Positions 1 to 64,000 of a stretch of 64,000 bases of DNA are shown piece after piece. The translations under genes were made by a program, and so were the position numbers. Below the pieces are notes generated by a model. It did no database searches. It was not told the DNA's origin and worked only from the letters and a program-made list of their open reading frames with translations. The stretch lies in the NCBI RefSeq assembly GCF_036365525.1, contig NC_090394.1, positions 74,030,146 to 74,094,145 of the forward strand, written 5' to 3'. The stretch is from Heterodontus francisci. Lineage: Eukaryota. How positions within the stretch are numbered: position 1 is the first letter of the stretch; each line of letters begins with the position of its first letter.

Positions 1-1231
1 GTGACTTGGAGGGGAACTTGCAGGTGGTGGTGTTCCCATGCATCTGCTGCCCTTGTCCTTCTAGGTGGTAGAGGTCGCAGGTTTGGAAGGTGCCATCGAA
101 GAATGTCAAGACTTGTTACACGGAATTCACAGCACAGAAACAGGCCATTCGGCCTAACTGGTCCATGCCAGTGTTTATGCTCCACATGAGCCACCTCCCA
201 CCTCTCTTCATCTCGCATATCAACTTATCCTTCTATTCCTTTCTCCCTCGTGTGTTCATCCAGCTTCCCCTTAAATGCGTCTATGCCAGTGGTTCTCAAT
301 CTGGGGTCTACAGACCCCTGGAGTCCACAGAGATCTTCCGGGGGTTCACGATGCAGGGCTGGCTCATGGGTGGGTGACTCCCAGGGCGCCTGGTTAAGAG
401 TAAGGATGTGAGCAGCAGCCGGGGGCATGCTCTGCTCTCCCTGGGCTCCTGCTCTGTCCAGGATAAACAGACTCTTCAATGAGAAGCAGGCATACCCATC
501 TAACTGATGTCTATACTGCCCACTCCCTGTGGTAATCAGTTCCACATTCTGGGTAAAGAAGTTCCTTCTGAATTCCCTATTGGATTTATTCATGCCTCTT
601 ATATTTATGGCCCCGAGTGTTGGACTGACCCCACAAGTGGAAACATCTTCTTACCATCTATCCTATCGAACCCCTTCATAATTTTAAAGACCCCTCACCC
701 CTCAGCCTTCTCTTTTTTAGGTAAAAGAGCCCCCACCTGTTGACTGAGTTAATAAGGTACAGTGCACACTGACCAAACACTGTTCAAAGTCATCGCTGAA
801 TTATCTAAATGGAGCTCAAAAAAGGACCTTCTTAACAAAATGTTGGAACGGCCCTAGATGGGTGAGATCAGGTTGAGCGTGAGGCTTGTCAGAAACACTG
901 TGCAATCCCTGCTTGTTCTTGGCAATCTACCAAAAGGTGAATGCACCTGCATATCAAGGCATGATGAAGGGGAGAAAATGCTAGGACCAAAGGGGGAGGG
1001 TTGCTGGGAACCAAGAGAGATCAGCCATCATTCACCAACCAGCACCATCATCCCATATCTACAGGAGCACTCATCACTTTCTCCCTCTCCCACACAACAG
1101 GGGAAAAAAATGCCTGGGTTGTTCCCAAGCAAAATGATGAGAACAAACCAGCTTTTATTTGACACCGATCTCCGCCCTCTTGTAAATGAGCCATAACGCT
1201 GAATTCTGCAAACCTTATGCGGAATGAAGGG

Positions 1232-1327
1232 TATATAAAGGAGCGGGCACACTGCAGACATCATTCAGACTCACTCTCGCCACCTCAAAACTTGCTGTCT
1301 CTGGGAAACAAGGACGCTTACAGCCAG
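1232..1327 (+). promoter_or_regulatory. TATA box and putative non-coding exon 1 of parvalbumin/oncomodulin-like gene A
   Basis: TATATAAA at 1232-1239 and a donor CAG|GTGACT at 1327/1328. Parvalbumin genes typically have a short non-coding first exon. The TSS (about 1262) is inferred. Confidence 0.55.
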
Positions 1328-1344
1328 GTGACTGATGTTAAACT

Positions 1345-1368
1345 TTCTCTCTCTCTCTCTCTCTCTCT
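1345..1368. repeat. (CT)n microsatellite
   Basis: Directly visible just after the gene A exon 1 donor. Confidence 0.9.
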
Positions 1369-2221
1369 TTCTGCATCAGAGCAGGAGATCAGAAACTGAC
1401 CCTGTACCAGACTGAGGAACCATTGCACTGGAGGACTGGAGCCTGACTTGTACTTGATAGGAGAATTTCCACCTCTCCATCAGACAATTCAAGGTTCAAA
1501 TCCTGCTTTAGTCAGACCCCAAATACTGGGATGCCATCCAGTGGGATATTTTGCACCCAGTGGGTGTGAATGCCTCACTGCCACCTCATCATATAAGTTT
1601 TGGGAACCCATAAAACCCTCCTGCCTTGTAGGACTAACCCCCGCTCATAAGCTGGGATAGGATTGTCAAGGACATGGAAAGAGAATTCACCTTAAAACCC
1701 ATCGGACTGTTAACCAACCTGCAAATCTTTCCACTACTTCCATTGCTGAATAGTGCAAAGATACAGCAACTGTAGAGCTATTTGGGGCCTTTCATTTTAT
1801 TCCACAGCCTCATACACTATGTGAGACTGCGCTCTTTTAAAGTTACAACTTTCATAGTGGCAAGGGGAAAAATGTCATGTTTATTTGTCATAAGGTTTTA
1901 TTCTGTGGTCAGGCGAGAAGATTCAAAATCAGTAAGTGCTATAAATAGGTAAGATTTTGCTTTAAGGAATGTATTCCAGGAATTAAAGGTGCCCAGAAAT
2001 CCCAATCAGGCGTCAGTTACTCCCACTAAGGTCCTTCCCTTTCTCTCTCAATTCTACTTCAAGAAGAATAAAACATAATTTCTCTTTGTCAAACCAAGTT
2101 TGGTGAATTTGAGTGCTCGACAAAATAATGTTGTTAAAATACTCTTTGCTCAGACATAACAGAGTTGAGATTAAAAGCTTGTATGACGTTTTTGCTTTAT
2201 CTTCCTTCTGATAGTTTAACC

Positions 2222-2282
2222 ATGAAAATCACAGACCTCCTGGGAGCTGGTGACATCAACTCTGCCATTTCAGAATGCAAAG
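2222..2282 (+). CDS. Gene A coding exon 1 ([20 protein letters not shown])
   Basis: Acceptor AG 2213-2214, ATG 2222, donor G|GTAAAG; 61 nt. Confidence 0.92.
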
Positions 2283-5200
2283 GTAAAGTTTTCATCTTCC
2301 ATGATTTAGCTGCAAAAACACAGAAGTCTTAAGGGGACTTTAAGTAAATATACTGTAGTCTTAGACTATTGCAATATTACATTTTACAAGGGGATTTTAA
2401 ATATTAATATGAACATGGACAATTATGAGATTAACTCTAGAGGAAAGCATTAAACTGCTTTGTAAAGGAGACATTTACCTTTACAGAGCCCAAAGAGGGA
2501 GATTGAACAAGTTTGGGCTCTTTTCTGCTGAAAAGAGAGAAAGATGACCTGATCGAGGTTTTTAAGATTATGAAAGGGTTTGATAGGGTAGACGTAGAAG
2601 AGATGTTTCCACTTATGGGGAGACCAACACTAAAAGCCATAAATTAAGACAGTCACTAATAAATTGAATATGGAATTCAGGAAAATCTTCTTTACCCAAT
2701 GGGTGGTGAGAATGTGGAACTCACTACCACATGGAGTGGTTGTGGCGGATAGCATAAATGCATTTTGATGAACACGTGAGGGAGAAAGAAATTGAAGGAT
2801 ATGTTGATAGGGTGAGATGAAGAGGGATGGGGAGGAGGCTCATGTGGAGCATAAACACTGGCACAGAACAGTTGAGCCAAATGGCCAGTTTCTGTGCTGT
2901 ACATTCAATGTAATTCTATGAGATACTCTCAAATCAGATAAAGCCGAGCTGTGCAAGTTGACTTAAATGCCTGCACCCAACTCGGCCCAACAGGCTATGA
3001 ATGGTGAGGCTGTTAGAAATGTTTCAGCCACTGTTGGGAAATTAACGATGTTGCAGCCAGTTACCCTTAAACTATAATAATGTTCGAGCTTAAAATACTG
3101 CCTCCCCACTGACTGCAGTTATACTGCAGCGCATGTTGGTGCTAGGTCATCGCAATAAACTGGTCCTGGTACCAACAGTGGACTTTTCAGAGCTCCAGTA
3201 TTGTTATATCCATTTACATTACGTGCTACACAGTCTACCATGGCATCAAAGTAGGACAGAAGTCCAGAGGGTTCAAACCATGGTGTGCACGATTAGTATT
3301 GAATGCATTTAGATTTGTATGAAATCTGTTTGCTTGCTATTTTAATGCAGACAGTAAGCCTTTACTAAAAACATGCAGCTATATTGCCATTGTGGAGAAC
3401 TCAAAGAGTTCTTTACGTTCCATCTCAACTTGTCAGCCAGGCGAGGGGCAAACTTGTTTCAGTGCTGCATGAATCTAAACAGTGTAGGGTCATTTCAACC
3501 CTCTTAGTCTCATTGCTACCACGTTTTTCTTACCCTCTCAGCCCCTGAGTCATTTGACTTCAAGAAGTTCTTCAAAGCATGCGGTCTGACTAAGAAATCC
3601 GCAGAAGAGGTGAGGAACGTCTTCTCAGTTCTGGATCAGGATGGCAACGGCTACATCGATAAGACTGAACTCAAGTAAGAACACGTTGCATATAAAGCTT
3701 TAAGTCAGGAAATTCAATGGGGTAGGTCTTGGTTTTCAGCCCCCTGGGCAGCAATCTGGCACAACCAAACACCCACTGATTTGACAACCCTCCCGCTCAT
3801 TTCATTGACGAGAATTTACCCCCATGTTTCAAATTCTTCAATGGTGTCCTGAACGAATGCGGCCACCTTTCAATTGTGACATCTTGTGCATTTCTGACAA
3901 TGGTGTTGGAGGAGGCATACGGATAAAGTTGCTTCAGAATTGCTATCATAGTTCATGTTGATCTAAATGAGGGATTGAGGAGGTGAAATTGATCTTGTTA
4001 GGAGGTAGCACAAATTGGATGGTCATGAATCATCCGCAGGTTTTACTCCCCGCCCCATTTCTTATCCATTGTCTTCAATGAGAAAAACATGTGTAAATCC
4101 TATTTGCCAATTCAATGTCGCCCATAACAGAAAATTGGGATCCTTTAATTCTTATTGTATTAGAAACATAGGAAAAGGGGGCCATTCAGTCCCTCAAGCC
4201 TGTTCCTCCACTCAATCAGATCATTGCTGATGTGACCTAACTCCATATACCTGTCTTTGTCCCATGTCCCTTAATACCCTTACCCCAAAATATCGATTTC
4301 TTTCTAAAGCGTGATCACGTGTCATATGACCAAATCCTTCAAAAGCACATGGTGAAATTGATCTCAGGAGGGTTGCTCACATCTAGTGTGGCAAACAGCA
4401 ACCACATCGCCAGTTCTAGCTCAGTCCTCCTGCCAGCTTCGGACCTGTTGGCCAATTAACCTCAGGAGCCACATATATAAAGCCACACAACACTACAACA
4501 GCAATGGAAAAAAATCCCACAGTACAAATACTGCAGATGCTGCAAATCTGCAACAAAGCAAACTGGAGATACTAGAAAGGCTCCGCAGGTCAAGATGGGG
4601 GTACCTGTGGAGAGAACAGACGAGGTGTTTGTGGGAATGGACGCTTCTTCAGAACTGCTGCAACTAATGCTAACTGTGTGTCTGAGTGTTATTGAACAAA
4701 GGGAGTTTAATATGCTGATATCGATTGAACGGAGAATCATTGATGTCAATCTGCTGAATGGTGTTTTTGATGGATGACTGGTTAACACATTAATCATCAC
4801 TCTTCATGGGTAATTCAAACTGCTTGGCACAGATAAACTAATTAAGCCATTGCTATTCTATTCAATTCCAAACGTCCTAGGTGACTTAATTGGCAGAAGA
4901 ACCAGATGCAATATGAGAATTTTTTTTTTCACTCGGCAGGTTGTTGTTATCTGGAATGCGCTGTCTGAAAGGGTTGCGGAAGCAGATTCAATAGTAACTT
5001 TCAAAAGGAAATTGGATAAATACTTGAAAAGGAAACATTTTTGCAGGGCGGTGGAGAAAGAGCAGGGGAATGAGACTGAGCTCTTTCAAAGAGCATGCGC
5101 AGACACGATGGACCAAATAGCCTCCTTCTGTGTTGCATGATTCTGACGTGGGATCATTTATATTTTTTGCCAGGAATCACATTCTGCAGTTGCACCTACA

Positions 5201-6911
5201 CAGGCTCCGAGTCCAACAATGCCTCGACTTTAGAATTCACATCCTTATTTTCAAATCCCTCCATAGTCTCACTCCTCCCTATCTCTGTAATCTCCTCCAG
5301 CCTTCAATATCTCTGTTCTCTAATTCTGGCCTCTTGCGCATCCCTGATTTTAATCACTCCACCATTGGTGATGTCTATATATATTTAATATACACACACA
5401 GAAGCTCTTTGTGTTGTAGATTGATCAGTCAGTCTTATTTATCTGCTTCAGGATGTTTCTCCAATATTTCTCCGCTGATGCCAGGGTACTGAGTGATAAA
5501 GAGGCCCAGTCTATGATCTTTGCTGCAGACAATGATGGTGATGGTAAAATTGGAGCCAAGGGTAAGTTAAACACTTTTTAAACAAATCACAAACCAGATC
5601 AAATGGCTTTGGCTGCTGTTCACTTGGGGAATGATGATATATGGCAGAGCATAAACCATTTTGCTGATCAACTAAGGCTCAGTGGGTAACATTCTCACCT
5701 CTAAGTCAGAAGGAAGTTGGTTCAGGCTCCACTCCAGAGACCTGCTGACATAATCAAGGTTGGCATTCCCAGTGCAGTACTGACAGAGTCCTTCTCTGTT
5801 GGAGGTGCTGTCTTTTTGGATGAAATGTTAAACTGAGGCCCCATCTGCCCTCTCGGGTAAAAGATCTCATGCCTCTATTTTGAAGAAAAGCAGGGGAGTT
5901 TTCCCTGGTGTCCCGGCCAATGCTTATCCCTCAACCAACATCACAAAAACAGATGAACTGCTTATTATATTTGTGGGAGCTTGCTGTGTGCAAATTAACT
6001 GCCGCTTTTCCTACATTACAACAGTGACTACACTTCAAAAGAACTTCATTGACTGTAAAGCGTTTTGAGATGTCCTAACTTTGTGAAAGGTGCAGAATAA
6101 CTACAAATTCTTTCTTTATAAAATATAACAAATTTTATTTATTTCTGTCTGTTTTTTTTATAATGCAGGTTATTTTTCCTAGTAACTTCCCTGATGTTTG
6201 TTTCCACAATTATTCCCTCTGTACATGTTGCTTGAAATTAATATGTCTCATTGATCATGCTAAAATTTCTCTGCATCCAAAAGTTAAAGGAGGTGCGATG
6301 TTTTGTCTTGCTCCCTCTCTATCTATCCTTCTCTCTATGTTGGTTTTTCTGTGTTGTTCTTTGTCCCTGTTTGCGTATTTCCTATGTGTGCAATACTTTC
6401 AATTATGCTTTCAAACAGTGATTATTACAATCAATGAAATACTTCTGTTCGCTATCTCTCCTGAAAGGGGGAAACTAATCACAGAAAAGTACTTGAAGGG
6501 AAAGAAATTGCAGGGCTATGGGGAAAGAGTGGGGGAGAGGGACAAGTTGGACAGCTCTTTCCAATGAGCCAGCACAGGCATGATGGGCTGAATGACCTAT
6601 TTCTGTGTTGTATAATTTTATGACACCTCGTTCCAGAGGTCACAAGTGTTCCATTATCAGACTGCCACTAAGGACTGTATAATAGGCCTCCAAGAGGCAC
6701 CAGAGACCAGGCATGGTGACGGCCAGTCAGAGATTTCCCTCGTCCTCAGCTTCTCCTTGGACCTCCCAGTTTAATGCAGCTTAACTCCAGTGCTTAGGCG
6801 AGCTTAAATCTGCATCCATCCCAGTTCACCTCACCCTGTTATTGGTTTATTAAAGTGTGCAAATTACCTTGTGTTTTCATTGCAGAATTCCAGCAACTAG
6901 TTCATTCCTAA
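2222..6911 (+). CDS. OCM: Parvalbumin-family EF-hand protein, oncomodulin/CPV3-like, gene A; join(2222-2282,3542-3674,5452-5561,6886-6911), 109 aa
   Basis: Spliced by hand, all introns GT-AG, exon sizes 61/133/110/26 as in parvalbumin genes: [109 protein letters not shown]. Two EF loops, an oncomodulin-like C-terminus (VHS) and linkage to CCZ1. The symbol denotes lineage, not proven 1:1 orthology. Confidence 0.93.
3542..3674 (+). CDS. Gene A coding exon 2 (AB domain end and CD EF-hand)
   Basis: Pyrimidine tract with CAG acceptor, donor AA|GTAAGA; 133 nt; encodes [12 protein letters not shown]. Confidence 0.95.
5452..5561 (+). CDS. Gene A coding exon 3 (EF EF-hand)
   Basis: CAG acceptor, donor G|GTAAGT; 110 nt; encodes ARVLSDKE and [11 protein letters not shown]. 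Confidence 0.95.
6886..6911 (+). CDS. Gene A last coding exon (EFQQLVHS*)
   Basis: TGCAG acceptor; 26 nt ending in TAA. Confidence 0.92.
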
Positions 6912-7106
6912 AGAAGATTTGAGACCCAAGCTGGAGACTATTCCAGAAATCCTTAAAGCCTGTGTTCTGACGTGGTCAGTTACAATCTCTGAGGCAGCCA
7001 CACATAGATCTGAATGTATTTCTACAATCAAGTGGCAAAAGTGTATGCTCATAAAAATGCTTTGTGCTGCTTTGTTTGGTGCTTAAGGAAAAGTCTCTCA
7101 TAACCG

Positions 7107-7112
7107 AATAAA
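7107..7112 (+). terminator. Polyadenylation signal of gene A
   Basis: AATAAA about 200 nt after the stop, followed by a GT-rich tract. Confidence 0.65.
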
Positions 7113-10100
7113 ATACATTTTGGAAACAAGTTTATGGTGTGGCTTGTCTATTACTCTTTTGAAAGTGTTAACACAAGATACATTGATGGGACTTTATACA
7201 GTACTGAGGGAATGCTGCACTGTTGGAGCTGCCGTCTTTCAGATGAGATATTAAACTGAGGCCGCATCTACTCTCTGATGTACGTAAGAGATCCCAGGGC
7301 ACTATTCGAAGAACAGCAAGGGAGTTCTCCCTGGCATCCTGGCAAATAATTAACCCTCAACCAACATCACTTAAAAAAAAAGAATATCTCATCACTGTTC
7401 GTGGGATCTTACTGTGCTCAAATTGGCTGCCACGTTTCCTACATTCCAACAGTGACTGCACTTCTAAAGTAGTTCCTGGTTGTGAAGTACAACAGGATGC
7501 CCTAAGGATGTGAAAGGTGCTATATAAATGCAAGTTATTTCTCTATTGCCTCTTACACTAAAACCCTGTACAGAGGCTGCAGCCTGATGGGGTACAGTCG
7601 CATGCTGGTTATTTTACTAGCCTAGTAACCCTCGTAGTCTAGATGCCTGGCCCCATGAGTTCAAATCCCACCATGGTAGTTGGAGAACTTCAACTGATTA
7701 AATAAAAACATGGAATTAAAAAGCTAGTATCAGTAACGGTGACCGGATTATTATAAAATAGAGGAGATTTTCAAGGAGGCTGCCTCCAAGAGCCCTGTTC
7801 AGTGAAGGATGGTGGGCAGACTCTGCAGTCAGGAGGGCCAACAGGAGCGCCCAAGGCTCTGGGCAGCCAGCAGCCCCACCAGGAGAGGTGGGCACTGTCT
7901 CTGTAGGAGGGCAATCGCGATGGTACGAAATATACTGTGGTCACAGCTGCCAGGCCATCATAGCAGAGGGGGAGCTTCTCCACAGCATGGCCTGCAGCTG
8001 TGACTGTAACCTTGCAGTCAAGCAGATCCATGCTGGGCTGCTTTCCAGGATGTGCATCTGGCCTGCTGCAGGGAGGCTGTCACCATTCCAGCCACAGGCT
8101 CCAGCCACATCGGGGGCGACTGTCCATTGACAGTGTGAGAAGTGCCCTCAATTGGCACTTTAATTGGCTTGATTGGCTCCCCCATTGCTTGTGGGTGGGT
8201 AGACATCATCCCCCAGAAGCTGCCTCCCCGACAATAGGCTGGAGACGGGAACATGCCGGCTGGCCGGGAGTGAGAAATTGCCGGAACGCCCGCCTCCAAA
8301 CCCACCTCAGGATGAAAATTCTGTCTGTTTATTCTACAACCCTCACTGCTTGACACCTGTTGAAACACATTTGTCTGTTTAATGTGTATAATCAGAAAAG
8401 AGAAACACGGGGCGGGACCTTACCACGGGCTTCGGGACCCCAGCGTCAGGACAAAATGGGACTCCCGGGTCTGCACTTGTTGGCGGCGGGACCAGCTCAG
8501 CAATCGTACCAGAGGTAGCCTCCTAATTGGCCGCCTCCAGACTCTCTGAGGGACTAATTGTATAGCTTTGTCAGAGAGCCAGCACAGGCACGATGGACTG
8601 AATGGCCTCCTTCAGTGCTGTATGATTCTATGATTCAGCTGCAAACAGAATCCTACCCTTTGACCCTCATGACAGTCTCTTTGAGGCGAATATTGGTTTT
8701 AATCTGTGGTCACGCTCCTGCCAGTTCTGACACTCATTTCCTATTGAAAATTGACTTCCTCTGCAAGATGAGGGATGCATAGATATTCCGGGGATGGGGG
8801 GACAGGGGACATGTTTCATGGCCTCTTGTAGAGAGTGTAAGTTGCCTTAGTAACACAATTTAACGGAGCTGAGTATTTCAGAAGCACTCGTTCATTGTGG
8901 GCCCGATGATACTTACTCTCAGCATCATCTTTCCAAGTTCAAAAATGTTTGTAGCCTGCGCTATGACTTATCAACAATCTTCATTCCGTCCTCAGGATTG
9001 CAACTCCAGGAGGTCACTGGATCAATTCAGGACAAGTATACAATTAAATCTGTTCACACCAACATGTGTGACACCTGCAACTAATAATCATTTATCATAG
9101 CCTCCTTAATGGCTGCTCCCGTATATTGTTACATCCTTGTTTTCAAATCCCTCCACGGTCTCGCCCCTCCCTATCCATGTAATCTCTTCCAGCCCCACAA
9201 CCCTCCGAGATCTCTGCGCTCCTCCAATTCTGGCCTCTTGAGCATCCCTCGATTTTAATCGCTCCACCATTGGCGGCCGTGCCTTCAGCTGCCTGGGTTC
9301 TGACCTCTGGAATTCCCTCCGTAAAGCTTAAAAGGAGATGGAGGCATTGGTGAAGGTGCAAAAAAGGATTCACAGCGATGATACCAGAACTGAGAGGTTA
9401 TACCAAACAGTAAAGATTGAACAGGTTGGAGCTCTTTTCTCTAGAAAAGAGAAGGCTGAGGGATCACTTGAGAGAGGTCTATAAGATTATAAAGGGCTTG
9501 ATAGGGTAGCTATAGAGAAGATATTTCCACTTGTAGGGGAGGCCAGAACTTGGGGCCATAAATATAAGATAATCACTAATAAATCCAATAGGGAATTCAG
9601 GAGAAACTTCTTTACCCAGATAGCGTTGGGAATGTGAACTCGCTACCACAGGGAGTGGTTAAGATGAATAACATGAATGCAAGGTAAGCTGGATAAATAC
9701 ATGAGGGAGAAAGGAACAGAAGGATGTGTTAATAGGGTGAGATGAAGAAGGAAGGGATGAGGTGTGTGAGGAATATAAATGTCAGTATGGACCAATTGGG
9801 CTGAATGGCCTGTTTCTGTACTGTACATGCAATCTAATTCTATGAAATTCTGACAAACACAACATACGTGGTGCACCATTAATACTTTTTAAACCTACTT
9901 TTCCTCAATTTAAATGTTTAGGGAGTGTGGATCCTCCCCTTCTATCCGAAGATTTAAATTTCTAAGAGTTGTGAGATGGCATCTGCACACGGACATGAGG
10001 AGAGCTCTCTGCTAACTAGGGCTCTTAATGGTCTAAAATGAAAGCAAAATACTGCAGATGCTGGAAATCTGAAATATAAACAGAAAGTGCTGGAAATACT

Positions 10101-10136
10101 CGGCAGGTCTGGCAGCATCTGTGGAGAGAGAAGCAG

Positions 10137-10173
10137 AGTTAACGTTTCAGGTCTGTGACCTCTCATCAGAACA
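10137..10173 (-). ncRNA. Hammerhead-like motif, family B (PLE pseudo-LTR)
   Basis: Minus strand: GTT-CTGATGA-G-AGGTC-ACA-GACCT-GAAA-CG-T-T-AAC. Confidence 0.6.
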
Positions 10174-11576
10174 GTTTACACACAGCAAGATCCCGAAAAC
10201 TGCAGTGTGAAAATGACCCGATAATCAAGTTTAGTGATGTTGGTTGAGGGATAAATATTGGCCAGGACACCAGGGAATAACTCCCCGGCTCTTCTTTGAA
10301 ATAGTGCCATGGGTTCTTTTACATCTACCTGAGAGGGCAGACAGGGCCTCTGTTTAACATTTTATTCAAAAGATGGAATCTCTGACAGTGCAGCATTCCC
10401 TCAGTACTGCACTGGAGTGTCATCAGTTAATGGTCTAGCTGGAGCCGAGTGGAGCAGTGTGAATAGGATCGTGCCTGCCTGGAACGTGACCAAGTGCTCA
10501 CAGTCTCAGACCATTAACATCACAGACACCTGAGTGTCACCTGAGAATCGGAGGGATGGCAAGTGTGTTAAACAGATTCTTCCACCAATTACATTTACGC
10601 TTCATGCATTGCACTCAAAGAATGGTCAATTTCCTGTCTCTATCCAATGTAAAGCTCACAACACACTCAAACGTTATTAGGTTCCAGAAATGAACTTCAG
10701 GGATAAAGTAGCTTTACAGAAAGAATGAACTGACATTTCTATTAGCACCATTCACAACCACCGGATGTGCCAAAACACTTCACAGCCAATCAAGCACTTC
10801 TGAAGTGTTGTAGGAAATGTGGCAGCCAATGTACACACAGCAAGATCCCACAAGCAGCAATAAGATTATCTAGTTTCAGTGATGATGGTTGAGAGATATG
10901 GCCAGGATACCAATGAGAGCTTCCTGTTCTTCCTCAAATGGTGCTTTGGAATATTTACATCCACCTGACAGGACAAACGGGCCTCGATGTAACGTCTCGT
11001 TCAAAAACGCCACTTCAACAGTGTAGTACTGCCTCAGCACTGCACTTTAGTGTCAACCTTGATTGTCTGCTCAAGTCTCTGGTATGATTTATTAAGTAAA
11101 TGCTGCAGTGGAATTGCTTTTAAAATGCACTATACAAAGTTACAGCACAAAGCTGCTCATTCAGGAAAAACTAACACAGTTTAAGCATTTGAATGATCAG
11201 TGAAGTTTAGAAAACCCTCAGTGCAGTTAAACCTCTCATGAAAAATCTGCTAGACCAGAGCATCAGACACAATACAATCATTAAGAATCATAAAATTTTA
11301 CAGCGCAAAAAGAAAGAAAGACTTGCTTTTATATAGCACCTTTCATGACCACCGGACATCTGAAAGCAGTTTGCAGCCGACAAAGTACTTTTGAAGTGTA
11401 GTCACTGTTGTAATGTAGGAAATGCGACAGCCAATTTCCACACAGCAAGCACCCACAAACTGCAATGTAATAATGACCAGATAATCTGGTTTAGTGGTGA
11501 TGGCTGAAGGATAAATATTGGCCAGATCACCAGGGATAACTCCCCTGCTCTTGAGAATTGCTGAAAATAGACATGC

Positions 11577-11610
11577 TGTCGAAGCTTTTCGTCTTGCACT
11601 CATCAGGACA
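11577..11610 (-). ncRNA. Minimal type I hammerhead ribozyme motif
   Basis: Minus strand reads TGTC-CTGATGA-GT-GCAAG-AC-GAAA-AGCT-T-C-GACA: stem I, intact core, 2-bp stem II, palindromic AGCT loop III. Confidence 0.8.
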
Positions 11611-11857
11611 GCCCGCAAGAATAACCAGTGTAAGGGAAAACATGGCATAATTCAGGGTAATGCCTTGACCAATTAGAGTCAAGCTGCCTGGTTTAAATTT
11701 CAAACAAAGCTTGGCAATTAACTGTCAGTCACCATAAACTGCTGTATTCTCCATGGCAACACCTCTACTGATCAGAATTCACTTGCCAACCAAGTAGCAT
11801 TCTCTTCTCATGCAGTATAAATTGTTGTTTTCCCTTACATTGGTTATTCTTGCGGAT

Positions 11858-11891
11858 TGTCCTGATGAGTGCAAGATGAAAAGCTTCGACA
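11858..11891 (+). ncRNA. Minimal type I hammerhead ribozyme motif
   Basis: TGTC-CTGATGA-GT-GCAAG-AT-GAAA-AGCT-T-C-GACA. Confidence 0.8.
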
Positions 11892-13779
11892 ACATTTATC
11901 TATTTTCAGCAATTCTCAAGTTCTGTACTACCAAATGACTCCCCTGCTCTTCTCTGAAATAGTGCCATGGGATCTTTTACATTTACCTGACAGGGCAGAC
12001 AAGGCCTCAGTTTAACATCTTATTCAAATGATGGCATCTCGGACAGTGCAGCATTCCCTCAGTACTGCACTGGAGTGTCAGCCTAAACTATTGCACTCAA
12101 GTCTTGGAGTGGGATTATGAACCCACAACCATTTGACTCAGATGTGAGTGTGCCATCCACCAAGCCACAGTTGACACCAAAGAGGTTATTTAGCCAATTC
12201 TATCTGTGTTGATCTCTGAAGTAACTGTCCACTTACTCATATTTCACTGCTCTTTCCCCAGACCCTTTTTAATTTTTAATTTTTCCCAAATATTTATCCA
12301 TTTTCCTTTTAAAAGCTATTCTGTTTCTTCCAAGGCATTTCATGTCTTAACAACTCCCTTTAAAAAAATCCTAATCTCTCTTTTTTAAGTGATCATATTA
12401 AAGTGAAATGTCCTGTATTTACCCACTCACTGGCCAGTGGAAATATTTTACATTATCAAATAAACCCTTGTTTTTTTTAATTTCTCAAAAGGCACTCGGT
12501 CAAAATGATAAAAGGGTTAAGTTACGAGGGCACGTAGCACAGACTAGGCTTGTATTCCGAGTTTAGAAGATTAAGGGATGAACCTAATTGAGGTGATTAA
12601 GATGATTAAAGGATTTGATAGGATAGAGAGTGAAAAACTATCTCCTCAGGTGGGGGAGTCCAGAACAAGGCGTATAACCTTAAAATTAGAGCTAGGGTCA
12701 TTCAGGGGTGATGTCAGGAAGCACTTCTTCACACAAAGTGTAGTGGAAATCTGGAACTCTCTCCCTTAAAAGCAGTTGACTCTGGGGGGGCCAATTAAAA
12801 TGTTCAAAAACTGAGCTTGATAGATTTTTGTTTGGCAAGAGTATTAAGGGTTACAGAACCAATGAATTTGGATATGGATCAGCCATGATCTCATTGAATG
12901 GCGGACCAGACACAAGGGGCTGAATGGCCTCCTGCTGTTCCTCTGTTCCTATTGGTATCTGAACTCATCTGTGCAGCCAACGTTTGCCAATGGAATAATT
13001 CCAGGACGATTGATGGTCATTTCAGTGAAGTGACAGTGTTCAAACCTTTCACAGAAACAATGGCTGATAGGGTGAGTGATGTCAGCACACCATCTACACT
13101 GGACATATCGAACTCTTCTATTTCTGCACTAAGCTCTCATAAAACATCGCTGCATGTACATTGTCCTTTGTGCACCAATCTTCTCGTCTGTTTATGCATC
13201 GTGTGCAAATTCATTATACAGAGAGTTCCATTCGAAGATACATTACTTTCCAGGAAATGAATAATTGATGATAGAAACAGGAGACTGAAATTTCACTTTG
13301 GGACACAAGCTTCAAGAAATGGACCCCAGTGGGGGGGGATGTTAGATGTGAAATACTGGGAGCAGTTCCTGAGGAGAGAGATTAACAATAAATTGGTGCA
13401 GAACCAAACTTAGCTCAGGTCACTATCAATGGCAACAAGATCATATCTATATCCCAAAATTAACAATAATGTCCAGGGGTTTCCATTGTGTGTGTTCACT
13501 GAAGGGACCCGGCAGTGACTCAATCTAAGATGATTAAAGTTTCAAATCAAACTATTGGATTTCATGCCCACAGCTCCATATGTTATTAAGGTCAAGTCTC
13601 CTGAACAATAGAATGTTCTGGGAGTCCACAGCCAGTCAACCCCACCTCTACCCCCCACCACCCATCCCCCCCCTCAAACCCACTTAACATCTGTAATGAG
13701 GCAAAAGTGAGGTTCAGGGTGTGGACCCACGGTACAAGTTGAAAGTTGGGAGATCATCTTGCACTGCTTAAACTAAGAG

Positions 13780-14300
13780 GATGAATAGAATGGATACTCG
13801 CCACTTGCCTGGATGGGTGCAGTTCCAACAATGCTCAGGAAGCTCAACACCATCCAAGACAAAGCAGCCCACTTGATCGGCACCCCATCCATCACCTTCA
13901 ACATTCACTCCCTCCACCACCGACGCACAGTGGCAGCAGTGTGTACCATCTACAAGATGCACTGCAGCAATACACCAAGGCTGTTTAGACAGCACCTTCC
14001 AAACCCACAATCTCTACCAACTAGAAGAACAAGGGCAGCAGATGCATGGGAACACCATCACCTGAAAGTTCCCCTCCAAGTAACACACCATCCTGACTTG
14101 GAACTATATCGGCGTTCCTTCACTGTCGCTGGGTCAAAATCCTGGAACTCCCTTCCTAACAGCACTGTGGATGTACCTACTCCAAATGGACTGTAGCGGT
14201 TCAAGAAGGCAGCTCACCACCACCTTCTCAAGGGCAATTAGGGATGGACAATAAATGCTGGTCTGGCCAGCGACGCCCACATCCCATGAATGAATAAAAA
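13780..14300 (+). mobile_element. Non-LTR retrotransposon 3' fragment (RT C-terminus and tail)
   Basis: ORF 13813..14196 (IQDKAAHLI...SLHHRRTVAA); (TGAA)n/A tail; related minus-strand copies at 1-97 and 23303-23630. Confidence 0.75.
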
Positions 14301-14399
14301 ACTCAAAAACCAGGAAATGATGGTAATTCAGAACTAGAACACGCCCTTCCTAAGCAGCAAAGAGAGAAGTACCTCTAATTTGGGAAAATGATTCTACAT

Positions 14400-14735
14400 T
14401 TGGTGGCGCAGTGGTTCGCACCACAGTCTCACAACTCCAGCAACCTGGGTTCAGTTCTGGGTACTGCCTGTGCGGAGTTTGCAAGCTCTCCCTGTGACTG
14501 TGTGGGTTTCCTCCCACATGCCAAAGACTTGCAGGTTGATAAGTAAATTGGCCATTGTAAAAAAAAAAATTGCCCCTAGTGTAGGTAGGTGGTACAAGAA
14601 TTGAGGGAAGATGGGGATGTGACAGGGAAAATGGGATTAATGTAGGATTAGTATAAATGGGTGGTTGATGGTCAGCGTGGACTCGATGGGCCGAAGGACC
14701 TGTTTTGGTGCTGTATCTCTCTATGACTCTAAATA
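14400..14735 (+). mobile_element. HE1/V-SINE-like element
   Basis: tRNA-like head, GTGTGGGTTTCCTCCCACA core and CR1-like tail; further copies at about 36620-36948 (+) and 57957-58288 (-). Confidence 0.7.
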
Positions 14736-14868
14736 AAGTTGATCATTAAAATTACTCCAGATGTGACTTTGGTGTTATTTTAATGGTACTGAGCCAGATA
14801 TTCTGTCAGGCTCAAAATAGTTTGGCAATTCTTCTATGGGAATTGGGGAGGTATCGCTTTCTTTGGAT

Positions 14869-16093
14869 TGTTATGACCAGGTGAGAAAGAGGTCTAGGGT
14901 TCCCTTTTAGCCTTCACCTGGTCTTACTGTAACAGGGTTTTGTTTTAAACACACCGTGTTTTTAGATCCCCCTTGGTGAATCCTTGTTCACTGCTTTCCA
15001 ATTATAATGCAAAGAAACGAGCACATACAGGCTTTCATAGGTTTAAAGAAGAAAGATTGAAATTTATTAAAACTTAAACTAAAACTCTAATTTGGTTAAT
15101 GCCAACAGATACATGAGGTACCCATGCTAGCATGCAAACGCAACACAAACTTGCAGACAGGGACAGAAAAGAGCAGAAGAAAAAATAAAGTGGAAAAGTT
15201 TGAGGCAATCTCTGATAAGGGTTTTTTGTTGCTGTGCTTCAAGCTCGCTGTAGAGTCCTTGAATGAAGATATGGTCTTGCTTTTCACTGGGGCCCAGTAT
15301 TCTTCTTAAACCTTGTTCACTGTAGGAGACTTTTCTCTCTTGGGGTTCATGTGTCTTCAGTAGGTTTTGGAGTTCTGTGAGAAAGAGATGGGAGCAGACA
15401 AGAGAGGCTGTGGTGAGCCAGCCAGGAGATGTCTTTTCAATCCAGGAGCAAAGAGCTTTCTGCCAGTTCAAACAATGTCGCTACAATTTTAAACTACCCA
15501 AGCTGGCCAGCAGGGTGGTCATGTGTCCGACTGGTTTGACCAGGTCTGTTCTGTGTATTGAATGGGAGCAGGGGATAGCTCCTTTGTAAAGGCCTGCTAC
15601 TCGACCCGAACCTGACGGGACCCAATGACATGTGCCAGGGTCGGGTCGGGTCGCACTTCCTGGTCCGGCATTCAGGCTCTATCACCACTTTAATGTTAAT
15701 TTACTTTTTGGACTTTAAAGATGGTTTTGCTACAGTTATTTTAAGCTTGTGCAGGTAAGAAACAAAGTGAAAAATGTAAGGTAAGTTAACTGATGGTCGG
15801 GTCGGGTTGGGTTGAGTTGGGTGCGGGAAAAAATGGAAGAACTCGGGCCGGGTCGGACTCAGGGTCAGATGGCGTTCTGTCGGGCTCGGGTCGGGTCTCA
15901 TTTGCAGACCTGAACAGGCCTTTACTCATTTGTTCCAACACTGTCTGCTAATATGCAAAAATGTCTTTCCAGCCAGGGGCCTGGCAATTCCTTGTAACAG
16001 GCCTTCTTTTCTTCCCAGCAACAATTTGAAATTTAATATCCATGTGGCGAAATTAATGTGCTTCGTTCTTGGCAGGTAGGGGCCTGCATGACA
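14869..16093. mobile_element. Solo LTR (gypsy/ERV-like)
   Basis: Ends TGTTATG...CATGACA (TG..CA, short inverted termini) with 4-bp TSD GGAT at 14865-14868 and 16094-16097. Confidence 0.7.
15587..15924. mobile_element. hAT-type MITE nested in the solo LTR
   Basis: TIR TAAAGGCCTG/CAGGCCTTTA, 8-bp TSD CTCCTTTG/CTCATTTG, many GGGTC/GACCC subterminal repeats. Confidence 0.8.
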
Positions 16094-16720
16094 GGATATA
16101 ATTCCCAAATTCTTGGAGGAATCAATGCCATAGTCTCCCTCTCACACACACACACACATTCAATCAGCAGAAAGCACCTTCTGTAAGCAGAAATGCAGCT
16201 ACAGGTGTTTTAGTTGGTGCATTGCGGGACTGGATGGAGATGGAGCTGGGTTTATGAATGTAGTTATGAAGCAATGCATAACAAACTGAATCCCGTTACA
16301 GCTTTTCCACCAACGGAAAATAATTTACACTTGTAGAAGTAATTCCCAACTTATCTATTTGGCCAGAGTTATTTCTCCCTAATTCCAACATATTATTGCT
16401 ATTTGTCCCTTTTAAGAGTTTTAAATTATCAATTTCAAATCAATTAACTTCACTCAAAACACTGATAGAGACTAATTCCTGCATTTTAGCCCGTATCATC
16501 ACTGGGATAATATGATCAAGATGACTATGAGAATGATTGAAAATGAATATTCCCTCAGTGGGTTTTAGATATTACACTGCAGCATTGCGAGTTCAAGTAT
16601 TTGGTTGTTCTCTCTCTCGCTCTGCTATTTTGTGGCTGTGTTCCCACTGACACTAAAGAAGAGGTAGCGTAGATAGAGAGAAATTATTTCTGCTCGTTGG
16701 GGAGACTAGGACTAGGGGCA

Positions 16721-17521
16721 ATTTACTTGTACTTCTTTCAATGTAGTATACTGTATTCGCTGCTCACAGTGTGGTCTCCTCTACATTGGGGAGACCAAGC
16801 GCAGACTGGGTGACCGCTTTGCGGAACATCTCCGCTCAGTCCGCAAGCAGGACCCTGAGCTTCCGGTTGCTTGCCATTTCAACACTCCCCCCTGCTCTCA
16901 TGCTCACATCTCTGTCCTGGGATTGCTGCAGTGTTCCAGTGAACATCAACGCAAGCTCGAGGAACAGCATCTCATCTACCGATTAGGCACACTACAGCCT
17001 GCCGGACTGAACATTGAGTTCAATAATTTCAGAGCATGACAGCCCCCCACTTTACTTTCATTTTTAGTAATTTTTAGTTATTTTTTCTTCCTTTTTTTTT
17101 GCATTCCTTTTTACATTTTTTACAATCTTTTTTTGCATTTATTTCATTTCATCTTAGTTTGTTCAGTTTGCTTACCCACTGTTTTTTTCAGGTTGTTTTT
17201 CTTCAGGTTTGCACTTGCTGATGTTCAATATTCAGTATATTCACACCTAATCTGTACTAATGCTTTGTCTTTCAACACACCATTAACATATTGTTTGCCT
17301 TTGCTCCGTGACCTTTTGGTCAGCTATGTGGCCTGGTCCAATCTGCACCTTCTCCTTTGTTATCTCTTGCCCAACCCCCACCTCACTTGTTTATAATCTG
17401 TGACTTTTCTAATATTTGTCAGTTCCAAAGAAGGGTCACTGACCCGAAACGTTAACTCTGCTTCTCTTTCCACAGATGCTGCCAGACCTGCTGAGTGAAT
17501 CCAGCATTTCTTGTTTTTGTT
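16721..17521 (+). mobile_element. Penelope-like element 3' fragment (GIY-YIG endonuclease end plus pseudo-LTR)
   Basis: DNA nearly identical to the GIY-YIG segment at 18233-18551 (VYCIRCSQCGLLYIGET); its 3' region is shared with 47083-47717. Confidence 0.85.
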
Positions 17522-18014
17522 GTAATCTAGAACATACCCTGGCATGACCTGAGGAACCTCCCCGTAGTGGCAAAGCTTTGGGACCCTAAGTCCAAACTCA
17601 CCTGTTCCTCCCAAGCACACTACACTCACCACACCAGGTCTCAAATTTCTCACATACTGTACTCTAAAGTATAATTCTCTGAAAGAAACCTATCTATATC
17701 TTCCACTTTGCTGAATCTATATTTACTGTTTCCACTGTCTCCCCAGGGAGCCTGTTCCAATGTCAGTTACATCATTAGATTTAAGTATATTTTTTGCACA
17801 GCATTTCCCCTTTTATGATTACATCATAATTTGGAACCAGGACTAGCTGCAACAGTCAGACTGGGCCACAATATTATGCATTTATTCATCAGGGACATCC
17901 TCGTTTAATCAAGTCCCACTGAATTTGTGACTCAATCACAACATTCACTAATCTTCCCATTCCCCACAACATTTCCTATAACCCAATTAGCAGTTAAACA
18001 GATAACCACAGATA

Positions 18015-18989
18015 GCCACTACCAAACGCACCTTCCCCTCCCTTCGCCTGTCAGCATTCCGAAGGGATCATTCCCTCCGCGACACCCTGGTCCACTCCTC
18101 CATTACCCCCACCACCTCGTTCCCGTCCCATGGCACCTTCCCCTGCAACCGCAGGAGGTGTAATACCTGCCTATTTACCTCCTCTCTCCTCACTATCCCA
18201 GGCCCCAAACACTCCTTTCAGGTGAAGCAGCGATTTACTTGTACTTCTTTCTATGTAGTATACTGTATTCGCTGCTCACAATGTGGTCTCCTCTACATTG
18301 GGGAGACCAAACGCAGACTGGGTGACCGCTTTGCAGAACACATCCGCTCAGTCCTAAAGCAGGAACCCGAGCTTCCGGTTGCTTGCCATTTCAACACTCC
18401 CCCCTGCTCTCAGGCTCACATCTCTATCCTGGGATTGCTGCAGTGTTCCAGTGAACATCAATGCAAGCTCGAGGAACGACATCTCATTTACCGATTAGGC
18501 ACACTACAGCCTGCCGGACCGAACATTGAGTTCAATAATTTCAGAGCATGACGGGCCCCACCGCTCCTCCCCCCCACAATTTTACTTTTATTTTTAGTTA
18601 TTTTTTCTTTTTTATATTTTTTTGTGTTTGTTTTATTTTATTTCATCTTAGTTTGTTCAGTTTGCTTACCCACTTTTTTTTCATGTTTGTACTTGCACCT
18701 GTTCAATATTCAGTCCGTCAACACCCTATCTGTACTAATGCTTTGTCTTTCAACACACCATTAACATATCTTTGCTCCATGACATTCAGGTCAGCTACTC
18801 TGTGACCTTGTCCTATCTACACCTCCTTTGTTATCTCTTGCCCCACCCCCACTTTACTTGCTTATAACCTTTGACATTTCTAATATTTGCCATTTCTGAA
18901 GAAGGGTCACTGACCTGAAACGTTAACTCTGCTTCTCTCTCCACAGATGCTGCCAGACCTGCTGAGTATTTCCAGCATTCCTTGTTTTT
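18015..18989 (+). mobile_element. Penelope-like element 3' fragment
   Basis: ORF 18222..18551 has VVYCIRC..C...YIGETKRRLGDRFAEH...H, the PLE GIY-YIG signature; followed by the pseudo-LTR; ATAACCACA repeated on both flanks (18002, 18990). Confidence 0.88.
18892..18928 (+). ncRNA. Hammerhead-like motif, family B, at the 3' end of a GIY-YIG PLE fragment
   Basis: CTGAAGA-A-GGGTC-ACT-GACCT-GAAA-CG-T-T-AACT. Confidence 0.55.
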
Positions 18990-19464
18990 ATAACCACATC
19001 TAACAACTGCTGGTCTGGAAAGTGGGAATTCTTGCTTCGCAGTCATTCTTATTATCCCAAAGTTCAGTCAAGTTAATTCCCCAGTTACAAAGAGAACAAT
19101 AGAAAAAGTCCAGGCATTGTTGCATGATCTGAGGGAGGAAAGGGAAGATGAATTAATGACACGGGAAACGATGTTACAGCAAATGCTCGAAGTCTCCGTG
19201 TTACGTTGTAAAGTATTCTCCTTATAATCTTGCACGCGTGTAGTCTACAAATTTATTTGTTATGGGTGCAAAAATATCATCCCAATATAACAGCAGAAGA
19301 GAGTGAAGTGTTTCTGAAAGGAGCTGTATGTATGTATCAGGTGTGCTGAGGATATAAATAGAGGCAGTTCATTAACTGGCAGGAAATTCAATAGCAGGTG
19401 AAACTCGTCTATCTGATCCATGCGACGCAACCCAAGTACAGTAAAGAGTCACCTTAATGCAGCG

Positions 19465-19547
19465 CATATAAAGCAGCTCTGCGACTCGGTCACACACACA
19501 GAAGGTGCTTCACTCCCACGTGTACAAGACCCAGAGATACGATAAAG
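19465..19547 (+). promoter_or_regulatory. TATA box and putative non-coding exon 1 of gene B
   Basis: CATATAAAG at 19465-19473 and donor AAG|GTGAGG at 19547/19548; same layout as gene A. Confidence 0.55.
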
Positions 19548-20219
19548 GTGAGGCTTGCCGAGGGGGGAGGGGGTTTCACTGTTTCACCAGTGAAAAAGAA
19601 ATTGGAGGTTGATATGAAATTCATTGAGTAGCAGGAATGAGTGAGACTTGCACTAACGCTTGAGGAGATGTCAATGTTTGGTGTTTTTGTGTTGAATGTG
19701 AGGGTCGGAGCACAGGTCAGTTGGTGAGCAGGAGTCAACAGTCTCCACATCACGGATCCTGTGAACATCTGGAAATTCTCTCAGACTGTACGTGTGTGTT
19801 CCCCCCAGATCATCAGGACGAGCGGTGCAACTCCGGGGTATTGACTTCCACATGAAGTTGGAAAATCTAGATCTGATGTGGAATTATACTTGGAAAGGGG
19901 AAAATATGCAGGGCTATGGGAAAAGAGGGGTTGTGGGTCTAATTGGATAGTTGCTTTAAAGAGCCAGCACAGACATGATGGGCTGAATGGCCCCCATCTT
20001 TACAGTAATTATGATTTAAGCCAGGTCAGCACGGGTGAATGCACATTTATTTCGTATTGGAAATACTGCAAGTTCATCTGAGATCGGTGGGTAAAGCATA
20101 AGCGGCTAGCTGGAAAATCAGTTACGTTGTATGCGTCGGATAACCATATTTCAATCTGCTAACTAAGATTGATAACATTGATGTTTGGAGTTCAGGTCTT
20201 CTGGTGCTGTGTATCATGA

Positions 20220-20525
20220 AAGTGAGAGTGGGAAAGAGCAAGAGTCTGTGAGAGAGAAAGTGTGTGTGTGTGTGTGTGTGAGAGAGAGTGTGTGGGGTCG
20301 AGTGAGAGGGTGTGTGAGTGGCAGGGTATGTGTGACAGGGTGGGAGAGAGTGTGTGTAGGTGTGTTTGTGAGAAAGTGAGAGGGATGTGGGTGTGAGTGG
20401 GAGGGTGTGTGTGAGGGTGTGTGAGAGAGAGAGCGAGAGGGTGTGTCTGTGAGAGGCCGAGATGGGGTGTGAGTGGGAGGGTATGTGTGACAGGGTGTGA
20501 GGCAGATGTGAGAGAGTATGTGTAA
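20220..20525. repeat. Compound (GT)n/(GA)n low-complexity tract in gene B intron 1
   Basis: Directly visible; accounts for the HT-rich spurious ORFs. Confidence 0.9.
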
Positions 20526-20601
20526 GACATGAGGGAGCAAGTCAGCCTGCAGTTAGAATGTCTTCAATCCCTGTTGTGTTTCATTTCCCAGCAGTTTCAC
20601 A

Positions 20602-20662
20602 ATGGAAATCACTGACATTCTGTCTGTTGCTGACATTTCCACTGCATTAAAGGAATGCCAAG
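20602..20662 (+). CDS. Gene B coding exon 1
   Basis: CAGCAG acceptor 20589-20594, ATG 20602, donor G|GTAATG; 61 nt. Confidence 0.92.
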
Positions 20663-23600
20663 GTAATGTATTCCAGGTTCCTTCTTGTAAATCTGCATCA
20701 TTTGTTTCGATCAGAGGCGCAGGACATGGCTTTGATAATGCATTTTCTGTATTGTTTCACAGTCAATGACTCCTTCAACTGCAAGAAATTCTTTCTGACT
20801 TGCGGTCTGTCTAAAAAATCTGTCGAAGACATCAGGAAAGTTTTCCGAGCCATTGATGATGACGACAGTGGGTTCATTGAAGAAGATGAATTAAAGTAAG
20901 ACATCAACTACCTTGGGCTCTTTTTTAAACTTCCGTGCATTGGATTTCAAACAGCAATGATGGTGAACTCGGTTCCAGACTTACAAGGGATATAATCAGT
21001 GGGCAACACTCTCTCAACTTCGGAGTTATGAATGGTCATGGGTTCAAGTCCTACTCCTCAGACCTGAGCGCATGATCCAAGCTGACACTCCAGTGCAGTA
21101 GTGAGGGAGTGCAGCACTGGCAGAGATGCCGTCATTTGGATAAGACCTTAAATCAGGGCCCCCCTCTGCTTTCTCAGGTGGATGTAAAAGATCCTATGGC
21201 ACTATTCGAAGAAGAGCAGGAGAGTTCTCCCCTGTGTCTTTGCCAATATCTATCCTGCATCCAACACCATTAATAACAGATGATTTTCACGTTGCTGTTG
21301 CGGGAGCTTGCTGTGCATAAATTTGTTGCCACATTACAACAGTGACTACACTCTCAAAAGTGCCTCATCGGATGAAAAACACTTTGATACAGGCCTGCTG
21401 ATAGGTGCTGTATAAATGTTCATCTCTTTTATTGACATACTCTTCTGTATTACTGCTTTCCTACCTTTTTTGTAAATCCATTGGCCTGTTTCATTAACTC
21501 TTGAGCAAGTCACTCCCCAGCACTTTTGTAAAGGAAATGTTATGAAGACCCATTCCATGGCTGCGCCAGTTTTCTTCTCACGGAAGTGACTGATACTGGA
21601 GTATAATCCCACAAGTAACAGCAAGCCCTCTCTTTGTACCAGATCCAAAATGGTTATCCGCTGTGTCATGCCCAGACAGTGGGTGTGTGCAGGGTGTTTT
21701 AATGGGCGAAGGGGACAGGAAACACATCAGCAGTTAACCACACCCCCTCACCCCGCCCCACACCCCAATCCTCCCCTCACCCAACAACTTTCCAGCATGG
21801 ATGATGGGACAGCAACATACCTTGGTTCATTCATTTATTTCCCATTATCCCTTGCATGGGGAGACCAAACTGAATTGGGCAACCATCATTGCAACCTTGG
21901 CTGTGGCTAAAGGGGAACCAGTGGATGTACTATATTTAGATTTCCAGAAGGCATTTGATAAGGTGCCACATCAAAGGTTATTGCAGAAAATAAAAGTTCA
22001 TGGTGTAGGGGGTAATATTTTGGCCTAGATAGAAGATTGGTTAGCTAACAGGAAACAGGGAGTAGGCATAAATGGGTCATTTTCTGGTTGGCAAGATGTA
22101 ACGAGTGGTGTACCACAATGATCAGTGCTGGGGCCTCAACTTTTTACAATTTATATAAATGACTTGGATGAAGGGACCGAAGGTATGTTTGCTAAATTTG
22201 CTGATGACACAAAGATAGATAGGAAAGTAAGTTGTGTAGAGGACATAATGAGGCTACAAAGGGATATAGATGGGTTAAGTGAGTGAACAAAGATCTAGCA
22301 AATGGAGTACAATATGGGAAAATGTGAAATTGTACAATTTGGCAGGAAAAATAAAAAAGAAGCATATTATCTAAATGGTGAGAGATTGCAGAGCTCTGAG
22401 ATACAGAGGGATCTGGGTGTCCGAGTACATGAATCGCAAAAGGTTAGTATGCAGGTACAGCACGTAATTAGGAAAACTAATAGAATGTTATCATTTTTTG
22501 CGAGGGGTATTGGATACAAAAGTAGGGAGGTTATGCTTCAGCTATACAGGGCATTGGTGAGACCACATCTGGAGTACTGTGTACAGTACTGGTCTCCTTA
22601 TTTAAGGAAAGATGTAAATGTGTTGGAAGCCGTTCAGAGAAGGTTTACTAGACTAATACCTGAAATGGGCAGGCTGTCTTATGAGGAAAGATTGGACAGT
22701 CTAGGATTGTATCCGCTGGAGTTTAGGAGTGTAAGAAGCGACTTGATTGAAACATATAAGATCTTGAGGGGTCTTGACAGGGTGGATGTGGAAAGGATGA
22801 TTCCTCTTGTTGGAGAATCTAGAACGAGGGTCACTGTTTAAAAATAAGGGGTCACCCATTTAAGACAGAGATAGGGCGAAATTTTTTCTCAGAGGGTCGT
22901 GAGTCTTTGGAATTCTCTTCCTCAAAAGGCGGTGGAAGCAGAGTCTTTGAATATTTTTTAAGGCAGAGGTAGATAGATTCTTGATAAGCAAAGGGGTGGA
23001 AGGTTATCGGGGGTAGGTGGGAATGTGGGGTTGAGGTTACAATCAGATCACCCATGATCTTCTTGAATGGCGGAGCAGGCTTGAGGGGCCGAGTGGCCTA
23101 CTCCTGCTCCTAATTCGTATGTTCGTAGCTCAGACCAAACCTGGAATTTTCCTCATCTGTGTGAAATTGTGCTATACCATTTTTGTGTACAGAATCAGGG
23201 ATATCTCTTTGATCCAATTAGTGGGACATCATTGGGTGTATAATTTACATGCATGGCACAGAAACAGGCCGTTCAACCCAACTGGTCCATTTTTCTTTTA
23301 TTCATTCATGGCATGTGGGTGTTGCTGGCCAGGCCAGCATTTGTTGTCCATCCATAATTGCCCTTGAGAAGGTGGTGATGAGCTGCCTTCTTGAACCGCT
23401 GCAGTCCTTGGGGTGTAGGTACACCCACAGTGCTGTTAGAAAGGGAGTTCCAGGATTTTGACCCAGCGACAGTGAAGGAACGGCGATATAGTTCCAAGTC
23501 AGGATGGTGTGCAGCTTGGAGGGGAACTTTCAGGTGGTGGTGTTCCCATGCATCTGCTGCCCTCGTCCTTCTAGGTGGTAGAGGTCGTGGGTTTGAAAGG

Positions 23601-25038
23601 TGCTGTCGAAGGAGCCTTGCTGAGTTGCTCCATGGCAGTTTTTACGCTCCACACAAAGCTTGGTCCCTCCATGAAACTTCATCTCACCCTATCAGTTTAA
23701 CCTTTTACTCCTTTCTTCCTCATGTACTTATCTAACTTCCCATTAAATGCATCTATGCTATTCACCTCAATTACTCCCTTTGATAGCAAGTTCCACATTC
23801 TCTCCACTCCCCTGGGTAAACAATTGTTCACCATCCAGACTACGCCCAGTAATAGTGTTGTTCACCTTTGTGACCAGATGGAATATTGAATATTTTGATC
23901 ATTCCATTAAGTAATTCTAGATTTTTAAAATAAGTTTTATGATTAAAAATGTCAAATGAATTAACACAAGAATGCAATATCCTCTCTAATGCAATACAAA
24001 AATCTTCCTTCGTAGATATTTGTACCAACAGAGGGGGAAAAGATAATTATTTCATTGAATTTGGAAATAAGACCAGCCATCATTGTTTCCTGAGAGGAAT
24101 TTCTAATGTACTGTTAGATACCGGGTGGATTTGGGTTTATGGGGTGAAGGTTATTTTTCCAAATGGCCAATGATCCTCATTTGAAGAAAACATTGGATTT
24201 ACTCTTTAACTGGCTTTGCTCTTTCAGGTACTTCCTGCAAAGGTTCTCTGCAGGGGCCAGAGTCCTGAATGACAATGAAACCAAGTCATTCATCGCCGGG
24301 GGAGATAAAGATGGTGATGGGAGACTCGGTACTGATGGTATGCTGATTAATCATTGAAGAACTATAATTTTTTAAATATGATTGAACTTTTCTGTGGGAG
24401 AGCTTTTGGTCGCAATATAAATGGGATTTTAATTCTCACGATTGATTGCCAAAAATCATTTGTGAACATTTTGTTTCATTTCCTTTTTTCTTTATATTTG
24501 TTTGTGATATTGCAATGCATGGATGTTAGTAAGGCATTTGACAAGGTCCCACATGGCAGATTGGTCAGTAAAATGAAACCCCGTGGGATACAGGGGAATG
24601 TGGCAGGTTGGATCCAGAATTGGCTCAGGGACAGGATACACAGGGTAGTAGTCGACGGATGTTTATGTAAATGGAAAGCTGCTTCCAGTGGTGTTCCACA
24701 GGGCTCAGTGTTGGGTCCCTTGTTGTTTGTGGTATATATTAATGATTTGGACTTAAATGTGGGAGGCATGATTGGGAAATTTGTTGATGACACAAAAATT
24801 GGCCATGTAGTTGATCATGAAGAGGGTAGCCTTAGACTCCAGGATTAGTTTGGGTGGCTAGTTTTTTCAGCCGGCACGGACACGACGGGCTGAATGGCCT
24901 CCTTCTGTGCCAAAATTTTTCTATGGTTCATACGTTTATATAAACTGATGAATTCCGCTGAATTTATGAACGAGAAAAGTCTCAACATTTTAATGGCAAT
25001 TTTATTTTACAGAATTTGTTGACCTGGTACTCTCATAG
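20602..25038 (+). CDS. OCM: Parvalbumin-family EF-hand protein, oncomodulin/pvalb8-9-like, gene B; join(20602-20662,20763-20895,24228-24337,25013-25038), 109 aa
   Basis: Spliced by hand, GT-AG introns, exons 61/133/110/26: [122 protein letters not shown] and the VLS end resemble oncomodulin-lineage parvalbumins. The symbol denotes lineage only. Confidence 0.93.
20763..20895 (+). CDS. Gene B coding exon 2 (CD EF-hand [12 protein letters not shown])
   Basis: CAG acceptor, donor AA|GTAAGA; 133 nt; contained in ORF 20666..20899. Confidence 0.95.
21908..23125 (+). mobile_element. CR1-type LINE 3' fragment in gene B intron
   Basis: [19 protein letters not shown] and [15 protein letters not shown] motifs interrupted by stops. 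Confidence 0.9.
24228..24337 (+). CDS. Gene B coding exon 3 (EF EF-hand)
   Basis: TTTCAG acceptor, donor G|GTATGC; 110 nt; contained in ORF 24163..24357. Confidence 0.95.
24517..24930 (+). mobile_element. CR1-type LINE fragment
   Basis: KAFDKVPH...[21 protein letters not shown] in ORF 24354..24848. Confidence 0.85.
25013..25038 (+). CDS. Gene B last coding exon (EFVDLVLS*)
   Basis: TTTTACAG acceptor; 26 nt ending in TAG. Confidence 0.92.
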
Positions 25039-25256
25039 ATTCTCGCAGGACAGCGCTACCTCCACCTGCATTTGAGTGCAAGGGTACATTAAACAAGGCT
25101 CATGTTTGTACGGCACGATCGCAGCATAAATGACATCCTTCCATTGTAATGCAGGAACTGTAGAAGCACTTCAGGCATTCGGATGTAGCCCAGTGTTCAT
25201 GTAATGTGTGGTATAACCTGCTCTGTAAAGGTAATTGTCTTTGGAAGATTGAAAAC

Positions 25257-25262
25257 AATAAA
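25257..25262 (+). terminator. Polyadenylation signal of gene B
   Basis: AATAAA about 220 nt after the stop. Confidence 0.6.
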
Positions 25263-28200
25263 AAAAAACTCGCTTTGTGCCCAAATGCCTTTTCTTGCGT
25301 GCATCTGTTTCAATTAAGATTGTTCAGATATTTGCGGAGTTAAGCAGAATCCTGCTGGTTTAGCACTGATGGGGGTAAAATCCTGATGTTCAACGCCTGC
25401 AATCTACTGTAACATTCCTTTTGTTTGATGTGTTAAACTTTATCAAGAGACAAGATTTATGCAGTGAGAACTGAATTTGCAACAAAAGGACAAGGGAAGC
25501 TGGCATTATTGACATTGATTTATACCAATAATTTCCCAAGGTTTTGTCCAACATTGTAATCTACAACATAAGTTCATGCAACACATTAACTGTTCTTCCT
25601 CCCATATCCCATTCACCCATCCTTTGAAAGTCCTTTGGGTTTTGCTTTTGGTTGAATTTCCCAGACGCTTCTATTATATTTCAGGCTCCACTAAACAAAG
25701 AAAGAACTTGCATTTTTATATGCATCTCGCACATCATCAGGAATGCAGAAAGCACCTAATGGCCAATGGATTACATTTAAAGTACAGTTGCTGTTGTTAC
25801 GCTTGGGGCAAGGTCAATGCCTCATAACATCGTCCAGCAAATGAGATGCATGAGCGGATAATCTACATTTGATGATATTGGTGAAGGAAAGAATGTTGGT
25901 CTGAACATAAAACTCTCTGCTATTCTTCCAATAGTGCCCTGGGATCTTCTACATTCACCTGAACAGAGAAATGGGGCACTATGTGTCACCTAACTTAATG
26001 TCGATCATAAACTCCTGCACATGTCCCAGAATATAACTTGGTGTGAATGAGTTGGTGAATTGTTGAAGACTATGTCAACCTCAAATATCAAATTGAAGTA
26101 ACATCAGGTACTTATCCATCTCTGTTGCAGAATTTGATCATCATGCTATGGCATGGTTTTGTAAGAACCTGAATCCAAAGTTTATTTCTTTCCTGGAAAT
26201 TGAGAATGTGGCTTTAAAATTGTGAATAATTTATAATTAATTTTTTTTATCCAGGCTGCAATGTAAATTTTTAATCTATTTATTCATCTGGTAAAATCCT
26301 GTTCGGTAAACGAGTACTGTGATTAAAACCAGTCTCCAAACTATTGAGAAAGGAAAGAATAGTAAACGTCCATCAAATCTGCTCTTTTAGTATCAGCAGT
26401 GGGTCAGCTCGAAGCATTTTTGCCTCTGAGTTAAAATATTGTGGATTCAAGTCCCACTCTAGGACATGAGCACAAAGGTCAAGGCCGACACTCCAGTGTT
26501 GTACTAAGGGAGTGCTTTCCTGCTGGAGGTGCCACCTTTTGAATGAGATGTTAAACCAAGACGTCTGCAGTCTCAGGTGAACGTAAAGGAACCCATGGTG
26601 CTATTTTGAAGAAGAATAGGGGAGTTCTCCCTGGCGTCCCGGCCAATATTTATCCCTCAACTAACATCCCTAAAACAGATTATCTGATCATTACTGCATT
26701 GCTATTTCTGGGAGCTTGCTGTGCGCAAATTAGTTGCTGTATTTCCTACATTACAACAGTGACTACACTTCAAAAAATACTTCTTTGGCTGTAAAGTGCT
26801 TTGGAATGTCTGCTGCTTGCAAAAGGTGCTATATAAATGCAGTTTCAAAAAAATACAGTAATCATGTCACTAGGTCACACATGTACTTCTTCATTCTGAA
26901 CCTCACCATTTCCATGACTCTAATTGGAATGCACTGATCGCCTCCATTGGTAAAGTGGCCTTCAGGAAACTTGTGTTACTCTTTTGTGACAAACATATAT
27001 TTCCCCTTCAGCAACTCTTAAGTCTCAATAACATCCCAGCCCGTTAGAGACTTGAATACCATTCTCATGTCCAGGATGCTTGTCTAGTACCAGTCTCATA
27101 TTCCCGGCCAGTATACAAGATTTAAAAAAAGTGCGTCATATGTGATCCTTCTCTAATCTCTCGCCTCTAACCACCAGTGTTGCCAATTCTCAGAATCTTG
27201 TTAATAATTTATTGACTTTCCACTATTGTGCAATTCATGGGGTGAGTGGAAAGAAGTGTGTCAATCAGCTCACCTTCCTTTTAAAGGCAATCCAGTAGCT
27301 CACGCATCAATTTGGGAAAGGGATGAAAAGGAGGATTCACAGAAGTTGAATGACACGACCAGAAAGACCGGTTGCTGAAGAGCCAGGATGAAAGCTGTTG
27401 ACATGTTTTGGATGTTGCTGGTGCACAGAGTCGAGGGGAGGAACGTTCATCAATATGTCAAATGGGGATAATCACAAGAATTGGATCTTTGTTATTAATC
27501 TTCTAGAAAAGGAACTCAGCAGCAGGCTTAGTTAAGGAATCCTTAACTCAAACCATGAAGAGGAGACATTCTGTACCAGAAATGAAGTGGGGCGAAAAAT
27601 GTCAGCTATTGATGTGGTACCCACCTATCAGTAGCCCCGATGACCAATGGTATGTGCTGATGGGTGAAAATTCAACCTCACTCCTCCTACTCTTGAAACC
27701 AGAAATCAGTTAAGCTGTTGGCTCACTTCCCTCTTTCTAGTTGGTAATTAATATAATAGACTGTTCTTAAGTACTAGTTCATTAGTTTGATAGGTATTGT
27801 GCACAAAACTATACAATGCCCAGTAGTTGTCATTCTGCCTCTACTCAGATAAGGTGGTGTATTTTTTGTGTGAGGTCAAAGGTGCTGACAGGTCAGGTGA
27901 TCTGGTGAAGCCTGCAGACTTTGGCAGTATTTACCCCACTTTTTTGCTCATAGGGATTTTCAATGAACATTGAGCTACAATTTGTGAATTGAGAATACGA
28001 GGTGGGTGGGGCCCAAGGTCCAGGACGCAAGACATAATTGAGGTTGAAAAGAGGAGGATAGGAAACAAGCCACGTCATGAAGTGGTGAGTCAATGATACC
28101 AAACTTGGGCTTGTAAAGCCTGTCGATTGAAAGGATTTCAAACAGTGAGGATAGAGGAAGGAGAAAGATTAAATACAATAACATGGTGATTGAAAGGAAC

Positions 28201-31200
28201 AAGAAAGCAAAGTTTAGCAGAGCAATCACCACACTACTAATGATAATTTAGGAAGGCTTCACTTTGTCATGTAACAAAGCTTTTGATCACCTGCCCAGCA
28301 CCTGTTTATGTGGCTTGTTGTCACAGTTTATCTGAAAACGGTCCGATGTAGCACCTTGGAATATTTTAAGATTAAAGGCACTGTGTAAATGCAAAGTGTT
28401 GTTGTTGCTGATAAAACAGAGAATGGCAAAATTGTTGTCATCAGAGAGAAGAATTTCCCTGTCAGATAACCAGCTTTTTTGTGCCTTGCTTGCAAAGTGA
28501 AGTCTTCTCAAACTATTTCAGTCCATGCTGGCGGTCAGAGATGTTTTCTAATATGGGGCAAAAGCATGTTTGACACCAAATCCGAATGTTGGGGCTGCTA
28601 AAAGAAATTAACGATTTCAGGAGCTGGGTTCATTCCAGCCCCAGATTGATGTGTGAAAGCCTCCTCAGAGCGTTGCTGTGGGAGTGGGTCAAGGGGGGGG
28701 GGGGGGTCTGATGCAAAATGGAATTGGCCTTTGCGGCCCCAAAAACTGGGGAGAAAGATATCAATCCATATTCCCAGTTCTGACCACTATCCGGCGACCC
28801 TCCCTCTTAAGTTGCCAACTGAAGTGTAAGGACACTAGGAATGGTGGGGATTAATTCCAATGTCCCACAAGATTGAGTAATCTTCCAACACTCACTATCC
28901 AGCTGATGCTGAGGAATGACCATTTGGATGCGGTAATGGCAGGTTCCTGGTGTCCATGGAACTACACACCAACATCAATCAGCACTCTGAGGAGGAAAGA
29001 GGTGCGGGGATTAAACTGGATGATGCATTTTTTGTTATATTTATTTTGTTTAGCCTTACAATTATAAAACTAACACTTAGCTATGGAACATGATTTTAAG
29101 CTCCATGCAAATGCCTCTGTCCAGCTATAGAATTAAAAGTTTCCATTTGCAGGGGGTCATAAATTTAAGATAGTGACTAATGAAGCCAACAGGGAATTCA
29201 GGAGAAACTTCTTTACCCAGAGATGAGGTGAGAATGTGGAACTCGATATCGCAGGGAGTAGTTGAGGTGAATAGTATAGCTGTATTTAAGGGTAACCAGA
29301 TAAACACATCCGGGAGAAAAGAAGAGAAGGATATGTTGATAGAGTGAGATGAAGAGGGGTGGGAAGAAGTTCATGTGGAGCATTAACTCCGGCATAGAGC
29401 TGTTGGGCTGAATGGCCTGTTTCTGTGCTGTACGTTCTATGTAACAGAAGGAAAAGAGTGGAATGAAATGAGAGAAACTGGCAGGAATATTGTGGGGGGG
29501 CGGGAAGCTGGTGGGTGAGGGGGAAGGTGGGTGGTTGGGACATGAGGCAACCAACCTGGACAAGTGAAGGTGAACTGTTTTACCACTTAGACCTTCTACG
29601 TTTATGTTAAATACCTGAGAGTTTCCACTGCTATTGCGTATGATAAAAGGTCTTGGCCGAGTAGACACAAATCAGCTTTTTTTGACAAAATTGATTAATT
29701 TTCCATTCCTATTTGTTGAAATCTCATTGACTCTTTCCACTGTCTGACAGCTGCCAGCAGGTCAGGTTAAGGACACCTGAAAAGTAATGAGGGAAGTTGT
29801 GTCTGTTTGTGTTCCAATTCAATGTTCCCTTCAGCCAGACCCTGTTAATCAATTGCCCTTATATTAATCATTGCTCTTCAGGGACACTGTCTCACTCCGA
29901 TATGCGGCTCAGTGGAAAATGGGATTGCATGTGGCTGTGTCTGGTGACAAAACAAGCTCAGAGGTCAAGTTTGGTCACCAAACTGCCATTGAATGTCAAT
30001 TAAAGTCAATAGGCTGACTTGAGTAATTTGAGTAACGATCCTTCATTATGGGTAACAGTTTGCATGTCTGTTACTAGGCTCCTGAGGCTCTTATAAAATA
30101 AACTCCTATTAGTTATAGATTGAAACTCATAAAATTCCTCTGAACTGGGAAATTGCCTGTGGTGTTGACAACAGTCAGTTGACAAATGCACTTTAAAAAA
30201 CATACAATAAGGCATTACTTGACGACTCTACTCCATCACCAAGTCTGCCTACATCCACCTTGGTAACATTGCCCAACTCACATCCCTGCCTCAGTCCATC
30301 TGCCCCTCCCTCATCTGTGCCTTTGTCACCTCCAGACTCAACTATTCCAACACTCTCCTGGCCGGCCTCCCGTCTTGCATGCTCTGTAAACATGAGCTCA
30401 TCCAAAACTCTGCGGCTGGCATCCTAACTCGTGCCAGGACCGGTTCACCCCATTGGCCCTGTATTCGCTGATCGACAATGGCTTCTTGTCTGGCAACTCC
30501 TCGATTTTAAAACTCTCAAGTTGTTGTTGATGAGTTGGGAGAGGCTTCAGAAGCTTACTCCCCACTTCATGGTCAGAGGCTGAAACCGTAACTTTGACAC
30601 TTGACAGAGGGAAATTGGATGGGAAATGTTGAGGCAGTAAAATACAATGGTAAACGTAAGCAGAAAAGTGTGATCATAAATTGTAACATTAGAAAACAAG
30701 GTTTGTGCACAGGACATATGCACCCTATACAATAATTTATATTATATTCCATTTTATAATGTTTCATTGACAGATGTTTAGGGAGGAAGTGCAGAATTAC
30801 ACATTACTATCTAATTTCTGGCAATTTCCTTGTGTACTAGCTCTGTATCTGGAAAGGGGTTTTGAAAAGCAGAGAGGTATTTGAAGTGAATTGATAGCCT
30901 GGATTTTGTGCTCAAGTCTCTGGAGTGGGACTTGGACCCACAACCTTCTGACTCTGAGGTGAGAGTGCTACCCGCTGAGCCATGGAGAATGCAAGATCTT
31001 CCTTCCTTCCTGTACCATGCACCTTGTAGGTTGACAATTTAATTGCCATTCATTCCAAAATGTAATGGTTACTTGTGGCATAGAGCTGTTCTAACCAGAA
31101 CACATGTATCAACAATTCGGGAATGCGTTCAAATTCCCAATATGCTCTCCTGGCAAGAATAGGCCATTTAACTGTTCAAGAGTTGAAGGTGCTGAGATTC

Positions 31201-33374
31201 AGGGGGAAAACAAAAAGATTTCATTGCGGAACGCCACCACTCAAGTGTGTCTGACTTCTCTCTGACAACAACATTTATATAACAAAGTTAACATGGTAAA
31301 ATCTCCCAAGGCATTTCACAGGAGCGTTATCAGACAAAATTTGAGCCACATAAAGAGATATCAGGCCAGGTGAGTTAGAGGTAGGTTTTAAGGAGCATCT
31401 TAAAGGAGGAGAGAGAGGTGGAGAGGCAGAGAGGTTTAAGGAGAGAATTCCAGAGCTCAGGGCCATGGTAGCTGAAGGCACAGCCACCAACGGTGGAGCG
31501 CTGAAATTCGGGGATGGGCAAGAGGTCAGAATTGGAGGGCAGTAGGGCTGAAGGGTTTACAGAGATAGAGAGGGGCAAGGCCATTGAGGGATTTGAAAAC
31601 AAGGATGAGAATTTTAAAATTGAGCCATTGCCAAACCAGGAGGCAATGTAGGTCGGTGAGCACAGGGATGACAGGTGAGCGGGACTTGGTGCATGTTAGT
31701 ATATAGGCAGCAGAGTATCGGATGAGCTGAAATGTTCCATTGCCCTGTGAAAATTCACACAAAGTGTCTCAATAATGTTTGATCCCGGACAACAAAATAA
31801 TCTGTGATTCCACGCAGCAAAATTAAGCCCAATATGACCTCAGATCATGTGATTTTATTGAGAGGATTGACCAATCGTCAAACTGTCCACCATGACGCTC
31901 ACCACTGCAGGAAAAAAGTGATGTGAGCAAACCGAAACAGCCTCACTGGGCTGCGCTCCGAGGACACAACAAACCTCGGGACCCAGGTCACGCTGTTGGG
32001 ACTTTGCTGTCGCAGTTTAAGATATCCTATTAATCCAACGTGTGCATCTCCTGTAACTACACATCAGCCTGTGTCATGTCCTGCGCACACCTCCAAGGAC
32101 AAAACGTTTACTTTAGGGGGAATGATTCCGAGATAAATCAGCTAGGGTGATTAGGGAAGCAAAGAATCAGTCGTGCCTCACAAATCTGTTGGAATTCTTT
32201 CCGAAGGTGACTAAATTAATAGGTAGCTCAAACATGTGTGATTGGATTTCCAGAAAAGGCTTCATACCGGGGTTCTGTCTAAAAGTTTCTAAAAGTATAA
32301 CTAATTAGTGGCCAATTAACCTTGAGGCAATCCAATTCATTATAAGCGTTTTCTGCTTTGCAATTGCACATTGATGTTTTTGTGTATGAATGCAAATCAC
32401 AACTATTTGTTCGTGAATTTGCCCTCATTATAGGACAGACACTTCATTGAGGTGAAAATTGGCCACACCGAATCTCTGCAGACAACTGTTACTGCATTGG
32501 AAATAATGTGTTTGAGTATGTCAGTGACGCACCTCAAAAGGCAAATTAAAAGATAGTTTTTTTATGTTCATCAAGGTTAAGGACATTAATGCTGAATAAT
32601 CCACTCCTGGCACCGAGCTTCAGAAACAAACACTTTCAACTAAGAAAGAAAAAAGTATTTGCATTTATATAGCGCCTTTCATAACCTCGGGACATCCCAA
32701 AGAGTTTTACAGTCAGTGAAGTACTCTTGAAGTGTGGTCACTATCGTAATATCAGAAACGCAGCAGCCAGTTTGTGCACAGCAAGCTCCCACAAACAGCA
32801 ATGTGACAATGACCAGATAATCTGTTTTGGTAATGGTGGTTGAAGGGTAAATATTGACCAGGACACTGGGGAGAACTCCCCTGCTCTTCTTCGAAATAGT
32901 GCCATGGGATCTTCGACATCCGTCTGAGAGAGCAGATGGGGCCTCAGTTCAAAGCGCCACCCAACGTACGGCACTTCTGACAGTGCAGCACTTCCTCAGT
33001 GCAGTACTGGAGTGTCAGCCTGCAGTGGGACTTAATCCCATAACCTTCTGAGTCAGAGGGAGGAGTGCTACCAACTAAACTGCAGTTGACACACAGGAGT
33101 GAAAATACCTCCGATGTGCTGCATTTATCTGTGTCCTGACACTATGTCCTCCTTCAAACAAAACTCGCATGACAGATGCTACAATGGGATAGATCATAAC
33201 TTTCACTATCCCACCCAACTCTCCTTTCGCAGGGTCACTGAGGGCATCTGAGATTAGCTAACTCAACACTGGATTAGGAATTAAATTTGGGATACCCCTA
33301 TCCCTCCCCGCCAAGTTACTCAGTGAACAAAATCTAGGAGTAAGAATCCTTTTTCTGACATGATGTGTTTTCAG

Positions 33375-33810
33375 TCAGCCATGGCTCAGTGGATAACACT
33401 CTTGCCTCTGAGTCAGAAGGTTGTGGGTTCAAGTTCCACTCTAAGACTTGAGCACAAAAATCTAGCTGATACTCCCAGTGCAGTACTGAAGGAGTGCTGC
33501 ACTGTCTGAGGTGCCGTCTTTCAGATGTGACTTTAAACCAAGGCCCCGTGTCTTCCCTCTCAGGTGGGTGCGAAAGTTCCCTGTCACTATTTTGAAGAAG
33601 AGGAGGAGAGGTCTCCCTGGTCAGTAATTTAGCTCTCAATTGACATCACAGAAACAGATTATCTGGTCATTATCTGACTGCTGTTTGTGGGAGCTTGCTG
33701 TGCATAAATTGCCTGCTGTATTTCCTACATTACAACAGTGACGATACTTCAAAAGTGCTTTATTGACTGTAAAGTGCTTTCAGAGGTCCTGTGCTCATGA
33801 AAGGTGCTAG
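33375..33810 (+). mobile_element. tRNA-derived Deu-domain-like SINE (SacSINE1-like), representative copy
   Basis: A/B-box head (TGGCTCAGTGG...GGTTCAAGTTCC) and body CAGTGCAGTACTGA.GGAGTGCTGCACTG. At least 15 related copies, e.g. about 5675-6118, 11312-12178, 20995-21430, 26400-26845, 32643-33090, 48865-49290, 52227-52670, 56890-57290. Family name from recall. Confidence 0.7.
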
Positions 33811-35649
33811 ACGGGCTGAATGGCCTACTTCTGCTCCTAATTCGTATGGTCCTATATAAACTTTCTTTCTTTATAAAAGCGTTATGAGCCGAGTCTGAGA
33901 TACTGTAACCATTTCCACTGGAGAAGTACTGGATAAGAAGAGCTTCAATTGTGGCTTTTTAAATTTATGAAGGGGTGTGAACGGGGAAAAACTATTTCCT
34001 CTGGTTTTGAGTTAGTAGAAGGAAATATTTTTTGGTGAGATCTTAGAGGTATTTGAAGAAATGTGGGGATTTGGAGATACAGATAATAGGAGGGATCTCT
34101 GCGACATGTAGTGGGATACCAGAGAAGAGGAGAAAGTGTTTCAGAAACACACATGCAAGCAGGAAATTATTAGAGAATCCAATTGAAGACTTTTCAATTC
34201 TTCCCCTTCTGTTCTGCGATGTGACTGTCTTTTCTCACCTGCGTCGGGGTATTGTGTGACAGGGGTGGGTGAGGTGGGTTTGATGTTGTACATAAACTGA
34301 ACTGGGGGGGGAGTTGGTGGATCAGGTGGTCTTTTCCCATTTTTTTGGGTGTCTATGAGTGTCAAGGGAGTGAACGCAAGCGAGAAAAAAAGAGAAGGAT
34401 AATTCAATTTGGACAGATTAAGCTCCAATGATTTTTCTTCCAGTTTATTGGACGAAGCAGCGAAGCTGCAACAGTCTGACGGACAGACAAACAATTGTAA
34501 GGTTGTAGGAGTTATTTTATGTCTCAATAAATCAATAATTTGCCGCCCTCCAGTAATCAGTACATCACCACCTGATGATTTGCCAAGAGACAAAGATAAA
34601 ATCTTATACAAGAAGGACAGGGGACAGTTTTCACTTTCCATGACGTCTTTTTTCCACATTAAGATCAACTGATAAGTGACTGAAAATATTACCTTAGCTG
34701 AGAAATTACAGCTCAAGTTGCCCTTTCTTTGTAATTTTCCACTTCCCATCAGGGATACAGTTTTTAAATGACCTAAAAGTCTTTAATGATCTACTCTACC
34801 CACACAATGACAACCACTATTTCCCTCAAGGGTCCAAGAGCATTTATGCAATTTGCTTGGGCACACTCTCATTTTAGTCCTTTTTATTTTGTCCTCTGAT
34901 TTCTACCTGCTTACAAGGCAAACCACACTTAATTTTTGTATGCATATTCTACAGGATTTATACCATGGAAGGGAAGGGGTTCTGGTTTATACTCAGCTTT
35001 CCTCAATACACAATGAGTATTATGTGTGTGGGCAGACAGCCTGTTTATATATTTCCAAATGGGAGAACTGTGGGGAAATTTCTTTATATCCAGGCAACAG
35101 TCCAACCACTGACTCTGATGTGAATATTAAATAAAAACACGTAGGGTGGATTTTTCAATCATGGGAATGACTCTTGCTGCATTATGCAATAAGAGGGGTA
35201 GATCTTGACTTTGTGGGATAGTCGAAACTAGCTGATAGCAAGTCAGCAGCTCGTATTTCATCTCTCCCCATACTTATTTCTGTTTAAGTCAACGGAGTAA
35301 TTTTCTAAAGGATGGTGCACAGGGGTGGTGGTAAGGGTGTGGAGGGACACCATAGATGGGGGAGCCAGTTGTGTCACAAGAGACTTGGAGGCTATAAACC
35401 TCTTCCCCAGAAAAGTCATCAAAAATAACTCAAGGGACATGTGAGTGGGTAGATCTCAGGGTAACATGGAGCAGGTTGCTGCTTTTGGACTTGCACGATC
35501 AGCACACGGACCACCCTGACTACCTCCAGCCCAGTTGGATAATATTACGCAGCCTCACTATGTCAGTGTGTATTAATGTTCTCAGATGGCATGTTAGTAT
35601 GGTAATCGCCAATGGTCTTGTTCCACAGCTGCACCAGCTCCGCTACATG

Positions 35650-36245
35650 GCACTGCCCTGCCTTAGCTCACCTACTGCCGAAACTCTCATTCATGCCTTC
35701 ATTACCTCTAGACTAGACTATTCCAACACACTGCTGGCTGATCTCCCACATTCTACCCTCTGTAAACTTGAGGTCATCCAAAACTCTGCTGCCCGTGTCT
35801 TAACTTGCACCAAAACTGTCCAATTATCACCCTTGTGCTCACTGACCTACATTGAATCCCAGTTAAGCAATGCCTCAATTTTAAAATTCTATTCTTGTTT
35901 TTAAATCCCTCCATAGCCTTCCCTCTCCCTATCCCTGAAACCTCCACCACCACAATCCTCTGAGACGTCTGCCCTCCTCTAATTCTGACCTCTTGCACAT
36001 CCCCGATTTTAATTGCTCCACCATTGGCAGCTGTGCCTTCAGCTGTTTAGGCTTTAAACTTTGGAATTCCCTCCCGAAACCTCTCCACCTCTCTCTCCTC
36101 CTTTAAGGTGCTTCTTAAAACCTACCTCTTTGACCAAGCTTTTGGCCTTTTGTGGCTCACTGCCAAATTATGCTTTTTAACACTCCTGTAAAGTAGCTTT
36201 GGACACTTGATTGTGTTAGAGGCCCTATACAAATATAAGTTGTTG
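35650..36245 (+). mobile_element. L2-type LINE 3' fragment, representative copy
   Basis: AETLIHAFITSRLDYSN.LL...IQNSAARVL in ORF 35476..35904; related pieces at about 30215-30520, 31265-31735, 40320-40800, 42640-43010, 46860-47900, 55680-56115. Confidence 0.8.
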
Positions 36246-37244
36246 TTGTGGGTTAAAGTTCCATTCCAGGGACTTGAGCCCCACAATCTAGGCTGACACT
36301 TCAATACATTACTGCTGTTTTTCTAATGAGATATTAAACCGAGGCCCCATCTGCTGCCTCAGGTGCACCTAAAAGATCCCACGTCACTATTCAAAGACGA
36401 GCAGGGGAGTTCTCCCCAGTGTCCTGGCCAATATTTATCCCTCAGCCTATATCACTACAACAGATTATCGGGTCATTTATCACATTGGTGCTTGTGGGAG
36501 CTTGCTGTGTGCAAATTGGTTTCCATATTTCCTAAAAGTGACAACACTTCAAGAAGTACTTGATTGGCTGTAAAGTGCTTTGGAACATCCTGAGGTTGTG
36601 AAGGGTGCTAGAGAGGGGTGGGTGGCACAGTGGTGCAGTGGCTAGCACTGCAGCCTCACAGCTCCAGTAACCCAGGTTCAGTTCTGGATACCGCTTGTGC
36701 GGAGTTTGCAAGCTTTCCCTGTGACCGTGTGGGTTTCCTCCCACATACCAAAGACTTGTGGGTTGATAGGTAAATTGGCCATTGTCAAAAAAAAAAATTG
36801 CCCCTAATGTAGGTAGGTGGTAGGAGAATTGAGGGAAGGTGGGGATGTGAGAGGGGGAAAATGGGATTAATGTAGGATTAGTATAAATGGGTGGTTGATG
36901 GTCAGTGGGCTGAAGGCCCTGTTTTGGTGCTGTATCTCTCTATGACTCTATAAATGCAAGTCTTTCTCTAATGGAATCAGGTCTACTGTAGCAGATGAAC
37001 ATTTTCAAGGATCTTCATGTGTCAGGAAATTGAAGACATCAGCGCACAGAGTGTGTTCCAACTACTGCCACTATACCGGGGGATTACTTGGAATTAAAGT
37101 ATATAATTTACAGACTGTAACTATAGTCTGATCGACCCATGTGAGTGTTTTTGGTGGGACTGAGGCTGTTCAACGTGAAGCCTACCCTTTTCAAGATCAT
37201 CTTCTGCAGTTCTATGGAATTTGACTCTATAAGACTATTACCTC

Positions 37245-39367
37245 TCCCTCTGTGCAGAGAGAAACAAAGTTACTATTTCAGGTTAATGAGCTTTCATCAG
37301 AAACGAGAAAAGTTAGAAATGTTTTACGTAAGTGAAAGGCGGGGAGGGTGGGTAAAAAACAAAAGAAAAGTCTGTGATAGGATGAAAGACAGGAGAGATT
37401 ACATGACAAAAGAGTTGGTAGTGCAGGGCCAAAGGGAGTGGTAATGGGACAAGTAAAGAAACAAGATGTGACTAGAGGAGATGTGAATGGCAGAACAATG
37501 AACAGCTATTGTCCGGCAAAAACAAGAGTAAAACTGAAACCTACAAAGAAAAAGGAAACAAAATGGGGTCAGAGGTTACAGTCTGAAATTGTTAAACTCA
37601 ATGCTGTCGGCTTTAAAGTGATTAATCGAAAGATGAGGCGTTGTTCCTGGAGATACGTTAAGCTTCATTGGAACACAGCAGGAGGCCAAGGGCAGACAGG
37701 TCAGCATGATAGCAAGATAGAGAATTAAAATAACAGGCGAACAGAATCTTGGGACCACACTTGTGGATGGAACAGAGGTATTCCCCAAAACGGTCACCTA
37801 ATCTGCGTTTGGTCTCCCAATGTAGAACAGACTGCATTGTGAGCAACGAATGCAGTATACGAAATTGAAAGAAGTACAAGCAAATCGCAGTTTCACCTGG
37901 ACAGAGTGTTTGGGGCCTTGGACGGTGAAGAGAGAGGAGGGAGGAGGTAAAAAGGCAGGTGTTTCATCTCCTGCATTTGTGTGGAAAGGTGCTGTGGGAA
38001 AGGGAGGGGGGGAGTGTTGGGTGCGATTGAGGAATCAACCAGGCTGTTGCGGAGTGAACGGTCCCTTCGGAATGCTGAAAGGGGAGGGGGAGTGGAAGAT
38101 GCATTTGGTGGTGGCATCATGCTGGAGACGGCAGAAATGGCAGAGAATCATCCATTGAATGCAGAGGCTGGTGCAGTGAAAGTGGGGGACAAGGGGAACC
38201 CTATTATCTGGGAGGGAGGGGAAGGGGTGAGAGCGAAAGTATGGGAAATAGGACCACCCTGTCGAGGGCCTCGTGAGCCACAATAGGGGGTAAGGGGAAT
38301 CCTCAGTGGAGAGATAAAAAAGACTTATCAGAAGCACTGATATGGAAAGTTGCATCATCAGAACAGATGTGTTGGAGACAGAGAAACTGGGAGAATGGAA
38401 TGGAGTCCTTACAGGGAGGGTGTGAGGAAGTGTAGCCAAGGGACTTGTGGGAGTTAGTGTGCTTATAATGAACATTCGTTGATAGCCTATCCTCAGAAAC
38501 AGAGAAGTTGAGAAAGGGAAGGGAAGTGTTGGAGATGGACCATGTGAAGGTGAGAGAGGGGTGGAAATTGGAAGCAAAGTTGATGAATTTTTCCAGTTCA
38601 GGGCGAGAGCAGGAAATGGCACCGATACAGTCATCAATATACAGGTAAATGAGATGAGGGAGGGGGCCCGAGTAGGACTGGAACAAGGAAAGTTTCACAT
38701 TTCCCACAAAATTGCAGGCATTGCTAGGACCCATGCGGGTACCCATAGCAACACGTTTTACTTGGAGCATGTGAGTGGAGTCAAAGGTGAAGTTGTTCAA
38801 TGTGAGAACATGTTCAGCCAGGCGGAGGAGGTTATTGGTGGATGGAGAGTGATTGGGCCTCCTTTCAATGAAGAAGTGGAGAGCCCTCAGACTATCTTGG
38901 TGGCGGATGGAGATTTAGAGAGATTGGGCTGCTATGGTGAAGAGGAGATGGTTAGGGCCAGGAAACTGGTAATTGTTAAAGTGACGGGACTATCGGAAGA
39001 GTCACGGATGTTAGTGGGAAGAGAAGTCCTGCCATTCACATCTCTTCGAGACGCATCTTTTGTTTCTTTATTTGTGCCATTACCACTCCCTTTGGACCTG
39101 CACTACCAACCCTTTTGTCATTTAATCTCTCCTGTCTTCCACCCTCTCACAGACCTTCCCTTTTGTCCTTTTTCCACCCCCCACCCCACCCCTTTCACTT
39201 GCTTAAAACCCATTATATTACTAACTTTTCCCAATTCTGGTGAAAGGTCACTGACCTGAAACGTTAACTCTGTTTCTCTCTCCACAGATGCTGCCAGACC
39301 TGCTGAGTATTTCCAGCACTTTCCGTTTTTATTTTCGATTTCCAGCGTCCACAGTATTTTGCTTTTG
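37245..39367 (-). mobile_element. Degenerate Penelope-like element (RT and GIY-YIG remnants) with inverted 5' pseudo-LTR
   Basis: ORF 38303..38800 has NNFTF...VAMGTRMGPS...YIDD (PLE RT); GIY-YIG remnant near 37760-37900; pseudo-LTR at about 37250-37500 on minus and about 39030-39367 on plus. Confidence 0.85.
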
Positions 39368-40449
39368 CCCCTCTTCCTCCCCAATACCTAAGCAATTCTT
39401 TGTAAATGGCAGGTAAATGGAATTAACGTACAGGCCAGCCATGATCTAATAGAATACATTGAACAGGCTGGGGCTCTTTTCTCTAAAAATGGAAGGCTGT
39501 GGGGTGACCCGATAGAGGTCTTTAAGATTATGAAGGGGGTTCAATAGGATAGATAGAGAGACAATGTTTCCACTTGTGTGAGAGACCAAAACTAGGGGCC
39601 ATAAATATAAGATAATAATAAATCCAATAAGGAATTCAGGAGAAACTTCTTTACCCAGAGAGTGGTGAGAATGTGGAACTCACTACCACAAAGAATGGTT
39701 GAGGTGAATAGTATCGATGTAATTAAGGGGAAGCTAGATAAAGACAGGAAGAAGAAAGGAATAGAAGGGTATGCTGATAGGGTGAGACGAAGAAGGGTGG
39801 GAGGAGACTCATGTGGAGCATAGACACTGGCACACACCAGTTGGGCCGAATGGCCTCTTTCTGTGCAGTAAATACTTTGTAACAGGCTCGAGTGGCTTAA
39901 TGGTTTACTGCTGTTCCTATGTATTTCCCTCTGTTTTGTTTCCTTATCTCTCCTCTCCTGAAGGTGGTAACACATGTTGGGTATAGTGTCATATATGATA
40001 TCAATACCTCATGCAACAAATTATTCTCATCACTCTTTATCCCCCAGTTCTTTACCGATAGTTGCATGAAGCTTGACCTGTACTTTACATTACTGCCCAA
40101 CTACCTTGATAAGGAAAATTAAATGAAAAAATGTATTATCAGGAATCATGAACTTCATTGGAGCTAAAATAAAAATTGAAAGAATGTTTTTTCAGCATTG
40201 TTTTTCTGTATTAGGAACCTTAATTTCTCTTTAATGTTCTCTAATTCACTGGCTGCACAGCCTGTAATACATTTCCTGATGTCTAACTGGCTCTTTGTCA
40301 AATTGTGTTACCGGTGATGTTTCTCATTACTGTCCCTGCCTCAGCTTATCAGCTGCTGAAACCCTTATCCATGCCTCTGTTATCTCCAACCACGACTATT
40401 CGAATGCTCTCCTGGCCGGACTCCCATCCTACATCCTCCATAAATTTGA

Positions 40450-40625
40450 CAAAAGCAAAATACTGTGGATGCTGAAAATCTGAAATAAAAACAGAAAATG
40501 CTGGAAATTCTCAGGAATTCAGGCAGCATCTGTGGAGAGAAAAACACAGTTAACATTTCAGGTCTGTGACCTTTCATCAGTTCTGCCTGACCTGCTGAGT
40601 ATTTCCAGCAATTTTCTGTTTTTAA
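40450..40625 (-). mobile_element. Short PLE pseudo-LTR fold-back insertion in an L2-like fragment
   Basis: Family B sequence plus a short inverted arm; flanked by CTCCATAAA(T/C)TTGA at 40436-40449 and 40626-40639. Confidence 0.75.
40548..40582 (-). ncRNA. Hammerhead-like motif, family B
   Basis: Minus strand: CTGATGA-A-AGGTC-ACA-GACCT-GAAA-TG-T-T-AACT; stem I partner is lost. Confidence 0.45.
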
Positions 40626-43600
40626 CTCCATAAACTTGATCCCATCTAAAACTCTGTTGCATGTGTCCTAACTTGCATTAAGTTCAATCATCATCCCCTG
40701 TTCTCGTTGACCTACATTGGCTCCCAGTCTGGCAACAGTTTGATTTTAAGATTCTCATCCATGTTTTCAATTCCCTTTCTGGCCTCCCCTCTCCTTATCT
40801 CTGTAAGCGAAGGTTTAGGAAGGGAGTTACAGAGCTTAGGGCCCAGGCAACGGAAGGCATGGCCACCAGCAAAGAAAATTGGGGCTGTGCAAGAAGCCGG
40901 AATTGGAGGAGTGCAAAGATCTCGGAGGGTGTGGGGCTGGAAGAGATTACAGAAATAGGGAGGGGGGTTAGGTCATGGAGGCATTTGAAAACGTGGATGA
41001 GAATCTTAAAAATGAGATGTTGCCAGAGCGGGATGATGGGCGAACGGGTCTTGGTGCATTATATCTCTCTCCATTATTGTGAATGGCAAAAATCCTTTTA
41101 AGCTAATTTCTAATTAAAGTAAATGTTGCACCATTTTGAATCGAACTGCAGATTTTGTCATCAGACGTGCAAGCATTTCTTCAAATTTCTTTTTCAATTT
41201 TCCCTCTGCTTTTCCCCCCTCATTCATCCCCTCTCCTGAAGACAGCAATTCACAGGGAATGGAGAATTCCTTTCAAACTTTCAAAGTAAAAAAAAAATCC
41301 CTGAGCTTTGTACCTCTGCATCAACCTTGCACACAACATCCTGACTTCCAGCTGGGCTTGCCTACAGTCTCTATCTCACCCAGACTATTAGAAGCGTGGA
41401 GTTTGAAAGACAAGACAATAGCGAGCACCTGGAATCCCTCTGTGCACTAAACTGTTGACATACATCATGGCTTCCGAGTTGACTGCGAATATTCTTTAGT
41501 GCTGCAAAAATAAAATCAAAGAGAAACTTCTTGTAGAGGAAAAAACACAGAGGTGCAAGAAGCATTTATTGAACACTAGTGTCACGAGAAAAATGCAGGA
41601 TTAAAACCTTTACATGGAAGAATGACCCTCCTTGATCAGGTTTCAGTCAGAGGTACATTTGATGCTGTGCTCTCTCATAACATTGAGCCTGCTTCACAGT
41701 GTTGCCTTGCAAACAATTAGGGTGATGGGAGGATCTGTAACTACAATACTGGTTTCTCACTTGCTTTGCTGGCTTTCAAAGTTTATGCGGGTGATACTGT
41801 TTCACTACACGAGTTGCTGATCTGTGGGTTTCGCCGTGTTTAATGATTTATTACAAGAGGAAACGATATAATCCCAAATTCAAGAGTGAGGTTGCAAATG
41901 ATCCCATGCTCTTGTGAAAGAGGAAACCAGAGGTGATAGCTGGAATCTGCAACTTGTCTTGACAGTTTTAATGTTGCATTTCTGTGCCTCATTTCCTTTG
42001 GCACCTTCACAAACATTTCCCTGATATTTAATCACAACCAACCAAATTGTATCGTTTCTTGATAAGTGTTGCTAAAACAGAGAAGCGTGCAGTGTACTTG
42101 TTTAATTGGTTGGGCCAGTCAAATTGTTGTATTTTCATATAACATTTTCTGCAGCTTTTGAGAGGTTTTGTTACTGTGAAGAGGGAAGGGTTATTCTCTC
42201 TGGCAAGTGGGTCAATAACAAGAGGTCATAGATTCCGGATCATTGGGAAAAGATCTTCAGAGGAGATGAGGAGAAATCTTTCTTTTGGAGAGTTGTCAGG
42301 ATCTGGAACCCTCATCCTGGAAAGGGGGTGGAAGCTGATTCCATAAATAATGTTAAAAAGGAGTTGGACAGGTACTTAAGGATGAGGAACTTACAGGATT
42401 ACGGACATAAAGTGGGAATGTGGGACTAAGCATGTTTAACTCTTTAAAAGGGCTAGTACAGGCTGGGATGAATGGCCTCCTTCTATGCTGTAAGTTGCTA
42501 TGATTTTATGATGTCGGAGGTTATTAAATATTATTGTGGAGAGGTGTTTAAGGGGAAAGCACCAGCAATACTGCATATTTAGTCTGTTATATTATATCTG
42601 AATACCACAAATGTTAACGAGATTTAAAAATGCACAGCATTGTTTTCAAATCCCTCCATGGCCTCACCCCTCTTTATCTCTGTAATCTCCTCCAGCCTGA
42701 CAACTGTCTGAGATCCCTGCGCTCCTCCAATGTGCCTCCTGCACATTCCCAATTTCCTTCCTATTGGCGGCCGTGCCTTCAGCTGCCTGGGGCCCTAAGC
42801 TCTAGAATTCCCTCCCTAAACCTCTCGCCTCTCTACTTCTCCTCCTTTCAGGTGCTCCTTAAAACCTACCTCTTTAATCAAGTTTTTAGTCACCTGCCCT
42901 AATAGCTCCTTTTGTGGCTCAGTGTCAAATTTTGCTTCACAATGCTCCTGTCAAGTGCCGTGAGTCGTTTTGCTACATTAATGGCGATATATTAATGTAA
43001 GTTGTTGTTGTTTCATGTTTCCTGAATACCTGCAGAACACGTCCTAAATGCACAATTTGAATTGCGCCTGCTGTTGCCCATACACCCAGTACTGAGGGAG
43101 TGCTGCACAGTTGGAGGTGCTGCCTTTCGGATGAGATGTTAAACAGAGGCCCTATCTGCCCTCTCAGGTGGATGTAAAAGATCCCACGACACTATTTCAA
43201 AGAAAAGCTAGACAGTTCTCCCCGGTGTCCTGGGCCAGTAGTTATCCCTCAACTGCCAACACCAAATACAGATTAATTTGGTAATTTGTCTCGTTGCTGT
43301 TTGTGGGATCTTGCTGTAAAGTGCTTTCAGTTGCCCTGAGGTCATGAAAGGCGCTATAGAAATGCAAGGTCTATCTAACTACACACTCATTCTGGATCCA
43401 ATAAAGAACCTGCGTTCAAATTATACAGACCTGCTTGATGTTAGTATGGGGATAGACATTCTGCAATGATTATTTATAGCAATCCCAGCAATTTTAAGTT
43501 CAAGATTAAACTTTAGATCCCTGTTTAATTGCCTGTAAACAGCAACAATTTGGTATCTCTCCCCACTCCCTTCATCCAAGTAGCCTTTCACTGATAACTT

Positions 43601-44252
43601 GAAAGAAATACCAGACAGCAGGGTATGGTTGCATGGATGAACCAAACAAAAAGTCCTCAAGCGTTAAGTTGTTACCTCAGATCAATATCCCAACTTTCAG
43701 TCTAAAGACTAAAGGATCAAGTGAATTCAAACTGAGTAAGTTGTACACCATCCATACAACTAAACCACTCAGAGCCATGGTTTAATGAAACATCAGACAA
43801 AAAATGCTTTGCTACATGGGGAAGATCAAACCATGGAATGCATGAGGAAGACTTCCAAAGGTCATTGACCTGAAACGTTAACTCTGTTTCTCTCTCCACA
43901 GATGCTGCCTGACCGGCTGAGTATTTCCAGCATTTTCTGTTTTTATTTCAGATTTCCAGCATCCACTGGAATTGCACAAGCACCTAAAAGGAAAAAATTT
44001 GCAGGGCGTCGGGAAAAGGGCCTGGGAGTGGGACTAGCTAAATTGCTCTTGCAGAGAGCCGCCATGTGCTCGAGGGGCTGAATGGCCTCCATCTGTGCTG
44101 TAAGCATTCTATGTCGCAGTATTTTCCTTTTGTCCCATTGCCAGTTCTAGGTTTGAGGTGATGCAGTAACCAGTTTGTCAAAAATACAAATTCAATATTA
44201 TCTCCAAACATTCAACTGCCAGACAGGGTTCAAGAACTGGAAGAAGAGGCAA

Positions 44253-44828
44253 TGAGCTGAATTTTCCTTCAGGGGGGCAGGAAACGAACATCGGGACTGT
44301 TTGCGGGTAGTAAACCCACCCCTGGTGGGGAGCAGTCACTCATTGGGATTTTCATGGAGGTGCCCCCCTTAATTGGCATGGAGACATGTTCTCTATCCAA
44401 ATAAGGATATTGGGCGAGCACTCAAAGCTAGAGGGCCAATGGGAGGCCTTCCAGCCTGCGAGGAGCGGCAAGCTGTGATGGCAGGTAAGTAACAGTTCTC
44501 TCACCAAACTTGTTCCAAACTTTAATTAAAAATGGTTCTTGCAGCCAGGCCCCACTACTGTGGGGGGAGGGGAGGCATGAGACTGCTCTTGCACCCAGAC
44601 TGTCAGGGAAGGCCTCTAGGCCTGCATGGAGCACTAGCACCCCCGACACCCCCACTCCACCGGCCTGCTGCCAGATGCTCGCCACCAGCCACCTAAACTT
44701 GCCCCCACTGGTGCGGGAAACTGGAGGCAGACTGGTGTCGAGAAGCCGGTACACCGGCTGGCGCTGGTATTTCTGGGCCCCGTCTGCCACGGTTCTCACC
44801 CCTGGTGGGTCCCGAAAATCCTGCCCCA
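44253..44828. mobile_element. GC-rich MITE-like element with imperfect TIRs
   Basis: Starts GAGCTGAATTTTC and ends GAAAATCCTGCCC; similar termini at about 7762-8325 and from 63548 to the window end. Confidence 0.5.
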
Positions 44829-47145
44829 TGTGTCAAACCTTTGGATAAGCTCAAGCTTCTTTTAAAATCAAAGGTCATGTATCAAAAGTCTCATTGAAGT
44901 GAAGGTTTAAGCTGAGACACAAAAGAGTTAATCACCTCCAGCAAAAGCTTATAGCTAAAATCACTCGAGGCTGGTAGCATACTGGTGCTGCTACTGGACT
45001 AGTAATCTAGGGGTCTGGGCTAATGTTCTGGGAGTATGTGTTCAAATCCCATCAGAACAGCTAAGGGAATTAAAATGTAATTAATACATTTACAATAAAA
45101 TACTAGTTTCATTCATAATAATTATGAAGCTACTGGATTGCAATGAAAACTCATCTGGTTCACAAATGACCATCAGGGAAGGAAATCTGCCAGCCTTACC
45201 TGGTCTGGCCTACATGGGACTCCAGACCCACATCAATGTTGTTGACTCTTAACTGTCCTCTGAAATGGCTGAGGAAATCACTCAGATCAATGGCAATTCG
45301 GGATGGACAATAATTGCTGGTCTTGTTAGTGATGCTCATGTCCCAAGCATGAATTTTAAAAAAAAATTAGACGATTAAGTTCTCCAGCAAGTGTCATTGG
45401 ATTGCAATCAGGCTGATCCCCTTGTGGGAGAATCTAGAACTAGGGGTCACTGTTTAAAAATAAGGGGTCGCCTATTTAAGACTGAGATGAGGAGAATGTT
45501 TCTCTCAGAGGGTCGTGAGTCTTTGGAATTCTCTTCCTCACAAGGCGGTGGAAGCAGAGTCTTTGAATATTTTTAAGGCAGAGGTAGATAGATTCTTGAT
45601 AAGCAAGGGGGTGGAAGGTTATCGGGGGTAGGCGGAAATGTGGAGTAATCAGTTCAGCCATGAACTTATTGAATGGCAGAGCAGGCTTGAAGGGCCGAGT
45701 GGCCTACTCCTGCTCCTAATTCGTATGTTCGTATGATCATTCTCCTCCTTATTCTCTGGAGTTATTGAGGCTCATTGTAGTGTCTGCTTAGATCAGTGAA
45801 CTCAATGCAATCCAGGCACTGAACTTGGGACCTTTGTCATGCCCAGCAGTGCATTGACCTACTGGGAAGCACATTAGCCAAGTTATGAAATGCAAAGAGA
45901 GATCATTGGGAGAAGGATAACTGATCAGAGATGGATTTGCTATGTGAACTATAAGCATGATGCGATACAATGTACTAGGGACCTCTTTCAATATTTAAAT
46001 TATGAATAGGTTTTTTTTACACAGGACTGTCAACAGCAATATCAAAATGGTGCTAATCGATTGGACATCATTGAAAAAGTGGACTTGAAACATTTCCATC
46101 TCCAATGTTGGCATGAAGTGGAGTTTTATTTACTGAATCTTCAAGTTTAAATGAATTTACTTTTAGTCAAGTTCTTCAGTTTCACTCATCACTTTGCGTC
46201 TCTGCTCTTGTCTCGCCTTGCTCCAGAGGTATTGTACAGATGTCACTGTTTGACGTCAACTGGCAGCGTCTGCCATTTTGGACATCCCTTATTGGTTAAA
46301 GATAAAGAAGACAGCATTAATATTTAATTGCTGTAATTAGTTTATCCTTATTCTAACACCTATTGAGTGAAAGCATTGTTCAAAGTTGAAGCTTCCCTCT
46401 CTTTAGGACTCACTCGACTCTCTATATTGAAGGCAAGATAAACACAGATGACTAAGTGCTGTTGGAACAGTAAAAGATGTCATCCGTCTTAGACAACTGG
46501 CCAAAGTAAAATAAGGTGGTTTGTAACTTTAGATTGATGGTATGAAATTTCATTAGGTTAGACTAGGGAAAGATTTCACAGACCTTTGTCTTGTTCAAAG
46601 GCTTGCTTTTGACATTTACTTTAGGAGAGATTGTATGTTGGGTGCAGTTCATGATAAGGGAAATTGTAAATGATCTATTGAGAGGGGGCTTTGGGGCATA
46701 ATGGCGTTTTCTCGTTCCATATTGTCTTACTTTCCCTTATATTTAAATCTTCGGCCAAAGTCCAGATATTTTACAGTAGCCAGCAACGTAGTTTTTTTTT
46801 GGTCAAAGGTCCTTTTTCCTAATTGATATTTACATGCACAGTAGCATAATCAGCCACAAAAAAAATTGACACCAAGCCAAAGACAGAGACATTAGGAAAG
46901 GTGCCCAAAAGCTTGGTCAAAGAGGTAAGTTTTAAGGAACATCTTAAAGGACAAGTGAGGGGTGAAGCAGTTTAGGGAGGGAATTCCAGAGCTTGGGGCC
47001 AAGATGACTGAAGGCACAGCCGCCAATCGTGGAGCGAAAGAGGCACAAGAAGCTAGAGTTAGAGGAACACAGAGATCACGGAACAAAAACAAGAAATGCT
47101 GGAATCACTCAGCAGATCTGGCAGCATCTGTGGAAAGAGAAGCAG

Positions 47146-47182
47146 AGTTAACGTTTCGGGTCAGTGACCCTTCTTCGGAACT
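47146..47182 (-). ncRNA. Hammerhead-like motif, family B, variant core CCGAAGA
   Basis: Minus strand: AGTT-CCGAAGA-A-GGGTC-ACT-GACCC-GAAA-CG-T-T-AACT. Confidence 0.45.
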
Positions 47183-47580
47183 GACAAATATTAGAAAAGT
47201 CACAGATTATAAACAAGTGAGGTGGGGGTGGGGCAAGAGATAACAAAGGAGAAGGTGCAGATTGGACCAGGCCACATAGCTGACCAAAAGGTCACGGAGC
47301 AAAGGCAAACAATATGTTAATAGTGTGTTGAAAGACAAAGCATTAGTACAGATTAGGTGTGAATACACTGAATATTGAACAGCAGCAAGTGCAAACCTGA
47401 AGAAAAACAACCTGAAAAAAACACTTACCCACTGTCTTAACATTAACATATTGTTTGCCTTTGCTCCGTGACCTTTTGGTCAGCTATGTGGCCTGGTCCA
47501 ATCTGCACCTTCTCCTTTGTTATCTCTTGCCCAACTCCCACCTCACTTGTTTATAATCTGTGACTTTTCTAATATTTGTC

Positions 47581-47617
47581 AGTTCCGAAGAAGGGTCACT
47601 GACCCGAAACGTTAACT
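47581..47617 (+). ncRNA. Hammerhead-like motif, family B, variant core CCGAAGA
   Basis: Identical motif in the opposite arm of the fold-back element. Confidence 0.45.
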
Positions 47618-50460
47618 CTGCTTCTCTTTCCACAGATGCTGCCAGACCTGCTGAGTGATTCCAGCATTTCTTGTTTTTGTTTCAGATTTCCAGCATCCGC
47701 AGTATTTTGCTTTTATTACAGAGATCACGGAGGCTTGTATGGCTGGAGAAGGTTACAGAGATAGGGAAGGGGGCACATGACCATGGAGGGATTTGAACAC
47801 AAGGGTAAGAATTTTAACTTTGAGGCTTTGGGGGACCGGGAGTCAATGTAAGTCAGCGAACACAGGGGAAATAGGTGAACATAAGTTGGTGCGAGTTACA
47901 ATGAGGGCGATTCTAGTTAAGAAATTATCGGTTTTTCCCCCCAAAAAACATCTAAAAAAGTTATCAAAAATATTTAATGATATCTTTTCAGAAAGGGCCT
48001 AATGTGTCCGAGGAGTTTGATATCGAAAATGACCAAGGGACTTGAGCTAAAATGGGCTCAGAAGACATATGAAAAAGTGCTGTCAGCTTTTGTTATAAGA
48101 TGGTTGATTCCAAACATGGACTTGTTAATAAAAGAAACTTGAAGGGAATATTTTTCATGGCTATGGGAAAAGAGCAGGCGAGTGGGACTAATTGGAAAGC
48201 TCTTTCAAAGAGTCGCCACAAGCACGATGGGCTGAATGGCCTCCTTCAGGGCTGTAAGATTGTATGATTCTACAAGCTGGCCCTAATGGCTCAGCTGATG
48301 CATTTACTGTGTCAAGTTAAGCAACACTGATTAGCCGGGTTGTAGGTTCAAGGCTTTATTAGTCGTTCCTCAGCTTTTGCAGTGATAGGGATGCTATAGT
48401 AGCCTCTGCATACCTGGGCTAGCGAAGGAGGGGAAGGGTAAGACATCAGCCAGAGTTTCTATGTCTGGTTCCCATCCAGTGACTGATCACGCATGTGGAC
48501 ATCGGCTGAGCACAGGCCCAGCGATGCCCTACATAGTCGAATACCCTTCCATTTTAGCAGGTGGAGAGGGATGTAAAACTGGTGATATTTGATTGATGCC
48601 CATTATACAACGCACTTGATTTTCCATTGTGTTGGTTGCAATTAATTGCAAGGAAAGTTGATGGGGTTGTCCGGGAATTGGTGATCTGATGCAGCCAGTT
48701 TTCACCACTCCCACACCCACTTAATTTAAAAGTTCTCCCCCTTGTCAGTCCCGAGTGTCCAGGGTCAAAAGGGAATCATCCTGTACCCACTGGGCAGACT
48801 CATCAATGGAACCAAACACAAGCTCCAATAATATGCCCAAGGACCTAACTCTCATGCTAGGTACCAGCCTTGGCTCACTTGGTTTTTACTCTTACCTCTG
48901 ATGGTTATAGATTCAAGACCCAATCCAGAAACGTAAGCCCCTTCTAGGCTGACACTTCCAGTGCCAGTACTGAGGGAGTGTTACACAGTCAAAGGGATGT
49001 TAAACCGAGGACCTTAGAGGCGTATCAAAAAGATCCCATGGCACTATTTTGAAGAAGAGCCGGGGAGTTCTCCCCAGTGTCCTGGCCAATATTTATCCCT
49101 CAACCAACATCACAAAAACAGATTATCTGGTCACTATCACATTGCCTTCTGTGGGATCGTGCTGTGCACACATTGGCTGCTGTGTTTCCTCCGTTACAAC
49201 GATGATTACACTTCAATAGTACTTCATTGGCTGTAACGCTCTTTGGAATGTCCTGAGGTGGGGAAGGGCGCTACAGAAATGCAAGTTTGCTGCTTTGGGA
49301 GGTTGGGAAAGGGGCCACATAGAGAAATATGCAAGACTTTCTTCCAATGAGGGGACGAATCCCGCCTGAAGGGAAACTGACACTGAAACACTTTTGGTTT
49401 TTTTTGTACTTTAAAGAAATTTTCAAACAATGTTATTTCCAAAAAAATAAATGTGAATACAAAACCAATTCTAAAAGCAGGAAAATGTTTATGCGGACAA
49501 ATCTTTTGAGAGACAAAACTATGTCCCTAACCAGTAAGTGGTGCTGTAGAGTCCTACAAACATCTACCAGCACTGAGGGAGGAAAATGCTGTAGGAGTTT
49601 ACACCAGAAATCCAGTGACAAACAAAGAAAAAAAGGTATTTTTCTTTTGAATGTTTTAATTAGCTTCAGAATTAAAACATGTATTATTGAAGTTTTACAT
49701 GTGGGGTTCCTGGCTGCTTTAATTAGTGTTCTAAGCCTCATCTTTCTGACTGATCCATTTGTGGGAAGTGTCCCAGGCAACAGGCACCATGACTGGGGGA
49801 AACTGATCAAATTTAGCCTGCTGGAAACATGAGGCCTAGATATATTTTTTAGGTTTGTGTGTCTGACAGTAAGATTTTATTTATATAAAGCTTTGCATTC
49901 TAAAACTAATATTTTGCTGTACGAGTCTCAAATTTCTAGCTAGAGCTAAATTCTGGAAGAAAAGCACAAACAAGGTGCACAACATTAGCTGGGATTGGAT
50001 TTCAAATTAGCCTGTTACCAGGTGAGGCCTACAACCAAAAATCACACAATAACCTGGGGGAAGAGTTTTTTTTTAAAAAAAGTACTTTTTAAATGTACTT
50101 TTTATAAAAGGAGCCTTTCGCCAAGAATTTGTTTTTAGTAAATAACGTATGATTTAATTAATAGCTGAGCACAACATAAGAGACAGTCCTGAACTTGTCC
50201 AGATAAACAGGTCGTCCTTGTTCTTAACAGTTTGGGATTATGTCAAGTTTGTGACCGGGCTTCGTGTTTTTTTTTTGAGCCTGTTTAATGGTGCTCCTGC
50301 TAACATTGAACTTATTTGTGCTTGTCTCAAGAGTGATCCATGTTCTGGTAGCATCTGTTTTTTTTTTGTGTCAGATAATCACTCCGGCGAGGTGTCTTGG
50401 GACTTTTTTTCTTCTCTCCCCATGTTAAAGGCACTATATCAATGCAAGTTGTTGTTGTAA

Positions 50461-50660
50461 CTTACGTAGCGATGTGTTTATTTTCCAGTCGTGTCAGATA
50501 TTTGCCACATGGCGTTCTGAAAGCCGGGGGTGTGGAAGAACGAGCTTGCACTTCTGTTGTACGGGTCCGCAAACTCCAGACTTCCCGGAGCGTTTCACAG
50601 CCGCTTCCCGGACTTTTGAAGCACAGTCCCCGCCGTAATGTAAAAATCGTGGCGGACAAT
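50461..50660. promoter_or_regulatory. CpG-rich patch, candidate (possibly bidirectional) promoter upstream of CCZ1
   Basis: About 16 CpG in 200 nt in an otherwise CpG-depleted window; two CTTCCCGGA motifs; mostly unique sequence between SINE pieces. Confidence 0.4.
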
Positions 50661-53600
50661 TTGTGCACAGCAAGATCCCACAAACAGCAGTGTGATAAAT
50701 GGGGATGGGGGGGGTGGGGGAGCTCCATTCCTTATGTTAAAGCAAGGCCCCGACTGACCTTTTAGGTGAATGTAAAAGATCCCACGGCCGTTATTTCGAA
50801 GGAGAGCAGGGGATCCTCCAATGTTTATCCCTCAATCAACATCACAAAAAAAAAACATTATCTGGTCATTATCACATTGCTGTTTGTGGGATCTTGCTGT
50901 GTGTTTAAATTGATTTCCGCATTTCCTCCATTACAACAGTGACTACACTTCAAAAAGTACTTCATTGGCCAAAGCGCTTTGGGATGTTCTAAGGTCATGA
51001 AAGGTACTATATAAATGCAGGTCTTTCTTTTTATTCCTTATTAACTGGGGACCATGCTTGACGTTCGAGTTTGTTCTGCCCGGACACCTGTGGCTGGATA
51101 GTGATCAGGAGCAAGAGTCCTGGTTGATTCTTTTCTGCCCCCACTTCTCCAGCCCAGGGTCACTGAAACCGATCGTAACATTTCCACAACTGCCCTTTTA
51201 TTCTTAGTATAGACTGGGAATCAAACCTGGTTGTGCCCTGATTTATATAGTTTAGCGTTGCATTTAGAATGATTGGTTCCGAAAAGTATTCCAGCCCAGG
51301 GTGAGAGCTGTTTGTAATTGTTGTACCCGCAACTAAACAAGAATCTCCTAACACAGCCTCTGGTCTAATCTATTCACTCAAAGCAGGATGAAGAGTCACG
51401 GCAGACAGGCTGTGTTTAGAATCAGTTTCGTTATGTTCAGTAAGGACTTCAAAATTCTCAGCTCAGCCCACCTGCAGCTACAATCCAGGTCCTGCATTTT
51501 TGTATAATTTTCCCTTTCAAAGGGGGTTCTGCAGAGCTGACCTACAGGATCTCACTGGAATCCCCATGTCCAGCTGTCGCTGACTCTTGACTGACCCGGC
51601 ACCCTGCTAACAAGTCCTCTCCTCGTTACTCCCTTCCCCCCCCCCTCCCCCCATCTCCTTGTGCCCAAGCAAATCGACTTTGAGCCCCTCGCCCTCTTTC
51701 TCAGATCCCTCCACAGCCTGACTCTACACTCCCAGTGCAGTGCTGAGAAAATGCTGCATTGTCAGAGGAGCTATCTTTCAACGAGGTGTCAAACTGGGGC
51801 CGTGCCGACAGCTCAGGCGGATGCCAGCGGTTCCCTGGCACTGGCAGAAGAGAGCAGGGAGGTTAAGAACTAGGAGCAGGAGTGGGCTATTCGGCCCCTC
51901 AAGCCTTCTCTGCCATTCAATAAAGTCATGGCTGATCTGATCTTGGCCTCAACTCCACTTTCCTGCCTGTTCCCCATTTCACCCTTCCAATTCTTAAGTC
52001 AGTAATTTGGGAGTATTGGGAAAAACCCTTAGTTAAAATCCCAGACAAACAATCTGTAGCTTTGTAACAATAATTGCAGAGGACGGAATCGGGATCCAGT
52101 CCGTCATTCGTTTATCTCTCTTCCCGTTTGCTCTTGGTGTTTCTGAAAGACGATACACTGTGCAATGCTTATAGCAAATTGCGTTAACACTTGTATTAGC
52201 CTTCATTTCTACAGCTGTGGTATTAAAGAAAAGAAAGACAGACTTGCATTTCTGTAGCACCTTCCACAACTTTGGGATGTCTCAAAGCATTTTACAGCCA
52301 ATGAAGTACTTTTGAAGTGTAGTCACTGTTGTAATGTAGGAAATGTGCCAACCAATTTATGCACAGCAAGCTCCCACAAACAACAATGAGATTTTTTAAG
52401 TGATTTTGGTTGAGGGATAAATATTGGCCAGGAGACTGGGAAGAACTCCCCTGTTCTTCCATAGGATCATTTACATCTACCCGAGAGGGCAGACGGGGCC
52501 TGGGTTTGACATCTGCACTGAAAGACGGCACCTCTGGCAGTGCAGCGCCCCCTCAATACTGCACTTGAGCGTCAGCCTTAATTTTTGTACTCGGGGTTTC
52601 CAGAGTTAGTCTTGAACCCACGACCTTCTGACTCCAGGATGAGAATGCTACCAACTGAGTCATGGCTGTACCTGCACCACATTGTAAGAACGTTGGGCCG
52701 TCTTAATTGTCTTGACAGTTTGTATTTTCGCCCAGTTTAGTCTCGTCTCCCCTCCTTTCACCCGCTCCAAATCCTGCTATTGCCCTTCTGTCCATGGCAC
52801 CAACTCTTCCCAAAGTGGATACAACCCCGTGAAACTAAGCAGGACTTTGAGAATGAGAAGCGTTGGAAGGTCGAACTGTGGTTCTGACGTTTCTCTCTCT
52901 CTTTCTCGGCAGATGGCTGTCTGAGACTTTGAGTAAGGTGTGTCAGCACCAGCACAGAGAAACTGCTCAAATCAAACCGTCGTGAATGTTGATGACAAGG
53001 TAATTGTGGAAGCCAGTTATTCTTGTGTTTGCACAAACAAGCGTGCCATTAAACTGTGGCAGGGAGAGTAGCTCGATCCATAAATGCAACAACAACTTGC
53101 ATTTATGTAGCCCCATCAATGTAGCGAAATGCTTCACAGGAGCATGATCAGCATAATTTAAGGAGGGTCTTAAATGAGGAGAGAGAGAGAGAGCGAGAGG
53201 CGGAGAGGTTAAAGGAAGGAATTCCAGAGCTTAGGGTCAAGGCTGACAGCATGGCCCCCAATGGAGGGATGAAGGAAATGGGGGATGTACAAGTGGCCAG
53301 AATTGGAGGAGTGCAGAGTTCTTGGAGGGTTGCGGGGCTGGAGGAGATTACAGAGATAGGGAGGGGCGAGGCCAGGACAGGAGGATGAGAATTTAAAATT
53401 CTAGCTCAATTCCCGATGAGTTAGCAGGTGTTCGTTGGGAAGAAGGGGGTAGGAAAACGTTGTTAAAACTATAAATATTTTTAAATACTAAGGTCAAGTC
53501 CTGTGATTGGTTGGTGTTTAAGTTGACGTGCAAAATGATCAAATCAAAGAGCTGGAATTTATTAATGCACTTTCACATCTGGATCATCTGCTCACTCTTA

Positions 53601-55386
53601 ATAAATAGTGTCACTCCAGACGTCACGTTGATGAACTGAAACTGGATACACGTAGCATTAAGGCTTGTAAACCAATATACAGTATAAACGTTATCTGTAG
53701 TGGTCGTCAATGGAATTGATGATAATTGCGCACAATTAATAATATATACAGTAGAAGTTTTCAGGTGTGTTCTGTTTATTCCTACTGTACAGCACAAGAC
53801 CAGGAGATTAAATTGCACAAGAGCAGGGGATTAAATTTATATATAGCAAAAAGATATAATCGTATTTTAAGAATGAAGAGGCCACGTACTGCTTGGATAA
53901 CGGTCTGAATGAGGTAGAGGGAACTGGGGGGTACAGACGCCAGATACACAAATCACAGCAATGCTGGTTAGTAAAGCTGTTTTTAAAAAAAAAAAAGCAA
54001 ACAAGGCACTAGGGTTAATTTCTAGAGGGACAGAATTGAAAAGGAGGGAATTCGAGTTAAACCTGTATAGAACCTTGGTTCGACCATACTTGGAGCACTG
54101 TGAGCAGTTCTGATCTCCATCTTATAAAAGGGATATAGAGGCATTGGAGAAGGTGCAAACATGATGTACACTGACGATAGCAGTGCATAGAGGTTATAAC
54201 TAGCAGGGAAAACTCAATAGGCTGGAGCTCCTTTCTCTAGAAAAGAGAAGGCTGAGAGGTGACCCGAGAGAGGTCTTCAAAATGATGATGGGGTTTGATA
54301 GCAGGGACGTAGAGATGTTTCCACTTGTTGGTCTTAATGCTCCACATGAGCCTCCTCCCATTCCTTATATCTCATCTGAACAACAGACCTTTCTATTCCT
54401 TTCTCCCTCATGTCTTTATCTAGCTTCTCTGAAATGCATCTATACTATTCACCTCAACTCCTTCTCACAAGTTCCACATCTTCACCGTTCTCTAGGTAAA
54501 GAAGTTTCTCCTGTATTCCCTATTAAATTTATTGGTGACTGTCTTATATCGATGGCCCCTCATTCTGATCTCACCCACAAGGGGGAACATCTTCTCTACG
54601 TCTACCCTATCAAAACCTGTCATGATCTCGAGGACCTCTCAGGTCATCCCTCAGTCTTCTCTTTTCTAGAGAAAAGAGCCCCAGCCTGTTCAATCTTTCC
54701 TGATGGGTATAATCTCTCAGTTCTGCTGTCGTTCTAGTAAATCTATTTTGCATCTTCACCTGTGCCTCTATATCCTCCTCACGATGTGGGGCTCAGAACT
54801 GTGCACAGTATTCCAAGCGTGGTCTAACCAATGTTCTATACAAGTTTAATATAATTTTTCTGCTTTCCAATTCTACGTATATTATTGTTCTTTCTTTTGG
54901 GCCTCCTTATCTCGAGAGACAATGGATACGCGCCTGGAGGTGGTCAGTGGTTTGTGAAGCAGCGCCTGGAGTGGCTTATTGTATCAACTTTTAAATGATC
55001 TATAATGTGTGTTGAGTAACAGTGAGTGTGTAAAGTTTTGGCTATATTTGAAACGTACATCTATAGATTGTGCTCTTCTAAACTGTTGCTTACGAGTCTG
55101 TCAATGATGGTTGGAGCAGTTTGAAGTGACGGATTAAGAATATCACAGGCCGAACCCTATCTGCACTTTGGAATGTAATTGTAAGGGTTAAGCAGAGTTT
55201 GTTTCTCTATGGTGTATTGATCCTGGTACAAACACATCACAATAACTGTGGGATTTTTGTATGAATGAGCGGATTGTTTACATTGACTCAACTGGTTACT
55301 GAATCCTGATGAAGAATTTCCAGCAGGGTTTTGGATGATTGGGATGCTTACATACTGTAGTCTCTTTGTTTCTGTTCAGCCCCAGG

Positions 55387-55473
55387 ATGACAACAGCACA
55401 CGAAAGGCAATTTCCCCCCTCGCTGTTGAGCTTTTTCATTTACAATCCAAAGTTTGGACCGAGAGAAGGTGAG
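55387..55473 (+). CDS. CCZ1: CCZ1 coding exon 1
   Basis: QFPPSLLSFFIYNPKFGPREGE; donor GAG|GTAGGT. An acceptor precedes the ATG, so a few codons could lie in an upstream exon. Confidence 0.9.
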
Positions 55474-58400
55474 GTAGGTGAATAACGGGATAACTATAAA
55501 CGAAAGCATTTGCTGAACTCATGCTGTCTGTCACCTGCATTTTGAGTCTGATGTAACAGTCGGGACACTGTCAGAATCCCCACCTTCAGTGTGTTTATAC
55601 AAAACATTAACATGTTGCACTAATCTTTGAAAGTGTGAAGATTAACTCTGCTGCCTGTTCTTTACTTGCGCGTAGTACCATTCACCCATCGCCCCCTGTG
55701 CTCATTGACCTACATTGACTCCCGGCCCAGCAACACCTCGATTTAAAAATTCTCCTCTTTGTTTTCAAATCCCTCCGTGGCCTCACCCTTCCTACCTTTG
55801 TAACCTCCTCCAGCCCCACAACCCTCCGAGATATCTGCGCTGCTCTAATTCTGGCCTCTTGCACAGCCCCAGGTTTAATCTCCACACCATTGGCGGCCGT
55901 GCCTTCAGCTGCCTGGGCCCTAAGCTCTGGAATTGCCTCCTTAAACCTCTCCGCCTCTCTCTCTCTCCGTTAAGATGGTCCTTAAAAGCTACCTCTTTAA
56001 CCAAGCTTCTGTTCACTGGTCCTAACATCTCCCTATGTGGCCCAGTATCAAATTTTATTTGTTAACTCCTGTGGAGCGCCTTTGGACTTTTTCCAAGGCG
56101 CTATATAAATGCAAGTGCTTATAGAAGAGGTGGGTCATTGTGAATCGTTAACTGACCTGCTGTTTATGTTCTAGGAAGAAAAAAAGATCTTGTTTTATCA
56201 TCCCAGTGAGGTTGATAAGAATGAAAAGATTAGGAATGTTGGATTGTGTGAGGCAATCGTGCAGTTTACAAGGTAAGGATCTTGTTTTAACAAAATATGC
56301 TGTTTTCATGGTGTAACCTTTCTCTGGAGACATGAAGGAAGAAGTGTCTCATTGGCTCTTCCTATTGTGGGACAGGTTATGAGCCAGGTTTTTTTTTAAA
56401 AAGAGGCAGATAATGCAGCTGTAAACCAGCTGTTTCAGAGAGACAGAACATAGAAAAAACCAGCTTAAAATTAATGAGAGGGTCGAGGTGTTAAATTCTC
56501 ATCTTCGCTGAGCAGTGGCTGTGCAGCAGATTTCCCCGAGTGAAGCTGGTCATGGGGCAACATGAACCGCATAGTAACTGGCTGGGAATGAGATCGCAAA
56601 TTATAAACGTAGAATCGAAATGTTCAAATACCACGTGGGATCTCATGGTTACTTCTGGGAGAGGGGGAGGCAGGATCTTCTTTGGAGGGCAGCAGGTCAG
56701 GGCTCAGTCGTGGAGATACGAGGGTGAACTGTCTGCTGTTATTCTGATTACATCTGGGAATGAAGAGGTATTTATACAGAGTGTTCCCTTGGAATGTTAA
56801 CTAGGTGATGGGGTCGATTATACCTGGTCTCCAATGACGATCTCTCTTCCACGCTTTCTTATGTGACTGCTTGCTGCATTTTGTGACTCAGTCTCGGAGT
56901 CAGAAGGTTGGGGGTTCAAACCCACTCCAGATGTTATGCAGGCTGACAGTCCCAGTGCAGTACTGAAGGAGTGCTGCACTGTCAGAGGTGGATAGACATT
57001 CAAACAAGCCCCATCTGCCGTCTCGGGTGGATGTAAAAGATCCCCCGCGCTATTTCGAACAGGAGCAGGGGGTTTCTTCCCGGTGTCCTGGCCAATATTC
57101 ATCCCTCAACCAGCATCACTGAAAGACAGATGATCTGGTCATTATCACATTGCTGTTTGTGGGATCTTGCTGTGTTCAAATTGACTGCCATGTTTCCTAA
57201 GTTACAGCAGTGACATTTCAAAAAGTGGTTCATTGGCTCTAAAGTGCTGTAAAGGTTGTGAAAGACAATATGTCAATAGAAGTTTGTTCTTTCATTCAAT
57301 GGCTCAGTCTTCTCATTAGTCCTGATCTTTTGCAAATGTTGTAAGCTGTTGTTCAGTGAGAGTAAATCATAGATTACATGCAATCTTAAGAGAAGCTTTC
57401 TGTGTTAGATTTATAGAACCACACTCTGGACTAACCTGCCTGTTTCTTCTATGCCATTCACAGGACCTTCTGTCCTACCAAGCCTGCAAAGTCCTTGCAT
57501 ACACAGAAGAACAGGCAGTTCTTTCATGAAGCTGAAGAGAATTTCTGGATGGTTATGGTACACATTGCATGACATATTATAGGCTTGATTAGGTTACAAT
57601 CTTGTAGGTTGTGTGATGCTGTGCCGTGTGCTACCTGGAACTGTTGTTTTGTATGTGAAGCTGAGCGTAAGCAAGGCTGAGCTGTGGGTACTGCATTTTT
57701 TTTTTCAGATCTACCTGTTCCACCCTGACCCTAGCTCTGCCAAGGTTGGGTGAATACAGCCTGCAGCTGAATCTCACCTGTGACTCGGTGGGTGGCACTC
57801 TAACCTCTGGGTCAGGAGGTTGTGGCTTCAGACCCCACTCCAGAGACATGATACCATAATCCAGGCTGACCCACCAGTGCAGTACTGAGGGAGTGCTGCA
57901 CTGTCAGCAGTGCCATCGTTCGGATGAGACTTTAAACCAAGGCCCCGTCTGCCTTTTTATTTATTTTTTTTTAATTTATTGATACAGCACTGAAACAGGC
58001 CCTTCGGCCCACCAAGTCTGTGCCGACCAACAACCACCCATTTATATTAACCCTACAGTAATCCCATATTCCCCTACCACCTACCTACACTAGGAGCAAT
58101 TTATAATGGCCAATTTACCTACCAATCTGCAAGTCATTTGGCTTGTGGGAGGAAACCGGAGCACCCGGAGAAAACCCACGCAGACACAGGGAGAACTTGC
58201 AAACTCCACACAGGCAGTACCCAGAATCGAACCCGGGTCGCTGGAGCTGTGAGGCTGCAGTGCTAACCACTGAGCCACTGTGCCGCCCTTCTTAGGCGGA
58301 TGTAAAACATCCCATAGCCATTCAGAGATTTCTCCCCGCTGTCCTGGCCAAAGCCTATCCCTCAACCCAACATCGCTATAACAGATTATCTGGCCATTTA

Positions 58401-61400
58401 GCACTGTGGTTTTTGGGAGCTTGCTGTGCGCAAGTTCTTTCTTCAATTCTCCCTCCCTAAGGAGATGCACTTTGTTCTGTGCTCACTACCCCCTGCTGCT
58501 TGGAAGGTGTTGGTGCATAGTGCTCATGTTTTGACACAGCTTGGGGTCACTGTATTTACTCTTTTCCCTGCACCCCTCCCCCACCTTTCTTTCCCTCATT
58601 GTCTTCCACTTCCCCCTCCCCTCAGAAGCTGGTGCTGTTTCTGTCCATTCACCACTGCTGCTCTTTATGTTGCTGTGGCCAGGTGGTGTCAAATCCTATG
58701 ATTGAAAAGATGAACAAGGATGGAACTCGTGTCCCGGAATATCAGGAGGACGAGATACTGGTTAGTTAGTGTTTACTCACAATCTACTTCCGCCCCAAGG
58801 TTAGATTTCACCAGGAAAACTTTACTGTATTGGGTATCAAATCATCCGTGAAAAGCAGATAGAGAGCTCATGGATCGTAGTGCTGGATCCTGGTGCAGGA
58901 TCCTAGTGCTCGATCGTAGTGCTGGATCCTGGTGCAGGATCCTGGTGCTGGTTGGCAGAGATCATGAGAAAAATAGCCCCATCCCAGAACCATTTTACAT
59001 TTAATTAAAAACTTTTAAGAGAGCAAAGGAAATTTGCAGGGCCATGGGGGAGATTGGATAACTCTTTCCAAGAGCTGGTACAGCCTTGATGGGCTGAATG
59101 GCCTCAGACCACACTGCAAGAGTCTATGGGTGTTCACTGTCAATCAATTCACTCAAATTTCAACAAAACCGATAGTAAAAGCTATCATAATTTTTTTTTT
59201 AAATCGGTCAGCTGTGATCAAACTGAATGGTGGAACAGGCTGAATGGCCTCCTCCTGTTCGTATGTTCCTAAGGCACTGCAAATGTGGAAAGGAAGTAAG
59301 CATTGTCTTTCTTTTCTCTGGAAAAGAGAAGGCAGAGGGGTGACCTGATAGAGGTCCCTTTAATTATGGAAGGGTTTGATAGGGTAGATACAGATGGTGA
59401 ATGTTGAAAAAGGAGGTAATTCAGACACTGGAGGGGTTTAAAATTGATTAAGAGGAAGTATTAGATAGGCTGTCTGTACTTAAAGTGGATAAAGCACCAG
59501 GACCAGATGAAATGCATCCAAGGATACTGAGGGAAGTGAGGGTGGAAATTGCAGAGGCACTGGCCATAATTTTCCAGTCTTCCTTAGACTTGGGGATGGT
59601 GCCAGAGGACTGGAGAATTGCAAATGTTCCACCCTTGTTCAAAAAAGGATGCAACTGCAGGCCAGTCAGTTTAACTTCAGTGGTGGGAAAACCTCTAGAA
59701 AAAATAATTCGGGATGAAATTAAGTTACATTGTCAAATGCGGGTTAATTAGGGAAAGCCAGCATGGATTTCTTCAGTGAAATTATGTTTAACTAACTTGC
59801 TGGAATTTTTTGAGTAGGTAACAGAGAGGGTTGATGAGGGCAATGCTATTGATGTGGTGTACATGGACTTTCAAAAGGCATTTGATACAGTGCCACACAA
59901 CAGACTTGTGAGCAAACTTATAGCTCATGGAATGAAAGGGACAGTAGCAAGATGGATACAAAATTGGCTGAGTGACAGGAAACAAAGAGGAGTGGTTAAT
60001 GGATGTTTTTCGGGATGAAGGAAAGTTTGTAGCGGAGTTCCCCAGGGGTCAATGTTGGGACCCTTGCTTTTCCTGATATATATTAATGACCTAGATCTTG
60101 GTGTACAGGGCACAGTTTCAAAGTTTGCAGATGATGCGAAACTTGGAAGCATTGTGAACTGTGAGGAGGATAGTGTAGAACTTCAAAAGGACATAGACAA
60201 GTAGGTGGAATGGGCAGACAGGTGGCAGATGAAGTTCAATGCAGAGAAATGTGAAGTGATTCATTTTGGTAGGAAGAACATGGAGAGAAAATATAAAATA
60301 AAGGGTACAATTCTAATGGGGGTGCAGGTGCAGAGGGACCTGGGTGTATATGTGCCATAAGTCATTGAAGGTGGCAGGACAGGTTGAGAGAGCAGTTAAT
60401 AAAACATACAGTATCCTGGGCTTTATTAATAGGGGCATAGAGTACAAGAACAAGGAAGTTATGTTGAACTTGTATAAGACACTAGTTCGGCCTCAGCTGG
60501 AGTATTGCGTCCAGTTCTGGGCGCCACACTTTAGGAAAGACGTGAGGGTATTGGACAGAGTACAGAAAAGATTCACGGGAATGATTCCAGGGATGAGGAA
60601 TTTCAGTTATGAAGATAGATTGGAGAAGTTAGGGCTATTTTCCTTGGAGAAGAGAAGGCTGAGAGGTGATTTGATAGAGGTTTTCAAAATCATGACCGGT
60701 CTGGACAGAGTAGATAGAGAGAAAATGTTCCCACTCGTGAGAGGATCGAGAACGAGAGGGCACAGATTTAAAGTATTTGGTAAGAGTGACACAAGGAAAA
60801 ACATTTTCTCGCAGCGAGTGGTTAAGGTCTGGAATGTGCTGCCTGAGAACGTGGTGGAGGCAGGTTCAATTGAAGCATTCAAAAGGGAATTAGACAGTTA
60901 TATGAAATGAAGAATGTGCAGGGTTATGGGGAAAAGGCGGAGGAATGGAACTGAGGGAACTGCTGTTTCGGAAAGCCGGTGCAGGCGCGATGGGCCGAAT
61001 GGCCTCCTGTGCTGTAACAATTCTGTGATTCTGTTTCCATTAGTGAGAACACCAGAATTAGGAGCCATAAATATAAAGTAGTCAGCAATAAATCCAATAG
61101 GGAATTCAGGAGAAACATCTTTACCCAGAGAGGGGGAGAATGTGGAACTCACTATACAAGATGTAGTTGAGGCTAAGGGAATAGATGCATTTAAGGAGAA
61201 GCTGGATAAACACCTGAGGGAGGAAGGAATCGAAGGATATGCTGCTGGGGTAAGGTGAAGAGGGGTAGGAGGAGGCCTCGTGTGGAGCAGCAACACTGGC
61301 ATGGACCAGTTGGGCTAAAGGGCCTGTTTCTGCACTGTAAGTACTATTGAATTCTCTTGCTGTTGCTGTTTTGTAAAGTAAACCTTTGCTTGTATTTCAG

Positions 61401-61635
61401 GACACAGTGTACGGGGCAGTCATCCAGCAGTGTTACTGTATGTACAAGGTGATGTGGATCGGCTATTTCCTATGCACTTTCTCCTTCTCGTTTTCTTTAC
61501 TGACCAATATTCCCAGCTTAACGTTCGCTTCTGGTTTTCCCGCATGTTCAGCTCTTCAATGGCACCTTTGTAAAATCCATGGAAGCTGGAGGCATTGACC
61601 ATCTGCAACAGAGGATCCAGAAGTTTTTCTACAGG
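55387..61635 (+). CDS. CCZ1: CCZ1 vacuolar fusion protein (MON1-CCZ1 Rab7 GEF subunit), N-terminal part, incomplete at 3' end; join(55387-55473,56175-56272,57464-57557,58683-58760,61401-61448,61552-61635)
   Basis: Six in-phase GT-AG exons translate to MTTAHERQFPPSLLSFFIYNPKFGPREGE/EEKKILFYHPSEVDKNEKIRNVGLCEAIVQFTR/TFCPTKPAKSLHTQKNRQFFHEAEENFWMVM/VVSNPMIEKMNKDGTRVPEYQEDEIL/DTVYGAVIQQCYCMYK/LFNGTFVKSMEAGGIDHLQQRIQKFFYR, recognisably the vertebrate CCZ1 N-terminus. Confidence 0.96.
56175..56272 (+). CDS. CCZ1: CCZ1 coding exon 2
   Basis: TAG acceptor, AG|GTAAGG donor; 98 nt; KILFYHP...NVGLCEAIVQFT. Confidence 0.95.
57464..57557 (+). CDS. CCZ1: CCZ1 coding exon 3
   Basis: 94 nt; KPAKSLHTQKNRQFF...ENFWMVM. 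Confidence 0.95.
58683..58760 (+). CDS. CCZ1: CCZ1 coding exon 4
   Basis: 78 nt; VVSNPMIEK...EYQEDEIL; donor GTTAGT. Confidence 0.93.
58872..58949. repeat. Minisatellite, 6 x 13 bp (GGATCCTRGTGCW)
   Basis: Six units arranged as a 39-bp higher-order duplication. Confidence 0.85.
59395..61030 (+). mobile_element. CR1-type LINE fragment in CCZ1 intron 4
   Basis: KAPGPD..HPRIL, VPEDWRIANV and LVRPQLEYCVQFWAP motifs across broken frames. Confidence 0.9.
61401..61448 (+). CDS. CCZ1: CCZ1 coding exon 5
   Basis: TTTCAG acceptor; 48 nt; DTVYGAVIQQCYCMYK. Confidence 0.93.
61552..61635 (+). CDS. CCZ1: CCZ1 coding exon 6
   Basis: 84 nt after a 103-nt intron; LFNGTF...KFFYR; donor AGG|GTAGGA. Confidence 0.93.
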
Positions 61636-61669
61636 GTAGGACCCTTCATTTATTAATCACGGAATCACA

Positions 61670-62085
61670 GGATTCTTACAGCAGAGAATCAGGCCATTCG
61701 GTCCATCGTGACTACACTGGCTCTCACTCGATAAAAGATTTTCCTCATGTTGCCGTTATTTATTTTGCCAATTATCTTAAATCTGCGCCCTCCCGTTCTC
61801 GATCCTTTCACAAGTGGGAACAGTTTCTCTCTATCTACTCTGTCCAGGCCCCTCATGATTTTGAATACCTCTATCAAATCTCCTCTCGGCCTTCTCTTCT
61901 GCAAGGAAAACAGTCCCAACTTCTCCAATCATTCTTCGTAATTGAAATTCCTCATCCCTGGAACCATTCTCATGAATCTTTTCTGTACTCTCTCCAATGC
62001 CCTCACATCTTTCCTTAAGTGCGGTGCCCAGAACTGGACACAATACTCCAGCTGAGGCTGAACTAGTGTCTTATACAAGTTCAAA
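61670..62085 (-). mobile_element. CR1-type LINE 3' fragment
   Basis: ORF 61689..61928 ([20 protein letters not shown]), inverted relative to its neighbours. Confidence 0.85.
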
Positions 62086-62094
62086 TCTGTGTTT

Positions 62095-63178
62095 TTGTGA
62101 CTGGAGGGCTGTTTCCAGTGGCGTGAAGTAGGGCTCAGTACTGGGTGCCCTGCTTTTTGTGGTGTATATTAATATTGGATATAAATGTAGAGGGCGTGAT
62201 CACAAAGTTTGCAGACGACACAAAGATTGGCCGTGTAGTAGATAGCGAGGAGGATAGCTGTAGGCTGCAGGAAGATATTGATGGTCTGGTCAGATGGGCA
62301 GAAGAGTGGCAAATGGAATTCAACTTGGAGAAGTGTGAGGTGATGCATTTGGGGAGGTCAAACAAGGCAAAGGAATACACGATTAATGGGAAAATACTGA
62401 GACGTGTAGAGGAACTGAGGGACCTTGGATTGAATGTCCACAGATCCCTGAAGGTAGCAGGACAGGTCGATAAGGTGGTTAAGAAGGCATATGGAATCCT
62501 TTAATAAAAACGAGAAATGCTGGAGCCACTCAGCATTTTATATGGAATCCTTTCCTTTGTTAGATGAGGTATAGAATATAAGAGCAGGGAGGATATGCTG
62601 GAACTGTATAACTCATTGGTTCGGCCACAACTTGAGTACTGTGTGCAGTTCTGGTCACCTCATTACAGAAATGATGTAATTGCACTAGAGAGGGCACAGA
62701 GGAGATTTACGAGGATGTCGTCAGGACTGGAAAAATGCAGCAATGAGGAAAGATTGGATAGGCTGGGGTTGTTCTCCTTGGAACAGAGAAGGCTGAGGGG
62801 AGATCTGATTGAAATGTACAAAATTTTGAGGGGCCTGGATAGAGTGGAGGTGAAAGACCTATTTATCTTAGCAGAGAGGTCAGTGACTAGGGGGCATAGA
62901 TTTAAAGTGATTGGTAGAAAAATTAGAGGGGAGATGAGGAATAACTTTTTCACTCAGAGGGTGATGGGGGTCTGGAACTCACTGTCTGAAAGGGTAGTTG
63001 AGGCAGAAACCCTCAACTCATTCAAAAGGAGTCTGGATATGCACCTCAAGTGCTGTAATCCGCAAGGCTACAGACCAAATGCTGGAAGGTGCGATTAGAC
63101 GGGGAGGATTGTTTTTCGGCAGGCACAGACACGATGGGCCAAGTGGCCTCTTTCTGTGTCGTAAACCTTCTATGAATC
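62095..63178 (+). mobile_element. CR1-type LINE fragment
   Basis: KFADDTKIG and LVRPQLEYCVQFWSP in ORFs 62145..62504 and 62595..63098. Confidence 0.9.
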
Positions 63179-64000
63179 AACATAACCGCCTTGCTCTTGC
63201 ACTCTATGTCCCTATTAATAAAACCTAGGATACTGTATGCTTTATTAACGACTCTCTCAACCTGTCCTACAACCTTAAATGACTTATAGGAAGAAGATAG
63301 GAGCAGGAGTAGGCCATTCAGCCCCTCGAGCCTGTCCCGCCATTCAGTGAGATCAATGACTTATGCCTAGTATTCCCTTTGACTGAACAATACTCACTTC
63401 AAACTCCCAGGGGAGGCAAAATATCCAAGAAAGACCCAGGACCAATTGGAAAAAATCCCTTGGGAAATTGCTGTCCGACCCCCTCAGGCAATTGAAGGCA
63501 GTCCAGGGGATCACACTGACCAAGTGTTAAATGTAAAAGCCTTTACTGGGCTGAATTTTCCTGGCGTCGGGGTGGCAGGAGTGGAGTCTGGGGTGGGGGT
63601 GGGGGTAGGGGCAGGGGTGTTGCCAGGAAAATTGCAGGAAGCCGCGTCCGGACGCAGTCTCACCACCGGGGATGATTCCCAGGGACTGCTTGGGAAGCGG
63701 ATCGCTGCAGGCATTTAAATAGTTCCTAAGCCCCAATTAGGGGCAATCTTCCGGCCTTGCCGCCATTTTGCCACTGGTGGAGCAATGCCCCCGCCATGTG
63801 GAGAGGCTGCCTGCTCCAAGGAGGTGGCCTACCACGGGGAGGAGGCCATTGGAGCAGGAGACACCATCCTCCAAAGTGGGGGCCCCGGCGGTCCCAGCAA
63901 TCCAAACCACAGGGCCCGACCGCCTTCCCCCTCGGAAATATTTAATTATTTTTACAACTCCGAGGGTGCCCCCCATGTTGCGGTGCCCTCGCGTTCTCAG

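Follow-up and report, generated by a model that had tools for sequence, protein, structure and literature searches.

Structure of the insert

A 385-bp insert that contains no ORF (11553–11937) lies in the window, the 64-kb stretch of DNA analyzed here, between the two copies of a target-site duplication (TSD; Table 1). When the insert is excised in silico, 15 of the window's 22 non-self matches continue through the rebuilt junction; therefore, the insert splits a multi-copy repeat. An earlier note, made from the sequence alone, had placed the insert in a SINE. The interruption of a repeat stands; the repeat is a putative SINE.

The two arms of the insert are inverted relative to each other and are identical in 87 of 95 aligned columns, the differences being 6 substitutions and one 2-nt gap (BLAST E 2e-33). 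The 17 nt at 11921–11937 have no partner in the other arm and form an unpaired tail. This anatomy is as the earlier note had described it: an exact 14-bp TSD, inverted arms of ~93 bp, a 17-nt tail and an insert of ~385 bp. An inverted, 5'-truncated copy at the 5' end, with a TSD around the whole unit, is also the arrangement seen in insertions of EN+ Penelope-like elements (PLEs). At each end, the TSD overlaps family sequence by 3 nt (11550–11552 and 11938–11940), and the outer end of the left arm coincides with the inner 3' end site of the family (about 11916–11920 in right-arm coordinates).

The “spacer” between the arms contains TATAAA at 11816. In most reads of the family, the ribozyme is preceded by three CCAAT-type boxes (11669, 11768 and 11790) and a TATA box; two of the CCAAT-type boxes are mutated in this copy. 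The CCAAT and TATA boxes may act as a promoter.

Table 1. Features of the insert at 11539–11951 and of related elements in the window
Feature	Position	Strand	Remarks
Split host interspersed repeat	11300–12180	.	15/22 non-self matches span the rebuilt junction
Left TSD copy, 14 bp	11539–11552	.	ACTCCCCTGCTCTT, exact; last 3 nt shared with the start of the left arm (microhomology)
Left arm: inverted, short, 5'-truncated copy of the pseudo-LTR (pLTR) end	11550–11642	-	93 nt
Left minimal type I hammerhead	11575–11612	-	core 11606–11581; 6-bp stem I; predicted cut after 11581 (minus)
Junction filler or rearranged stretch, 9 nt	11643–11651	.	family reads depart from the reference here
“Spacer”: upstream portion of the same pLTR/3' end module	11652–11825	+	truncated at 11652
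Right arm: direct pLTR end	11826–11920	+	95 nt; continuous with spacer in family reads
Right minimal type I hammerhead	11857–11892	+	core 11862–11887; 5-bp stem I; predicted cut after C11887
PLE “tail”: family-wide extension between two 3' end sites	11921–11940	+	last 3 nt overlap the right TSD
Right TSD copy, 14 bp	11938–11951	.	exact duplicate of 11539–11552
Older PLE unit	about 37249–39366		minus: RT 38911–38303, GIY-YIG 38115–37582, pLTR 37322–37249
Short palindromic stump, GIY-YIG-linked family	40451–40624		tailed minus copy 40578–40451; short plus copy to 40624
Fold-back insert, GIY-YIG-linked PLE family	47069–47731		14-bp TSD, tail, two outward hammerhead cores

Hammerhead motifs

The earlier note had proposed two inverted, intact-looking minimal hammerheads, and both are present. 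They face outward, with all 13 core positions intact in each, a 2-bp stem II and a palindromic loop III (AGCT). Minimal type I hammerheads whose loop III is palindromic are characteristic of the pLTRs of EN+ PLEs. In the right arm, stem II is closed by G-U instead of the usual G-C, and stem II on its own is predicted to be unstable (+2.0 and +3.3 kcal/mol). The motif occurs twice in 64 kb versus 0.00 times expected from 100 shuffles, and a relaxed core scan gives 5 matches in the window (2 here and 3 in another PLE family), compared with an average of 0.02 for 100 random windows. The Rfam models, a check that the earlier note had suggested with Infernal, yielded no match at the gathering score across 64 kb and none at E<=10 across 901 bp; minimal hammerheads likely fall outside these models. 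Four short stretches folded without constraints were no more stable than shuffles (z −0.11 to 1.76).

Would these ribozymes cleave at this locus? A transcript that runs through the insert from either flank is predicted to form a long hairpin (−186 and −193 kcal/mol) in which the core is paired to the antisense arm at 99.9% and 96%. No cis dimer is possible because the two cores sit on opposite strands, and a trans dimer between the cores would depend on a 6-bp duplex with a predicted energy of −4.3 kcal/mol. In these models, the hammerheads at this locus are predicted to be inactive. The earlier note had expected a transcript from either strand to end in a self-cleaving motif; a working motif at the transcript end is doubtful because transcription would reach the antisense arm first, and this arm is predicted to pair with the core.

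The absence of core changes among the 8 arm columns that differ is what chance would give (P=0.29). Among 40 of the 110 variants found in reads, from which the following figures are drawn, 196 of 847 and 204 of 842 reads (23%–24%) carry a change at the cleavage-site CpG, and 161 and 187 of 757 reads (21%–25%) carry one at a CpG outside the motif; G12 is changed in 23 of 169 left-arm reads (14%), below other CpG sites. The similar rates of CpG loss at the cleavage site and outside fit neutral decay after insertion. The ribozyme of the source element was probably maintained, because the majority letters in the reads keep the core.

An ATG in the hammerhead core starts a 25-codon frame that runs through the tail (11865–11940, plus strand), provided that 11877 has the left-arm letter, which 53% of reads share. 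This frame is possibly the start of the parent's ORF, although the case is weak, since such a frame would arise by chance with a probability of about 0.3. Raw-read depth over the ribozyme (11845–11890, both arms) is about 1060 versus about 710 at 11815–11844; this excess suggests that many short copies start just before the motif.

The family in public reads

Part of the insert is present in 20 of 24 listed public runs, under four organism labels. Four runs were mapped at 80% likeness, namely 13148 contigs (run X1), 2620 raw reads (run X23), and 1355 and 1301 contigs from the other two. The runs are perhaps from relatives of the window's species, and contigs lose rare variants. The spacer (from 11652), the right arm and the tail are covered at high, unbroken depth, which falls away at the joint between the left arm and the spacer. 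In the reads, these three parts make up a single uninterrupted end module of a high-copy family. The earlier note had called for a genome-wide copy-number check; done on public reads, it shows the end module to be high-copy and finds the joint of the two-arm unit nearly absent. For example, a single raw read in X23 lies at 11635–11649 versus about 860 at 11710–11724, and the ratio of joint depth to spacer depth is 0.0002–0.0014 (0.02%–0.14%) in all four runs. A family of fixed structure would carry both ends and the internal joint in many copies, which is not the case in these runs, and none of the contigs listed spans the whole two-ribozyme unit.

Upstream of 11652, 307 of the 2620 X23 reads leave the reference in one consensus (agreement 0.87), as do 58 of the 13148 X1 contigs (agreement 0.81). 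Because this upstream sequence is shared, the “spacer” belongs to a longer element, of which it is an upstream portion cut short, and such variable 5' truncation of a longer element is found in EN+ PLEs. The 3' ends fall into two clusters in all four runs, behind 11913 and behind 11940, with 112 and 202 loose read ends, respectively, in X23 and 163 and 330 loose contig ends in X1. Sequences beyond both clusters are unrelated flanks (agreement 0.41–0.48). The inner cluster, near 11916, matches the outer end of the left arm, and the outer cluster matches the tail end of this copy. Thus, the tail is bounded by two family-wide 3' end sites ~25 nt apart and is present at one end only, as in EN+ PLEs.

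Run X1 contains at least six other joints between the left arm and the body, each in one contig; none is at this breakpoint among the joints listed (15 of 47 and 12 of 20). Since the joints differ between copies, the fold-back is rebuilt at each insertion. Five of the six “opposite strand” joints listed were excluded as fold-backs because the inverted arms of the reference can yield them from collinear sequence.

Search for a coding parent

No RT or GIY-YIG parent was linked to the family by protein searches, whose power was close to nil because the sequence queried was mostly non-coding. Translated across its stops (replaced by X), the spacer gave no candidates in two word-index searches. Against 1.84 billion sequences it gave two matches; both were dismissed as chance because they are translations of tandem repeats. 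One of them, to P0037, consists of 13 of 27 residues across a stop and is inflated by nine tandem repeats. Pattern scans of contigs from metagenomes (two scans), genomes (one) and viruses (one) returned 0 matches, as expected for a vertebrate repeat.

A second PLE family in the window

The window contains another PLE family, linked to a GIY-YIG frame, and no similarity was found between it and the insert, in agreement with the earlier note. Its fold-back insert has 240-nt arms (47082–47321 and 47441–47681) that are 99% complementary. The unpaired middle is part of a longer inverted copy and is 98% like 17180–17521, which lies behind a GIY-YIG frame. This frame has a tblastn match of 91% to a frame at 18006–18548 and a Pfam GIY-YIG match (E 4e-4) just under the curated cut-off. 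Relatives of the family's RT carry PF00078, with PF01541 in 2 of 35. The hammerhead cores of the fold-back insert have C, not U, at position 4; U is present in the copies at 10169 and near 18907. From its 98%–99% likeness to 17180–17521, the insert looks young. Its TSD overlaps family sequence by about 1 nt, versus 3 nt at 11539–11951. The GIY-YIG-linked family serves as an internal control, and it yields the same fold-back layout as the insert at 11539–11951.

In the older PLE unit, the minus-strand part is head-to-head with a plus-strand pLTR and tail (39179–39366); no TSD was located for this unit. Two GIY-YIG plus pLTR 3' ends, at 16718–17521 and 18006–18992, lie on the same strand about 1.5 kb apart. 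Both end at the inner site and lack the tail, whereas copies ending at 10037, 39366, 40451 and 47717 have it. There are seven close inverted pairs in the window, and a TSD is found only in the two PLE stumps (11539–11951 and 47069–47731). Close inverted pairs of LINE-like 3' ends, with no TSD detected, occur at 54032–54874, 60464–62084 and 61834–62848; we take these ends to be of the CR1 type. Another RT in the window has its closest relatives in elasmobranchs, so the host looks like a shark or ray.

Origin of the insert

How did the insert arise? The feature is real and is most likely a one-off PLE stump of the inverted-pLTR-plus-tail kind, otherwise ordinary. More specifically, it is very probably a single, dead-on-arrival, 5'-truncated, inverted insertion of a high-copy PLE end. 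The earlier note had proposed a PLE origin, a minimal dimer-type hammerhead and an inverted pseudo-LTR, and these are supported by the anatomy, the reads and the same layout in the GIY-YIG-linked family. In outline, a tailed, 5'-truncated direct copy (11652–11940) would have been placed head-to-head with a shorter inverted copy (11642–11550). We infer a staggered cut, two-strand priming, early stops and end joining. The PLE GIY-YIG endonuclease would cut the two strands about 14 nt apart, and each exposed target strand would prime reverse transcription through a 3-nt match, with the outer start site giving rise to the tailed copy and the inner start site to the inverted copy. Both cDNAs would stop early and be joined via about 9 nt of filler. 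The hammerheads would be passengers carried over from the pLTR; tandem transcripts of the source element would likely be self-cleaved by them slowly, with the help of dimer formation or a protein.

Two family-wide 3' ends that match the two ends of the insert fit a two-primer origin for PLE inversions. This route is not established in the portions of the published PLE work drawn on here, and PMC3846280 argues for self-priming on an antisense template. Several points count against our reading: the low-power searches linked no RT/GIY-YIG parent to the family, the tail is 17–23 nt versus the published 30–40, the 3-nt overlaps stand against homology-free priming in vitro, and G12 in the left arm is changed less often than other CpG sites.

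The earlier note had regarded the 385-bp two-ribozyme unit as a replicating non-autonomous family in its own right. The clean TSD, the two intact cores and the lack of an ORF agree with this idea, and non-autonomous PLE derivatives are known (PMC8557442; bioRxiv 10.64898/2026.07.22.740005). However, the idea is very unlikely to be correct: the central joint is nearly missing in all four runs (possibly of related species), no listed contig spans the unit, the sequence extends upstream and the breakpoints differ among copies. Moreover, the unchanged core is expected by chance, and the predicted fold of the read-through RNA is a long hairpin. Another rival is a direct PLE stump that later acquired its inverted arm by DNA-level repair or template switching. 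Copying from arm to arm would yield the minority allele shared at 11914/11556, but the TSD exactly encloses both arms, the inverted arm ends at the inner 3' end site of the family, and the unrelated family has the same layout at 47069–47731; a later inversion is thus highly improbable.

It is possible, albeit unlikely, that the insert is a one-off fold-back whose longer source family is itself a non-coding, retrozyme-like pLTR derivative moved in trans by another PLE. Animal retrozymes are pLTR relatives of 51–972 bp (bioRxiv 10.64898/2026.07.22.740005), and the protein searches, with their low power, found no parent. Non-LTR retrozymes consist of head-to-tail units with same-strand hammerheads, whereas this family has one motif per strand in 64 kb and no same-strand tandem copy in the window. 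The 25-codon frame from the core ATG also resembles the start of PLE ORFs, a weak argument, since chance alone would give such a frame with a probability of about 0.3. Least probable is a MITE-like DNA transposon, or a DIRS-like element, with hammerhead-like sequence arising by chance. The near-terminal inverted repeats and the TSD would suit such an element, and P0037 has a repeated hAT-like stretch, but the match to P0037 is the inflated one described above. The termini are not inverted, the right end having a 17-nt extension, and the copies of the family have fixed 3' ends and variable 5' ends, which upholds the earlier note in keeping the family apart from DNA transposons. The TSD is 8 bp for hAT elements and absent for DIRS elements; 14 bp fits neither.

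For the preferred reading, an inverted insertion of a PLE end, there is a further question of whether the arms were copied from one template or two. Relative to the right arm, stem I of the left arm carries a compensatory change on both sides (T-A to C-G at 11857/11892), and the pair 11856/11893 is repaired (left-arm counterparts, 11612–11611 and 11576). These changes make up three of the six arm substitutions, with a simulated P of about 0.01 (0.012), or 0.0006 with the extension, in a post hoc comparison. The left-arm alleles of stem I are in the minority in reads. Both arms share the minority base at 11914/11556; 77% of X23 reads differ at 11914. One rather improbable explanation is that the arms were copied in one insertion from two RNA templates, one per target strand, at the two start sites of the family. 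A plainer alternative is that the stem I difference is one templated hairpin-correction mutation after insertion. If the two-template explanation is true, fold-back stumps like this one would document, thousands of times over, how a dimeric PLE enzyme primes on two templates, and they would record selection on the ribozyme in source elements as well.

What are the wider implications? Fold-back PLE stumps mimic MITEs or two-ribozyme mini-elements, so caution is warranted in annotation. The locus is of little importance alone but is useful as raw material on the origin of PLE inversions, a step that published work, in the parts drawn on here, calls unresolved.

Comparison with known systems

The inverted-pLTR-plus-tail layout has been known since at least 2013–2014, and this copy is the decayed end of a common retroelement. 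PMC3846280 describes an inverted pLTR with a tail and a TSD of 9–10 bp, and PMC8557442 gives an inverted 5'-truncated copy and a tail of 30–40 bp as typical. The insert resembles the EN+ PLE insertions of these two accounts in its head-to-head inverted 5'-truncated copy, single-end tail, enclosing TSD and TATA in the pLTR. It differs in that it has no ORF, a tail of 17–23 nt versus 30–40 and a TSD of 14 bp versus 8–10. Nor is a protein linked to its family by the searches above.

The minimal type I hammerheads of metazoan PLEs are defined in PMC4209133, which reports no cleavage of monomers and low cleavage of dimers. The same 2014 paper describes dual minimal hammerheads on opposite strands, 100–700 bp apart, as probable truncated PLEs; the two motifs here are 255 bp apart and on opposite strands. 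They share with the published hammerheads an intact core, a stem I of 5–6 bp and a 1-bp stem III with a palindromic loop. Compared with the Schistosoma consensus, which has a 7–8 bp stem II and a bulge, stem II here is 2 bp and there is no bulged nucleotide after A9. The right copy also differs in having G-U at 10.1–11.1.

Similarities extend to Poseidon of Anolis (PMC11167929). In that work, the PLE protein cleaves the two strands and extends each of them. Synthesis begins at either of two RNA positions, between which the tail lies, and initiation in vitro occurs without homology to the cut DNA; the ribozyme needs the protein and is dispensable for insertion in vitro. As in Poseidon, two 3' end sites downstream of the hammerhead bound the tail, and the hammerhead overlaps a possible ORF start. 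In the present family, the ends fall about 29 and 53 nt beyond the cut site, versus about 85–92 nt in Poseidon. No shark PLE hammerheads were found in a literature search that had most subscription journals and Repbase/Dfam outside its reach; this family may already be among the ribozymes in the supplementary lists of PMC4209133 and PMC11167929.

Animal non-LTR retrozymes (bioRxiv 10.64898/2026.07.22.740005) are likewise non-coding, a few hundred bp long and PLE-derived, with type I hammerheads. In that account, retrozymes are tandem units, and one of nine dimers was cleaved. Their units are arranged head-to-tail with ribozymes on the same strand, whereas the insert described here is a single, head-to-head structure with its two motifs on opposite strands.
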